NCBI GenBank assembly: GCA_030704615.1
Contig: CM060731.1
Span: 24,924,001-24,988,000, forward strand
DNA length: 64,000 nt
From: Takakia lepidozioides
Lineage: Eukaryota; Plantae; Bryophyta
Direction: 5' to 3'
Shown in pieces: positions 1 through 64,000 of the stretch. Made by a program: the position numbers and the translations under genes. The notes under the pieces are model-generated. The model was not told where the DNA came from, did not search any database, and worked only from the letters and a program-made list of their open reading frames with translations. How positions within the stretch are numbered: the first letter of the stretch is position 1; the number at the start of each line of letters is the position of its first letter.

Positions 1-2119
1 TATGCTTCAAGTGGTGATTATCATCAGCATTTATCAGCTTGGATTCTTACATCTACCCAAACGCTACCTCTCAAGATTTGAAAGCAGACTCCCCAATGTC
101 ATCGAGGACGTGAATCTCGATAATTTAATGAGGAATTATATTCCTCAAGCTTCACGTTAACCCAATTCCCGCAGAAACCCATAGAATTGTGTCCTCCCAG
201 GGCATCCTGTTATTGGTCCCACCGTCCTCAGATCCAAGCCCAGGGCACGAGAAATATCATTTCAACCCCATTCATATCTCCACACGAAAAACAGAATGAT
301 ACTTTTGAGGCAAACAACGATTAGGAAATGAAACACAGAATAGAATGTTCCACACAAGTCTCATACTACTTCTCCTAGGAAAGTGCAAACAAAATAAAGG
401 AAAAGCGGTTTACAGATACTGAAGATGTTTTTGGGCACTAGCTGGAACATCTTGCTTGTGGAGAGACGTGGAAGGAGAGAGGGTTGAATGAACTAGAGTG
501 GTTGAGAGGCCAGATGTTGGAAGTGGTGCTTCCACAATGCTACGAGCTTGAGAGAGTGAATGCCCCCTCCATAGAAGATGCTTCTCTGAGGTGTAAGTGC
601 CACCTGAAGTGCACCTGAGACATTAAAACTATTCGTTGAACCTCTTGCATTCTTATTCAACTGTACATCCGTAAGCGAGAATGGTGACAGTTGCACCGCA
701 TGTCGTTGCATCCGATTCATTCAAAGTGGGGTATCTGGAAATTGAATCTGTCTTTGGTTCTGGGAGTGGATTGTAGAGCATAATGGGCTTGGAATCCTCA
801 TACTGCAGCCAGTCCCCATTTTGAAATGAAAAAAGGTTTTGCAGCATCCACCATGTCCATCCTAGCTCGGTGTGTGAAACTCCTCCGCGCTCAAGGACGC
901 GGGGGCATCATCCTCCCTTCCCGCGCACATCTCCCGGTTATTTTCGGGCAATCTGGGCAGGGTACAAAAACATTGATGTTGATGATATGGCTACGAAACA
1001 TGGCAACGATGACATGGCACTATGGCACCCTATTCCTGCTCTATGCTAAACTAGCTTCAGACCTTCTGTCGTCGCTAGAATGAAAAAAGAGAAAAAAAGA
1101 AAAATTTGCAGCATGGAAGGATTCTCTGAGTAGTCTCTACTGTACTCCAGTTTACGCTCTTGGCCTTGTTTGCTGGCAACACAACAGTTTGTGATTGGAG
1201 AGACTAATGGGCTGTAGTTGGACAGTGGGCATGGGAGGAAAGGAGCCTGAGTTGAATGAGCACGCAGGCTGGTCAATGGCTCCCACAGTTTGAGGTGCGT
1301 GCTGCAAATCCTGTGCGGTAACTTGCTACCGAGTTGCACTGGCCTTGAGTTGACTGCTTGTCAAGTGCTGACACTCCAGTCATGGAACAGATGGCGGCAC
1401 GCACACTCTATAACTCTATAACTTATTGCTATTATTCTGAGCATTTTGTAGCCGTTAAGGGTCTTTAGATTTCTCTCTCTCTCTTCTCTTCTCTATCTCA
1501 AGTTATTATTAGTCCTGAAATTGTTGAGTGCAGCACAATTGATGCTGCACTCTTCCATGCTGCTGCCGAGCTACAGGCCTGCCCCCCCCAAAGCGCAGGG
1601 ATTGCAGAGGCTCATTACTGAGGGACTGGAGAGTCGACAACAAGCTGCCCAAAACTGTGGCTCCCTGCATCCATGACACCGAGGCAGTGGCCATGAAATA
1701 TTTGCATGGCCCTGTCCAGAGCGCATGAGACGATGTGTGCCTCAATTCCTTGTCAGTAAATAAGAGCTCTGTCTGTGGACGATGGCAGAGTTTGAACGGA
1801 TGAATAAAAATAATATCTTCATCTGGAATACGAGCGTAGAATTTGGCGGGCGACGTGGAGCAGTTGTGGGTGACGGCGCAGCGACAGATGGGTTGGCGAG
1901 AGAGAAAAAAGGTTTCTAGAAGAGAACACCATGCAGACGATGAGGGATTTCCGGTAGAGTTCTTCTGTCTGCTTGAAGCGATTGTTGTCAGAGTCTTGCC
2001 TTGATCTTGTGTTTCTGGAGAACAAGGAGGATCTCCTGTGCTACTCTTGTGCTACTCTTGTGCTGTCCATTTGAATGGTCACGTTGGGGAGAGACCAGGG
2101 TGAACGGCTGAGCGGAAGC

Positions 2120-3340
2120 ATGGGGCGGAACAAGATTGCGATTGCACACATCAAGAGTGATGCCTCGCGGGCAGTAACCTATAGCAAACGCAAGAAGGGG
2201 CTGCTGAAGAAGGTGAAGGAGCTATCGGTGTTGTGCGGTGTGGAAGTATGCTTAATGTGTCATCCTCAGGTGGGTGCCTCTCTCACATGGGGCACACCAG
2301 GCGTGGGTGCAGTGATAGCGCGTTACAAGAGTGTAGCCTCCGAGGAGCGCGAGAAGCGCAAACTTGACAACACTACGCTGCTCCACCAAACCATCCAAAA
2401 GATCGCCGCAGATTTTCACCACCTGGTGGACCAGAATCAGAAGTTGGCTAAAAACCTAGAGGACCCACTCTGGGACCATCGCCTCAATTCTTATGGGTTC
2501 GGCGAACTGAAGGAAATCGCCCATCAAATTTTTCTCAAGAAGAAGGAAGTTTCTGAACGTCTTGCGCTGATCAGCAGCCAACGCGAGCAGACGTTCGCCC
2601 TCAACCAAGATCACATGACATCTGTTCTGCAGCAAAGTTCTCCGTTCAATCAAAAAGAGAATGCAGCGGACTGCCAAGTGGACTTTTGCTTCACAGACGA
2701 ATCTTCCTCCATGTTACAAGAGCATGGAGACACCCAAAGAAATGCTTTCCAGTATCTTACTTCAAGCCTTCCCTTCGGTTGCAGCCAAGATGTTTCAGCC
2801 GAGGCCCTTGGTCTGCAGCCAGCCTACAACCCTGTGCTGAGTAACTTCTTGGGACTCCAACCTTTACGGGGTATGTGCCCTACCGTAGGGCCTTGTAATG
2901 TTACTAGTGGTTGCAATGATTTAGATCCTGGCAGCTTGCCGTTTGATAGACAGAGAGAGCCACTGTCAGCTTCCATTCCCTCCATGTTTCCTGGGCATCA
3001 GATTCTCGACTGTGTTGCCTTATCTCAACAGCCAACACCCAATTCCAGTGACAGTGATACTTTGCAGCTAGCTGTGTCGAGGGGAGTTGACTGCAATTAT
3101 ATACCCCAAGATGTGGCTTGGTATGGACCAAATTCAGAACAACACACACCTGATGCCAACTTAGGCAATATTTATGTTTCACGGGGAGTGCAGTTTCCCA
3201 TTGAACTTCAGGATAGCTGGCAAGATTGCTTCTCCAGTTCGTCCGCAGGACCTCAACTAGGAGGACAACAACACCAGCTCTTGCAGTCAGACGCTATATA
3301 CACAGTGGCATTTCCATCCATGCGGGAGCCTGGCTGCTAG
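2120..3340 (+). CDS. Type I MADS-box transcription factor, intronless
   Basis: MGRNKIAIAHIKSDASRAVTYSKRKKGLLKKVKELSVLCGVEVCLM is a MADS domain. It is followed by a coiled-coil and a low-complexity Q/S/P-rich tail in one exon. An in-frame upstream ATG lies at 2075; the conventional MGR start is at 2120. Confidence 0.92.
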   Translation: MGRNKIAIAHIKSDASRAVTYSKRKKGLLKKVKELSVLCGVEVCLMCHPQVGASLTWGTPGVGAVIARYKSVASEEREKRKLDNTTLLHQTIQKIAADFHHLVDQNQKLAKNLEDPLWDHRLNSYGFGELKEIAHQIFLKKKEVSERLALISSQREQTFALNQDHMTSVLQQSSPFNQKENAADCQVDFCFTDESSSMLQEHGDTQRNAFQYLTSSLPFGCSQDVSAEALGLQPAYNPVLSNFLGLQPLRGMCPTVGPCNVTSGCNDLDPGSLPFDRQREPLSASIPSMFPGHQILDCVALSQQPTPNSSDSDTLQLAVSRGVDCNYIPQDVAWYGPNSEQHTPDANLGNIYVSRGVQFPIELQDSWQDCFSSSSAGPQLGGQQHQLLQSDAIYTVAFPSMREPGC

Positions 3341-4199
3341 GCTTGCTTCGCTGATTTGCATGCTTTAGCTGCAAGATTAGTGATGTTCATTTTTTGATAC
3401 ACTGGTACTGCTGAGCTCTACTCTTTTTCTCTGGGGATTTCCTAGAGTTTTTAGTTCCCTGTTATTCTCGATAAGTTGCACAGCGGTCTGGATTATAAGT
3501 ACTCGGGAATGTTTCTGTATACCATGTACATGTAACAGTGTAGGATTATTCACAGCATCTCACATCACACACATAGTATTGAGTGATGCATGCTACTCAG
3601 CTCTTGTGCAAATTCAAATCTGTTATGTTTAGTTATTGTACATGCAATACTACTAATGCAAATCGTTTGTACACCAAGGTCTTTGTTGGTGATGTTCTAG
3701 ATCTATCATCAAGTGCAAGTAAGGTCTGCAGTATGGCAACAATAACAGTTTCATATAACTAGCTGCTTAATTTCTGTTTGGGTGTATATAGATAGGCATC
3801 AGAAGTCTTCTTGGGATAGACACTGGAGAAGGGAAGGATGAAAATTGAGAAACTCATAGTTTGGTTACTTGACTTCGGTTAATGGACTATCTCAAAATTC
3901 TTCAACAGATGTTTGGTACCATCCACACAGAAAAAACACAGTCACGAACTTTAAAAAAAGGGATCGGGAACGAAGCTTAGTTAATCAAATTAAAACGAGG
4001 GGAAATGACCTCCTAGGCCATAAGGAGTACAGAGCAAGGCCACTTCCGCACTGCAGAGATCAAAACACAATCTAGTCGCCTGATTCCAACAACCTTCAAA
4101 GAAGAGTGGTTCCAACATAACAGGTGAAGATGATTGTGAAACCAATGAACTGGCAGTTACGCAAAGGTTATCCCACTCCTTTTCAAATTAGCCAAGTGC

Positions 4200-7100
4200 T
4201 CAATTCACATTAGCCAGTGCAGAATTGAGGGGGTCCACATACTTGGGACTTAGATGGGTACCATCCAGCTTCAACTCATCCAGTAGCTCACCTGCATTTC
4301 AGCAGCTCACCTCAGTTCCATATGAATTTGCTAAACACATCCATAGAGGCTTGAAAGTACAAAAGAGAAAGAATCATCAGAAATTAGAACTCCACCATGC
4401 AAACAGTTGCCAAAGACGACAAAAAAAAAAACGAGCCTCAAAGAAATGTGGTTCGCTGGAAGAGAAGAGAGTATTCTTGCCACGGGATGGTGGCCATAAC
4501 CATTGGCGAATTTGAGTAGACTAGAGGGGGGAGAGAGGTTGGAGGAGAGTAGTATGGGTGTTGGTGCCATCAGGTTAGCTTCACCCAAGTTCCTTGAACT
4601 AAGGTTTTAGAGAGAGGAAGACAAACTTCATGACACCAAAAGCAATGTCACAGATTAGCACCTTCAGGAGTTAGCATATTAGAGAAAAAGTCCAGCCAAT
4701 GCAAGTGTTTCCCATAAAGGCTGGTTTGCTGTATCTCCAGCAAGCGTGTTTGGAGAACCCGATTGAACATGCGGACAACAGGCCTGGTTTCAGGAAGAAC
4801 AGGGGGCACGGGATGCACAAATATTTCAAACTTGCACTCTTGGATGAGGTGCAAGAGCTGCTGCAAGTAGATGCCCACGCTCACCTCCACACCTTCTTCC
4901 ACATCCTGGCCACCTCAGGATACAGCCCTATCTTAGCTTCCTTGCACAACTGACTCAACGGAACAGCACAATGTAATCACAAGGTGCAATTTCACTTTCA
5001 AACTCAAGTACCTCAAGAATACTTGAATGTGGAAGAACAGACACTCCATTGCAACCTGGAAGTTGACGTTTGCCTGTTTCAAAGCCAGAGCTGATCGAGA
5101 TACTGCTTTCTACATGCTTTACTTGGGACTGTAACAGTCCCGCTACTGATGGAAACAGACAAGCTGAGAAAGTTCACCTTATAGCGGCACTTTTCAACAG
5201 AGACCAGGATGCCCTCACGGCAATCAATCTCTCCAAACAACATTATCAGTTGGGAACCCTGGGCAACACTGCGCATGGCAGCATGGAAAGCAGACTTAGG
5301 ATAGAAACGACTGTCCTCACGGAGGTGCCACACTTTGAGGCCTGTTACCAGCAATGGCACGAGCAGGCGGGTCTCATCTCTCAACTTCACTGTCCTCCAT
5401 GCCGCTGATAGGCAATGGCTGTCTCCAGCCAAGTACAACGGCATTTGCTCCTCCAAAGGTGGTATTGAATACTCTTGCAGTATCTGTAATACAGGCAACA
5501 GTCAGTTGTCCAATTCATCCTAAAGGCAGCTAGAAGTAGTGTCCACTTAATCCTAGCAATTTTTCCTGCCACTTCCAAGCCAATCTAGAAAGAGGAAAGA
5601 CTAGAGGCCAACCTGATGGACACACCCAAAGTAGGCTGCCTCGTTCCGCACCAGCGTATGATGCAGGGGGGTTATGGATGCCAGACGTGCTGGCTCCACC
5701 AGGGCTCCCAAGCTTGTGGCTCGGCGCAGAGCCCCACCCAGGTACAGTATTTTCACAACAACAAACAAAATTGCAAGAGCATCCAGTTGCTCCTCATTAT
5801 ATGCCACTTTCATGTCATCAGCTGCCACCTTCGTTGGAACTAATCTGAATTCTCCAGTCTGGTCACACAAAGAACTGGTGCTGTCACAACACTTTTGAAC
5901 AAATGCCTTGGGTTGTTTGTGTGCTGTTTCTGGTTCATTTTTTCCTCAGTGTTTCCACCCATCTGGGTCCACCACAAGAAGTCTTAGGTCTGACGTGGTT
6001 CAATCATAGACAATCCACATGTATGCAAGCATTTGTGTAGACATACTCCCACAAAGAAACATACAGTGTCAGCACAGAAACAGCACACACACAACTATGC
6101 AGTTGTTGGGGTAACCTTGCTATGACAATTTTGCAAGAGCCCATCAGCCTTTTCATCTGCAGGTGGCCAATCGTAGAATCTAAGGAACTCTGCCCCAGCA
6201 TTCATTGGTGAAATGGGAGAGTTCAACACATCGTCCAAAGGTAAACCCTCCAGATATGGTTGGACATCACTGCAACCCACCAGCAAACAGGCTCTTCTCA
6301 GTAAATACAGTATTGTTATCTGTGAATGGGTTTTGTACACCTAGGGTACGAGGCTCTAAATTGATGACATACAGGATATATATCTGAGCTAAGACAAAGC
6401 AAGTCTTCCCAAATCCCAGTTGAGTGTGCACAGTATGAGTCCTCAAATTACTCATACTGCACTAAAGTAAAGACTCCCCATTGAGAAACAAGGTAGTCAA
6501 ATGCAACACTAGTCTGCTGGGTCCTGTTTGTTGCTGAGAGGGAAACATGAGAGATGAGTCTGCTTGCAGCAACAGACGAGGTCAGTAGGTGAAGGGAGCT
6601 GAAAATTATTAGGAGGGGAGTATGGACAACAAAAAGGGGCCCAAGAATCTTAGAAGGTTCACTACAACTGTGAGACTACCTTGAAAAATAAAGTTGACTC
6701 TTGGTCTTCCAGCTCTGAGCTCTTTGCCATAGAATCAATTCGCAGCAAATAGTCACCCCAGAATTCAGATTCAAGGGGCTCTAATCTCAATTTCCTCTAG
6801 GAGACGTACCCACTAGACTTTGCTTACCCTAGCTTCGTTGCCATAGGCCTTGCATCCAGTTTGTATGGAAGAAGGAGAGCCACAGAGAATATGTATTTTT
6901 CCTGGTTCTCAGCTATACAACGAATGGGACTTTTGATTTGAGTCATCACTAGGGATGATACAAGATAGGTCAAATATACTGTACCGTAAGTGGATCCCAG
7001 CCAAGCCGAAATCTGGGAGGTTGTCACACAGGGACGCTGCTTTTTCAAGAGCACCTACATACTTGTTTGAGACCTGAAATTGGCCCAAGTCGAGAAAACA

Positions 7101-10100
7101 CTAATCAAACACAAAATCTGCACCTTCTCATACAAGGTTTACAAGAACACTCCAATAACAGCTGGAATTCACACAAAAAACGGACTTAAGAGAATGTATA
7201 TGCAATCCACTAACCTCCAGGAGATGCATGAGGTTCAGCACATAACTAGGCTTGTACGGAATGAGGGATAGCGCCAGCTCATACAGCTGTTCTGATTCAT
7301 CAATTGCTGCACAGTGGCACAGCCAAGCTTGGTGAGCTTCTGTGATAACAAGGGCAGCCATGCCTACTAAACCCACAGTCTTCCCTTTGCTAATTAGAGG
7401 ACAGGATAGTTGTCCAAAAGACACGATAAACACCCTATACGACTTGTGTTGTTTCTGGCCCAAACACCTGTTTTGAACTGGAACCATTGGATCAATAACT
7501 CCTGCTTGAGTATAACTATGTGATTGCCTTAAAGCCCATATGCCCTATTGCTTTGATTGCCAAACTTAGCAAACCAGACAAAGTAGATAAGCTACTGTTC
7601 CCTTCTCTTTTTCTTCTCCCGTCCAGGAAAAGATTGCGGTGCGGAGAAAAAGCTACATTGTAGCTAGGCAGGGCCATGTGCATATCCTCTCAACCTACTG
7701 CGCCGACCACTGTTTCCTTACTATTAAGTGATCAGGATGGCAGTTCTTATGTCCAGTGCCAAAGAGCATCCCACTACTCCTGGCTTAACCAACATGATGT
7801 GTGCCCATGTTAAGAAAAACAGATTAGTGAAATATTGATGGGTGGACACAGTAGGTGGCATCTGTACCTCCAAAATCTTTGGTGCAGGAAGCCAGAAAGG
7901 CCAGCACGGCTGGGGCTGCTGATGCTTCAATTTCCAGCTCTGTGCGCAGATATTCCATGCCTGCAGAAATGCTAGGTCGCCACTAGAATACTCGATCAAA
8001 CTGCATGGCGAAGACATGCAGACTCGAACTGATATATTGGAGACTCACTTACAGAACCAATTCTGACAACACACAGCCATAAGAAAGAAAAAGAATGGTC
8101 CCATAAGAAAAGCAAATGACACCCCACAAACATTTAAAGACCTTAAGAGTTGCACAGGAAAAACCCCAGGACCCACAGACAGTCTACTACAACTAATTTG
8201 CTTTAGGCTAGTAATCCTGTCAAACCTTTCGGTTGTTGCAGCACAGTGGTCAGGTGAGAGCGCACGCCCCTGTGATCTGCAACCATTGACAAACATGCCA
8301 GCTTAGATTCACAACTTCATTTCACTTCACCACATGTAGTACAAAATACGCAACAATCATTTTGACCTGACATTGAAGCACTCTTTTCTCCTTTATGAAT
8401 ATATCTTGTGAGTCAGATCACTCACCAGGTTTTGCAATGAGAAGCTTCAGGAATATTTGCAAAGCGTCCCTTGTAAGATCTGCTCCAGAAAGCAAAACAC
8501 CCTTTAGAGGTAAGTCCGGCTCAACAAATCACAGCCTCAGCTTGTCACCACAAGAAATTCACACAATCACAAGTGAATGCCTATGCTGTATAGAGCCTTG
8601 GTATCTTCATAAAAAGAAAATGCAATGGTCGTACAAACAGAAACTTGGAGACCAACAGTCTGGAGAAGGGGACAGTGTACCACGCCGAAGGACAAGGATG
8701 CCATACTCATACAAGGCCCCCCAGTGTGATGGATCATTCTTCAGTATTGTCTGCTCTCCATAGCCGAAGGAGTCCCAATCCAACCATGACATGTTATTGT
8801 CTTACATTTGACATGAAGACCGAAATATCTATAAACACCATGTCATTGTCATAGGAGAGAAATGAAATGAAATGAAATGGTGCTTTATAACGTCCACGGA
8901 AAGCTCATAGAGCTTATGGGACAAAATGGAAGAAAACATGAGAGAGGAAACAAAAACCAGAGCCAGAGAAAAAAACTAAAAACTAGGAGAGAGAAAGCAT
9001 TTGACCACTGTGCAGAAAGTATGTAGTGGCTTGGCACAACAACTCAAAAATCCACCATCACCTCACTTGATCACATACACATCCTCTCCAAACTTTACAG
9101 TACCATGAGAAGGTGGTATGCAGCTGCCTCCTCTCCCATTTTCAAAAGAACTCGTGCTGATGCAACCTACCAGCCACCACTCACATGTCAGACTGAACTT
9201 CACTTTGCAGATTACATATCACGGATTTTTAAGGGGGAAAAGGGGTGGCAAATGAATAGCTGAGTCTTGCAAAATTCTCCGTATTTACCTGCAAGCTGTT
9301 ACCCCTTTGGAACTTTCCAGGCATTAAATCATGCCGGATATAGTGTAGTCCATCTTCTGACAGGGTGAAAGGCATCACCACACAAGACTAGGCATGGAGA
9401 TCTTGGGAAGTGAGAAATGAAATGAAATGGTGCTTTATAACGTCCGCGGAAAGCTCATAGAGCTTATGGGAAGTGAGAGAAAGACAATACATAATTCATG
9501 GCATGTAAATGCTCACAAGCCATTTAGAAGATAGTATCAGGGGCTAGAAGTCTTGACCTGTAGGTGGTTTTGACATTTAAACATGGAATTTATCTGTACT
9601 ATTCTTTCATTAATAAAGTCATTGACAACCTACTTGCCTTTAGACTTTCCAGAGAGACAGAACCCTGGAGGTCACCAGCATCTGCATCATCCACTGCTTG
9701 CTTGTCCTGCTTTGGTTTATGGGATGCAACCTCAAACAATGTATTACTTATCACACTTCTGCCAGAGAGGGTTCTGTCTTCTGCAACTGCAGACAGTTTC
9801 AAGAGATTCTGGTCCAAAACAAGGCCCACAGCACGATCATAGTGGCGAAGAGCTGCCGTAAGTTCCCCTTTTCCAAAGTAAGCATCTGCTAGCCTGCATA
9901 AAGAGAAATTATTATCAACCATTTGCCCTAAAAACACCTAGGTTGAAGATGTATCTGCGGTCTGTTCTGGTGATTGCTAATGACTGATCCTCCTCAAATT
10001 CCAACCTGCCCCAGTGACCTATTGGTAGCACCCAAAACTGGAAGTGTTGGAAGTAGTATCATAGGCAGCAGATACCTTGTGTGAGAGAGCACATCAGTCG

Positions 10101-11300
10101 GGTATGCAATCACAGCCCGCTCCAGCCATGTGATTGCCTCATCAAACTTGCCAATTATCAGTGCCATTGACCCTGCTCATCACAACACACTCTCAGCTCG
10201 TCCAGTCCCTCCCAAAAACACTTTTGAGCTGTCAATCTCATGACCACAGAAGCAAACATGAAGTGGAAATCCTAATGACCGCATTGTGTACATGGCTGAC
10301 TATCAAGTAGAAAGGACCACCATCATTGAATACAACAGCAGATTCTGGACGCCCTCTGAAGAAGGGGCACGAATACCTAGTCCTCGCAGGCACATTTTCT
10401 GATCAGGTAGCACCTCCAGCAGCCCTCTGAAGATGACCCCTGCATTCTGCCCACCAACATTCTGTACGATAAGCCTCAACCTCACATTCTTGTCAGAGGG
10501 CACTGGGAAAGACTGTTACTACGTGTACAGCAGGGGCAGACTTGATCGACCTCATCCCTATGGTCTTCTCGGAGCAACAAGGATGTCCAGCAGGAAAAAC
10601 TGGCTGAAAAGATGCACATGAACTCTCAAAGCACAGGACTTGCTAAATCCCTGTTAAATTTCCAGTTAAAAAGTCACCAGGAACAAGGCAAGCCACATGA
10701 ACTCTGCAAGCCATGTCAACCCAGAAAGCAGCTACATCTTGACAATAACCTTGTATTTCTGTGCCTGCTGCAATTCAAGAGCCTTTGAAAGAAGTTTCAG
10801 TGATACGGGGATTTCCAGGGCCTGCACTTCCCAACCACACAATGTGAAACAGTGCCCAGTAAAACATAGATCAGCGACATGATCCTTTCCCATTTATCAT
10901 TCCCTCAAAATGTTGGCTGCTGCCTAGTTGCATTATCTTCAGACACTGGCCCCAAGTAAGCTCACACTAGAATGGCTTTCTGTATGCACCATCTGACACA
11001 CAAAAACCATATGAAAGAAACTCTACCTATTTCCATGTGCTTGAGTTTGAACTCTCTCAATAACAAAGAAGAAAGAATGGCACCAACATGTAGAAAAGAA
11101 TAATATCTGTGCACGGTCATTTTGTGTTTCTCAAATATTCAGATTAAGAGAGCCTACCAAAGCTGAGGTATCCTCCTTAGATAAATGCTGTAACCCCTCA
11201 TCCAAATTTGCAACAGCTTGGCATGGCACTTCTGAGCTCATCCCCTCCTTACGCCCCTCAATTTGTTGCATCATGGGATTGTTTTCTGTTGGATATCCTG
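4200..11300 (-). CDS. Multi-exon TPR-repeat protein with C-terminal SGNH/GDSL-like hydrolase domain (5' end uncertain)
   Basis: 3' exons traced by GT-AG boundaries: 5613-5844, 5178-5483 (LYLAGDSH; FGEIDCREG), 4662-4905, 4200-4291 (LKLDGTHLSPKY, stop at 4200-4202). Upstream exon fragments are TPR-like: LADAYFGKGELTAALRHYDRAV (~9830-9895), DPSHWGALYEYG (~8700-8740), KFDEAITWLERAV (~10110-10150). Start codon not located. Confidence 0.7.
8859..8921 (-). repeat. Short intronic repeat with (CATTT)n tail, copy 1; probable 3' end of a non-LTR retroelement
   Basis: gaaatgaaatg...gtgctttataacgtccacggaaagctcatagagcttatggga is nearly identical to 9414-9471. Confidence 0.55.
9404..9478 (-). repeat. Short intronic repeat, copy 2, flanked by a 12-bp direct repeat
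   Basis: TGGGAAGTGAGA at 9404-9415 and 9467-9478 brackets the ~50-bp unit and its microsatellite tail. Confidence 0.6.
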
Positions 11301-11853
11301 GTTCTGGAGCCAAGGTTACTTGCTTAACTTCTGCCCATCATGAGACCATTGACGTAATCGTTGGCAACAGCTCGCAGTTCCACAAACAGAATAACAGGGA
11401 TGTACCTACCTCCACACAAAGAAGCAGACACTGGAGTACGGGACAAAGCTGATGCTCGCAGTTCCACAACAAAAAGGTCAGACCTGTGTATGCAACCAGT
11501 TCAAATTTTAGGGCATAACCTCTGACGGTGAAATTGGTAGCTGGTGGAAGTTACTTCAAAAGAACATGCTACAAGTATTTTGGTCGCCAGACACATGTAC
11601 CACACCTGTGCTTCACAGATTTTGTGAGCAGTGCTGAGCCTGGAAGAGACCTACGCCTGCAGCATGAAGAAGAAATTTCTTATTAGGGAAAATGTAGTGA
11701 TCTGAGGACAGAACGTGAAAATTTCTCCACTCAAAGGTCCTCTGCTTTCCCACATCAGGCTACAGGAGACTTGAAGGTCAAAAGTTCAGCCCCAATTCAT
11801 CTGATGACTAAAATGGAGCTGCAAGACCAGTTCAACTTACCGCTCTGTGAGGA

Positions 11854-13259
11854 TTTCAATGCAGGTAACGTCCAGTATGTGTTGTGGGCCATGCTGTATC
11901 ACCATCGTCCATTTGCCACTCAAGTGGTCAGAAACTCAATCGTAGCAAATCCATGCAGGAAATGACGCGAATGTGGAAAATCTTTGGCCTTACACTAGCG
12001 GCCCACCTTGAAATATAAATAGCTCAATGACGTCTAGCTCATGGATCCATTCTCCCAACAGCCAATGGGAAGCCAACGGACTCTGAGGATGGATAGAGTC
12101 CATGGCATACCTTGGCATTATACAAGCTTGCGAAATCCTGTCACCCACACATCACACACGTTTGGTTACATTCCCAAATAGTGTCAATCAAGATTTCATA
12201 GTGCATCATAACAATGATTAATATCAGGGCCTCGCATCCAACCCTGGGGAAGAGGCCTATTGAGGCCAGCTCCCAGCAGCTCCTTTTGCTGCTGTCTCTC
12301 AGCAGCAAAATTAGGGTTCCTCCAACTAGTGTACAGCAACATACTGAGTTCTTGCCTGCATTTGTTTCGATCTATCAAAATAGCTCACAGATAACAGAAG
12401 CAAACAACCAGGCGTTGGATGTGAGAATCCCAGGTGTTGTTATGCCAAGTTAAAAAATTTTTCTCAACTTGACTGAGTTTAATTCTAACGGTAGCAGTAC
12501 ATTGACAACATTCCATTTCCCTTGTAGATCACAAATGCCACATCCCACGACTCCTAATGGAACCAACATGGTGCGTGCATATAATCAAAAGGAAACTTAC
12601 GCCGGAGTTGGTAGCAACTTTGCAGCTGTGAATGTAAGGAGATCAAGACACCTCATGTGGAAGAAGAGAAGAAAGAAATACCTGGGCAAGCTGAGCGACA
12701 GTGAGCGAAGGACGCATCTTGGCGACATAAGTGAATTCAGGTTGCCCCTCATAATGGACGTATACTCTCTCCACCACCATCGCCTATTGTTGACTCAAAT
12801 TTCACTCACTTCTGCTGCCTCTCCCATCCCCTACCTTCTTACAAGAATCTTAGCCTCCCCTTACCCTAGGACTCGATCCAACAGGCCTGGATTCGTCGCG
12901 CCCGCATAGTCGTTCACGCACAGATCATACCAGAAATTCTGTCCATCCTTCCATGCAATTCCATCTGTTTCTCGGTAGAGATCACCTTAATGTGACGGCA
13001 TGGAACTGGCGACTACCAATGAAAACAAGCATCTATTGCTTAGAAATCTAATGTTGTGAATTATGCTTGCCTTGTCGGCCCCTTTGTTTCACCCTGTAAG
13101 ACCCATGGACTGCTCCAACCGAGATGATATAAGCTCATTAGTCACTGTTTGAGATGAAACCTAGGTCGAATTCATGCCTCACATTGATGCTCTTGTGATC
13201 AATTTCAGCCCGATTGTCCATCTCATTGCTTTTGGTATCTCTGTCTTTGCATTTTCCTC
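11854..13259. repeat. Dispersed duplicated degenerate fragment, copy 1
   Basis: Colinear and highly similar to 22931-24014 (both contain caaacaaccaggcgttggatgtgagaatcccaggtgttgttatgccaagttaa). No intact ORF. Confidence 0.85.
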
Positions 13260-15468
13260 ACTTGATACTGCGCGTTTGGGTTCTCACAGCATTTGGGATG
13301 TTTCACAATCTGCCTGGTTTGCGCTGCTTGGATCCTCAGACTTCAGAGCCCAAGAATTTCATCTGTGAAGCGTACGAGCTGTCCAATTTGTTTCTTCCTC
13401 TGCTACTTGGTGGCTCCTTAGTCGTCCAATCACATATGCACACAGGAACACGTGTAGTCATAAAGTAATAGCCAGAGAGAGAAGACTCCGGCCAAAGCCG
13501 GCGTAATAAAGTAATAGCCACATAGTCACATAGAGAACATGACCGGACGCTTCATCCATACATATCCATATCCATTTACTCTTTCTAACATTCATCCATT
13601 ATTGAAAGTCACACTAGTATGACATCTTGCATAATCGTAACCCGACACGTGTAATCATATAGTCAGTGGTGATGCACACCTTTTAGAATTTACGTCTTGG
13701 GTGTCCATCTAGCAATATAGTAGTTGGTCTCGAGTCTCGAGATATTGCATTCCATGTTGTGTATTATGGAATAAGTTAGGAAGTGGATTTGGTGCTCAAT
13801 TGAAGAAGAGGTGAAAAAAACTCCTGTGGACTTTCTATAGGTGCTTGCTGACGAGACATGAGACCCAAAAGTGTACATACCTGCTTGTCTTGAGCTCTAT
13901 CTTGCTACCTGAATCATCCAGAAATTTGAACCTTACAAATACATTCCCGAATACCACATTACAGAAAATACATTCCCGACTACCACATTCATCTACCCCT
14001 AGAAAATCAGGAAGATCCATCGTTGGAATGGATAGATTATAACAAAATACTATTGTGAATTTTTGAAGCCCACTCAAAAATTGCATGGCAAAAATGGTTT
14101 GACCATTAGTTGAAATTTCTGAGGCTCTCTCAAGGGACTCTCTCCCCAAAAAAGCAGACCAAAATTCTAAAAATACAAATAGGCTGAAATCTGGGGGGTA
14201 AATTATCATGGTTTGGCTTCTTACCCAAGTACAGCCATGACGTGGTATTCGTTTTATAATTCCTCTGCTAAGTAAGTGGCACACTAACATTACATAGGGC
14301 CTTGTCCAAAAAATTTGGCATTTTGATAAAAATCAGAGCCCTAGATGTTGTTTTCAAGATTCCTCATTTGGCCTGCCATGTAGGCAAGTCAACGCTAGAT
14401 TTCCAGACCTCGGGCACTTTGAAAAATTATAGGGAGCAGAGCTTTTAATATTTCAGGGCGCTTTAAATTCTCTCACTTTACCTTGGGACCCATTTCCATC
14501 CACTCACATCCACAAAAGGTGGATCGTCACAAACGACTGACGCGACCCAAATCGATTTGGGTCCAGTAGGCGTTTAGGGGTTCATGACTAGTTCTTCCCT
14601 CAGTTGAGAATAAAGAAGAGGTGAAAAAAAACTTTGAAATTAGCATTTTCGTCCATTGAGTTGGATTGCAACGTATATTGAGGTGGATTGAAGTACACAA
14701 TTGAAGAAGAGGTGAGAATAAGGGCCCCAGGGTTGGTTTGGGCGTGTGCGTGTCCCTTGGAACACATTTAAATTGCCAGTAGATGCTTAGATGCTTTGAA
14801 TATAAAGAAGATGTTAAAAAAAAAACTTTAAAATTGGATTTAGGGTTTCAGCTTGTGACTTTGCATTCAGTTGTTTATCATCATTCTCTTCACGTACTGG
14901 ATTTTCTTTGACATGTTCTTGTTCCATTATGTCATGTTTGGTTTTGTGTAGCATGATTATTATTTGTGAATGACTTCTGCAAAATATTTCTTGTTTCGAA
15001 CTTCACAATATTTTGTTGTTCATTTTCTTCAAGTTTTCAGATTTGACTCTAAGTCGTGAAGCTCACTTTGGCGATGGAAGTTTAGATTCAAAGGACAAAA
15101 TTTACACTTGGTTTCTACTTATAGTGAACAATAGATTTCTGTCTAATAGTTATATTGTAAATAGATAGACAAACAGTTATCTAACAAGTATAATTTTAAT
15201 TTTTTTTAAGGGAATTTTATTCCTAATTATTGTGGGGGGAAACATTAAAACCCCTGATACACCAGAAGGCACACACACTGTGTGATCAGTGAAAAAGTGA
15301 ACCGGCCCCTCGCAGAGGTAGGTATAATTATATTTAAAAATTAAATTAAATTAAAGTCAAAGTAATTTGTAGCTAATCTGGACCAAACTTAAGTCCAGCT
15401 TTAGTGAAAATTGGGTTTTCCCTCCAATCCTGGTAGCAGATTTGATAAAATCTGCAGCTACAGCCAGG

Positions 15469-18392
15469 CTACACCTCTGCCTCGAGAGTCTTCCCGACAT
15501 CAATCACAAATCGATACTTGACATCAGATTTCACAAGTCTTTCCATGGCCTCGTTGACATACGACATGCGGATCTTCTCAATCATGCACGTAATATTGTG
15601 CTCCCCACAAAAGTCCAGCATATCTTGAGTCTCTTCCACTCCTCCGATCATACTGCCCGCCACGAACCGTCGCCCTGCATTTTCGACATTCAGGCTCAGC
15701 ATGAAACTCGCTGTAACTTAGGGCCACTGCCACACCAGTAACATTTGGCATCTTTCTAAGTTCAACGTGGTCAGTGGCCACTCTTCAAACTTAGAGACTT
15801 GTAGACTAGTATCAAATCTCTACATAGTGAAGCTTGAAGCCAAATATTTTCAAAAAATGGCAGTCCTCGGTCCTGTGCATTCTCAAGGAACATGAGCTTG
15901 CTTCCGTGACTATACTTGCACGACCTTAATGCTATGGATATTTTCGTCTGGAAGTAACTGTGGCGGTTAATTGCTACGTGACAAATAATCCGAAGAACCC
16001 TCTCTCGTACAAAGCCAGATTGCAGCTTTAGGACTTACCAAAAATGATTGAACCGGGGGTGATTTCCAGCTTTTTCTCAGGGACACCAACCAAGACAAGC
16101 TTGCCATTCGTCTTTAGCAGACTGAGATACGTATCCAAGCAGTGAAAACTTGACACTGTATCCATTATGTAGTCAATCGTCTTTTGTGCAGCCTGCGCAC
16201 ATTCAGCCACCCCAGGAATGTCGCAATCAATACCCAAATGTATATTGACCTAGAAATGATCTGGACATGGTTTGAAATAGATTGTGTACACATATACTAC
16301 ACAGAGAATTTTAATTTTACCATTTTGTGGTCACAGTATCATGGCTTGTATGTCCTTTTATCCATTTTCGGCTTCCTTTGTTGAAGGTTTGTATCAGAAC
16401 AAAAGAGTTGAGTATTGAATTGGGCGTATGTTTCCCCCTTTAGTATCACTATGGCTTCCTTTGTTGGAGACTTGTATCAATAAAGATATCAAAATCCTAG
16501 TGAATTCATGAATTGACAAAATTATACAATATGTCCCACAACCCCCACTCCAACTTGCATGCACTGCTGTGCACCACTTCAACTTGCAGCACTGTGCGAA
16601 CCCCCTTTTCCTCAGCATAAGACTTACCTTCATTTTCTTTTCATCCTTGCTGACAATAAAATCATCAGCTCCAAGAATCTCCCGAGCCTCCTTCTCTTTG
16701 CTGGGGGAGGTGCTAAAGACAGTAACCTTCAAACCAAACGCCTTGGCAAACTTCACTGCCATGTGCCCCAGGCCACCCAACCCGATCACTCCGAAGTGCT
16801 TGCCCTTCGTAGTCATCCCAAAGTGCTTCATAGGGCTCCAAACCGTTATGCCTGCACATAGCAGGGGTGCTGCTCCATCCATAGGCAAGTTCTCAGGGAT
16901 CCGCAACACAAACCTGGCAAATCGGGCACACGTGTATGATTGTCAGACTATGTAAGGGCTATCGTCCAGATCTAGATAGTTTGATTTGTCCAGGCTAGTA
17001 CCTTTGAGAGTGATTTTATGTACTGAGAACCCTGCTATCTGCAGATGATTACATCTGTGGATTACAACCCTCAGCACTTAGATATCTCACCACATGACAG
17101 CCAAAGAACAGGTCAAGGCGGGCAAAAGCATTTTTACTTAAAAATAGATCGGATTGTAACCATTAGCTGGCAGCTCAATTCAAGCGTATCCAAAGACGTA
17201 CTTTTGGTCACAAACCATAATCCCACAGTAGCCACCCTGGGTGAGGGAACCATCGTTGTCAATGGAGTTGTAGGTAAACACCACTTTGTCGCAGTACTGC
17301 TCTAATCCCTGCTCGCACGACTCACAGGCCTGGCAGGATCGCACCATGGCACCCACTCCAACGCTCTGGCCCACCTTAAAGCTTTCCACCTTTGAGCCCA
17401 CTTCAGTGACAACTCCAACAATTTCATGCCTGTGATCATCCACTTCAGAGCTGTCAGACTCAGATCGACAAATTCTTTGGTTATACTTTTTGCATTCATG
17501 GCTTTCTTCCCATCGGATATTCAGACCTGTAGTACAGATTCAGCTGTTGTACACAGCCTGTAGAAGTTTTAGTTAGGTTTCACCAAACTCAAAACAAGCT
17601 AGGAACCACAGAAGTTGGCATTAATAAGTGTGCCAATGACACTCCGAGGGTCACAAAGGTTTGCTTTCAAAACTGTACATCATCCCTTCCTGGCCGGTAC
17701 TCTACCCAAAAGATGTACTTGGCTAGGCATTATAACAGATACAGTGGAGAGACAGTGTGGACCAGATTGCACCTCACCCTGGAACCATGGGGTAGTTCGA
17801 ATCGAGCCACTCATTCCGGATTTTATGCAGATCAGAATGGCAAATTCCGCAGTAGAGGACCTTGAATGTCACATCCTCGGGACCTGTTGGCCTGCATCAG
17901 AATCACATTCGCGCACGGTAAACCTAATAAATAGCGTAAGGAAGCAGCCACGGGTCTTCTATTGAGGCTTGAGCAGGGTGGTCAACATGTATTAGTCTAG
18001 TAATTCCTGTCATTCAAAAAATTCTATCTAGAGAAGTCTCCAGACATGGCATTAGTTGCCAATAACAAGCTGCACTCATCGAACAAGGTCCTGGCACCTA
18101 TGAATTTACAGCATTTGCTGTTGCTCGTGACAACTGACCAATTCTACGACCAGAACAGGATATTGAAAAAGTGCCTCAAACTCAGAACTTGAGCAACGAG
18201 AAAAATAATCGAGCGGGCTTCAATCCGTACGACCAACACGAAAAGGAGAAAAGATTTTAAAATTTCTATGCATGCAAATGAAATGTTCTGCAGATGGTCA
18301 TCCCACCTGCGCGAGAATTTGAAGGGTGCAAGGGTTCCTGTGGTATCCGTTGCAGCCCAGCCAAACACTTGGCGGCCTGAAGCTTCCCCCAT
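15469..18392 (-). CDS. CAD: Cinnamyl alcohol dehydrogenase family (Zn-dependent MDR), 6 exons, 357 aa
   Basis: Exons 18307-18392, 17778-17891, 17202-17429, 16628-16913, 16039-16192 and 15469-15674 have GT-AG boundaries and sum to 1074 nt in frame. Motifs: [29 protein letters not shown] (structural Zn), GLGGLG, YRFVIDV. Confidence 0.95.
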
Positions 18393-18676
18393 CTTTCTTT
18401 ACCGTTAAGAATTGTTCTGCAAAACTCAGAAACTCGTACGAACACGTCAGAACTCAAGTACAGATGTTTCTGTTTGAGAGAAGTCGACTTGAATGTCAGA
18501 CTGCACATTAATTTTAGCAAAGGCAAGAAATGTGTGTGCGTGGTCCAAGCACGCGGTAGAGCTTCACATATGAAACAACATGGGACTTAATTATCAAACT
18601 CCGAACCATCAGCAGAGAGAGAGCTCGGACCAGTACTTGTTAAATAGAGAGTCTTTGGAGACTCTTCTGCCATCAG

Positions 18677-18702
18677 CAGAGAGAGAGAGAGAGAGAGAGA
18701 GA
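18677..18702. repeat. (GA)n microsatellite upstream of CAD
   Basis: Run of about 12 GA units seen directly. Confidence 0.85.
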
Positions 18703-19144
18703 GGTCGGACCAGTACATGAAAATATTAGTCCTGAAACCTCTTGCTGGGGAGAGAGAAGGTATAATTAATACCGGTCTCAGTGGTCTCAGATTGCTTCTC
18801 CACCCTGCAACAAGTACCAGCCTGGGACTTCTCAAAGCTCCAGTGCAGCCGACCTCCCAGAAACGCAATCAACTGCAGAAATGAATTCCTTTGAACTGTG
18901 TTGCTCAGGATTATATACGGGCGTCCGTTGTGCTGATCGCCCTATTTCCTAACCCGCCCTTCCACCTGCCGTCAGACCCGCCACGTCATCGCAGACGATG
19001 GATACGTGGTGATCAAGCTACTCGGAGCAGGCAGTCCTGTGTTCATACCTAGCACGGCCTCTCGTTGAGGCTGCCAAATGTTAGCCTAAACTTTACGTAT
19101 TATGAGAGCTCGGCTAGGGTCAATTCGTCAATTCCATCCCCTCA

Positions 19145-21674
19145 GGTGCGGGTCGCCACGTTATTGATTTTACCGCTAGAAGGGGCTCCCCCAGACCCTT
19201 AAATGGAGCCTAGCTGCGCCTTCCGTAGCGTTAACAGCATGTACGGGATTGTTTGCCCCTCATTTCCCCGATGTTTCTCGGCTGTCTTCCATGATCATGG
19301 TTTTCTTTTTATTTTACTGCTGATTCACCTATTTGGCATTCTCCGATCCTCGGCAGACTGTCCCAGACAGTGTTTTTCTTTTCAAATTTGGAAAATAACA
19401 GGAGTGGCTACTGAGTTTTGCAGGAAATAGCCATATTTTCTGTTCATCCACTGAAATTTCGACAGAACCTCTGTACTTTCATCCATGTATATCATCCATA
19501 ATAGGCGAATTCATCCTCAGTTTATTTTGGCGATTTCATCCAAGAGAAAATAGTCAGAATATATTTATTTACTTTCTTTTTTCTTTCTTTTTTGAGGTCG
19601 AAAAAGTGCGAAATTTCGCCAGAAGGGTCCCAGATCACCGAGGCTTAGTGCCGTGGCTGCCCCTCCCACCGCCAGCTGCGCCACGTGCTCAATGCCACGC
19701 TGGCGCACAAGCCCTCCTGCGACTGCCCTCCTCCGCGCCTCTCCGCGCCACGCTGGCGCACAAGCTACGAGCACGCCAATGCTACCGGGCCGCTCTCCCA
19801 TATCCGCTACGGCCATATACCTATCTTACAACTGTATGTGGTAAGTGTTTTTTTTTTTTTTTTTGTATGTACATATATACATTGTTTTTTGAAATGGAAA
19901 TACCTGGGAGCTACCGCTCACAAATCAGGCCCCATAACATATAGATATCATAGATATATGAATAGAGATATAGTTATAGTATGTTAACATTGTAATGATT
20001 ATAGTGAATTATAATGTGAACATTTGATGAATATAAAAATATAAAATATTTATCAAAAATATTATGAGACAAAAATGAGAAATGACATACAAAATTTAGA
20101 TACATGTACATTAGTTATTACATTCTTCTATTTTAAAGTATCATCAACTTATTTTATTATGGAGCTTGATGTATTTTAGTAATATGATTATTATTTAGTA
20201 TGAACTTTATATACATGAGTAATGTTATACGATTGATGTTTTTATATCATGTTTATGTATCATTCAACTTGTTTTTGTTTTGTTTTCAAATGACTGTGAA
20301 AGAAAGATCTGACATGATGTTTTGATGTATAAGATATATATTTGATATTAGGCCATACACTTCTACTGCTACGTATGAAATATCAACATCAAATGTAATA
20401 GTTAAATGACACTCATAAACTCTTTTTCCGACTCTTTTTCATATGTGTATGGCTACATGTACGAAGATTTATCATACATTTTGTTGAAATTATATGTCAT
20501 GTAATGTAACACTAGCCCACTTAAATGACACTCCTAAACCCAATTTTACAATAGTTTATGTATGCATATGGTGAGGTATATGAGAAATGTGCTATACACT
20601 TTTGCTAATATGTATGAAATACCAACATGTAACGTAGCATCAGCCCACTTAAATTTAGGCACTTACAAGTCAATTTTGCATATTTTTCATATTTGTATGG
20701 CTCATTATGTGAAAAATGTGCAATACATTTTCGTTAATAAATCTGAAATATCTACATCAATCCCTAACAGTACCAACTTATTTACATGATATTACTAAAC
20801 TTACAGAATCTAAAATTTCTCTAGTTAAGTTAAAAGTCATTTGAAAACAAAACAAAACACATTCAACTATACATGAACAAGATATAATAATATTTCTCAT
20901 GTATATCAAGTTCATATTATTCATCGTACTATTAGTCATATTACAAGTTCGTCATTACAACATACTTTAAAATGGAAGAATGTAGTACAATTCGTCCATC
21001 ATTTATATTTTGTGTGTCATCTCTTATTATATCTTCAAACTTAGTCATAATATATGGCACCATATTCTTAAACTTGAAACCCAACCATTGTGTAATACCT
21101 ACTACAAAACCAAGAAAAAGATAAAAGAAAAAAAACACTTACATATGGTATTCCTAAGATATATATGTAATGTACTAATTTTCTATAATTTGCCATAGAC
21201 TCTCTTAAAAAGTATTGCTCAACCTGTTTTTAACCATACACTTTTGAGAGGAGATGGGAGAGCCTTTAGCCCTAGTGCCCTTGGTAAAGTGTGCCCAGGG
21301 GGCTTGTGCGCCTACGTGGCGCTGATTGGCGCAGGAGGGCGGCGACTTGTGCGCCAGCGTGGCGTAAAGGACATGCGCAGGGGGTAGGTGGGAGGCAGGG
21401 CATCCATGGCAGTTTCCCTCAATGATCTCGGACAGTGTGCCGAGGGTCGGTGAGTGCCACGTCGATGAATCAGCCGTAAAGCAAAAAGAAAACCATGATC
21501 TCAAGACAATATGAAACAACATGGAAGACAAAGTTGAACTGAGAAACATCGGGGAAATGAGGGCGCAATAATCTCGTACATGTTGTTAACGCTATGCAAG
21601 GCGCAGCTAGGATCCATTTAAGGGTATGGAGGAGCCCCTTGGGCAGGTCGTAGGCGGGGCAGCCGCGGGGCACT
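19145..21674. mobile_element. Non-autonomous Mutator-like / foldback DNA transposon
   Basis: Long imperfect inverted repeats at ~19180-19310 and ~21485-21640. Inner inverted GCCACGCTGGCGCACAAG motifs at ~19695-19765 and ~21345-21363. AT-rich non-coding core. 9-bp direct repeat ATCCCCTCA at 19136-19144 and 21675-21683. Confidence 0.7.
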
Positions 21675-22930
21675 ATCCCCTCACTGTCTAGACTTTGGAC
21701 ATAGTGCCCAGGCTTGCCCATGCTTTATCTAATAGACCTACAGTCAACCCTGGGTAAATGTTACATGTTTTTCTGTTATATCATCATAAATGTTATGATT
21801 TTCTTACTCTGTAAAAATATATACTAAGAATAATAAAAAGAGTGTTATTTGTTATTTGTTATTAATGAATACCTACTCTCCTCTTTGTTAAAACACCTCT
21901 GTAATTGTTACATACACCTCTAAACTAGTTGGATCATATAAGGAGTTTTTATAGGATGTGAATAAGGCATGAGATACGCGGAGGCCTTGCCATTGTTTTA
22001 CTGATATGAAGTTTTATGGAATGATGTTATGGCTAATAATAATGTATCTTAATTTTGAAGTGATTATGAATGATTTTAAAATGAAACGTTGTGTATTTAA
22101 ATATGATGTAATTTTTCAAAATGAAAAATCACGGGACATAAAATGATTGACAAAGTCGAGAAGTTTGAAAGCTAAATAAATTAGTTTGTGATCTGTCCAA
22201 TACGCTTTAGAGGATCCACATTTACATTTACATGGAGATATAATTGTATTTGTCCAAATATGATCTAATTGAGATTGATAAGCAGTTTGAGAACGATTGG
22301 CTATAGCTGCAGGTTACTCTAGTTACCTTCATGGATATGTGTTATCCTTGCCACCCTTCTTCTCTGGTTCCTTTCTTCTCTGGTCCCTCTCTACTCTACT
22401 TCTTATCTTCTTAGTGGTTTGTGGTTCGGAGTGGTACCTCATTCATCAGCCTTATGGCTATCTTTGTAAGGTTATTTTCCTTACCTTCTTAATAAAGCTT
22501 TCAGGGCCACTGTCCCTTGTTCTCACCCACCAAAAAAAAAAAACGATTGTGAAAACCTTTAATATAAAGACATATATTACATCTGCCACATTACTCCATT
22601 TATAAATATGAACTATGTATGCATGTCTTGTCAATCATTTTATTACGTCATATATATACCTCAATTCATATGTTAAAGTTAATTTAATTCAATTTAATGG
22701 AATGATGGTTAATGAAATTTATTCAGTAATGCTTACATTACTTCATCCAACAACCAACTTTGGCAACACCCAATACGCATATAAGCCACAAAATGTCGCA
22801 TATGGACATGTTCCCATTTTAAATACATATAAGTTCCCAATATCTTTCATGGGAACAACCCATGATATAAGGTTAAGGGCCATTTTATCATGTAGTCCCT
22901 ACCCTTAGAAAAAAGCAGGGCCAATAAATC

Positions 22931-24014
22931 TTTCAATGTAGGTAACGTCCAGTATGTGAGTTGTAGGCCATGTTGTATCGTCATTGTCCATTCGCCACTC
23001 AAGTGCTCAGAAACTCAATCGTAGCAAATCCAGATCCCAACAACCCCTTTTGTAGCAAAATTAGGGTTCCTCCATCTAGTGTTGGGCAATGTACTGAGTT
23101 CTTGTCTGCATTTATTTTTATCTATCTAAATAGCTCACAGATAACAGAAGCAAACAACCAGGCGTTGGATGTGAGAATCCCAGGTGTTGTTATGCCAAGT
23201 TAAGAATATTTCTCAACTTGACTGAGTTTAGTTCTAATGGTAGCAGTACGTTGACTACATTTCATTTCCCTTGTAGATCACATCTGCCAGTACATACCAC
23301 GATTCCTGTGGAACCAACATGGTACGTGCATATAATCAAAAAGAAATTTAGACCAGAGTTGGTAGCAACATTGCAGCTGTGAATGTAAGGAGATCCAGAC
23401 ACCTCATGTGGAAGAAGTGAAGAAAGAAATACATGGGCAAGCTGAGCGACAGTGAGAGAAGGACACATCTTGGCGACATAATTGAATTTAGGTTGCCCCT
23501 CGTAAACGGACGTATACTTTCTCCACCTCCATCGCCTATGTTGACTCAAATTTCACTCACTTCTGCTACCTCTCCCATCCCCTACCTTCTTACAAGAATC
23601 TTAGCCTCCCCTTGCCCAAGGACTGCATCCACCACGTCTGGATTTGTCACGCCCGCATCGTCGTTCACGCACAAATCGTACCAAAAAATTTGTCCATCCT
23701 TCCAAGCAATTCCATCTGTTTTTCGGTAGACATCACCTTAATGTGACCATATGGAACTTGCGACTACCTAATGAAAACAAGCATCTATTGCTTAGAAATC
23801 TAACATTGTGAATTATGCTTGCCTTGTCGGCCCCTCAGTTTCACCTTGTAACACCCTTAATGGACTGCTCCAACCCAAATGATATAAGCTCATCAATCAC
23901 TGACTGAGAAGAAAAATACGTCAAAGTCATGTGAGACATTGATGCTCTTGTGATCAATTTCAGCCCGATTGTCCATCTTATTGCTTTTGGTATCCATATC
24001 TTTGTATTTTCCTC
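22931..24014. repeat. Dispersed duplicated degenerate fragment, copy 2 (lacks ~330 bp present in copy 1)
   Basis: Same orientation as 11854-13259; the segment corresponding to ~11955-12300 is missing or replaced. Confidence 0.85.
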
Positions 24015-26983
24015 GCTGAGTGTACAAACTGTTAAGTTTGTTTTTTCCTCTGTTACTTTGTAAAATAAAAGTTGTGGAACACAGTTAGGCCCCGGCTACA
24101 CCGGGCTGGTAACACATGTTAGGCTACTACTAACTACTGCTAGCTACAAATTTTCGGCCGCACTGACCTGCTCTAAATATTTTAGCACTAACTACTGCTA
24201 TCTATCCTAAAATAATCCTTCCTAGTTTAGAGCGAATTTAACAGTACCCCCTCCCCCCCCACCCTAGTGCTAAATCTAAACTGGCGGGCGATTTTTGGGT
24301 AGTTGCCCGCGCAAATTTCACATTTCGCCATCTCCGTGCGTTTCGCCATCTCCGTGCGTTTCACCATCTCTTTCGCGCTTCGCGTTTTGCTTTTTGCTTT
24401 TGCTATTCGTAGTTCGTTGTCCTTGTAGTTTCATCTTCCTTCTTCAGCTATAGCTCCTTCTCTCTTGCTTTGATTTTTTCTTTTTTCTTGCTCTGTAGTT
24501 CCTTCTCTTGGTAATTTCTTCTTCATTCTTTAGCTGTAGCTCGGTGCTCCTTCTGTCGTGTTTTGCTTTTCGTTGCACTCCTGGATCATGTTCACAACAA
24601 CGGGGTCAGGATCAGATAATGTAGGAGATGTTGTGGAATCACACATGGAAGAGCTCGCGACCGAGAGTCACCTTAGGAAGAGATCGAAAGTTGGGAAGTG
24701 GCAGAGACTCACAGCTGGTCGGAGCATGAATTGCGCTGGCAAAGAAACAGGAATGGGAGGCTTGGAAAGCATTCAGTGCCAGGGGAAATATGGTGGTTGA
24801 CAAGGTGAAATGGGAGAGGTCATTTGATTTATGAAGAGCCAAGGTGTGAGCGGTTGGGACATGGCAATTGCATCAATAAGTGGAACCTAATCACGAAGAC
24901 CTAATCATGTTTGTTCATCAGTTATTTCTCAACACAGTAGCATTTTTACTGATAGCTTTTGGAGACCAATAGTGATAGATTTTGGAGACCAATAGTCACA
25001 GTGTTATTATTAATTTTATATCATTTATTTCTGTTTTTAATGACCATGGTATAATAAGTTGTAATATTTTCTTAACACTGATAATCATTTTTGTTCAATA
25101 GTTATTTCTCAACGCAATAGCATTTTTATTGATGCTTTTGGAGACCAATAGTCACAGTTTTAGTGGATTATTTATCTTGGTCCCAATGTTGTGACTTCTT
25201 TGGATATGGAAAGAGAGAGACAATATGGTAATCATGTCAAAGAGTTGTCCAATCCTAGATCAATTAGATATATTCCTAGAAAATGGGGTCCCTAATAACC
25301 ACTCACCAATTACCATTCACCAATAGTGTCCTATGCAACTTCCTATGTACTCCACCTTTTGTACACTGCCACCAACTATTCCCCTTCTAATTGTTCTGAA
25401 GCATTGTTGCTCCAATTGTTGTCGGAGCTGTCACTTGAAGATTCCTTATGATCATCATGTGGAATGTCCACAAACTCAGCAACGAAACGTTTCAGACCTT
25501 TCTCATTGGCTCCTCGGGAGCAGGGTCTCTACCAACACGCTTTGCCTGCAAAAAACAAATAATAGTCAAATGTCTTTTGCTCCTTTCCGTTTGGCAGACC
25601 AAACATGTCTACATGTAAATTAATTGCAAACTGGCCTCTTATTTGATTTCTTCTTTTTTAAAATTTTGGTGCATCATTTGTGTTGAGCTCTAAGGATGGG
25701 CTGATCCTCTTGTTCCTCATGAAAGTTATCACCTTTATTCCCCTCTACCCCAACTGTGCGTGTGGGCTTTATGTAGCAGGCTGCAAACATACATTTTGAC
25801 ATTTTTATGCAAGCTATTTGTGTTGGTCTGACATTAAATAGTAACATCCAAAATACCTTCCATTCAAATCATCTTCACTACTAATTACTAACTACCTCTA
25901 CTAAATACCTTGAGGTATGCATCACAAACAACAAAAAAGACAATGAATCAATGCCAGCAATGGAGGAAAATCATCAAGATTAATGAATCTGGATAAAATG
26001 GAACACACATATCATTCCTAAGCCTCTCCTCAAACGATTGAAGATTTCTATACTTGCATAGGGGTTTCATATGTGCTTTTTGTAAGCTTTATCGACAGAA
26101 GTCATTGGCCCTCCATCTTGAACACTGATGTAGTTTTGATATCTTTTTAAGTGGTTCTAATGGCTCACTCCACAATGTTGTAAGTTCCCTATAACATTTG
26201 CAAGAGATGCAGCTCTTCAAGGGGAACAAGCTCTTGTACCTATCTGCAGCCCTATCAACTTTGTGTATGCATGACACAACTTCTTGACTGAACTTCCTTT
26301 CATAGGGTAGCACAAATGAACTCATGCATTCACAACCCCTAAATGACACGACCCACTCAAATGGTAAACTCACAATCTTCACTCACTCCTCAAACTTGCA
26401 AACTTGCAGAGTAGGCTTGGCCATCTGCACCTGAGCTTCAAGTCGTTGCAGAGAGAGCAGAGGCATCTCACTGTGAAGAGGAGAACCACGGAGCCCTATC
26501 CACAATTGATCTCAAGAGATATTTTGGATATTACATTGGATACACAATTTGGATACTTTGGATGAAAATGAAAAAACCAATCAAACTTGTACCAAGTCAA
26601 ATGACAACTAACCAGTTCGTGGAACCTTCAAGCTCGATAACGGCTTCAACCCGCCTGTACACTGCTGCAAGAACCTCCAAGGTTTTTCACAGCTTGTACC
26701 GTTCAAGAAGCAATGTGCATGGAGGTTTCAGAGAGTTTTTAAATAAGAGAACCAGAGAGTATGACTGGAGAGGAGGACTGGATGAGGAGCAGGAAGCTAC
26801 CCTATTTGCTGCACACCCAGAGTGGGAGCAGGTTGCAGAGATGCGGCTGGAAAGCCTAAGTTGTTTGAGAGGTATCTGCTGTGGTGTAGTGACAGCAACA
26901 CCAACTGAAGAGGAAACCAACATTTACCCATCACATTTCTATGAAGAAAGAGAAGGATAGAAATCCTAGAAGAACCAGCCACT

Positions 26984-29389
26984 GTGAGCTTACAGGATGA
27001 AGTGGTGACTGGTTGGACAATCACAGCTGATGAGCAGGTGAGGGAAGTGAATGTGGGAACTAAAGAGGAACCGAGGATGGTGAAAGTAGGAGCTGATTTG
27101 GAGCCGGAATTCTTCGAAGAAGCTAAAAGCTTGTTCATCAAATACAGAGATGTATTTGCTTGGAGCTATGAGGATCTAAAATGGATACCACCTGAAGTCT
27201 GTCAGCATAAGATTGAACTGGAACCAGGGTCAGTACCAATCAAGCATGCGAGGTACAGAATGAATCCCAACTACGCACAGAAGGTTGGAGAAGAGATAAA
27301 GAAGTTGGCTGAGGCTAAGTTTATATACCCAATAGAGTATACAACTTGGTTGTCACCCATTGTTATAGTTCCCAAGAAGAATGGCAAACTAAGAGTATGT
27401 GTGAACTATAAGAAGCTGAATGCTTGTACAAAGAAAGATCCTTTCCATTTGTCATTCACAGAAGCAGTATTAGACACTGTGGCAGGCCATGAGATGTACT
27501 CATTCATGGATGGCTTCAGTGGTTATAATCAAGTGCAAGTGGCAGAAGAAGACCAAGGGAAAACAACTTTCATCACATACTGGGGGGCTTATGCGTACAA
27601 AGTCATGCCCTTTAGACTTTGTAATGCACCAGCGACCTTTCAGAGAGTGATAAGTGAATCTTTTCATGAGTATCTGGATGATTTCATGCAGGTATTCTTG
27701 GATGATTTCAGTGTGTACAGCTCTAAGAATGAGCACTTGCATAAATTGGAGTTATGTTTGGCCAGATGCAGGATGAGAGGTCTGGGCCTGAATCCAGAGA
27801 AGTGTACTTTCTGTGTGAACTCAGGGGTGCTTCTGGGACACATTGTGTGTAAGAAGGGACTCCTTGTGGATCCCAGAAAGACAGAGTCCATTAAAGCCTC
27901 TCCACCACCAGTGAATGTTAAAAGTCTACGGAGATTCCTTGGGCAAACCAGTTATTACAGGAGATTTGTCAAAAGGTATGCACAAATAGCAGCACCATTG
28001 AGCAAACTACTGAAGAAAGATGCAGTGTTTGCCTGGACAGTTGAATGTCAACAGGCGTTTGAGGAACTTACACTGTCAGTAACAACTACACCTGTGCTGA
28101 TTAACCCTCACTGGCATGTAGTATTCCATGTTCACTGCGATGCATCAGGAGAAGCGTTGGGAGCGGTGTTAGCCCAGAATGTTACAGGGAATATAGATTC
28201 ACCTGTGTACTATGCTAGCCGGTTGATGAACAGTGCTGAAAGGAACTATAGCACAACGGAAAGAGAAGCATTGGCAATGATCTATGCAGTGAAGAAATTC
28301 AGGCATTACCTGTTGGGCAAGAAGTTTATGTTCTATGTGGATCACCAGGCTCTGATATACCTGGTAAACAAACCTCTGATAAGCGGAAGAATAGCAAGAT
28401 GGTTGATAATCTTGCACGAGTTTGAGTTCGAGGTTGTTTACAAGCCTGGGAGACTGCATCTTGTGGCGGATCATTTGTCACGATTGTCAACAGGAGAACC
28501 AGCCACAGGAATAGATGATCAATTACCAGATGCGAGTCTCTTTGCAGTGGAGGTGCAGGGAAGTGCAGATGACTGGTTAGATTGGCAGTGGCCAATCAGA
28601 TACTACCTTGCTCATGGTCAGTGCCCACCTAGTTATGGTAAGGAGCAGAGGAAGAGAATCGCTATCAAAGCTTTACCTTATACTATGATAGGAAGCAGAA
28701 TGTATAAGTTAGGACCTGATGGAGTACTAAAACGATGCTTGTACCACCATGAAGTAAATAAAGTTTTGGCGGAAGTTCATAAAGGAGTGGCTGGAGGTCA
28801 TTTTGGAGAAGAGACTACCAGTAGGAAGATACTACTCGCAGGATACTGGTGGCCTACTTTGTTCAAAGATGTACACGAGTATTGTCAGAAGTGTGATGAA
28901 TGTCAGAGGCTAGGACCTTTGCAGAGATCTGGAAGGATGGCCTTGCATCCTACAATGCCTACGGAACCATTTCAGAAATGGGGACTAGACTTTGTTGGAC
29001 CAATTAACCCACCATCCAAGAATACACGAAACAGGTACATAATTACAGCCACTGATTATACTACAAAGTGGGTGGAAGCTAAAGCTTTGAGGGACAACAC
29101 AGCCAAGTCCACAGCAAGGTTCCTGTACGAGAACATACTTACACGATTTGGCTGTCCCTTAGAATTTATCAGTGATCAGGGAAGTCACTTCATGAATGAG
29201 ACCATTGAGTTATTGACTAAAGAGTTCATGATTGTGCATAGAAAGAGTACAACATATTACCCACAGGGTAATGGGCAGGCAGAGGCTACCAACAAAATAC
29301 TATGTATTATCTTGGCTAAGATAGTCAATGCAAACAGAACGGGATACAAAGCTGCTGACAGCTTTGTGGTCATACAGGACTTCATATAA
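26984..29389 (+). CDS. pol: Pol of copy A: reverse transcriptase, RNase H, integrase
   Basis: RT motifs SFMDGFSGYNQ and FLDD; RH motifs CDAS, EREALA, DHQAL; integrase HHCC, WGLDFVGP, SDQG, NGQAE. A 4-nt deletion near 29340 relative to copy B shifts the integrase C-terminus into the next ORF. Confidence 0.95.
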   Translation: MSLQDEVVTGWTITADEQVREVNVGTKEEPRMVKVGADLEPEFFEEAKSLFIKYRDVFAWSYEDLKWIPPEVCQHKIELEPGSVPIKHARYRMNPNYAQKVGEEIKKLAEAKFIYPIEYTTWLSPIVIVPKKNGKLRVCVNYKKLNACTKKDPFHLSFTEAVLDTVAGHEMYSFMDGFSGYNQVQVAEEDQGKTTFITYWGAYAYKVMPFRLCNAPATFQRVISESFHEYLDDFMQVFLDDFSVYSSKNEHLHKLELCLARCRMRGLGLNPEKCTFCVNSGVLLGHIVCKKGLLVDPRKTESIKASPPPVNVKSLRRFLGQTSYYRRFVKRYAQIAAPLSKLLKKDAVFAWTVECQQAFEELTLSVTTTPVLINPHWHVVFHVHCDASGEALGAVLAQNVTGNIDSPVYYASRLMNSAERNYSTTEREALAMIYAVKKFRHYLLGKKFMFYVDHQALIYLVNKPLISGRIARWLIILHEFEFEVVYKPGRLHLVADHLSRLSTGEPATGIDDQLPDASLFAVEVQGSADDWLDWQWPIRYYLAHGQCPPSYGKEQRKRIAIKALPYTMIGSRMYKLGPDGVLKRCLYHHEVNKVLAEVHKGVAGGHFGEETTSRKILLAGYWWPTLFKDVHEYCQKCDECQRLGPLQRSGRMALHPTMPTEPFQKWGLDFVGPINPPSKNTRNRYIITATDYTTKWVEAKALRDNTAKSTARFLYENILTRFGCPLEFISDQGSHFMNETIELLTKEFMIVHRKSTTYYPQGNGQAEATNKILCIILAKIVNANRTGYKAADSFVVIQDFI

Positions 29390-32300
29390 AGTCACTACTA
29401 AGTATACACCATTCCAATTAGTTTATGGTATGGAAGCCTTACTTCCAGTGGAATTCCTGTTACCTACAATGAGAACGGAGTGGGGAAAGAGAATGGAATT
29501 GCAAGACTCCATCAAGGTCAGGAAACATGAATTATACCATGTGGAAGAAGTACGTGCTGATGCAGCTGATAATATGACCAGAATTCAGATGAAGCGAAAG
29601 GAACAGTTTGATGAAGGCAAGTTAAAGACTTTTAAGACGGGGGATTTGGTTCTATGGTTGCAGAAGAAAGGAAAGATTCAAGCTTCTAAGCTTAAATCAC
29701 CATGGAAAGGACCTTATGTCATACAAAAGATGTATGATAACAACACCGCCATGTTACAAACCATTAACAAAGAAATGCTGGGAAGAGTCAATGCCAATAA
29801 GTTGAAGGGGTACAGTGGTATCCATGACAAACCCTTGCAGCATGATTTGCATGTTGAACCGCAAGAGCAGTCACGGGCTGCACCAGTGTTACAAACGGAG
29901 TATGGAGCACTTGTCGCTAGGCCGAGCATATATGACCAGGGCGGGCAAAACAAACGTGACACAGCCTATCACAGCCCATCAAGGCAAAGCACAACCTATC
30001 ACAGCCCATCACAACGTGACACAGCCTATCACAGCCCAGCACGGCGCAACACAGCCTATCACAACCTACCACAGCGTGTCACAGCCTATCACAGCTTACC
30101 GCAGTGCATCACAGCCTATCACAGCGTAACACAGTATGACACAGCCTGTCACAGCTCAACACAGCCTACTAGGGTTACACGATCCATAGAATCAGTGACA
30201 GGTGGATGCATAATAACTTCAGGAAAATGGCTGACGGAAGAGAAAACGGAAATTAGTTTAAAAATAGACCTTTGGAGGTCAAGGCGCGACACGCAGCTGA
30301 GAAGGAAGTGCAAGAACAGGTGTCATACAGAAAGAGGACAAGAACGGCCGTCAAAAGGGATGAAAGGCGGGCCCATTAATGAATACGGAAAAAGGGAAAC
30401 GGAACGAACGGCAAGTACAGATAAACGAAATTCTTGTCACATGTGTGATCCTAGTGGACTATCCAGCAGGGAAAGTCCACTAAAGAAAATAAAATCTAAA
30501 ATCCAGTCACAGCGGATACAGCCAATAGAAAAGCAGAGAAAGGATCAAGAAAATGGAGGGAAATTGAGCGCAAGAGGCGGCGTCGTTCTGAGTAACGGGC
30601 GTCTCGACGGGACAGACCATCAATGCTATAGCTTGGAAACTATGGAGGAACTAACAGACTATACGCTCGCAATATTACTTACGCAGTGGCATAGACACGA
30701 AAGGACAGAGCAGAGCTTTTCTCTTGAGCGATGCTTGCAAGCCCCGCAGGCTTACAAGAAATTACCCATAGCTTTCTGCGGCAACCATACGTTTATGCTT
30801 TGTGCACTACAGGCATTCCTGCAGTTGTTACAGCCAAAACAGTTCTGTGAGTCTAAAATGAAGAGAGTGAGAGGAATGGAGGAAATCAGGGTGAAGAGCA
30901 CCACAATTCTGCAGAAACAAACGATTGCTACCCCACAGGCAATACAGATACTGGAGGAGCTGAGATTGCAAGGATTGCAAAGCCTAGATTGGACATTACA
31001 CCATAGACAGTACATGTTACAATTTTTGCAGAACTTTGAGCCAAGGACAGGAACAACAACGGTGAAGGGAGTTGAATTGATGATTACTCCCCTATACCTC
31101 CAGCAATTGTTTCGATTGCCAGCAGGTCAGGTGCATGTGGAGGAACACAGGGCAAGACTGCAAATAGGGGACTTATTCCAAGAAGGGAGTTTATTTAAAA
31201 CTCAGGGTTATGCTTGTACCAAGGCTGTGTACCCAGGGCTAAAAGAGGTAGGCCAGGTATTGAACGTTCTGATTGCCATGAAACAGAACCAACAGTATTT
31301 GAGCAGATCCTTCACGGAGGAAATACTCAAAGGCCTGAAGGGACAAGAGGTACAATGGGCGGACATAATGTACAACGCACTGGTGGAGGAGATGAAAAGA
31401 TTACAAGGTACTACCGCAAAGTCTCCTATCATAGTGTCTGGCCCAATCATTGCTCAAATAATCCTTGATTCTGGCATACTTGATGAGCAAGAAAGAAAGG
31501 AAATGGGAGTGTTTGAGCCAGAAACCACTGCAATGGAAGAGCAAGGCTCTTCACACAGTGAGGGTGGACTAGCAGGGCAACCTGAGACTAAGAGGCAGAG
31601 ACGGGGAAAGACTGTAGTGGCGGATCCACTGGTTTCACGGATTCCGCATGATAATGTTTCCCAAGCTCATGTGCAGGAAGGGGCACAACAGCACAGAGAA
31701 ATGCTATTACTGGAAGCAGGACCTTCAGAGAGGGAGGAGGAAGTTACTTCTGTATCACAACCATCACAGCCAGCTGATCGACTTGTCACAAGGTCACAAG
31801 TTATCCATGCAGCTCAACCAGAAATAATTGATTTGGAAAGAGAAGTGTTAGATATTCCAACTACAGAACAGATAGTGGCAGAAATGGAGAAGGGGGACCT
31901 TCTCTATGAATATTCTGGTCTGGTCAAGGAGACAGAGATCCCAGAGGTGCAACAGTTGCCCAAGGGAAATCCTGAGGTGCATATAATACACACACCTGTG
32001 TCGGAGGTACCACAGGCGGAAGGTCATGACACTGTAGCACCGGTGATAGATGAAGTAGTTCAGGAAGAAAATCCGGTGGGACAATGGCCTGAATGGTTCG
32101 TGAGACATCACACTGTTGAGGATCAGGAGGAACAGCATCAACCTCACCATGATGACCCTCAACAGGCAATGCTGATGAGTTCCATAGGCAGGACACTTAA
32201 TTTGTTGGGGACTTATGTCAAATCCCATGTTCCAACTACCCAATTGACAGCCTTGAGAGAGGAACTCAGGAAGGAGTTCGAGGCTCGACTAGCCACTGAG

Positions 32301-34409
32301 TGTGCAAACAAGGTCGATGAAGAGGTCACTCTCAAGATGCAGCAGGACTTGGGAAATACAGAAGCGGCTTTGCAATTGGCCAAGGAACAATTGATTGAGG
32401 CAGGCCTCGCGCAAGACCAGTTGCACGAAGCACATAAGCAACAGCTCTACCAAATGCAGGTGCAGCATGAAAGCAAGTTGCAAGAAGTGAATGCACTACA
32501 TACGGAGTTGCAGACAGTGCATGACAGGATGGCGATACAATGTGCTACATTCACAACTATGCTTGAACAATCTACAAAAGAAATAAACAGTCAAGCGGAA
32601 AAATGTACGAAGGTAGAAGAGGAGAATGTTGAGCAATTGAAACTCATTGTCGATATGAAGAATACAATCTGTCGCAATGAGGATGCTTTCAAGCAATACA
32701 GGCAGGTTGAAGCTGATCAAGATAAGCACATCGTGGAGTTGCACCAAACGATCATGGCCAATAGAAATGAAATCGCGGTCAATAACAAGGCTTGGAGGGA
32801 AGCTAATAATCTGGCTGCTGCCTATGCGAAGTTGGTTGAACCTCAGGCGAAGCGCATGGAGGCTTTACAACAGCAGTTAGAAGTGTACAAGCTAAGAGAG
32901 GAGCAAACTCTCAGGGGAACCACAAGCAACTTGGTGGATAACAGCCTTATGCAGGTCTGGTTAGCACAAGGGCCAGTAGAGGGCAAAGCACCACGAAAGC
33001 TCACCCAAAGGGAGATGAATGAGCTCAGGCTGCAGGTGCAGAACATTGCCACAACTACTATAGACAATGTCTATAGTAGGATAGCAAAGTTACAAGAGGA
33101 TGTAGACGGACTGCAGACTCAAGTGGAGGACCTCACTTCAAACATCGACAAAAGAGTCTATATCCCTCAGGAACAGCTAATGGCTTCTTATTTACAAGCC
33201 AGAACTTTGGTTTTTCAGTCTTCACAGGAGGTGCAGGAGATGCCAATGATACAAGAGCCAGTACCACCACCACCACAACAAGTCACTGTACCAGTAGCTG
33301 AACCTGTGGTTACTACAACCACACCACAGCCACCACAGCCTGAGGTATGGGGCAATGCTGCTTTTAACCCACCTAAAACTCCAGCTGCAAGGGAGTACAG
33401 TAGGGCTATGATTATGCCCTTCAACCAAATTCCCATCATGTTGGATTTGGCTTGGAAAGAATTTAGTCCTCCGCAGTCATTCGCACATTACTACCAAATC
33501 ATGCGTATTTGGCTGCCAGTGGCAACTAGGACTAAAGTTCTTCCGAACAATCGACATATTGAAGATCATCACTTTGCACAATACTGGCACGAGGCAGGTA
33601 CCATGTTGAGGGAATTGATTGCTTTCCAGGTTGTACATGGACTCATTTATACCAAGACCAAGGAGGTAGCAAGTACTGTCATGGGATGCGGGTTATACTA
33701 CGCTGCTTGTTTTCTAGTACGTTATCACATTGAGCAACAAAAGATGCAAGCACGCTTTCTCAGTTATTCCAGTGGGGACCATTGGGTATTACCTTCGGTG
33801 CCACCTCATATGTACCTATATGACGCAAAAGCTATGATGCAAAAGGATTCTCAAATTCGTTCATGGTTTCAAGCGGCCTGGAACAATTTGTCAAAACAGA
33901 AATTCGGCATTGACGATATATTCTATAAGGGACATGTGGCATGGAAATACTTGCACGCTGCACCAGTAATTGGTACCCCACTCACCTGGACAGACAAGGA
34001 GCTCAGTGTCTACACCAATTTTGCTGTTCAGCGGTTACACCAAGTTGTAAAATATAAACTTCCAGACATGGTAGGACAACATTATATGCCCCAGATGATT
34101 CCACAAAAAGTTCAAAAATTAAAACACCAGAGAGGCGATGAGGATTCTGATACAACTGTTTCTTCACCGAATTCTTTTGACATGGGAGAAGACTATGCAA
34201 TTCAGATGGCGGAGAAGAAGCGACGGGGGTCTCCTATGCCGGAAAGGTTACCTCGATATCAGCCTCCAGAGGGACTCACTTATCCAGGTAGTGACCAACC
34301 ATCTCCGTCAACCAGAGACAGACCTAGGGCTCGTACACACAGTCCGCCAAGAAACTTTCAACGTCAAAAAGGTGCTCACTCACAAAGGTTTGCTAATCGA
34401 AATCAGTAA
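29328..34409 (+). CDS. Integrase C-terminus (GPY) in frame with a repeat linker and a ~1180-aa extra 3' ORF (possible own start 30858)
   Basis: 1693-aa open frame: ...SPWKGPY..., TAYHSP decapeptide repeats, then MKRVRG...FLQNFEPRTGTTTVKGVELMITPLYLQQLFRLP...WADIMYNAL, a long heptad coiled-coil and an aromatic-rich C-terminal domain. Confidence 0.8.
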   Translation: MQTERDTKLLTALWSYRTSYKVTTKYTPFQLVYGMEALLPVEFLLPTMRTEWGKRMELQDSIKVRKHELYHVEEVRADAADNMTRIQMKRKEQFDEGKLKTFKTGDLVLWLQKKGKIQASKLKSPWKGPYVIQKMYDNNTAMLQTINKEMLGRVNANKLKGYSGIHDKPLQHDLHVEPQEQSRAAPVLQTEYGALVARPSIYDQGGQNKRDTAYHSPSRQSTTYHSPSQRDTAYHSPARRNTAYHNLPQRVTAYHSLPQCITAYHSVTQYDTACHSSTQPTRVTRSIESVTGGCIITSGKWLTEEKTEISLKIDLWRSRRDTQLRRKCKNRCHTERGQERPSKGMKGGPINEYGKRETERTASTDKRNSCHMCDPSGLSSRESPLKKIKSKIQSQRIQPIEKQRKDQENGGKLSARGGVVLSNGRLDGTDHQCYSLETMEELTDYTLAILLTQWHRHERTEQSFSLERCLQAPQAYKKLPIAFCGNHTFMLCALQAFLQLLQPKQFCESKMKRVRGMEEIRVKSTTILQKQTIATPQAIQILEELRLQGLQSLDWTLHHRQYMLQFLQNFEPRTGTTTVKGVELMITPLYLQQLFRLPAGQVHVEEHRARLQIGDLFQEGSLFKTQGYACTKAVYPGLKEVGQVLNVLIAMKQNQQYLSRSFTEEILKGLKGQEVQWADIMYNALVEEMKRLQGTTAKSPIIVSGPIIAQIILDSGILDEQERKEMGVFEPETTAMEEQGSSHSEGGLAGQPETKRQRRGKTVVADPLVSRIPHDNVSQAHVQEGAQQHREMLLLEAGPSEREEEVTSVSQPSQPADRLVTRSQVIHAAQPEIIDLEREVLDIPTTEQIVAEMEKGDLLYEYSGLVKETEIPEVQQLPKGNPEVHIIHTPVSEVPQAEGHDTVAPVIDEVVQEENPVGQWPEWFVRHHTVEDQEEQHQPHHDDPQQAMLMSSIGRTLNLLGTYVKSHVPTTQLTALREELRKEFEARLATECANKVDEEVTLKMQQDLGNTEAALQLAKEQLIEAGLAQDQLHEAHKQQLYQMQVQHESKLQEVNALHTELQTVHDRMAIQCATFTTMLEQSTKEINSQAEKCTKVEEENVEQLKLIVDMKNTICRNEDAFKQYRQVEADQDKHIVELHQTIMANRNEIAVNNKAWREANNLAAAYAKLVEPQAKRMEALQQQLEVYKLREEQTLRGTTSNLVDNSLMQVWLAQGPVEGKAPRKLTQREMNELRLQVQNIATTTIDNVYSRIAKLQEDVDGLQTQVEDLTSNIDKRVYIPQEQLMASYLQARTLVFQSSQEVQEMPMIQEPVPPPPQQVTVPVAEPVVTTTTPQPPQPEVWGNAAFNPPKTPAAREYSRAMIMPFNQIPIMLDLAWKEFSPPQSFAHYYQIMRIWLPVATRTKVLPNNRHIEDHHFAQYWHEAGTMLRELIAFQVVHGLIYTKTKEVASTVMGCGLYYAACFLVRYHIEQQKMQARFLSYSSGDHWVLPSVPPHMYLYDAKAMMQKDSQIRSWFQAAWNNLSKQKFGIDDIFYKGHVAWKYLHAAPVIGTPLTWTDKELSVYTNFAVQRLHQVVKYKLPDMVGQHYMPQMIPQKVQKLKHQRGDEDSDTTVSSPNSFDMGEDYAIQMAEKKRRGSPMPERLPRYQPPEGLTYPGSDQPSPSTRDRPRARTHSPPRNFQRQKGAHSQRFANRNQ
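29958..30170 (+). repeat. 30-bp tandem repeat (10-bp CACAGC periodicity), 7 units, copy A
   Basis: acagcctatc-type units start at 29961, 29991, 30021, 30051, 30081, 30111 and 30141. Confidence 0.9.
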
Positions 34410-34447
34410 ACCGTGAGGACACGGCTTTTTGAGGGGGGAAAAGGTAA

Positions 34448-35357
34448 TGTTAGAGGACTGTCTGGGACTTAGACACTTAAACGAGATCTGTAGGGTACCC
34501 TTAATTTTTGCACAGACTGAGACCAACAGGAGCCTTAGGGGTGACAGCAGCGCACTGTAGAGGAGGGTTACACAGCCCGTTACAGTCGTCACAGCAGACA
34601 CAGCCCGTCACAGTCGTCACAGCCGACACACCCATCACAGCCGACACAGCCACACAGCCAAACACAGTCGCACAGCCAGTCACAGCCCGTCACAGTTTCA
34701 CACAGCCAGTCACAGCTTGACACAGCTGTCACGATCATAGGGAACGGAGAGCAGGACAGGGAACGACTATGGGGAACAACACCTGCGAAGGGAACATGTT
34801 AGTTCACAGACGACGGTTAGTGAGGGAAACGGTTAGAACCACGGATAGGAAGATAAAGAGAGAAGCGGGGAATTTTGGGAATATCATTCGGTGGAGGACT
34901 TCTTGGTCATGGAGGAGAGGGGATCGGGCAGAGATTAAGAACGGAAGTGAAGATAGAGAGATGATGAGTAGATGCTTGTTATATGCAAGGCTGTAATGAT
35001 ATTGTAGAGTAGATTAGAGACACAATGACTTCGGTCTGATACCTGTTAAATCATAATCGGATACTTTTACGATACAATCACACTGTGTAGAGAGATCTGA
35101 GTGAAGCTGTGGAATGAATGGATGAGTTGATGGAATCCAATAGATTGATAAAGCAAACTGATACTTAATTATCAATGGTAAGGTAGCTAACATGAATGCC
35201 AAAAGGGAAACAAATAGGAAACACCCCCATGATACACTAGCTGTAGGTCATGACTGATTGTTCTGCGCGGGCTGAGTACTTAGAGATTTCCAACTCTTCT
35301 ATCTTGGAGTTTCCGCCTCGAATAGCGAAGGGATGGGTGAGTAAATGCCGCGCGACA
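34448..35357 (+). repeat. 3' LTR of copy A (910 bp)
   Basis: TGTTAGAGG...GCGCGACA, directly after the PPT; homologous to 41825-42762 and 54057-55029. Confidence 0.93.
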
Positions 35358-36295
35358 GCTGTGGCCTTTGGGGCTGTGACCCTGTGACCTTTGTAGGGCT
35401 GTGACAGGTTGTGCCTGTGGCCTTCGGGGTTGTGATGGGCTGTGATAGGCTGGGGCCTGTGGGGCTGTGACCCTGTGACCTGTGTAGGGCTGTGACAGGC
35501 TGTGGCCTGTGTGGGGCTGTGACGGCTGTGACCAGTGATCTGTGTGGGCCTGTGCTGGTCTGTGGTGGCCCATGTTGACCTGTGGACAGCCTGTCCTGAC
35601 TCGTGGAGGTAGTGGTGGACTGCCTAAGGTCTGGCATGTGGTCTTGAAGGCCAAATTTTGAAGCTCGTGGAGGGCGGTTTGAGGAGTATCTTCATGATAT
35701 TCCCATGGTCATGCAAGTGAGGGAAGAGATGAGAAAAAAAGTGTTGGGATGAGGGCATGCTGGGGTTAGGCATTGCTTTAGCTTCTCTTCCTCGTAGTTT
35801 TCCACCCTCGCATTAGGCCAAGACCTTTCCGTAGGTGGAGGCAAGAGTCAGTCCGGGTTTGGGCTGGGGTGTCCTTGCAGGAGCAACACCGTGGAGTTGT
35901 TTTTGGTGTGGGGGAGTTGTCATTTTGATTTCTTGTGTTTGGATCCCCTCCATACCTGCATGCTTGACTGTGCGCCATGTTAGTTTTGTGTGGGCGTTTG
36001 TTTTTATAGGTGATTGGTCCGGATTTGATCACCGGCCAGTCCTAGAGCATGCTGTCGATGGTGAGGCTGGGGTGATGACCAGTCAGACCTTCATTGTTTC
36101 TCTTGTGGTGAGTTGGAGGTGATGACCAGCCAACCATAGGAGTGCTTGCGGTGGATGCAGGTACAGGTGTAGGCTATGTTAGGAACCTAGTATTCCAAAC
36201 CATAAGGCGCAACAGGTTCTCTACCCGGTTACCTTGTGGAGAGGGGGTTAGGGATATGTTCATGACCGGTTGAGTGATAGTTTGTCAACACGGAG

Positions 36296-38860
36296 ATGCC
36301 ACTAGTTGCTGGGGACAGTGCCGGTTTGAGCACTAGTGATACTAGTGGGTATATGAGACGAGGTGTGCGGTTTAGGCCACCTTCACCTCCTGTGTCTTCT
36401 ATGGAAGGTTTTGATTCGGATTGTGAATCAGGAGGACTCATACCGGCGGTGCAAGTTGTTTCCTTGTCATTGTTGTGGGACACAATGGAGGAGATGTATG
36501 GAGCTACCAAGGGGCCACGAAGGTACTCTGGGGCGGTGGGCACCATCGAGTTGGATGATTTTATCCAATAGTTTGATAGTTGGTGTGATTTGCAGCAAAT
36601 GCGCAATCCACAACTATTTACGCCTTTCATGGCACGGAAGGGGCTGTTTCAGCACCTTGAGGGGCCGCCTATGGATGATTACCATGAGTTCAGGCGGGGG
36701 CATGAGGTTGAGATCGAGGAGTGGAGGATGTACTGGTCACCCGACTATGTCTCCATCACTAGGGGCACTAGAGCCACGAGGGTAGTGGCTACACCTGTCG
36801 CTGCACCGGCAGCTTCAACAAGCAACAGTGGGACTAGTGGGACTGGTGGTACAGTAGCTACGACGTCCACCCAAGCCACTACCGCACCAGCACTAGTACC
36901 CGTCCCTGTCTTCAACCCTGTTGTGGAGTTCTTCAAAGAATTGAGAGGGAACTACCAAGGGGTGAGGACAGAGAAGTTGCGGAGCTTGCAAGAGTTCCAA
37001 CGAAAGCCAACTGAGAGCTTGAGGGAGGCTTTCACTCGCATGAGGCGCTTGATAAATGTAACCCAAGGGGTTACGGAAGCTCAGGCAGTCCAATTATGGT
37101 ATGGGATATTGGACAAGGAGCTGAGGAGAAGGGTGCGGGATGCAACTCTCCTACAAGCGGCCCAACCCACCTTAGCAAATGTGTTTTTGCTGGCAGAGCG
37201 GATAGAGCTCAACATGGTGGAGGAACGAGCGGTCATGGTGGGATTTGCTAAGGAGACACCACGGGGTAGTGGTGCTCCTAGCCAACCACTACCTCAACGT
37301 GCTCAAGGCAACAAGGGGGCTCAGGTGAAGCTCAGGGAAGGGCAGAGAGGACCTCAGATGCAGGGGTCTCTCCCTTCATTTGCTGGCCAACAACGGGCGG
37401 ATGTGGTGTGCTGGACATGTGGAGGACCCCATGTCAAGAAGGATTGCCCAGAGAGAGACAAAGGGCCAGCACATGCACAGCCTACACAGTTGCAGTGTGG
37501 GCATTGTGGCAAGCATGGGCATGGAGAGGCCTGGTGTTATGGTTTGCATCCTGAGTTGCGCCCAGGCCAGTTCCAAGGGAACAATGGTGGCTGGGGGCGA
37601 GGTGGAGCAGCCCAGAGAGGACGAGGTGGCCAGGCACGAGGTGCAGGCCAAGGGCAAGCTCAACATGGCCGAGGACGTGGAGGTCAGGGTGTTGACCAAG
37701 GCATGGCCAACCGGCTTCAGCAGCTAGAGCAGAGGCTCGCTGCCATGGCTACAGCTCAAGTGGTACCGGCTCCAAGGCTGGATGGTCCACCTCCTGCTCC
37801 TGAGGGAGGAGATATGGGAGACATGGGATTCATGTGCAGAGCAGCACTACCATTAGTGCAGGTGGAGTCTACTGCAGCCGTGACTCGAGGAGCAGCACGA
37901 GTTCCTGAGCCACGAGGTGCAGAGGTGGAGTTGGATTCACAGCGTGGGGAGGCAAGTCGTCAGACTAGGCTTCCTCAGTCATTCACATTGGCGGAGACAG
38001 TGTCGACGCCATCCATGGCACCTAGTTCTCGCCCGACTGTTACCAAGGCGGAGATTACTATGCCATTGGGGAGAGCTACACGGGTAGCACCACTACCTAG
38101 TGTTGCCAAGGCTACAGCAGCTAGTGTGCTGCTGGGAGCGGCCACATCTGTGTGTCAGGCTCCATTGTTCTCGGCTACCATGATTGCGACGCCGGGGGTA
38201 AGACCAGCTGAGGTGTTCAGGTTGGCAGTTACACTCTGTGAGAGTGGGGAGGCTACTTCATCTTCTGCGGAGATAGTGAGAGGTGTAGTGCCGGAGGGAT
38301 CCTTGGATTTGAGGGTCAAAACTGCCACAGCGGCACCATGGCAAGCTGCAGCTGTCAGGTTGATGGAGCTGCCAGCTAGGCCAGCCATTGAGCGCGCCAT
38401 GGTGACACCTGGAGTTGTCATGTTAGACAACCAGGATGATATTTTAGGTTTGAGTGGACCGGCAGGCAAGAGGTACCGGCCACTGCGGGTCTTGTTGGAC
38501 TCGGGAGCTCAGCCATTGATGCTGGGCAGAGCTGCTATTGCAGGCTTGGGCCTCACGGAGGCGGATATGGAGCCTTGTCCTTTCCAGATACAGACGTCTC
38601 TGGGAGGATCGGAGCAGGCTTGGGGCATGACACGACATGAGTTGGCTATCAGACTACGGCTGGATCACCCTACAGATGGCTCAGTGATGTGAGCCAAGGC
38701 CATTGTGACAGACGCGGTCTCGTACGATGTCCTGGTTGGTGGGCCAGTATTGTACCCAATGGGCTTCACCCTGGATTTTTGGGAGGAGTCAGCTTCATAT
38801 AGGCCTGGATGGCAGTCAGGGGAGGGCCGGCGTATGTAGCTCCCTGTGACATTCATAGGA
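36296..38860 (+). pseudogene. gag: Family 2 gag + aspartic protease (premature stops at 36569, 38690, 38837)
   Basis: One frame from ATG 36296. Capsid-like QKPTESLREAFTRM, zinc knuckles CWTCGGPHVKKDC and CGHCGKHGHGEAWC, protease VLLDSGAQ...YDVLVG. Confidence 0.88.
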
Positions 38861-39179
38861 GGAGTTGCGGTTGCCCAGCGGGGCAAGATGCCGACACTAG
38901 CAGCATTTGCAACGGTAGTGAGTTGGCCTGGAGAGTTGCTTGAGGGCAACGCTCATTCAGAGGATGTGTCACCTCCAAAAGAGTAGGAAGACATGTATGG
39001 TATGGCGGAGTTGTCTGCCATGGTTGCTCAGACTCCATTATGGGGCACGAACAAGGATTTGCAGCGGGTTGCTAATCGACGGGTGCAACAAGCCTGGGTG
39101 GAGGCTTTTGTACCATCAAGAGAGGAGGAGAGTGTGGGGATTGCACCAGGACCACCTCAGTTGTCTCCATTGGAGGCAG

Positions 39180-40140
39180 TATCCGGATGAAGGCATTTGT
39201 CTTCTGGACTTGTTTGGCGGGATCAGCACCGGATTGGCTGCTGTGTTACAGGCAGGTTTACGAGTTCGGCGTTACCTGTATGTCGAGAGAAATAAGACTG
39301 CACGACGCATTTCACTTCGTCATGTTGCTCAGTTGGTGCAGCAGTACCCTGAGTTGTTGCCGATGTTTGCAGTTCGTGGATATCAGCAGGCCTTGCCAGC
39401 AGACATTTCGTTGCTGGGGGCGCAGGATTGGGAGCGGGTTGGCTCCATTGATCTGGTAGTGGCAGGTTGGCCCTGCCAAAGGCATTCATTAGCCGGGCAT
39501 GGCAATGGATTGCAAGACTCAAGGTCGGGTCTGTTTTGGGAGATGGTGCGGGTTTTGCGCCACTTGCAGCTTCATCAAGCTGTATCTCCAGCATACATCT
39601 TGGAGAATGTGCCACTGATGGGCGATTCTCAGGCCAGGGTGATGGCCAGTGTGCATCAAGTCCGGTCATGGCTTGGGTCAGCAGTGTTGCTAGATGCAGC
39701 TACAGTGGGGTCACGGGTTCATCGTCCACGGCTATGGTGGACTAACTTGATGTCACCCGCACTGCTCAAGCGTGCATTTGATGGGGTGCAGCGGCCAGCA
39801 CATCTCACAGTGGATAGCATTTTGGACACAGGGAGGCAGTCTCAGCGTGTGAGACACGATGACCATTCGCCTTTGGCAGTGGTCAACAAGGTGGGGTCAA
39901 CCACGAGCAGCATTACCTACACTGCTCAGCTTCCCAGGATCGCATATTTTCCGGGATAGTGGACCTGGCCTCCAGTGGGATGCTCAGTTGCAGCAGTTAG
40001 TAGAGCCTAATGCTGAAGAGCGTGAGCAGGCAATGGGTTTTACCACTGGTACCACGGCGGTGCTGTCTCTTTCTGAGGCATCACGTCGTCAAGTGTTGGG
40101 GCAAGCAATGGATCTCAATTGCTTGACCTGGATTATCAGC
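39180..40140 (+). pseudogene. C5-cytosine DNA methyltransferase domain (DNMT3-like) inside the retrotransposon Pol
   Basis: Motif I LLDLFGG (39201), II YVE, IV DLVVAGWPCQ (PC at 39471), VI YILENV (ENV at 39603), VIII HRPRLWWTNL (RPR at 39723). After a frameshift at ~39893: IX EREQAMGFTTGTT and X RRQVLGQAM. Confidence 0.93.
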
Positions 40141-40559
40141 TTGGCTATGGCTGAGCAACGCAGAGTGCGGAGTACACTTCCCTCGATGGTCTCTCTGCCT
40201 ACCGAGATGGTACAGGCAGTGAGTGGGGGCGAGCATGAGAGGACCACGGGGTGCAGGCATCCATGGCACACGTGGGAGGTGCTCGAGGTTCAGAGGGAGT
40301 TGGCAGCCAGGGCGGCGGTGATGGATGAGGTTGGGGATTTTTCTCGGGTTGAGGAAGTCCTCGAGTATGAGATGATGGGGCAGGATGAGGCCTTGTCATT
40401 GACTGAGCAGGTAAGGAGGACTGCTCAAGAGGTTGCAACATAGCAACCACTGGACGCGTCCTCTACCTCTAAGCCCACTGGACTTAAGGTTGAAGTTACG
40501 GAGGACAATTGGGAGCCTGACATTGGACCCATTGTCACCGGAGGAGAGAGACGACATAT

Positions 40560-41824
40560 ACGGCGGTTCCTGAGGGCTTACAGGAATTGTTTTGCCTTCA
40601 GTTTGAAGGACTTGGGGCACTGAAGGGTCAAGAGATCCGTATTGAGTTGGCCACTGACACGCCAATCTTTTGGAGACCCTATAGATACAGTGACATGGAG
40701 AGGTCTTTGATTCAGATGAGGACTCAAGATCTCTGGGAGGCTGGTTTGGTGGAGCTCTCTGGTGGAGAGTATGCTTCAGCCACAGTGATGTCAGCCAAGA
40801 AGGATGTCTATGGCAATTGGACAGAGAGACGTATGTGCGGTGATTACCGGCCTGTAAATCATCAGAACAAGTCCGATAAGTATGTCATGCCAACACCGGA
40901 GGAGATCTTTGATGCCATTGGGCATGCTAAGGTCTTTAGCACTTTGGATTTACGATCCGGATATCACCAGTTGCCGATCAAGGAGGCAGTCAAGCAGAAG
41001 ACGGCATTCTGGGGGATCAATGAGCACGGCAAGGATTGCCTATATCAGTGGCAGTTCTTACCATTTGGGCTTAAGAACGCTCCTGCAGATTTTCAAAGAG
41101 TCATGGATAGGATTCTAGCAGGGGTGGACTTTGCTCGGTGCTACATAGATGACATCATCATCTTTAGTGCTACGGTGGAGGAGCATGAGAGACACCTTCA
41201 GGTGGTATTGGAGCGCTTGAGAACGCACGGATTGAAGTTGCATCCGGGGAAGTGCAAGTTTTTCCACAACCAGATTGAGTATCTGGGTCACATGATATAT
41301 CCTGGAGGATTGGGGGTACAGCAAACTAAGGTAGAGGCCATTGCACAAATTCCACGCCCCACGGATGTGAGCCGAGTTCAAGCTTTCATGGGGTTGGCAA
41401 ACTATTATAGACGGTTTGTCGAGGGATTTAGTGCCATTGCAAAGGCTCTAACCAAGCTGACCAAGGTGGACTAGGAGTGGCAGTGGGAAGATGAGCAGAA
41501 ACGAGCTTTTCAAGAGCTCAAGGCGAGGTTGACCTCAGCGCCTATCCTGAGATGACCTATCAGGGGGCGTCCCTTTCAGCTGCATACGGATTGGAGCGGT
41601 GCTCACACAGGTGGATGATGAGGGAAGAGAGTTCGTAGTGGTTTATACTAGCCGCTCGAACAACGCTGCAGAGGCTAAGTACAGCTCATATGAGGGAGAG
41701 TGCTTAGTTGCAGTGTGGGCCGTAGCACACTTCAAGTGCTATCTATACAACAATCTCTTCACCCTTGTCATGGATCACCATCCACTCAAGTGGTTGATAG
41801 AGTCAGACAAGCTTACGGGGAAGC
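40560..41824 (+). pseudogene. pol: Family 2 reverse transcriptase and N-terminal RNase H
   Basis: RMCGDYRPVN, STLDLRSGYHQ, LPFGLKNAP, CYIDDIIIF, YLGH; then LHTDWS, YEGECL, DHHPLKWL, with stops and a small deletion. Confidence 0.92.
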
Positions 41825-42762
41825 TGTTAGAGGACTGTCGGGGACTTAGACACTTATACGGGATCTGTAGGGTACCCTTAATTTTTGCACAGACTGAGAC
41901 CAACAGGAGCCTTAGGGGTGACAGCAGCGCACTGTAGAGGGGGGGTTACACAGTCGTCACAGCCCACACAGCCATCACAGCCACACAGCCGACACAGCCG
42001 ACACAGCCCGACACAGCCCGACACAGCCACACAGCCAGTCACAGCCCGACACAGCCAAACACAGTCGCACAGCCAGTCACAGCCCGTCACAGTTTCACAC
42101 AGCCAGTCACAGCTTGACACAGCTGTCACGATCATAGGGAACGAAGAGTAGGACAGGGAACGACTGTGGGGAACAACACCTGCGAAGGGAACATGTTAGT
42201 TCACAGACACGGTTAGTGAGGGAAACGGTTAGAACCGCGGATAGGAAGATAAAAGGGAAAACGGGGAATGAAGGATTTTTATTTCACAGCATTCGGAGGA
42301 GGACTTCTTGGTGATAGAGGAGAGGGGATCGGGCAGAGATGAAGAACGGAAGTGAAGATAGAGAGATGATGAGTAGATGCTTGATATATGCAAGGCTATA
42401 ATGATATTGTAGAGTAGATTAGAGACACAATGGCTTCGGCCTGATACCTGATAAATCATAATCGGATACTTTTACGATACAATCACACTGTGTAGAGAGA
42501 TCTGAGTGAAGCTGTGGAATGAATGGATGAGTTGATGGAATCCAATAGATTGATAAAGCAAACTGATACTTAATTATCAATGGTAAGATAGTTAACATGA
42601 ATACCATAAGGGAAACAAATAGGAAACACCCCCATGATACACTAGCTGTAGGTCATGACTGATTGTTCTGCGCGGGCTGAGTACTTAGAGATTTCCAACT
42701 ATTCAATCTTGGAGTTTCCGCCTCGAATAGCGAAGGGATGGGTGAGTAAAAGCCGCGCGACA
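41825..42762 (+). repeat. 5' LTR of copy B
   Basis: TGTTAGAGG...GCGCGACA, followed by the PBS. Confidence 0.95.
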
Positions 42763-43350
42763 TTTGGCGACCATACTGGGGACCTGGGACATGAACAACC
42801 AGATGTGACAGGCATCTGGTGGGATCATGGTGGTTGGACCATTAAAGAATTTGAAGTGAATCAAATTCCCTGTGGAACGAAGGAAGAAAGATTGTCCAAA
42901 CAATTCTTTCAAAGGTTCTTGGAATTGCCAGACGGTTGTAAAGAAAATATTCTTAAACGAGTGCATGATGCTGATCCAGAATGGGGTCTGGAGAAAGGAG
43001 TGATAAAGATTTATCAGGTAGCCTGTAGAGGAAGAGCATGTTGGTTACCAACATTGGTTTATGTGATAGCATTGCTATCCATTAAACGAGTAGAGTTTGA
43101 AGGCTGGGAAGAAAGAAAGGTGAATGTTTATACTCATATGCATGAAGAGCTTGTGCTGGTAAAGAATTGGATTCCAAAGGATATTTTTTGGATCAAACTC
43201 ACACCAAGAACAGCTTTTCAGACTTGTTTGCCATATGGTTATATGGTAACGGAGACTTCAAGTATAGCCAAGGGTGCATTGAAGCTTGAAAGAAACCCAG
43301 GCATATACGAGAGATATTACAGAAGAGAGTTTTGGTTATTGCCACATTAA
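42655..43350 (+). CDS. Extra 5' ORF (231 aa, unknown function) starting inside the LTR, upstream of gag
   Basis: Open frame; homolog at 56230-56911 differs largely by synonymous changes. Confidence 0.7.
   Translation: MTDCSARAEYLEISNYSILEFPPRIAKGWVSKSRATFGDHTGDLGHEQPDVTGIWWDHGGWTIKEFEVNQIPCGTKEERLSKQFFQRFLELPDGCKENILKRVHDADPEWGLEKGVIKIYQVACRGRACWLPTLVYVIALLSIKRVEFEGWEERKVNVYTHMHEELVLVKNWIPKDIFWIKLTPRTAFQTCLPYGYMVTETSSIAKGALKLERNPGIYERYYRREFWLLPH
42765..42781 (+). promoter_or_regulatory. Primer binding site (tRNA-Arg-like)
   Basis: TGGCGACCATACTGGGG lies 2 nt after the LTR and is complementary to a tRNA 3' end ...GGTCGCCA. The tRNA identity is from recall, not from a search. Confidence 0.7.
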
Positions 43351-43371
43351 AAGAAATGAAAGACATGGGAC

Positions 43372-45693
43372 ATGAGTGATGAAAGAGAAGCTAGACGACA
43401 GAGATATTCAGCAAAAAGAGAAAGCTATCTGAAAGCTAATTATCCATATTTTTGGGAGAGAGGAATAGACATAGGGGAATCATCTGGACCTCTCACACCA
43501 TCAAGATCAAAGAGTGCATCACCTATACCGGAAGAACTAGAGTTGGATGCCACTCCTTCTGTTTCTTTGCAAGAAAGATTAAGGGAATTGGTACAGGAAG
43601 AAGATCAATCACGAGGTGAAAGATCTGAGGTACATCCTTGGATAAAATACTTGACAGAAATCTTTGATAAGAGTTGGCATGGAACACCAAAAGCAGGAAC
43701 TCCAGTTTCTGAAGCAGAAGATGAAGAAGGAGAAGAGGATGTGGCAGAGCCAACGGAGAGTTCAGACTCTCCAACACCATTACAGTTGAGTTACATGAGT
43801 GAAGAAGAAACCCAAGGGCAGAACTTGGAGGATGAAAACAGAGAGAAGAAATTAGAAGAGGAAGAATATGAAGAAGTAGACCCAACAGCTGAGGTTGAGA
43901 CTACAACCAGGACATCCCAACCCGTTGGACCTGGATCAAGTGGAGCACTTGGATCACAGGCCAACGAAGGTGTCGGCTCAGGGGGATCAGGCGGGCTGCC
44001 TGGATCTGGCTCTGGGGGGACAGGGAGTGTGGGAATTAGTGCAACTGAAGCTGGGAATACTGTGAATATCGTGGGGCCAGAAGCAGGGAGTGCTCAAGGG
44101 CCACCACTTGGTGGAAGATCCACCACAAAAACAACAGGTCCAGAAGGACCAGCACCAGCAAGGGTGCCAGCACCTGTCAGTGGGCAGAAGGTAGGGCCAC
44201 AGATGGCGTTACAACCAACACGGGCAAAACCACCCTTTCCAATATATTCAGGAAAAGGGGATCCCGATGTACACATTAGCCAATTTGAGCACATGTGTAT
44301 AGTGAACAATGAGAATGGCGATGATGCCAAGATGAGACTGTTTCCTTGCTCACTTATCAAGAAAGCAAGTGAATGGTATGCAAGATTCCTTGATAATCAT
44401 TTCCTAACCTGGAATGGCTTGAATACAGCATTTCGAAATAGGTTCAGGACAAGTAAAACTGAGGATGAAGTGTATGGAAGTTTACAACAGCTGAAGCAGA
44501 AGAAGCATGAAACTGTTGAAGAGTATATGGAGAAGATGGAATTGATGATGAAAAAGCTGGCTGCAGTACCAGCACCCGGGTTACAGAAGACTTGGTTTGT
44601 GAGTGGACTAAGACCAGAGTTGCAAAAGAAAGTGGATATGTTACCCCATAACACAGTGGAGGAGGCATTTGAAACTGCGAACAGAATTGAGCAATTGGGA
44701 ATGCTCAGGAGAGAGAAAAAGGAAGATGAGGACTCTGAGGATGAGTCAGATGAAGAAGAAGAGCAAGAACTAAAAAGAAAGAGTAAGAGAAAGGAGAAGT
44801 TGAAGAGGGATAACTATGAAAAAAAATTGGAAGAAATCTTGAAGAAGTATGCCACAGAGGCTGCAACACATTGGAGGAAGGGTGTATGGTGTGCAAAGTG
44901 CCAGAATGAAGGCCATACCACCAAAGAATGCCACATGAAGGAGAAACACTGTACTATCTGTAAAATGGATAACCATTCTACTGAGAATTGTTACTACAAC
45001 AGAAGGACAGCTGCAAGAGAACCTAGGCAAGTAAGGGTGCATCAGGTGCAGCCCCAGCCAAGAAGAAACAATGATCAGGACCACTATGGTAGGTCTGGTG
45101 GTTATAACAATGGCATGGAAGGGAGAGGTAATTCAAGAGGGAATTACCAAGGAAATTCCAGAGGCAACTATCAGGGTAATCCAAGGGGGAATTACCAGCC
45201 CGGGAATCAGGATTATAGAAATAATCCAAGAACAGACCAAGGGCGAGGACCCAATGGTGAAGAGCTATGTTACTATTGTAATCAGCCAGGACATCGCAAG
45301 GCAGCCTGTTCATTCTGGATAAGACACCAGAATGAGATGAGAGCTCCTGTGAATGAGGGGCCAGTGGTGGCAGCTCACATGGTTAGGCCATGTGTTGTAC
45401 CAGAAGTAAGTACAATGATAGTAACAAGAAGTAAAGCCAAACTAATACCTCCAGTAGAAGAGGAAGAAGATGAGACTGGAAGTGGCAATGATATGCCTGA
45501 AGATGAAGAGACTTGGAAAGATGAGAAGGAACTGCACAAGGAAGTGGCAGATACTATAAGGGAAATGCAAAAGAGTACTGATATTCCTGTGGCAGATTCC
45601 TCTGATTCGGATGGAGAAAAAGAAGGGAGTGAGGAAGAAAGAAAAAAGAAGATGCAGACATGCAAAGTAATGAAGAGACTTTGGCTGAAGTAA
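43372..45693 (+). CDS. gag: Gag of copy B
   Basis: YSGKGDPDVHISQFE, LFPCSL..ASEWY, QKKHETVEEY; three CCHC knuckles. Confidence 0.92.
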   Translation: MSDEREARRQRYSAKRESYLKANYPYFWERGIDIGESSGPLTPSRSKSASPIPEELELDATPSVSLQERLRELVQEEDQSRGERSEVHPWIKYLTEIFDKSWHGTPKAGTPVSEAEDEEGEEDVAEPTESSDSPTPLQLSYMSEEETQGQNLEDENREKKLEEEEYEEVDPTAEVETTTRTSQPVGPGSSGALGSQANEGVGSGGSGGLPGSGSGGTGSVGISATEAGNTVNIVGPEAGSAQGPPLGGRSTTKTTGPEGPAPARVPAPVSGQKVGPQMALQPTRAKPPFPIYSGKGDPDVHISQFEHMCIVNNENGDDAKMRLFPCSLIKKASEWYARFLDNHFLTWNGLNTAFRNRFRTSKTEDEVYGSLQQLKQKKHETVEEYMEKMELMMKKLAAVPAPGLQKTWFVSGLRPELQKKVDMLPHNTVEEAFETANRIEQLGMLRREKKEDEDSEDESDEEEEQELKRKSKRKEKLKRDNYEKKLEEILKKYATEAATHWRKGVWCAKCQNEGHTTKECHMKEKHCTICKMDNHSTENCYYNRRTAAREPRQVRVHQVQPQPRRNNDQDHYGRSGGYNNGMEGRGNSRGNYQGNSRGNYQGNPRGNYQPGNQDYRNNPRTDQGRGPNGEELCYYCNQPGHRKAACSFWIRHQNEMRAPVNEGPVVAAHMVRPCVVPEVSTMIVTRSKAKLIPPVEEEEDETGSGNDMPEDEETWKDEKELHKEVADTIREMQKSTDIPVADSSDSDGEKEGSEEERKKKMQTCKVMKRLWLK

Positions 45694-48600
45694 TATGTCA
45701 GACCAAAGCAGAAATTACCATTGGACAGCTATTAGCTGTGGCACCTTATTGTAGGCACAGGCTGTATCAAGCAATCAATCGAATTGCCCAAGAGACAGGA
45801 AACACAGACCTGAACAGCAAGGTGACCAGTTATAATGTGAAGCCGGAAGGGCGAGAACCAGTCATGGACTTTGATGATTCTATGCCAGTAATCCAATTGA
45901 GAATTGGAAGCACAGAACTAACTGATGTACTGATAGATGGTGGTTCTGGAGTAAATATCATGACAGACCAATTAAGGAAGAAGCTTGGTCTAAGTAACAT
46001 GAAACCAGCCCCATTTACAGTAACAATGGCAGATCAAAGAAGTGTACAGCCATTGGGATTAATAAGAGGAGTTAAGATACAGATACAGAAAATGATCTTT
46101 ATGATCACAGTAACTGTATTAAAAATGGATGAAGTCATGGAGGCTTACTCCTTATTATTGGGACGTCCGTGGCTGAAACAGGCCAGGGTATTCCATGACT
46201 GGAATTCTCAGTTACTAACCGTGCATAATGGGATACACGAGATACAAATTACCACAAAGAAATCTAGTAGATTACCTGCTACAAGAAGACCTCGAGGAGT
46301 CAGAGAGTATGACTGGAGAGGAGGACTGGATGAGGAGCAGGAAGCTACCCTATTTGCTGCACACCCAGAGTGGGAGCAGGTTGCAGAGATGCGGCTGGAA
46401 AGCCTAAGTTGTTTGAGAGGTATCTGCTGTGGTGTAGTGACAGCAACACCAACTGAAGAGGAAACCAGCATTTACCCATCACATTTCTATGAAGAGAGAG
46501 AGAGGAGAAATAGAAATCCTAGAAGAACCAGCCACTGTGAGCTTACAGGATGAAGTGGTGACTGGTTGGACAATCACAGCTGATGAGCAGGTGAGAGAAG
46601 TAAATGTGGGAACTCACGAGGAACCGAGGATGGTGAAAGTAGGAGCTGATTTGGAGCCGGAATTCTTCGAAGAAGCTAAAAGCTTGTTCATCAAATACAG
46701 AGATGTATTTGCTTGGAGCTATGAGGATCTAAAAGGGATACCACCTGAAGTCTGTCAGCATAAGATTGAACTGGAACCAGGGTCAGTACCAATCAAGCAG
46801 GCGAGGTATAGAATGAATCCCAACTACGCACAGAAGGTTGGAGAAGAGATAAAGAAGTTGGCTGAGGCTAAGTTTATATACCCAATAGAGTATACAACTT
46901 GGTTGTCACCCATTGTTATAGTTCCCAAGAAGAATGGCAAACTAAGAGTATGTGTGAACTATAAGAAGCTGAATGCTTGTACGAAGAAAGATCCTTTCCC
47001 TTTGCCATTCACAGAAGCAGTATTAGACACTGTGGCAGGCCATGAGATGTACTCATTCATGGATGGCTTCAGTGGTTATAATCAAGTGCAAGTGGCAGAA
47101 GAAGACCAAGGGAAAACAGCTTTCATCACAGACTGGGGGGCTTATGCATACAAAGTCATGCCCTTTGGACTTTGTAATGCACCAGCGACCTTTCAGAGAG
47201 TGATAAGTGAATCTTTTCATGAGTATCTGGATGATTTCATGCAGGTATTCTTGGATGATTTCAGTGTGTACAGCTCTAAGAATGAGCACTTGCATAAATT
47301 GGAGTTATGTTTGGCCAGATGCAGGATGAGAGGTCTGGGCCTGAATCCAGAGAAGTGTACTTTCTGTGTGAACTCAGGGGTGCTTCTGGGACACATTGTG
47401 TGTAAGAAGGGACTCCTTGTGGATCCCAGAAAGACAGAGTCCATTAAAGCCTCTCCACCACCAGTGAATGTTAAAAGTCTACGAGATTCCTTGGGCAAAC
47501 CAGTTATTACAGGAGATTTGTCAAAAGGTATGCACAAATAGCAGCACCATTGAGCAAACTACTGAAGAAAGATGCAGTGTTTGCCTGGACAGCTGAATGT
47601 CAACAGTTTGAGGAACTTACACTGTCAGTAACAACTACACCTGTGCTGATTAACCCTCACTGGCATGTAGTATTCCATGTTCACTGCGATGCATCAGGAG
47701 AAGCGTTGGGAGCGGTGTTAGCCCAGAATGTTACAGGGAATATAGATTCACCTGTGTACTATGCTAGCCGGTTGATGAACAGTGCTGAGAGGAACTATAG
47801 CACAACGGAAAGAGAAGCATTGGCAATGATTTATGCAGTCAAGAAATTCAGGCATTACCTATTGGGAAGAAAGTTTATGTTTTATGTGGATCACCAGGCT
47901 CTGATATATCTGGTGAACAAACCTTTGATAAGTGGAAGGATAGCGAGGTGGTTAATAATCTTGCATGAGTTTGAGTTCGAGGTTATTTACAAGCCTGGCC
48001 GTTTGCATCTTGTGGCAGATCATTTGTCACGACTAACAACAGGAGAGCCGCCACAGGAGTGGACGATCAGTTACCTGATGCGAGTTTATTTGTAATGGAG
48101 GTGCAAGGAAGTGCAGATGAATGGTTAGATTGGCAGTGGCCAATCAGATACTACCTTGCTCATGGTCAGTGCCCACCTAGTTATGGTAAGGAGCAGAGGA
48201 AGAGAATCGCTATCAAAGCTTTACCTTATACTATGGTAGGAAGCAGAATGTATAAGTTAGGACCTGATGGAGTACTAAAACGATGCTTGTACCACCATGA
48301 AGTAAATAAAGTTTTGGCGGAAGTTCATAAAGGAGTGGCTGGAGGTCATTTTGGAGAAGAGACTACCAGTAGAAAGATACTACTCGCAGGATACTGGTGG
48401 CCTACTTTGTTCAAAGATGTACACGAGTATTGTCAGAAGTGTGATGAATGTCAGAGGCTAGGACCTTTGCAGAGATCTGGAAGGATGGCCTTGCATCCTA
48501 CAATGCCTACGGAACCATTTCAGAAATGGGGACTAGACTTTGTTGGACCAATTAACCCACCATCCAAGAATACACGAAACAGGTACATAATTACAGCCAC

Positions 48601-49265
48601 TGATTATACTACAAAGTGGGTGGAAGCTAAAGCTTTGAGGGACAACACAGCCAAGTCCACAGCAAGGTTCCTGTACGAGAACATACTTACACGATTTGGC
48701 TGTCCCTTAGAATTTATCAGTGATCAAGGAAGTCACTTCATGAATGAGACCATTGAGTTGTTGACTAAAGAGTTTATGATTGTGCATAGAAAGAGTACAA
48801 CATATTACCCACAGGGTAATGGGCAGGCAGAGGCTACCAACAAAATACTATGTACTATCTTGGCTAAGATAGTCAATGCAAACAGAACGGATTGGGATAC
48901 AAAGCTGCTGACAGCTTTGTGGTCATACAGGACCTTCATATAAAGTCACCACTAAGTATACACCATTCCAATTAGTTTATGGCATGGAAGCCTTACTTCC
49001 AGTGGAATTCCTGTTACCTACCATGAGAACGGAGTGGGGAAAAAGAATGGAATTGCAAGACTCCATCAAGGTCAGGAAACATGAATTATACCATGTGGAA
49101 GAAGTACGTGCTGATGCAGCTGATAATATGACCAGAATTCAGATGAAGCGAAAGGAACAGTTTGATGAAGGCAAGTTAAAGACTTTTAAGACGGGGGATT
49201 TGGTTCTATGGTTGCAGAAGAAAGGAAAGATTCAAGCTTCTAAGCTTAAATCACCGTGGAAATGA
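45660..49265 (+). pseudogene. pol: Pol of copy B (PR, RT, RH, INT), frameshifted
   Basis: Protease VLIDGGSGVN...LLLGRPWL; RT/RH/INT near-identical to copy A but split over ORFs 45660, 46489, 47550, 48059 and 48984. Confidence 0.93.
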
Positions 49266-49283
49266 CCTTATGTCATACAAAAG

Positions 49284-52200
49284 ATGTATGATAACAACAC
49301 CGCCATGTTACAAACCATTAACAAAGAAATGCTGGGAAGAGTCAATGCAAATAAGTTGAAGGGGTACAGTGGTATCCATGACAAACCCCTGCAGCATGAT
49401 TTGCATATAGAACCGCAAGAGCAGTCACGGGCTGCACCAGTGTTACGAACGGAGTTTGGAACACTTGTCGCTAGTCCCAGCATATATGACCAGGGCGGGC
49501 AAAACAAACGTGACACAGCCTATCACAGCCCATCAAGGCAAAGCACAGCCTATCACAGCCCATCAAGGCGCAACACAGCCTATCACAGCCCATCACGACG
49601 TGACACAGCCTATCACAGCCCAGCAAGGCGCAACATAGCCTATCACAGCCCAGCACGGCGCAACACAGCCTATCACAACCTACCACAGCGTGTCACAGCC
49701 TATCACAGCTTACCACAGTGCATCACAGCCTATCACAGCGTAACACAGTATGACACAGCCTGTCACAGCTCAACACAGCCTACTAAAGTTACACCATCCA
49801 TAGAATCAGTGACAAGTGAACACATAATAACTTCAGGAAAATGGATGACGGAAGAGGAAACGGAAATTACTTTAAAAATAGACACATGGAGGTCAGGGCG
49901 CGACACACAGCAGACAATGAAGTGCAAGAACAGGTGTCAAAAAGAAAGAAGACAAGAACGGCCGTCAAAAGGGATGAAAGCCAGGCCCATTAATGAGTAC
50001 GGAAAAAGGGAAACGGAACGAACGGCAAGTACAGAAAAGCCGAATTCTTGTCACATGTGTGATCCTAGTGGACTATCCAAGAGGGAAAGTCCACTAAAGA
50101 AGATAAAATCTAAAATCCAGTCACAGCGGATACAGCCAATAGAAAACCAGAGAAAGGATCAAGAAAATGGAGGGAAATTGAGCGCAAGAGGCGGCGTCGT
50201 TCTGAGTAACGGGCGTCTCGACAGGACAGGCCATAAATGCTATAACTTGGAAACTATGGAGGAACTAACAGACTATATGCTCGCAATATTACTTACGCAG
50301 TGGCATAGACACGAAAGGACAGAGCAGAGCTTTTCTCTTGAGCGATGCTTGCAAGCCCCGCAGGCTTACAAGAAATTACCCATAGCTTTCTGCGACAACC
50401 ATACGTTTATGCTTTGTGCACTACAGGCATTCCTACAGTTAATACAGCCAAAACAGTTCTGTGAGTCTAAAATGAAGAGAGTGAGAGGAATGGAGGAAAT
50501 CAGGGTGAAGAGCACCACGATTCTGCAGAAACAAACAATTGCTACCCCACAGGCGATACAGATACTGGAGGAGCTGAGATTGCAAGGATTGCAAAGCCCA
50601 GATTGGACACTACACCATAGACAATACATGTTACAATTTTTGCAGAACTTTGAGCCAAGGACAGGAACAACAACGGTGAAGGGAGTTGAATTAATGATTA
50701 CTCCCCTATACCTCCAGCAATTGTTTCGATTACCTGCAGGTCAGGTGCATGTGGAGCAACACAGGGCAAGACTGCAAATAGAGGACTTATTCCAAGAAGG
50801 GAGTTTCTTTAAAACTCAGGGTTATGCTTGTACCAAGGCTGTGTACCCAGGGTTAAAAGAGGTAGGCCAGGTATTGAACGTTCTGATTGCCATGAAACAG
50901 AACCAACAGTATTTGAGCAGATCCTTCACGGAGGAAATACTCAAAGGCCTGAAGGGACGAGAGGTACAATGGGCGGACATAATGTACAACGCACTGGTAG
51001 AGGAGATGAAAAGATTACAAGGTACTACCGCAAAGTCTCCTATAATAGTGTCTGGCCCAATCATTGCTCAAATAATCCTTGATTCTGGCATACTTAATGC
51101 GCAAGAAAGAAAGGAAATGGGAGTGTTTGAGCCAGAAACAACTGCAATGGAAGAGCAAGGCTCTTCACATAGTGAGGGTGGACTAGCAAGGCAACCCGAG
51201 ACTAAGAGGCAGAGACGGGGAAAGACTGTAGTGGCGGATCCACTGGCTTCACGGATTCCGCATGATAATGTTTCCCAAGCTCATGGACAGGAAGGGGCAC
51301 AGCAGCACAGAGAAATGCTATTACTGGAAGCAGGACCTTCAGAGAGGGAGGAGGAAGTTACTTCTGCATCACAACCAGCCACCTCGACTTGTCACAGGTC
51401 ACAAGTTATCCATGCAGCTCAACCAAAATAATTGATTTGGAAAGTGAAGGGTTAGATATTCCAACTACAGAACAGATAGTGGCAGAAATAGAGAAGGGGG
51501 ACCTTCTCTATGAATATTCTGGTCTGGTCAAGGAGACAGAAATCCAGAGGTGCAACAGTTGCCAAGGGAAATCCTGAGGTGCATATAATACACACACCTG
51601 TGTCGGAGGTACCACAGGCGGAAGGTCATGACACTGTAGCCCCGGTGATAATGAAGTAGTTCAGGAAGAAAATCCGGTGGGACAATGGCCTGAATGGTTA
51701 GTGAGACATCACACTGTTGAAGATCAGGAGGAACAGCAGCAACCTCACCATGATGACCCTCAACAGGCAATGCTGATGAGTTCCATAGGCAGGACACCTA
51801 ATTTGTTGGGGACTTATGTCAAATCCCATGTTCCAATTACCCAATTGACAGCCTTGAAAGAGGAACTCAGGAAGGAGTTTGAGGCTCGACTTGCCACTGA
51901 GTGTGCAAACAAGGTCGATGAAGAGGTCACTCTCAAGATGAAGCAGGACTTGGGAAATACAGAAATGGCTTTGCAATTGGCCAAGCAACAATTGAATTGA
52001 GGCAGGCCTTGCGCAAGACCAGTTGCACGAAGCACATAAGCAACAGCTATACCAAATGCAGGTGCAGCATGAAAGCAAGTTGCAAGAACTGAATGCACTA
52101 CATACGGAGTTGCAGACAGTGCATAACAGAATGGCGATACAATGTGCTACATTTACAACTATGCTTGACCAATCAACAAAAGAAATAAACAGTCAAGCGG

Positions 52201-54027
52201 AAAAATGTACGAAGGCAGAAGAAGAGAATGTTGAGCAAATGAAGCTCATTGTCGATATGAAGAATACAATCTGTCGCAATGAAGATACTTTCAAGCAATA
52301 CAGGCAATTGAAGCTGATCAAGAGAAGCACATCGTGGAGTTGCAACAAACCATCATGGCCAATAGAAATGAAATCGCGGTCACTAACAAGGCTTGGAAGG
52401 AAGCCAATAATCTACTTGCTGCTTATGCGCAATTGGTTGAACCTCAGGCAAAGCGCATGGAGGCTTTACAACAGCAGTTGGAATTGTACAAGCTGAGAGA
52501 GGAGCAAACTCTCAGGGGAACCACAAGCAACTTGGTGGATAACAGCCTTATGCAGGTCTGGTTAGCACAAGGACCAGTAGAGGGCAAAGCACCACGGAAG
52601 CTCACCCAAAGCGAGATGAATGAGCTCAGGCTGCAGGTGTCAGAACATTGCCACAACTACTATAGACAATGTCTATAGTAGGATAGCAGAGTTACAAGAG
52701 GATGTAGACGGACTCCAGACTCAAGTCGAAAAACTCACTTCAAACATCGACCAAAGAGTCTATAGCCCTCAGGAACAGCTAATGGCTTCTTATTTACAAG
52801 CCAGAACTTTGGTTTTTCAGTCTTCACAGGAGGTGCAGGACATGCCAATGATACAAGAGCCAGTACCACCACCACCACAACAAGTCACTGTACCAGTAGC
52901 TGAACCTGTGGTTACTACAACCACACCACAGCCACCACAGCCGGAGGTATGGGGCAATGCCGCTTTTAACCCACCTAAAACTCCAGCTGCAAGGGAGTAC
53001 AGTAGGGCTATGATTATGCCCTTCAACCAAATTCCCATCATGTTGGATTTGGCTTGGAAAGAATTTAGTCCTCCGCAGTCATCGCACATTACTACCAAAT
53101 CATGCGTATTTGGCTGCCAGTGGCAACTAGGACTAAAGTTCTTCCGAACAATCGACATATTGAAGATCATCACTTTGCACAATACTGGCACGAGGCAGGT
53201 ACCATGTTGAGGGAATTGATTGCTTTCCAGGTTGTACATGGACTCATTTATACCAAGACCAAGGAGATAGCAAGTATTGTCATGGGGTGCGGGTTATACT
53301 ACGCTGCTTGTTTTCTGGTACGTTACCACATTGAGCAACAAAAGATGCAAACACGCTTTCAAAGTTATTCCAGTGGAGATCATTGGGTATTACCTTCGGT
53401 GCCACCACATCATATGTACCTATATGACCCAAAAGTTATGATGCAAAAGGATTCTCAAATTCGTTCATGGTTTCAAGCAGCCTGCAACCATTTGTCAACA
53501 CAGAAATTCGGCATTGATGACATTTTCTATAAGGGACATGTGGCATGGAAGTACTTGCACGCTGCACCAGTAATTGGTACCCCACCACCCACTCACCTGG
53601 ACAGACAAGGAGCTCAGTGTCTACACACAATTTTGCTGTTCAGCGGTTACACCAAGTTGTAAAATACAAACTTCCAGACATGGTAGGACAGCATTGTATG
53701 CCCCAGATGATTCCACAAAAAGTTCAAAAATTAAAACACCTGAGAGGCGATGAGGATTCTGATACAACTGTTTCTTCACCGAATTCTTTTGACATGGGAG
53801 AAGACTATGCAATTCAGATGGCAGAGAAGAAGCGACGGGGATCTCCTATGCCGGAAAGATTACCTCGATATCAGCCTCCAGAGGGCCTCACTTATCCAGG
53901 TAGTGATCAACCATCTCCGTCAACCAGAGACAGACCTCGGGCTCGTACACACAGTCCGCCACGAAACTCTCAACGTCAAGAAGGTGCTCACTCACAAAGG
54001 TTTGCTAGTCGAAATCATAAACCGTGA
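49284..54027 (+). pseudogene. Extra 3' ORF of copy B, frameshifted (9 repeat units at 49511-49783)
   Basis: Colinear with 29730-34409; open for 715 aa, then several single-base indels. Confidence 0.88.
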
Positions 54028-54056
54028 GGACACGGCTTTTTGAGGGGGAAGGGGTA

Positions 54057-55029
54057 TGTAGAGGACTGTCGGGGACTTAGACACTTATACGGGATCTGTA
54101 GGGTACCCTTAATTTTTGCACAGACTGAGACCAACAGGAGCCTTAGGGGTGACAGCAGCGCACTGTAGAGGGGGATTACACAGTCCGTCACAGCCCACAC
54201 AGCCGTCACAGCCACACACAGCCACACAGCCCTCACAGCCCCAGCCTCACACCCAGCCAACACAGTCCACACACCGACCCACACCGACAGCCCCACAGCC
54301 ACACACAGCAGTCACAGCCCGACACAGCAAACACATTCGCACAGCCAGTCACAGCCCGTCACAGTTTCACACAGCCAGTCACAGCTTGACACAGCTGTCA
54401 CGATCATAGGGAACGAAGAGTAGGACAGGGAACGACTGTGGGGAACAACACCTGCGAAGGGAACATGTTAGTTCACAGACGACGGTTAGTGAGGGAAACG
54501 GTTAGAACCGCGGATAGGAAGATAAAGGGAAAACGGGGAATGAAGGTTTTTTATTTCACAGCATTCGGAGGAGGACTTCTTGGTGATAGAGGAGAGGGGA
54601 TCGGGCAGAGATGAGAACGGAAGTGAAGATAGAGAGATGATGAGTAGATGCTTGATATGCAAGGCTGTAATGATATTGTAGAGTAGATTAGAGACACAAT
54701 GGCTTCGGCCTGATACCTGATAAATCATAATCGGATACTTTTACGATACAATCACACTGTGTAGAGAGATCTGAGTGAAGCTGTGGGATGAATGGATGAG
54801 TTGATGGAATCCAATAGATTGATAAAGCAAACTGATACTTAATTATCAATGGTAAGATAGTAACATGAATACCAAAAGGGAAACAAATAGGAAACACCCC
54901 CATGATACACTAGCTGTAGGTCATGACTGATTGTTCTGCGCGGGCTGAGTACTTAGAGATTTCCAACTCTTCATCTTGGAGTTTCCGCCTCGAATAGCGA
55001 AGGGATGGGTGAGTAAAAGCCGCGCGACA
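54057..55029 (+). repeat. 3' LTR of copy B
   Basis: TGTAGAGG...GCGCGACA after the PPT, followed by TSD GAAGC. Confidence 0.95.
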
Positions 55030-55499
55030 GAAGCTTGGCACGGTGGGCACTCATAACTCCAGAGTATGACTTTCAAGTTGTGCATCGACCGGGTTTTGGT
55101 CAATCGGGATCGGATGGATTGAGTCGCAATCCATTTACGAGCAGCAGATGACACTGGAGCTCGGTGCATGGTGAGACGGACAGGAGATGGGTGGCCAGGA
55201 TGGCTATGCATCTGCCTTTTTTGTGTACTTTGGCATTTCCGTGAGTCCTGTTTTGACCCTCCACACAGGTATGACTGTAGACGGAGTGGTCCTGAGGACC
55301 CTGAGATAGTGATGAGCTAGTGGTACCAGAAGATATACATGGAGATTCGGCTGTGTTGGACTACCATCCTACTGGAGACATGCAGCACTGTGACTACCAA
55401 GGAAGGGATCAGATCCTGCAACGAGCCCAGAGGTTCAATGGGAGGGATACACCTGTCCGAGTATGGGAAGATTGTCGGGGAGGATTGTGCCTCCCCCAC
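55030..55499 (+). mobile_element. Family 2 (DNMT) element continued: RNase H end and linker towards integrase
   Basis: Allowing for indels, it reads [34 protein letters not shown], the direct continuation of ESDKLTG before 41825. Confidence 0.88.
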
Positions 55500-57922
55500 T
55501 GTTAGAGGGCTGCTGGGACTTAGACGCTTTTACGGGTTCTGTGGGTACCCTTAATTTTGCGTACACTAAGACCAACAGGAAGCCTTAGGGGTGGTAGGAG
55601 CAGGCTTTAGGGGGGTTACACGCCAACAGCCCGTCAACAGTCTATCACACAGCCCACACAGCTTCACACAACCAGTCACAGCCCGACACCAACTTTACCC
55701 AGCCTGTCACACGTACATGGGGAACATTTTCATTGACGGGAACGACTGTGTGGGAACGACATCTGCAGAGAGAACGTGTTACCTCAGGGGTGACCGTTAG
55801 TTAGTTAGGTGGTTAGAACAGCTTGCGGATAGATTAGGCAGAGCGGCATCAGGAAGGGTATCACTTCTTGAGGAGGGTGATTTGTTCAGGAGAGGAAGAG
55901 ACGTAACGGAGAGCGGAAACAATGAAGAGGAGATGATGACTTGAATGAGGCTTAGTTCATGCAAGCTGTAAAATTATACAGTAGGGTAGAATAGAGACAC
56001 CATGGCATAGGCATGATACAAGATTAATCTTAATCCGATACTGAATCGATACAAACATACTGTGTAGAGAGACACAAGAGAAGATGTGGAATGAATGCAT
56101 GATTAATTGGAACTTAGTAGATACTGAAGCAATCTGATGCTTCAGTATACACGGTAAGGTAAATTGATAACATGAAGGCAGGAAGGAATACAAATAGGAA
56201 GCACAACCATGATTCATTAGCTACAGGTCATGACTGATTGTTCTGAGCGGGCTGAGTGCTTAGAGATATCCAACTCTTCTATCTTGGAGTTCCCACCTCA
56301 GATAGCGAAGGGATGGGTGAGTAAAAGCCGCTCGACATTTGGCGACCATACTTGGGAACTGGGTCATGAACAACCAGATGTGACAGGCATCTGGTGGGAT
56401 CATGGTGGTTGGAGAATTAAAGAATTTGATGTGTATCAAATTCCCTGTGGAACTGAGAAGGAAAGATTGTCTAAACAATTCTTTCAGAGGTTCTTGGAAT
56501 TGCCAGACGGTTGTAAAGAAAACATTCATAAGAGAGTGCATGATGCTGACCCGGAGTGGGGTCTGGATAAAGGAGTGATAAAGATCAGGTGGCCTGTAGA
56601 GGAAGAGCACATTGCTGGTTTATGTGATAGCATTGCTATCCATTAAGCGAGTAGAATTTGAAGGCTGGGAGGAAAGGAAGGTTAATGTTTATACTCATAT
56701 GCATGAGGAGCTTGTACTGGTAAAGAATTGGATTCCAAAGGATATTCTGTGGATCAAACTCACACCAAGAACAGCTTTTCAGACTTGTTTGCCATATGGT
56801 TATATGGTAATAGAGACTTCTAGTATAGCCAAGGCTGCATTGAAGCTTGAAAGAAACTCAGGCATATACGAGAGATACTACAGAAGAGAGTTTTGGTTAT
56901 TGCCACATTAAAGAAATGAAAGACATGGGACATGAGTGATGAAAGAGAAGCTAGACTCCAGAGATATTCAGCAAAAAGATAAAGCTATCTGAAAGCTAAT
57001 TATCCATATCTTTGGGAGAGAGGAATAGACATAGGGGAATCATCTGGACCTCTCACACCATTAAGATTAGAGAGTACATCACCCATACCAGAAGAACTAG
57101 AGTTGGATGCCACTCATTCTTTTTCTTTGCAAGAAAGATTAAGGGAATTGGTACAAGAAGAAGATCAACCACGAGGTGAAAGATCTGAGGTACATCCCTG
57201 GATAAAAGATTTGACACAAATCTTTGATAAGAGTTGGCATGGAACACCAAAAGCAGGAACTCCAGTTTCTGAAACGGAAGACGAAGAAGGAGGAGAGGAT
57301 GTGGCAGAGCCAACGAAGAGTTCAGACTCTCCAACACCATTGCAATTGAGTTACATGAGTGAAGAAGAAGAAACCCAAGGGCAGAACTTGGAAGATGAAA
57401 ACAGAGAGAAGAAATTGGAAGAGGAAGAATATGAAGAAGTAGACCCAACAGCTGAGGTTGAGACTACAACCAGGACATCCCAACCCGTTGGACCTGGAAC
57501 AAGTGGAGCACTTGGATCACAGGCCAACGAAGGTGTCGGCTCAGGGGGATCAAGCGGGCAACCTGGATCTAGCTCTGGGGGGACAGGGAGTGTGGGAAGT
57601 AGTGCAATTGGAGCTGGGAATACTGTGAATATAGTGGGGCCAGTAGCAGGGAGTGCTCAGGGGCCAGCACTTGGTGGAATTTCCACCACAACTACAACAG
57701 GTTCTCAAGGACCAGCACTAGCAAGGGGGCCAGTACCTGTCAGTAGGGAGGGGGTAGGGCCACAGATGGCGTTACAACCAACACGGGCAAAACCACCTTT
57801 TCCAATATATTCAGGAAAAGGGGATCCTGATGTACACATTAGCCAATTTGAGCACATGTGTATTGTGAACAATGAGAATGGCGATGATGCCAACATGAGA
57901 CTGTTTCCTTGTTCACTTATAA
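55500..57922 (+). mobile_element. Family 1 copy C, 5' part: diverged LTR (55500-56337), PBS (56340), 5' ORF, partial gag
   Basis: TGTTAGAGGG...GCTCGACA then TGGCGACCATA. The internal region matches 42763-44358 and stops at LFPCSLI. Confidence 0.92.
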
Positions 57923-58144
57923 AGGGGGGCTGCTATTTCATGAGCGGCATGAGCATGAGCGGAAAAAAAAAAGCATGAGCAGACCATTGTGAGTCCACGG
58001 AAATAGGGTTAGGAGGCACGGAAATAGGGTCATGTGAAGTTGGAATGTGGCACCAGTGGACTTAAAATGCAACATTTTATTGCAAATTTTGTGGCAAGCC
58101 ACGTCTATACAAGTGTGTTCTAACTGTCATAGCCGGAATGGGCA

Positions 58145-61100
58145 CTACTCTCCTACACCCTCCGAGGAACTTGCCCCACCTTCTTCCTCATCCCCCTCAT
58201 CCCCCTCATCCTCCGAGCTCTGTGATGCATCAGTTCCACTATGCCTCTCAAAAATCCCGTCCTCTCCTTGGGGGACTGTCCACCTCACCTCCTGGGAATC
58301 TTCTGCGTCTTCTCCCCCACTTTCCTCAGCAGAATCCAACACAAATCTACGAGCCCGACGGGCTCTAATAGCTGCTGCCTCCTCCCTCATCTTCATTTTC
58401 TTGAGGCTTGCCTCGTCTAAAATCTGCTGTACACGACTACGTTCGGAACACCTCCTAATGGACACCGAAGCAAGCCGGGCAGCATAAGTAGGCAGGATGT
58501 ACTCCCTTTCTGGACTAGGCATGAAATCTCCCCTGGCAAAAAAAGGCACGTTCCTCCTGCCCATGAACTCCGGTGTAGACGTCCCTCCGGCAGTACTTGG
58601 CATCCTACAGTAAGAACAAATCCACTTGAAGAATGTCAATACCAGCACAACCAGAAAGGGTTTTCAATGAAATAAGAGAGCGGAGGGAGGTGCCTCACAA
58701 AATCTGGAGGCAACTTACAATGCCACCACTCACTCGTAAACCGGGGGCTCCTCGGCCTCGATCCCAACTTCCTCCCCCTGCTCCTTCTCGGATTTTTCCT
58801 CATCCTCCGAGGATGCCTCTTCCTCTTTCGGCAGACGTTCAGCCGCTGCAAGTTCCGAGTTGTGGAGGGCAGTATCTGGCTCGAAGGCGAACACATGCCT
58901 GTCGGACAACGTCCCTGCCCACATTGAAGCACCTGAGGAACAAAGCGGGCGGTTAATAGCTTGCGGCATGCAATTGCAATGGGGCCAGGGGACAAACTGA
59001 GCACGTGAAGGCTTACCCGTGCCGCATGTGAGGTCCAGAATCCGCCCTTGGACATCCGAGCACGTCTCCATGAGGGTTTGGATGAAAGCAGGGCTCGGGT
59101 CCGGCTGTACCGCCACGGTTTGCCTGTCTTTGTGTCCTTCGGCATACTAGAGTGGGGCACATAGTTGTAGAGGACATCGTAGGTTACAGGGTCCACAGCG
59201 GCATCAACAAGACGACCGTCGTTGCGGAATTTGAACGTAGACCCTCTCTTCACAAAGCAATATGCCTCAAACACCAATGTCTGCACATCCAACAAAGAAG
59301 GGATCAATTCCAGGGTCTACTTAACATACACCACAATATGAAGTGAATGCAATAGATTGATAACTTACACTTTGGCCCTCTGTTCGCAACCCCTGCGTAC
59401 TGATGCAGAACCATTTTCTGAGGAGGACCGGGGTGACACTTTTCGGTGTCCACCTTGCCACCGCATTCTCTGTGGTCTTCCCTCTCGTGGCAAGGACAAC
59501 CACACATCCACCGTCATCCAGAAGCATCCCCGCCAGCCCAAACCCGGCTTTCCAGTAGTCCTCAGTAAACCTGTTCCAGGTGGGCACACCATCCAGGCCC
59601 TCCAGCAGCTCCCCATCTGGAATGTCGAGGAGAATCATGTCGCAAGCTCTCTCCACCTCAACCCCCCCCGAGTGCTCTTGCAATTCGTGCTCACAGCCGT
59701 GAAGAATTCCATCATGGCTTCAAAACCAGGGGTGTCTTTAGGCTCTGTACCGGCAGCCCTCTTCTTGGCTTTTCCCTTCTGCTCCGCCAGAGACTTGTTG
59801 TGTGCCACCTTCTTCGCCCTGGCAGCGAGAGCGTCAAGGAAGCTCTCATTGACGCATTGGATGATGGTTGGAGGTTCTAGCTTTGGCCTGTGCGTAAACG
59901 TCACCGCCGAATACCGCCGTGTAGGCTCGCCCTCAAATGCCAACTTCTTGGCAGAGCCAGTCCCACTCCGAACTGACTTGGGAACCCGGACGACCGGTGA
60001 CTGGGTAGGAGCAACAGCAGTCGCAGGACCTTGAACAAAATCGGCGTCGGAGTCACTCTCTTGGGTCCCCTCCTGCGCCTCCTCCGATGCCCCGATGGTT
60101 TTCTTCTTTTTGGGTGTTACTGCAGTCACCTGTTTCCTTGTCCTTTTCCTTTGACCTTTACTCTTCTCATGCAATTTCTCTTGAATTCCTGCCTGAGCAA
60201 GCTCTGCCGCTTTCCTGGAGTTCGCAAGCGCTTTTGCCTCTTTTGCACCCAACGGAGGCAGCGGAGCCCGGTTTCGTCGGAATTCAGCATCCAGCTTCAA
60301 TTGAAACTCGGATGGGTCGAGCGAGCCGGGCGGAAGGTCCACATACCAAGGGCAATCACGCAAATGTTCCAGATGCCACTCCTTCACAATATCGTCAGTG
60401 TACATGGAGTCAGCCCCAGGGTTCCTCCATGCCAGGAAGAATGGTGGCTCGAAAGACAGATGACCTTTCTCCAAAAGCGAGAACTTACAGTACCTGCATT
60501 CATGAAAAACCCAATGAGGTCCGAAAATGGCTAACTCCCTGAACGGCAATAGGGCCTACAACTGGAATATGGCGCCGAATTTCCACTTCAGGGCCACCCA
60601 GTGTAGGGACTTAGCCCGAAAATGGCTAAGTCCCTGGACGGCAATACGGCCTGGAACTGGAAAACGGCGCCGAATTTCCACTTCCGGGCCAGCCACCCTA
60701 GGGACTTACACAAAAAATGGCTAAGTCCCTGGACGGCAATAGGGCCTAGAACTGGAATACGGCGCCGAATTTCCAGTTCCGGGCCAGCCACCCTAGGGAC
60801 TTAGACCGAAAATGGCTAAGTCCCTGGACGGCAATAGGGCCTGGAACTGGAATATGGCGCCGAATTTCCACTTCAGGGCCAGCCAGTCTAGGGACTTAGG
60901 CCCGAAAATGGCTAAGTCCCTGGACGGCAATAGGGCCTAGAACTGGAATACGGCGCCGAATTTCCAGTTCCGGGCCAGCCACCCTAGGGACTTAGACCGA
61001 AAATGGCTAAGTCCCTGGACGGCAATAGGGCCTGGAACTGGAATATGGCGCCGAATTTCCACTTCAGGGCCAGCCAGTCTAGGGACTTAGCCCGAAAATG

Positions 61101-63722
61101 GCTAAGTCCCTGGACGGCAATAGGGCCTAGAACTGGAAAACGGCGCCGAATTTCCAGTTCCGGGCCAGCCACACTAGGGACTTAGCCCGAAAATGGCTAA
61201 GTCCCTGAACGGCAATAGGGCCTGGAACTGGAAAATGGCGCCGAATTTCCAGTTCCGGGCCAGCCAGTCTAGGGACTTTGCCATTTTCGGAGCCCTGACT
61301 GGAAATTCGGCGCCATTTTCCCTAACACCACTTAGGCCTCTAACATCCTGAAATGCCAGGACTTGAAAGAAAGGCAGCGCGTATGTACCTGTACAGAAGG
61401 CGCATTGCTGCTTTGTCCGCGTTCGGCTGGTCGGTGAACTCGTGGCTCCGGCGAGCATCTGCTATCTCCCGAAAGAATAGGTTGGTTTTGTAGAGCAGAA
61501 AGTACCTCGTCACATAGTCACGCAGGCTCTCTGCTGCAGGAGATATCTCCATCTTGAACTGATGTGCTTGTGTGTCCAGCTGCTCTTGCGCATTCGTCGT
61601 CACCTGTGGAGATTGTCCATCAGATCGCTTTCCTCAAAAAATACAATGAATCAACCCCCTACTAGAGTACAAGCCCCAAACGAAGCGTGGGGAAGTACCT
61701 GAAACCACCATGTCATGCGGTTCATCCACATGTCGAATGTGGGGTCAGAGAGTTTGTCCGGTTTGGGGAAGCTCCACATGTCCCTGGTACTTTGGGAACC
61801 ATTCCAGATTTGGAGCCACCGGGTCTGTCCAACCACCCAGCATATTCGTAAGCGCCAAACACCACAAAAAGGAGTTGTTGCCACCACAATTTGGTTAAGA
61901 ATGTATCACCTTTTCTGTTGCATCCACACAGGATGTGGCTAGACGATGGAGCTTCTCCAATGTCATCGTGGGCTTCAGAGCGCGAGAGTAGTGCTTTCCC
62001 ACCTCCACCAGAAAGTCGGCACCAAGGCGGGATCAGCTATGGCCACGTACTTTACCATCCGCGACTTGTACTTTATGCGGGCCCTCACCTCCGCAGCTTT
62101 GACATACGATTCGAGTTCCGGGAGGGTTGGATTCTTCTCCTCTGACTCCATGTAGAACCTCCGCGCATGTGCCAAATCCTGCTGTATTTTCGTCTGTCGA
62201 AAAGCAGCACATAAGATTAGAGATCCTGCTCAACACAATTTCTTCTATTGGGGGAGGAGAGACAAATTAGCTCAACAAAACTGCAGGAGCTTTACCCGAA
62301 ATATGTAGTCCACCATGGCGTCGACGCTCAGCCTATACCAGGTTCTGTCTGCCTTTGCCTCCGACTTGCGCAGGAGGTCGGCACTGAGGGAATTGGCAAA
62401 CTCTTCCACCCCCTGCCTCCCGACATCCTTCACTCGGAAGAGCATATGGGACAAGTTGGTGGCAATGAAGGCATTCTCAGTCACCCTGCAGTGCCACATT
62501 TCCATCAAACAATACTGAAATGGGAATTTTCATCATATATGAGGATTCGCAATGAAATGACTTCCAAATTCAAAGTCCAAAAGCGAGAGGGGTTGTAGCT
62601 TACGAGTTGATGTCGGCCATTGCAGCTTTGAGAAGACTGCGATCTTTGGGCCCGCAACCTTCAGCACAACACAATCGACGGCGAAATGCCAATCGAGATC
62701 GTTGGGGTGGGCTTGGGCAATGTGCTCCATCCATGCCAGGAGGCGATGATTGCCGTCCCACACGTAGAACATCTTACCGGACATGTGCTGGAAAAGAGGA
62801 TCACTAGCAATCGATCTCTCGAACTCCTCATTTCGCGTTTGCCAATGGGGACCCCATTTGTCCACCTCATCGGAAGTGTGGGCACGGGAAGCTCCGTGGT
62901 CGTTCTCAATGGAAACGTAAAAGGCGGCAGACCCCATTCGATATCCATCCCGGAAAGAGAATTTCAGCTTGTCGATATCGCCTGGGAGGGCAGGTCTCAC
63001 CACCTGCAATGACACCAAGCGGCAAAGGGGAATTCGAAGCTTGGCCGGGTACACCATGCCCCCCAGCACCCTGCCAATGTTGCTGTGGGTTGCCTCCAAC
63101 ATCTTGGCAGCGGCCAACTTCATATCCGCCTCAGACATGACGACGTCTGCTGCAGAGGGTTTTCCGGCAGCCCACCAAGACCGCCAAATCCAGCCTGTAT
63201 GCTCCGGGTTTGGGGCCTGGGGATGTCCGGGGAGAATGTCATCCTGGTCAGAAACATCCATGTCGTCCTCCTCAACAGGGTCAGCCACCTGCGAAACCAC
63301 CTCCAGCACTCTCGTCGTCTCTACTGCCCTCTCCCTGGCTTCACCTCGAACTTGCACAATCGGTGCTCTTTCAGGTGTTCTTTCCTCTCCTCCACTCTCC
63401 ACCGTATGGGTAATTGCGGGGGCTGCACTTGCCCGCGATGGTCTAACCGGTGTGCTACTGCCTCTCTCTGTGTGTGTCTTGTAGGGATCCACCTCTCTGT
63501 GTGTCCCTCGCTTACATTGGCATCTGTCATTTGGGCACCCCGGGCCTCTTCAGCTGCCTTTTGTCTTTCCTCCTTGCTAGCATTCTGTCTCGTCTGTTCT
63601 TTTGCCCTCTCTTTTGCCCTCTCACGGGCTTTCTGTTTCTTACTAGGGCTAGCAACAGGGGAGCCCTCCAGGACGACCACCTTTGATTGAGGCGAACTGA
63701 CACCCTCGCGCGCACTGCTCAC
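58145..63722 (-). CDS. Spliced gene: ParB/Srx-like domain + beta-class amino (N4C/N6A) DNA methyltransferase-like domain; several 1-nt frameshifts; 5' end uncertain
   Basis: Exons 62604->63722, 62296-62485, 61910-62178, 61699-~61845, 61389-61603, 59369-60493, 59017-59280, 58734-58932, 58145-58604. Boundaries are GT-AG and phase-consistent except the acceptor near 61845. ParB motif FYVWDGNHRLLAW (DGNHR at 62743-62757). MTase motif IV DMILLDIPDG (DIPD at 59615-59626) precedes motif I-II ILDLTCGTG|ASMWAGTLSDRHVFAFEPD. Confidence 0.75.
60521..61290. repeat. Intronic tandem array of eight ~95-bp palindromic units
   Basis: Units start at 60521, 60616, 60711, 60806, 60902, 60997, 61092 and 61187. 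Each has CTAAGTCCCT...GGCCTGGAACTGGAA..(C/T)GGCGCCG..TTCCAGTTCCGGGCC...AGGGACTTAG. The array lies in intron 60494-61388. Confidence 0.95.
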
Positions 63723-64000
63723 TCCCCCCTCCGCAGCCCGTGACTGCTCTCTCTCGCGGGGATTGCATGTGCTTAGCTTTCTTCTTTTCTTCTTTGCGTG
63801 GCGGGCCCTACTGCATGTGCATGAACAACCTCCATTGCCGGATCTGCTGTCCTCATGTCCTCACGCCCTTCACCTGCCATGCCGCCTGCACCAACCTCCC
63901 CAATGCCTACTCTATCGTAATCTCGTTGCAAGTCCTCCCGTCCACCAACAAAAGATTTAAGTTTGCCCTCTCTCGCCCCAAGTTGGGCGATTCAAACATG

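What the first reader, a model, noticed from the sequence alone, without database searches (positions are those of the whole stretch)
36296..41824. Ty3/Gypsy retrotransposon with a complete DNMT3-like cytosine methyltransferase built into Pol, between protease and RT
Seen: C5-MTase catalytic motifs I, II, IV (PCQ), VI (ENV), VIII (RxRxWWxNL), IX and X lie in linear order at 39180-40140, on the same strand and colinear with gag-PR upstream and RT-RH downstream, with no introns. Motifs VIII-X resemble DNMT3 and lack the circular permutation of plant DRM. Established: retrotransposon-borne DNMTs have been reported in Symbiodinium dinoflagellates and the charophyte Klebsormidium; they are not part of standard land-plant LTR lineage descriptions. 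Inference: this land-plant family delivers its own methyltransferase as a polyprotein product, possibly methylating its cDNA or LTRs for self-regulation or host mimicry. This copy is decayed.
Basis: partly seen in the sequence, partly recalled or inferred. Interest (0 to 1): 0.9.

Follow-up and report, generated by a model that had tools for sequence, protein, structure and literature searches.

The report
Plant retrotransposon with DNMT3, leaky stop
This is a broken copy of a jumping-gene family, also found in liverworts and peat moss, whose capsid-protease protein ends in its own DNA cytosine methyltransferase, separated from the copying enzymes by a conserved stop codon that is likely read through, so the methyltransferase would be made at capsid levels and would likely mark the element's own new copies.

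Summary
Observation confirmed. An intronless, unpermuted DNMT3-type domain (39189-40155) lies between protease and RT of a decayed Gypsy-type copy in a likely moss genome. It is a family trait: relatives occur in Marchantia, Calypogeia and Sphagnum (53-73% identical where most of the query is covered). Fetched metagenome loci keep the order gag-PR-DNMT-RT-RH-IN-PHD, and dN/dS between families is about 0.1.

One correction: the DNMT is not in one frame with Pol. An in-frame stop, TAG-CAA-CCA at 40441 (the tobamovirus readthrough motif), separates Gag-PR-DNMT from RT-RH-IN-PHD; 33 of 36 non-redundant junctions have a stop there.

Relatives end in split direct repeats with 4-bp target duplications, recalling the DIRS-like repeats described for Klebsormidium KnitGypsy-Dnmt3. 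Distant homologues (e.g. Scenedesmus) carry the DNMT between RNase H and integrase instead.

Verdict: a land-plant variant of a known algal kind. My searches found no paper on it in land plants, but this scan noted the family before in another genome (e1-7364918). Readthrough and methylase activity are inferred, not shown.

The parts
35358..36484 (+). 5' non-coding part of the DNMT element; its true 5' end is cut off by a long terminal repeat of another element (34448-35357)
   Evidence: Covered by many contigs in all 4 runs laid; boundary read
36485..38386 (+). gag with two CCHC-type knuckles (37409-37447, 37496-37537); stop at 36569 in this copy
   Evidence: weak Retrotrans_gag hit, E 0.005
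38387..38857 (+). aspartic protease (LDSGA 38495); stops at 38690 and 38837 in this copy
39189..40155 (+). DNMT3-type C5 cytosine methyltransferase domain, motifs I-X in linear order, catalytic residues intact in this copy, frame break near 39895
   Evidence: fold of a relative's domain matches DNMT3A/B
40441..40449 (+). Conserved in-frame stop in readthrough context, TAG CAA CCA, ending ORF1 (Gag-PR-DNMT)
   Evidence: motif UAG-CAR-YYA from PMC3159437
40458..40555 (+). Predicted extended stem-loop 3' of the stop (possible readthrough stimulator; weak support)
40507..41360 (+). Reverse transcriptase (YIDD 41142); frame break near 40616
   Evidence: Pfam RVT_1 110 bits
41575..41824 (+). RNase H, first part
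   Evidence: Pfam RT_RNaseH 77.7 bits
41825..55029 (+). Nested, distantly related conventional-LTR Gypsy element (LTRs 41825-42762 and 54057-55029, 93% alike; target duplication GAAGC at 41820-41824 and 55030-55034); no DNMT
55035..55499 (+). Continuation of the DNMT element: RNase H end and linker toward integrase, cut by a further LTR at 55500; no integrase core or PHD of this element was found in the window
   Evidence: tblastn to P0039 residues 459-584

Best explanation
This is a decayed copy of a multi-copy bryophyte Gypsy-type retrotransposon whose first reading frame is Gag-protease-DNMT3 and whose second frame (RT-RNase H-integrase-PHD) lies behind a conserved stop that is likely read through, so the methyltransferase would be packaged at Gag levels and would likely methylate the element's own new cDNA. 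SHOWN: domain order, conserved catalytic residues, purifying selection, the conserved stop and its context, and split direct repeats with 4-bp target duplications in relatives. INFERRED: minority readthrough giving the long polyprotein (about 0.7); release of the DNMT by the protease; methylation of cDNA inside the particle or at integration, so that new copies arrive pre-marked (about 0.5); PHD-guided integration (untested).
For: Family trait: 36 longer homologues, named ones from Marchantia, Calypogeia and Sphagnum. In 76 metagenome loci, the domains around the DNMT follow gag-zf-PR-DNMT-RT-RH-IN-PHD as far as each contig reaches, apart from a few deleted or interrupted copies such as L013, L023, L038. 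In the host species, 66,558 contigs of run X1 lie on the element and all 30 bins are covered in 4 of 4 runs from 2 studies. Selection: window versus three main-family loci gives DNMT dN 0.22-0.24 and dS 2.3-2.6, like RT (dN 0.17-0.21, dS 1.8-2.5). Catalytic C is kept in 139 of 141 and motif VI E in 141 of 141 homologues. RT and DNMT trees both group the window with Calypogeia, Marchantia, L001 and the main family. Stop: 33 of 36 non-redundant junctions have a stop at this position (TAG 23, TAA 10), 32 of them followed by CAA. Only 1 of 71 TAG/TAA triplets in the window's element has a CARYYN context, and it is this one. A stop-free natural ORF1 (P0349) ends at the homologous place. One contig of run X12 has 35 differences over 601 nt, all listed, none in TAG CAA CCA. 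UAG-CAR-YYA is the tobamovirus readthrough consensus. The idea that cDNA is the target follows de Mendoza et al. for DIRS elements.
Against: No activity has been shown for this lineage; KnitGypsy-Dnmt3 was silent in yeast, called inconclusive. The element is not more CpG-depleted (observed/expected 0.44-0.54) than the nested element without a DNMT (0.18-0.44), so there is no self-methylation signature. The main family has CAA-CCC, 5 of 6 motif letters, followed at once by ATG, which would also allow reinitiation. 10 of 36 junctions have TAA and 2 have a sense codon. dS between families is near saturation, so the ratio is rough; within the main family rare DNMT variants are neutral (1.14) and common ones only moderately constrained (0.47). 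The stem-loop z-scores are modest (-0.6 to -2.3), and the covariation controls lean toward the structure. In many distant homologues the DNMT is continuous with RT, or lies between RH and IN, so Gag-level dosage is not required across the clade.
Confidence: 0.55

Rival explanations
1. The DNMT works in the nucleus on integrated copies or other host chromatin, damping the family's own activity or altering host silencing, rather than on cDNA in the particle.
For: ORF1 placement gives an abundant, protease-releasable enzyme. Host DNMT3 does de novo and heterochromatic methylation in moss (PMC6453930 passages). A host-benefit brake is among the options raised in PMC5890265.
Against: The domain has no DUF3444, which host plant DNMT3s carry. 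The family is abundant in the host. In most distant homologues found here the DNMT sits next to integrase, which points to cDNA.
Confidence: 0.2
2. ORF2 (RT-RH-IN-PHD) is made by reinitiation or from a separate or spliced RNA; the stop is a true terminator.
For: ATG lies two codons after the stop in the main family. Many database ORFs begin just upstream of RT, including a Coleochaete transcript ORF marked complete.
Against: The window and L001 have no ATG there. The two frames are in phase in the copies without indels, and CAA is kept after 32 of 33 stops.
Confidence: 0.2
3. The domain acts on RNA, or binds nucleic acid without methylating DNA.
For: No DNA activity was seen in yeast for the Klebsormidium enzyme. 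RNA methylation was proposed for SymbioLINE DNMTs.
Against: Profile and fold match DNMT3A/B far better than DNMT2 (E 4e-25 versus 1e-4). A related-type enzyme, SymbioDIRS-Dnmt3, methylates CG.
Confidence: 0.1
4. A one-off captured host DNMT3 fragment riding along neutrally.
For: This copy is decayed, and rare variants among decayed copies are neutral.
Against: Same position in liverwort, moss and algal elements, matching RT and DNMT trees, dN/dS about 0.1 between families, near-invariant catalytic residues.
Confidence: 0.02

Closest known systems
KnitGypsy-Dnmt3 of Klebsormidium nitens (de Mendoza et al. 2018, PMC5890265; sections 9, 10, 11 and passages read, supplements searched by term)
   Same: Gypsy domain set, intronless unpermuted Dnmt3-related domain, purifying selection, and DIRS-like terminal repeats (their Fig. 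4c legend); relatives here have split direct repeats. Two Klebsormidium RTs fall in the same broad RT clade.
   Different: Host is a land plant; the paper's species table has no Marchantia or Sphagnum row by term search. There the DNMT is described as part of the Pol ORF; here it ends Gag-PR and a conserved readthrough-type stop precedes RT.
SymbioDIRS-Dnmt3 of Symbiodinium (same paper)
   Same: Retroelement-borne Dnmt3; shown to methylate CG de novo in yeast.
   Different: DIRS class, described as an independent acquisition; this element has a DDE integrase and 4-bp target duplications.
Host plant DNMT3 (PpDNMT3a/b; Yaari et al. 2019, PMC6453930, passages read)
   Same: Unpermuted DNMT3-type catalytic domain.
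   Different: Host genes have a C-terminal DUF3444; none is found here, and this domain sits inside a retroelement ORF.
Type I readthrough signal of tobamoviruses, benyviruses and pomoviruses (Firth et al. 2011, PMC3159437, passages read)
   Same: UAG-CAR-YYA context, A at -1 in the window, and a predicted 3' stem-loop.
   Different: Here it lies after a methyltransferase and before RT in a retrotransposon; readthrough is not measured.

Membership tests
DNMT3-type C5 methyltransferase | Motifs I-X in linear order with catalytic PC, ENV and RxR | tested here: met
DNMT3-type C5 methyltransferase | Closer to DNMT3A/B than to DRM, DNMT2 or bacterial enzymes | tested here: met
   Profile against PDB: DNMT3A 91.6 bits, DRM-type 44-58, M.HhaI 40, DNMT2 25. 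Model of relative P0008 (pLDDT 84.5): all listed Foldseek hits are DNMT3. No tree with host DNMTs was built.
DNMT3-type C5 methyltransferase | Methylates cytosine in DNA | not testable with these tools
   Needs an assay
Host plant DNMT3 gene | C-terminal DUF3444, stand-alone gene | tested here: not met
   No Pfam family on 39853-40440; feature
Ty3/Gypsy (Metaviridae) | Order PR-RT-RH-IN with DDE integrase | tested here: met
   Relatives; the window copy is cut before the integrase core
Ty3/Gypsy (Metaviridae) | TG...CA ends and a 4-6 bp target duplication | tested here: met
   3 of 4 relatives with both ends have a perfect 4-bp duplication, the fourth 3 of 4 letters; not testable on the window copy
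Ty3/Gypsy (Metaviridae) | One full LTR at each end | tested here: not met
   Relatives have A ... B-A-B split repeats, or A ... B; the window copy's ends are missing
KnitGypsy-Dnmt3 family | DIRS-like repeat layout with Gypsy domains | tested here: met
   Met in the main family of relatives only; the paper's legend does not say which DIRS layout
KnitGypsy-Dnmt3 family | DNMT inside the Pol ORF | tested here: not met
   Stop between DNMT and RT in 33 of 36 junctions
KnitGypsy-Dnmt3 family | Purifying selection on the DNMT (Ka/Ks below 0.2) | tested here: met
   About 0.1 between families, with dS near saturation; 0.56 within the decayed main family
KnitGypsy-Dnmt3 family | DNMT monophyletic with KnitGypsy-Dnmt3 | not tested
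   No sequence identified as KnitGypsy-Dnmt3 was returned by any search
Type I stop-codon readthrough site | UAG-CAR-YYA between in-frame ORFs | tested here: met
   Exact in the window and L001; 5 of 6 letters in the main family
Type I stop-codon readthrough site | Fusion product made | not testable with these tools
   Needs a reporter, ribosome profiling or proteomics
Troyka | CG...CG ends, 3-bp target duplication, animals only | tested here: not met
   PMC12440569 parts 1-3 of 5

The most novel reading that the evidence does not exclude
An ancient green-lineage clade of PHD-bearing, split-repeat Gypsy-type elements has kept a DNMT3 from green algae to mosses and liverworts, moved it between polyprotein positions, and in land plants placed it on the Gag side of a leaky stop, so that each particle carries methylase at capsid dosage and delivers pre-methylated cDNA to chromatin.
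Probability: 0.4. Interest if true: 0.8.

Novelty: new variant of a known kind. Interest (0 to 1): 0.6.

Why it matters
What retrotransposon-borne methyltransferases do is an open question, and the one streptophyte case was described as low in copy number and gave no activity in yeast. Relatives in Marchantia, a transformable model with methylation mutants, make the question testable in a land plant. The conserved stop sets the enzyme's likely dosage, which constrains the mechanism. In practice, many Marchantia gene models that carry a DNA_methylase domain are pieces of this element and could be mistaken for host methyltransferases. Split repeats would also hide the family from finders that need paired LTRs (inference).

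Tried and rejected
No whole genome is held for this window, so copy number and the host family's ends were not determined. Viral contigs: 45 pattern matches, none related. Expression: no RNA holder is on record; run X12 is only guessed to be RNA, so its single contig is used as a sequence variant and not as evidence of transcription. Contig depth was not used as copy number. Among the 15 best-supported joints shown (179 not shown), two skip across the DNMT, both in one run with short sides of 21 nt; they were not taken as DNMT-less copies. The single-sequence structure prediction failed, pLDDT 36.6. CpG depletion gave no self-methylation signature. Troyka was a recalled lead for unusual termini and is unrelated. 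The ESM Atlas did not answer. Two papers on readthrough were not held. Literature searches that found no land-plant description; from these lists I read passages of PMC12344493, 10.1101/363937, PMC6453930, PMC11982613 and PMC10952607, none of which describe it. Most subscription papers, Repbase entries and figure images were not searchable, and bioRxiv supplements are closed, so absence from print is not established. Trees left out 20 redundant angiosperm RTs and 19 redundant or partial DNMTs, and carry FastTree local supports only. dN/dS used 56 non-duplicate loci of 70 with more than 150 DNMT codons.
Full report
Observation. Pfam DNA_methylase passes its cut-off (47.5 bits). The best solved relative is DNMT3A for the window's own 238 residues, for a 56-sequence profile (91.6 bits against 44-58 for DRM-type enzymes and 40 for M.HhaI), and for a confident model of relative P0008. 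No DUF3444, the companion domain of host plant DNMT3, is found. The copy is decayed by six stops and four frame breaks, but its catalytic residues are intact.

Setting. The element runs from 35358 to 41824 and resumes at 55035-55499. A conventional-LTR Gypsy without a DNMT (41825-55029) has inserted into its RNase H with a GAAGC target duplication; that element's LTRs are 93% alike, so the DNMT copy is older. Further LTRs of that second family cut off both ends. The nearest named hits of a MADS-box ORF in the window are mosses, so the host is likely a moss; this is an inference.

A family trait. The DNMT has 36 longer homologues; the named ones come from Marchantia, Calypogeia and Sphagnum. 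A metagenome scan gave 76 loci whose domains follow gag-zf-PR-DNMT-RT-RH-IN-PHD as far as the contigs reach, with a few deleted or interrupted copies. Most belong to one main family that groups with the Sphagnum protein; L001 and L051 are separate families. In the host species, 66,558 contigs of one run lie on the element and all 30 bins are covered in 4 of 4 runs from 2 studies; three runs are one sample and may be the window's source. Between families DNMT dN is 0.22-0.24 at dS 2.3-2.6, similar to RT. Within the main family, rare variants are neutral (1.14) and common ones constrained (0.47), as expected for dead copies of a selected lineage. The catalytic C is kept in 139 of 141 homologues and motif VI E in 141 of 141. 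RT and DNMT trees agree on the window's nearest relatives. The one-off capture reading is refuted.

The correction: two frames. An in-frame TAG at 40441 separates the DNMT from RT. It is not decay. Of 36 non-redundant junctions, 33 have a stop at this position (23 TAG, 10 TAA), 2 have a sense codon and 1 is deleted; 32 of the 33 stops are followed by CAA. A natural stop-free 1332-aa Gag-PR-DNMT ORF ends there (P0349), and many RT homologues are separate RT-RH-IN-PHD ORFs of 1000-1150 aa. In the host species no difference is listed at the stop among 40 of 62 rows shown, and one contig whose 35 differences are all listed keeps it. The window's context, TAG-CAA-CCA, matches the UAG-CAR-YYA readthrough consensus of tobamoviruses (PMC3159437); it is the only such context among 71 TAG/TAA triplets in the element. 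A stem-loop is predicted from about 15 nt after the stop in all four families, with 5 of 20 pairs changed on both sides, but z-scores are modest and the controls favour a structure derived from the same rows. Against readthrough: the main family has CAA-CCC and an ATG directly after; the window and L001 have no ATG there.

Termini. Relatives do not have paired LTRs. L036 reads A (333 bp) ... purine tract, B (112 bp), A, B, each unit TG...CA. L024, L054 and L070 show the same B-A-B end, and others end at a single B. Three of 4 loci with both ends have perfect 4-bp target duplications, as a DDE integrase would leave. The legend for Klebsormidium KnitGypsy-Dnmt3 describes DIRS-like repeats with Gypsy domains. 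The window copy's ends are missing, so this is shown for relatives only.

Wider clade. A search of 1.84 billion representatives found 541 clusters at E up to 1e-10. Of 69 fetched proteins with both RT and DNMT, 43 have the DNMT after RT (between RH and IN, e.g. Scenedesmus) and 26 before it (e.g. Closterium; some are spliced bryophyte gene models that skip the stop). On the RT tree these, two Klebsormidium RTs and a Coleochaete ORF form one clade apart from angiosperm and animal Gypsy elements (support 0.999 including one long-branch sequence), and the RH-DNMT-IN forms are one subclade (0.973).

How it likely works. ORF1 would build the particle, the protease would free the DNMT, and a minority of ribosomes would read through to make RT-RH-IN-PHD. 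The methylase would then be as abundant as Gag beside the new cDNA, its most likely substrate; de Mendoza et al. proposed the same target for DIRS elements. Layout, selection and the stop are shown. Readthrough (about 0.7) and cDNA methylation (about 0.5) are inferred. The Klebsormidium enzyme was silent in yeast, called inconclusive, and CpG content shows no self-methylation signature.

Novelty. Retrotransposon DNMT3s are known from Klebsormidium and Symbiodinium. Seven searches found no land-plant description, within the limits of the library. An earlier, unchecked note of this scan reported the family in a peat-moss-like genome; its short listing does not mention the stop or the termini. 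I rate this a new variant of a known kind, interest 0.6.

Noticed in passing
window 29325-34409 and 49266-53990: The nested Gypsy family carries a long ORF (1694 aa in the first copy, starting in the integrase tail) with no Pfam match, and a 232-aa ORF without a Pfam match before gag (42652-43350). The Atlas look-up failed.
   Followed up: partly
window 34448-35357, 41825-55029, 55500-56337: Three insertions of the same LTR family sit at or inside the DNMT element, which may reflect targeting of this element or of shared heterochromatin.
   Followed up: no
window 2075-3340: Intronless 421-aa MADS-box ORF; nearest named hits are Ceratodon and Physcomitrium.
   Followed up: partly
window 60422-61387: Tandem array with a 95-bp period.
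   Followed up: no
window 11854-13262 and 22931-24017; 19180-19367 and 21426-21640: A pair of direct repeats about 89% alike, with inverted arms between them; probably further mobile elements.
   Followed up: no
window 35373-35530: The DNMT element's 5' region holds CACAGC-type short repeats in reverse orientation to those in the nested family's LTRs.
   Followed up: no
L013, L014, L026, L033, L074: Copies that end at a single B repeat instead of B-A-B, possibly by recombination between the two B units; L026 keeps its target duplication.
   Followed up: partly
proteins P0032, P0236, P0280: Some distant DNMT-bearing elements also carry a G-patch between DNMT and integrase.
   Followed up: no
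protein P0308: A member of an RT-RH-IN-PHD cluster close to this family is labelled as an uncultured cyanobacterium in public databases; probably plant DNA in a metagenome bin.
   Followed up: no

Follow-up and report, generated by a model that had tools for sequence, protein, structure and literature searches.

What does a tandem array of long palindromes do inside an intron of a gene that joins a ParB-like domain to a methyltransferase-like domain? The question arises in a 64-kb stretch of the Takakia lepidozioides genome (contig CM060731.1, positions 24,924,001 to 24,988,000; hereafter the window), for which an initial annotation had suggested a parS-like cis site for the encoded protein, with a small-RNA precursor or an amplified mini-MITE as alternatives. 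The features that bear on the question are listed here by window position.

55930..57924, plus strand: host gypsy gag copy, split by the element; empty-site loose ends lie behind 57924 in runs X1, X5 and X6
57923..58030, unstranded: one element end, (AG)GGGGGCTGCTATTTC..., with subterminal repeats CATGAGC (four times) and CGGAAATAGGG (twice)
58148..60493, minus strand: downstream exons of the ParB-methyltransferase gene, comprising a conserved helical part, a linker, a beta-class methyltransferase-like domain and an acidic tail, with frameshifts near 59661 and 59095
59281-59368, 58933-59016 and 58605-58718, minus strand: introns between the downstream exons
60494..61388, minus strand: 895-nt GT-AG intron carrying the array (GT at 61388, AG at 60494)
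60521..61281, unstranded: the array itself, in which eight nested palindromes of 95 bp follow one another in tandem, all with the centre WWYGGCGCCGAA
61187..61290, unstranded: last unit, extended to a full palindrome of 104 bp whose 24-nt arms are 92% complementary
61292..61322, minus strand: inner half-hairpin repeated in inverted orientation, which adds a ninth core
61389..62485, minus strand: middle exons, with introns at 62179/62182-62295 and 61604-61698 and a frameshift near 62025
62604..63189, minus strand: exon segment that codes for the ParB/Srx-fold domain, including its WDGNHR motif, with a frameshift near 62650 in the window copy

The ParB-methyltransferase gene rides on a high-copy element, which is likely mobile. 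The insertion of the element into the gypsy gag is sharp, the empty site is seen, and one end falls within the window; neither a second end nor a transposase was found within the window, and the other end of the element lies past 64000. A Mutator-like gene beside the related loci L003 and L004 was considered as the partner transposase and rejected: it breaks off at the start of the ParB region and is absent from the other loci. The CpG observed/expected ratio is 0.63-0.70 in the element vs 0.26-0.48 in the gypsy copies, a difference that we do not count as evidence because youth or coding constraint fits it as well as protection does.

The naming of the host gene as a ParB-methyltransferase was supported by ParB/Srx-fold structural matches and by PF01555 in its homologs. 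For the structural comparison we used a model of the homolog P0006, which is 41% identical to the window's domain; a first fold from four sequences had a pLDDT of 37, while the family model reached 91. The top structural matches of the family model are Noc, ParB, Srx, PadC and KorB, with modest scores (Foldseek probability up to 0.99, E 0.008-0.07; VIA Z 7.3/7.2), and all eight rows with Z ≥ 5 are assigned to the ParB/Srx superfamily. The DGNHR motif is kept in 75-99% of the aligned rows. In the model, the N-terminal part of the protein thus adopts a ParB/Srx fold with a nucleotide-binding motif. Sequence searches with the ParB part were less informative: Pfam returned no ParB match, its rows being limited to weak ones for DndB and DUF1015, searches against PDB sequences were unproductive, the alignment found no relative in viral_contigs, and the Atlas matches to DUF3723 (0.95-0.96) are a lead only. 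The structural matches, which cover only about residues 1-190, revealed neither an HTH nor another domain that would read the site, and an Atlas search with the middle region gave no usable match. A ParA ATPase was absent from the ORFs scanned in the visible 6 kb of the element, which runs past the window.

PF01555 scores above cutoff in the homologs P0003 and P0004, and the pieces of the window gene, whose copy here is frameshifted, are collinear with P0003, a Ceratodon protein of 1147 aa. The methyltransferase-like domain has the motif order IV-TRD-I, with the DIPD exon (motif IV) before DLTCGTG (motif I). The catalytic motif of beta-class N4C/N6A methyltransferases is (D/N/S)PP(Y/F/W). Methylation activity is doubtful, judging from the sequence, because motif IV reads DIPD in the window; the homologs have DTPF, DQPY, DMPS, DVPF and DVPS. 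Identity with Marchantia DN4MT1 was rejected; the available part of its description gives the motif as TSPPY and never mentions ParB.

The placement of the array within an intron was borne out by the modelled GT-AG intron and by a contig of run X8, from a sister copy, that joins exactly the exons flanking it; that X8 is RNA is a guess supported by four GT-AG joins, none of the runs being on record as RNA. When the array and the inverted fragment are subtracted, the intron measures ~93 nt, and the six other modelled introns of the gene are 84-118 nt long.

The array begins its units at 60521, 60616, 60711, 60806, 60902, 60997, 61092 and 61187; unit 4 measures 96 bp and the other seven 95 bp, and TRF reports a period of 95 with 8.0 copies and 91% matches; 77 of 94 columns are invariant across the units. 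The centres are spaced ~9.05 helical turns apart. The initial annotation had described each unit as a nested inverted repeat, and both pairs of arms, the outer pair being CTAAGTCCCT/AGGGACTTAG, were found together with GGCGCC at the centre; the inner arms retain one fixed mismatch, and GGCGCC is offset by half a base from the arm axis. Its two alternating variants hold for units 3-7, but the alternation is broken at units 2/3: units 4 and 6 are identical, units 3, 5 and 7 are 2-4 differences apart, and the two classes differ at 6-8 positions. The array end noted there, CCATTTTCGG, sits at 61281-61290 and thereby completes the last unit as a palindrome of 104 bp. Of the interval 60521..61320 originally assigned to the array, the eight units occupy the part up to 61281, and the final ~30 bp are the inverted half-hairpin fragment. 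Every unit folds stably on both strands, and per-unit folding, which had been proposed as a check, gave z of -3.7 to -6.9 for all eight unit-sized pieces, with none of 200 shuffles equally stable. With at most one mismatch, YGGCGCCGAA has 13 matches in the 64-kb window vs 1.64 expected, 11 of them within the array or its inverted fragment. Nine YGGCGCCGAA cores, each an imperfect palindrome, form a cluster of short sites near a ParB-like gene. All cytosines in the core fall in a CG or CCG context and are methylation targets. A 26-nt unit pattern had no matches in metagenome_contigs or genome_contigs.

Other copies of the element were examined through contigs of several runs. In X6, one contig reads across the right array junction at a depth of 128 (long gene contigs, 133-270), and the junction is also present in run X5; in an independent run the junction stands at ~2/3 of gene depth. 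The unit/gene depth ratio is ~2.4-4 in X1, which is possibly the source sample, 6-12 in X6 and 1.3 in X5, depth sums over short contigs not being equal to copy numbers. Among the loose ends listed at the unit start, a minority of the total, we found other units or the inverted fragment and no foreign flanks. One X6 contig represents an array-less copy, in which a piece similar to the inverted fragment remains (loose end behind 60522), and comparison with this single contig revealed no evident target-site duplication. These data suggest that most element copies carry the array, and that the element accounts for nearly all of the unit's abundance, which makes a dispersed MITE or satellite unlikely. 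We had looked for such dispersal, and for absence of the array from most paralogs, and saw neither on this rough evidence (unit depth 1.3-12 times gene depth; junction at ~2/3).

A second set of hairpins occurs in a distant plant subfamily with 35-41% protein identity. At L002 and L004, tandem 51-bp hairpins occupy another putative intron of the ParB-methyltransferase gene, bounded by a donor-like site and the exon that carries motif IV; L002 is also the best tblastn match for the window's ParB part among 19 loci. Fifteen sites chosen by their arms alone comprise seven in this intron and eight at 0.3-1.6 kb upstream of the ParB match. The arms differ between the 51-bp hairpins and the window units, while the inferred centre, CGGCGCCG-AA, appears to be shared: CGGCGCCG accounts for 118 of 120 centre letters through C>T/G>A decay (next best, 104), and the window centre agrees. 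The rough p for this match is only ~0.005 after correction because the decay model favours all-GC ancestors, and it represents one comparison, as the four of 18 loci with strong sites seem to be one subfamily and the other 14 have none.

The complete palindrome at the end of the array, whose 24-nt arms resemble terminal inverted repeats, would be expected if a foldback or mini-MITE had arisen or inserted once in the founder intron, been amplified, and spread with the element as a neutral passenger. The array-less copy and the equivalent intron, which lacks the array in all six related loci that cover it, are consistent with this history, and giant transposons are described as carrying fixed nested insertions in the available part of PMC12477816. 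The mini-MITE of the initial annotation accounts in this way for how the last unit is shaped, while the distribution does not follow from it: there is no evident target-site duplication, no large excess of units and no foreign flank among the loose ends listed, and the same-centre tandem hairpins in another intron of the distant subfamily are left unexplained. We consider this history rather unlikely.

It is less likely still that the palindromes bind the element's own transposase, outside our view, or a host factor instead of the ParB-like protein. In plant DNA transposons, subterminal repeat arrays are known as sites of the transposase, and the element extends past the window, where a transposase could lie; however, 2.6 kb separate the array from the visible end, whose short repeats differ, and in relatives the sites track the intron and upstream region of the ParB gene. 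Least probable of all is a spliced intron that serves as a multi-hairpin precursor of element-regulating small RNAs. Stable folding of both strands and splicing in a transcribed copy suit such a precursor, and incidental siRNA production is plausible, but none of 26 pairs shows compensatory or one-sided changes and seven differ only by pair-breaking (a weak test, with seven distinct rows), Rfam matches are far under threshold (38 vs 196 bits; 27 vs 80), and it is the loop sequence, not the stem, that is common to relatives. The small-RNA proposal thus gained no positive support.

We instead favour, as the probable though by no means secure reading, that the array consists of DNA sites, specific to the element and tandemly amplified, at which its ParB-like protein would act in the manner of parS or VANC targets. 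Among bacterial systems, the ParB/parS, Noc/NBS, KorB and VirB clamps offer an analogy in the ParB/Srx fold, the GxHR-type nucleotide motif and clustered short palindromes; they differ in that the window sites are nested in 95-bp intronic hairpins and no ParA was seen in the visible 6 kb. VANC is not known as a ParB-fold protein. According to the available part of PMC5735166, Arabidopsis VANC binds motifs that are repeated in tandem within its own transposon, in introns and elsewhere in non-coding DNA; the VANDAL system thus shares an element-encoded accessory protein and tandemly amplified non-coding motifs that differ between families, whereas its motifs are 8-9-bp and non-palindromic and VANC binding is proven, the window site being a candidate.

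The arrangement is a land-plant variant of a published one, not a new class, because red-algal Plavaka (EnSpm) transposons with tandem inverted repeats beside ParB-domain PAG3 accessory genes have already been reported (Petroll et al., 10.1101/2025.02.11.637652). As far as the available part of that source describes them, PAG3 genes are likewise transposon accessory genes with an N-terminal ParB-like domain and tandem inverted-repeat arrays, and a role in self-binding and self-modification is a proposal there as here. In contrast, PAG3 is fused to a 2OG-oxygenase with the adenine methylase in a separate gene, and its arrays are described as adjacent and come from a red alga, whereas the window gene fuses ParB to a methyltransferase-like domain and its array is intronic, in a land plant. 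Alike in domain layout and of similar size, by which and not by sequence we liken it, is the case of Ectocarpus Sola1-1_Ec32, a DNA transposon whose accessory gene (1104 aa vs 1147 aa for P0003) has a ParB and an N4C/N6A methyltransferase domain in the same order; the available part of PMC12477816 mentions no palindrome array. Judged by sequence, the ParB-like domain in the window appears fused to a DNA-modifying-type domain, as in ParB-type transposon accessory genes, and tandem inverted repeats are tied to a ParB-type gene both in the window and at L002/L004.

The parS-like docking site, for which there is this published precedent, we offer as an inference and not as a result. A single CGGCGCCG-centred intronic site may have grown into a hairpin, which would then have been amplified through slippage or unequal crossing-over. 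The cores, all on one helix face, could be bound by a protein dimer, which perhaps loads as a nucleotide-gated clamp and then spreads, bringing along the methyltransferase-like domain so that the element would be marked or shielded against silencing. Intron placement would let the sites travel with the gene and leave the protein undisturbed. That land-plant transposons possess a working ParB/parS-like clamp, which loads within an intron at an array with CGGCGCCG centres that distant subfamilies have in common, detects or prevents CpG/CCG methylation there, spreads, and marks or unsilences its own element, is a tentative possibility that we hold with considerable doubt. The locus offers a land-plant family that is young, transcribed and present in high copy, together with a definite candidate site whose centre is seen again in a distant subfamily, so that a single EMSA or DAP-seq experiment could put the proposal to the test. 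If it holds, plants would have a second transposon system that targets itself, besides VANC, built on a bacterial clamp fold.

We find that the palindrome array lies in an intron of the minus-strand gene for a ParB-fold, methyltransferase-like protein (the ParB-MTase gene):

60521-61281: tandem array of eight 95-bp units (one of 96 bp), 91% matches
61292-61322: inverted copy of the inner half-hairpin (the fragment), directly after the completed last unit
61388-60494, minus strand: array-bearing GT-AG intron, 895 nt

The eight nested palindromes of the initial annotation were confirmed, with 77 of 94 columns invariant across the unit alignment and the nested architecture present in every unit, and the per-unit folding it proposed gave 8 of 8 pieces more stable than 200 of 200 shuffles. 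The two variants that it saw alternating do so through units 3-7. The last unit and nine further bases form a 104-bp palindrome. All nine GGCGCC sites in the 64 kb fall within the array or the fragment, and the 95-bp period places the cores on one helix face.

The intron placement and the identity of the gene, both claimed earlier, also held. Without the array and fragment the intron would measure about 93 nt, and the six other modelled introns span 84-118 nt. The exons are joined at exactly this position in one 1179-nt contig of X8, a sequencing-run assembly classed as RNA by guess, the contig representing a sister copy, with 20 differences in 794 bases; three more introns are absent from other contigs of X8. 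For the N-terminal domain the match is Ceratodon M758_1G295400 (E 1e-35), in which PF01555 scores above cutoff, and three downstream pieces are collinear with that protein in weak alignments. A profile search returned 993 protein clusters at E≤0.001; organism names were obtained for seven of ten clusters looked up (Riccia sorocarpa, 6; Adiantum nelumboides, 1). The family model of the ParB part (pLDDT 91, from 120 sequences) has structural matches, at modest scores, to Noc, ParB, sulfiredoxin, PadC and KorB, and the DGNHR motif is conserved. The methyltransferase-like part has the beta order, yet carries DIPD at motif IV. The window copy contains several frameshifts, and those near 59095, 59661, 62025 and 62650 are missing from the main contigs of the assemblies X5 and/or X6, so this copy is either dead or miscalled in homopolymers.

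Because homology between the host gypsy element and the window's other gypsy copy ends at 57924, and an empty site is present in runs X1, X5 and X6, the gene came in as an insertion. The element is high-copy: X1 contigs matching the gene stand at 26,250 on 2.8 kb and 14,109 on 1.5 kb, and in X5 (a 1.75-Mb assembly) the gene is a 1.3-kb contig at depth 81, with the gypsy beside it at 132. The visible part includes one end of the element, the other end and any transposase lying past the window edge. The 47 terminal bases (57923-57969) are shared with one X8 contig whose flank and interior differ, possibly a relative with the same element end. Other features of the window are:

2075-3340 (+): MADS-box gene in a single frame (SRF-TF, E 2e-16), presumably type I-like by its layout
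19180-21640: inverted repeats, nested and diverged (69-76% identity), flanking an AT-rich core; perhaps an ancient foldback element
29325-34409 and 49266-54027 (+): two gypsy copies, 94.6% identical, with a long extra ORF after the integrase (a 1694-aa open frame in the first) and CACAGCC-type tandem repeats inside and past it in both
38922-39959 (+): C5 cytosine methyltransferase-like ORF (PF00145, E 2e-12) between the gag-protease and reverse transcriptase parts of a gypsy-type element

The array probably belongs to the element. An X6 contig that crosses from the last unit through the fragment and intron into the exon stands at depth 128 vs 133-270 for long gene contigs, which suggests that most gene copies carry the array, and the same junction is present in X5. 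Summed unit depth over gene depth is about 2.4-4 in X1, 6-12 in X6 and 1.3 in X5, sums that are not copy numbers and are inflated by short contigs; X1 is possibly the source sample, and the loose ends inspected are a minority of all. These ratios fit a gene copy with as many as eight or so units and hardly allow for a dispersed family of any great size, such as the satellite or MITE named in the initial annotation as the contrary outcome. In one X6 contig the left flank is followed immediately by a diverged half-hairpin; this contig is an array-less copy or relative and counts against an array in every copy. X6 also holds variant junctions at 61322, with nine other letters, at depths 29 and 19.5, which suggest sister subfamilies with rearranged arrays.

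Decayed, AT-rich, spliced relatives are encoded at nineteen metagenome loci, plant by inference. The intron position is conserved, and no array was found in the equivalent intron at the six loci covering it. At two loci, L002 and L004, tandem 51-bp hairpins lie between a donor-like site and the motif-IV exon, apparently in a different intron of the same gene. With L003 set aside because it duplicates L004, 18 loci were screened for sites by their 7+7 arm letters alone (at least 13 of 14). Four of them contained 15 such sites: seven in the motif-IV-side intron and eight lying 0.3-1.6 kb upstream of the ParB match, with no site in the rest of the flanks; under looser settings the scan returned 51 hairpin matches vs 16.5 in shuffles. 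Decay through methylation from CGGCGCCG accounts best for the 8-base centres of the 15 sites (118 of 120 letters, vs 104 for the runner-up). The window centre is CGGCGCCG followed by AA, within unrelated arms (p about 6e-4 given a palindromic centre, about 5e-3 after some eight comparisons). Since the decay model is biased towards GC ancestors and the four loci look like a single subfamily (L004 aligns with L002 and L016), the common centre is a hint rather than proof. Repeats of different kinds occur in other ParB-MTase subfamilies, and L004 shows two further features:

L001:381,668; L005:137; L017:8741; L018:86; L019:6478-7968; L006:2489-2665; L010:1529-1707: upstream hairpins (GGGGAG...CTCCCC), 42-bp arrays, or 17-bp tandem arrays within the gene span
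L004:7119-9101 (-) and 10973-16831: truncated gene adjoining the ParB region, without a Pfam match and taken by us from its motifs to be Mutator-like, and LTR element nested in the ParB gene

In red-algal Plavaka elements, arrays of tandem inverted repeats lie next to accessory genes with a ParB domain, and the hypothesis put forward for those repeats is the one favoured here (10.1101/2025.02.11.637652). Ectocarpus Sola1-1_Ec32 has a ParB+methyltransferase accessory gene (PMC12477816), ParB-HTH-fused methylases of another group occur in chlorophytes and chytrids (PMC4738411), and self-targeting is proven for VANC (PMC5735166). A partial literature search found no description of the land-plant family or its arrays; the repeat tables published for Plavaka could be relevant to the motif. 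The combination would thus be a land-plant variant of a published arrangement with a proposed role.

The initial interpretation is supported in part. A small-RNA precursor is the reading we consider least probable, as the units show no covariation and their Rfam matches are far under threshold. Sites for a transposase or host factor seem improbable, and a neutral foldback passenger, though a somewhat better candidate, unlikely. We favour, with some reserve, a candidate docking site of the element for its own ParB-like protein, amplified by tandem duplication. VirB is reportedly a ParB-type antisilencer. In the docking-site reading, the ParB-like protein would load at the array and spread from it, and any chemical mark would be placed by the protein.
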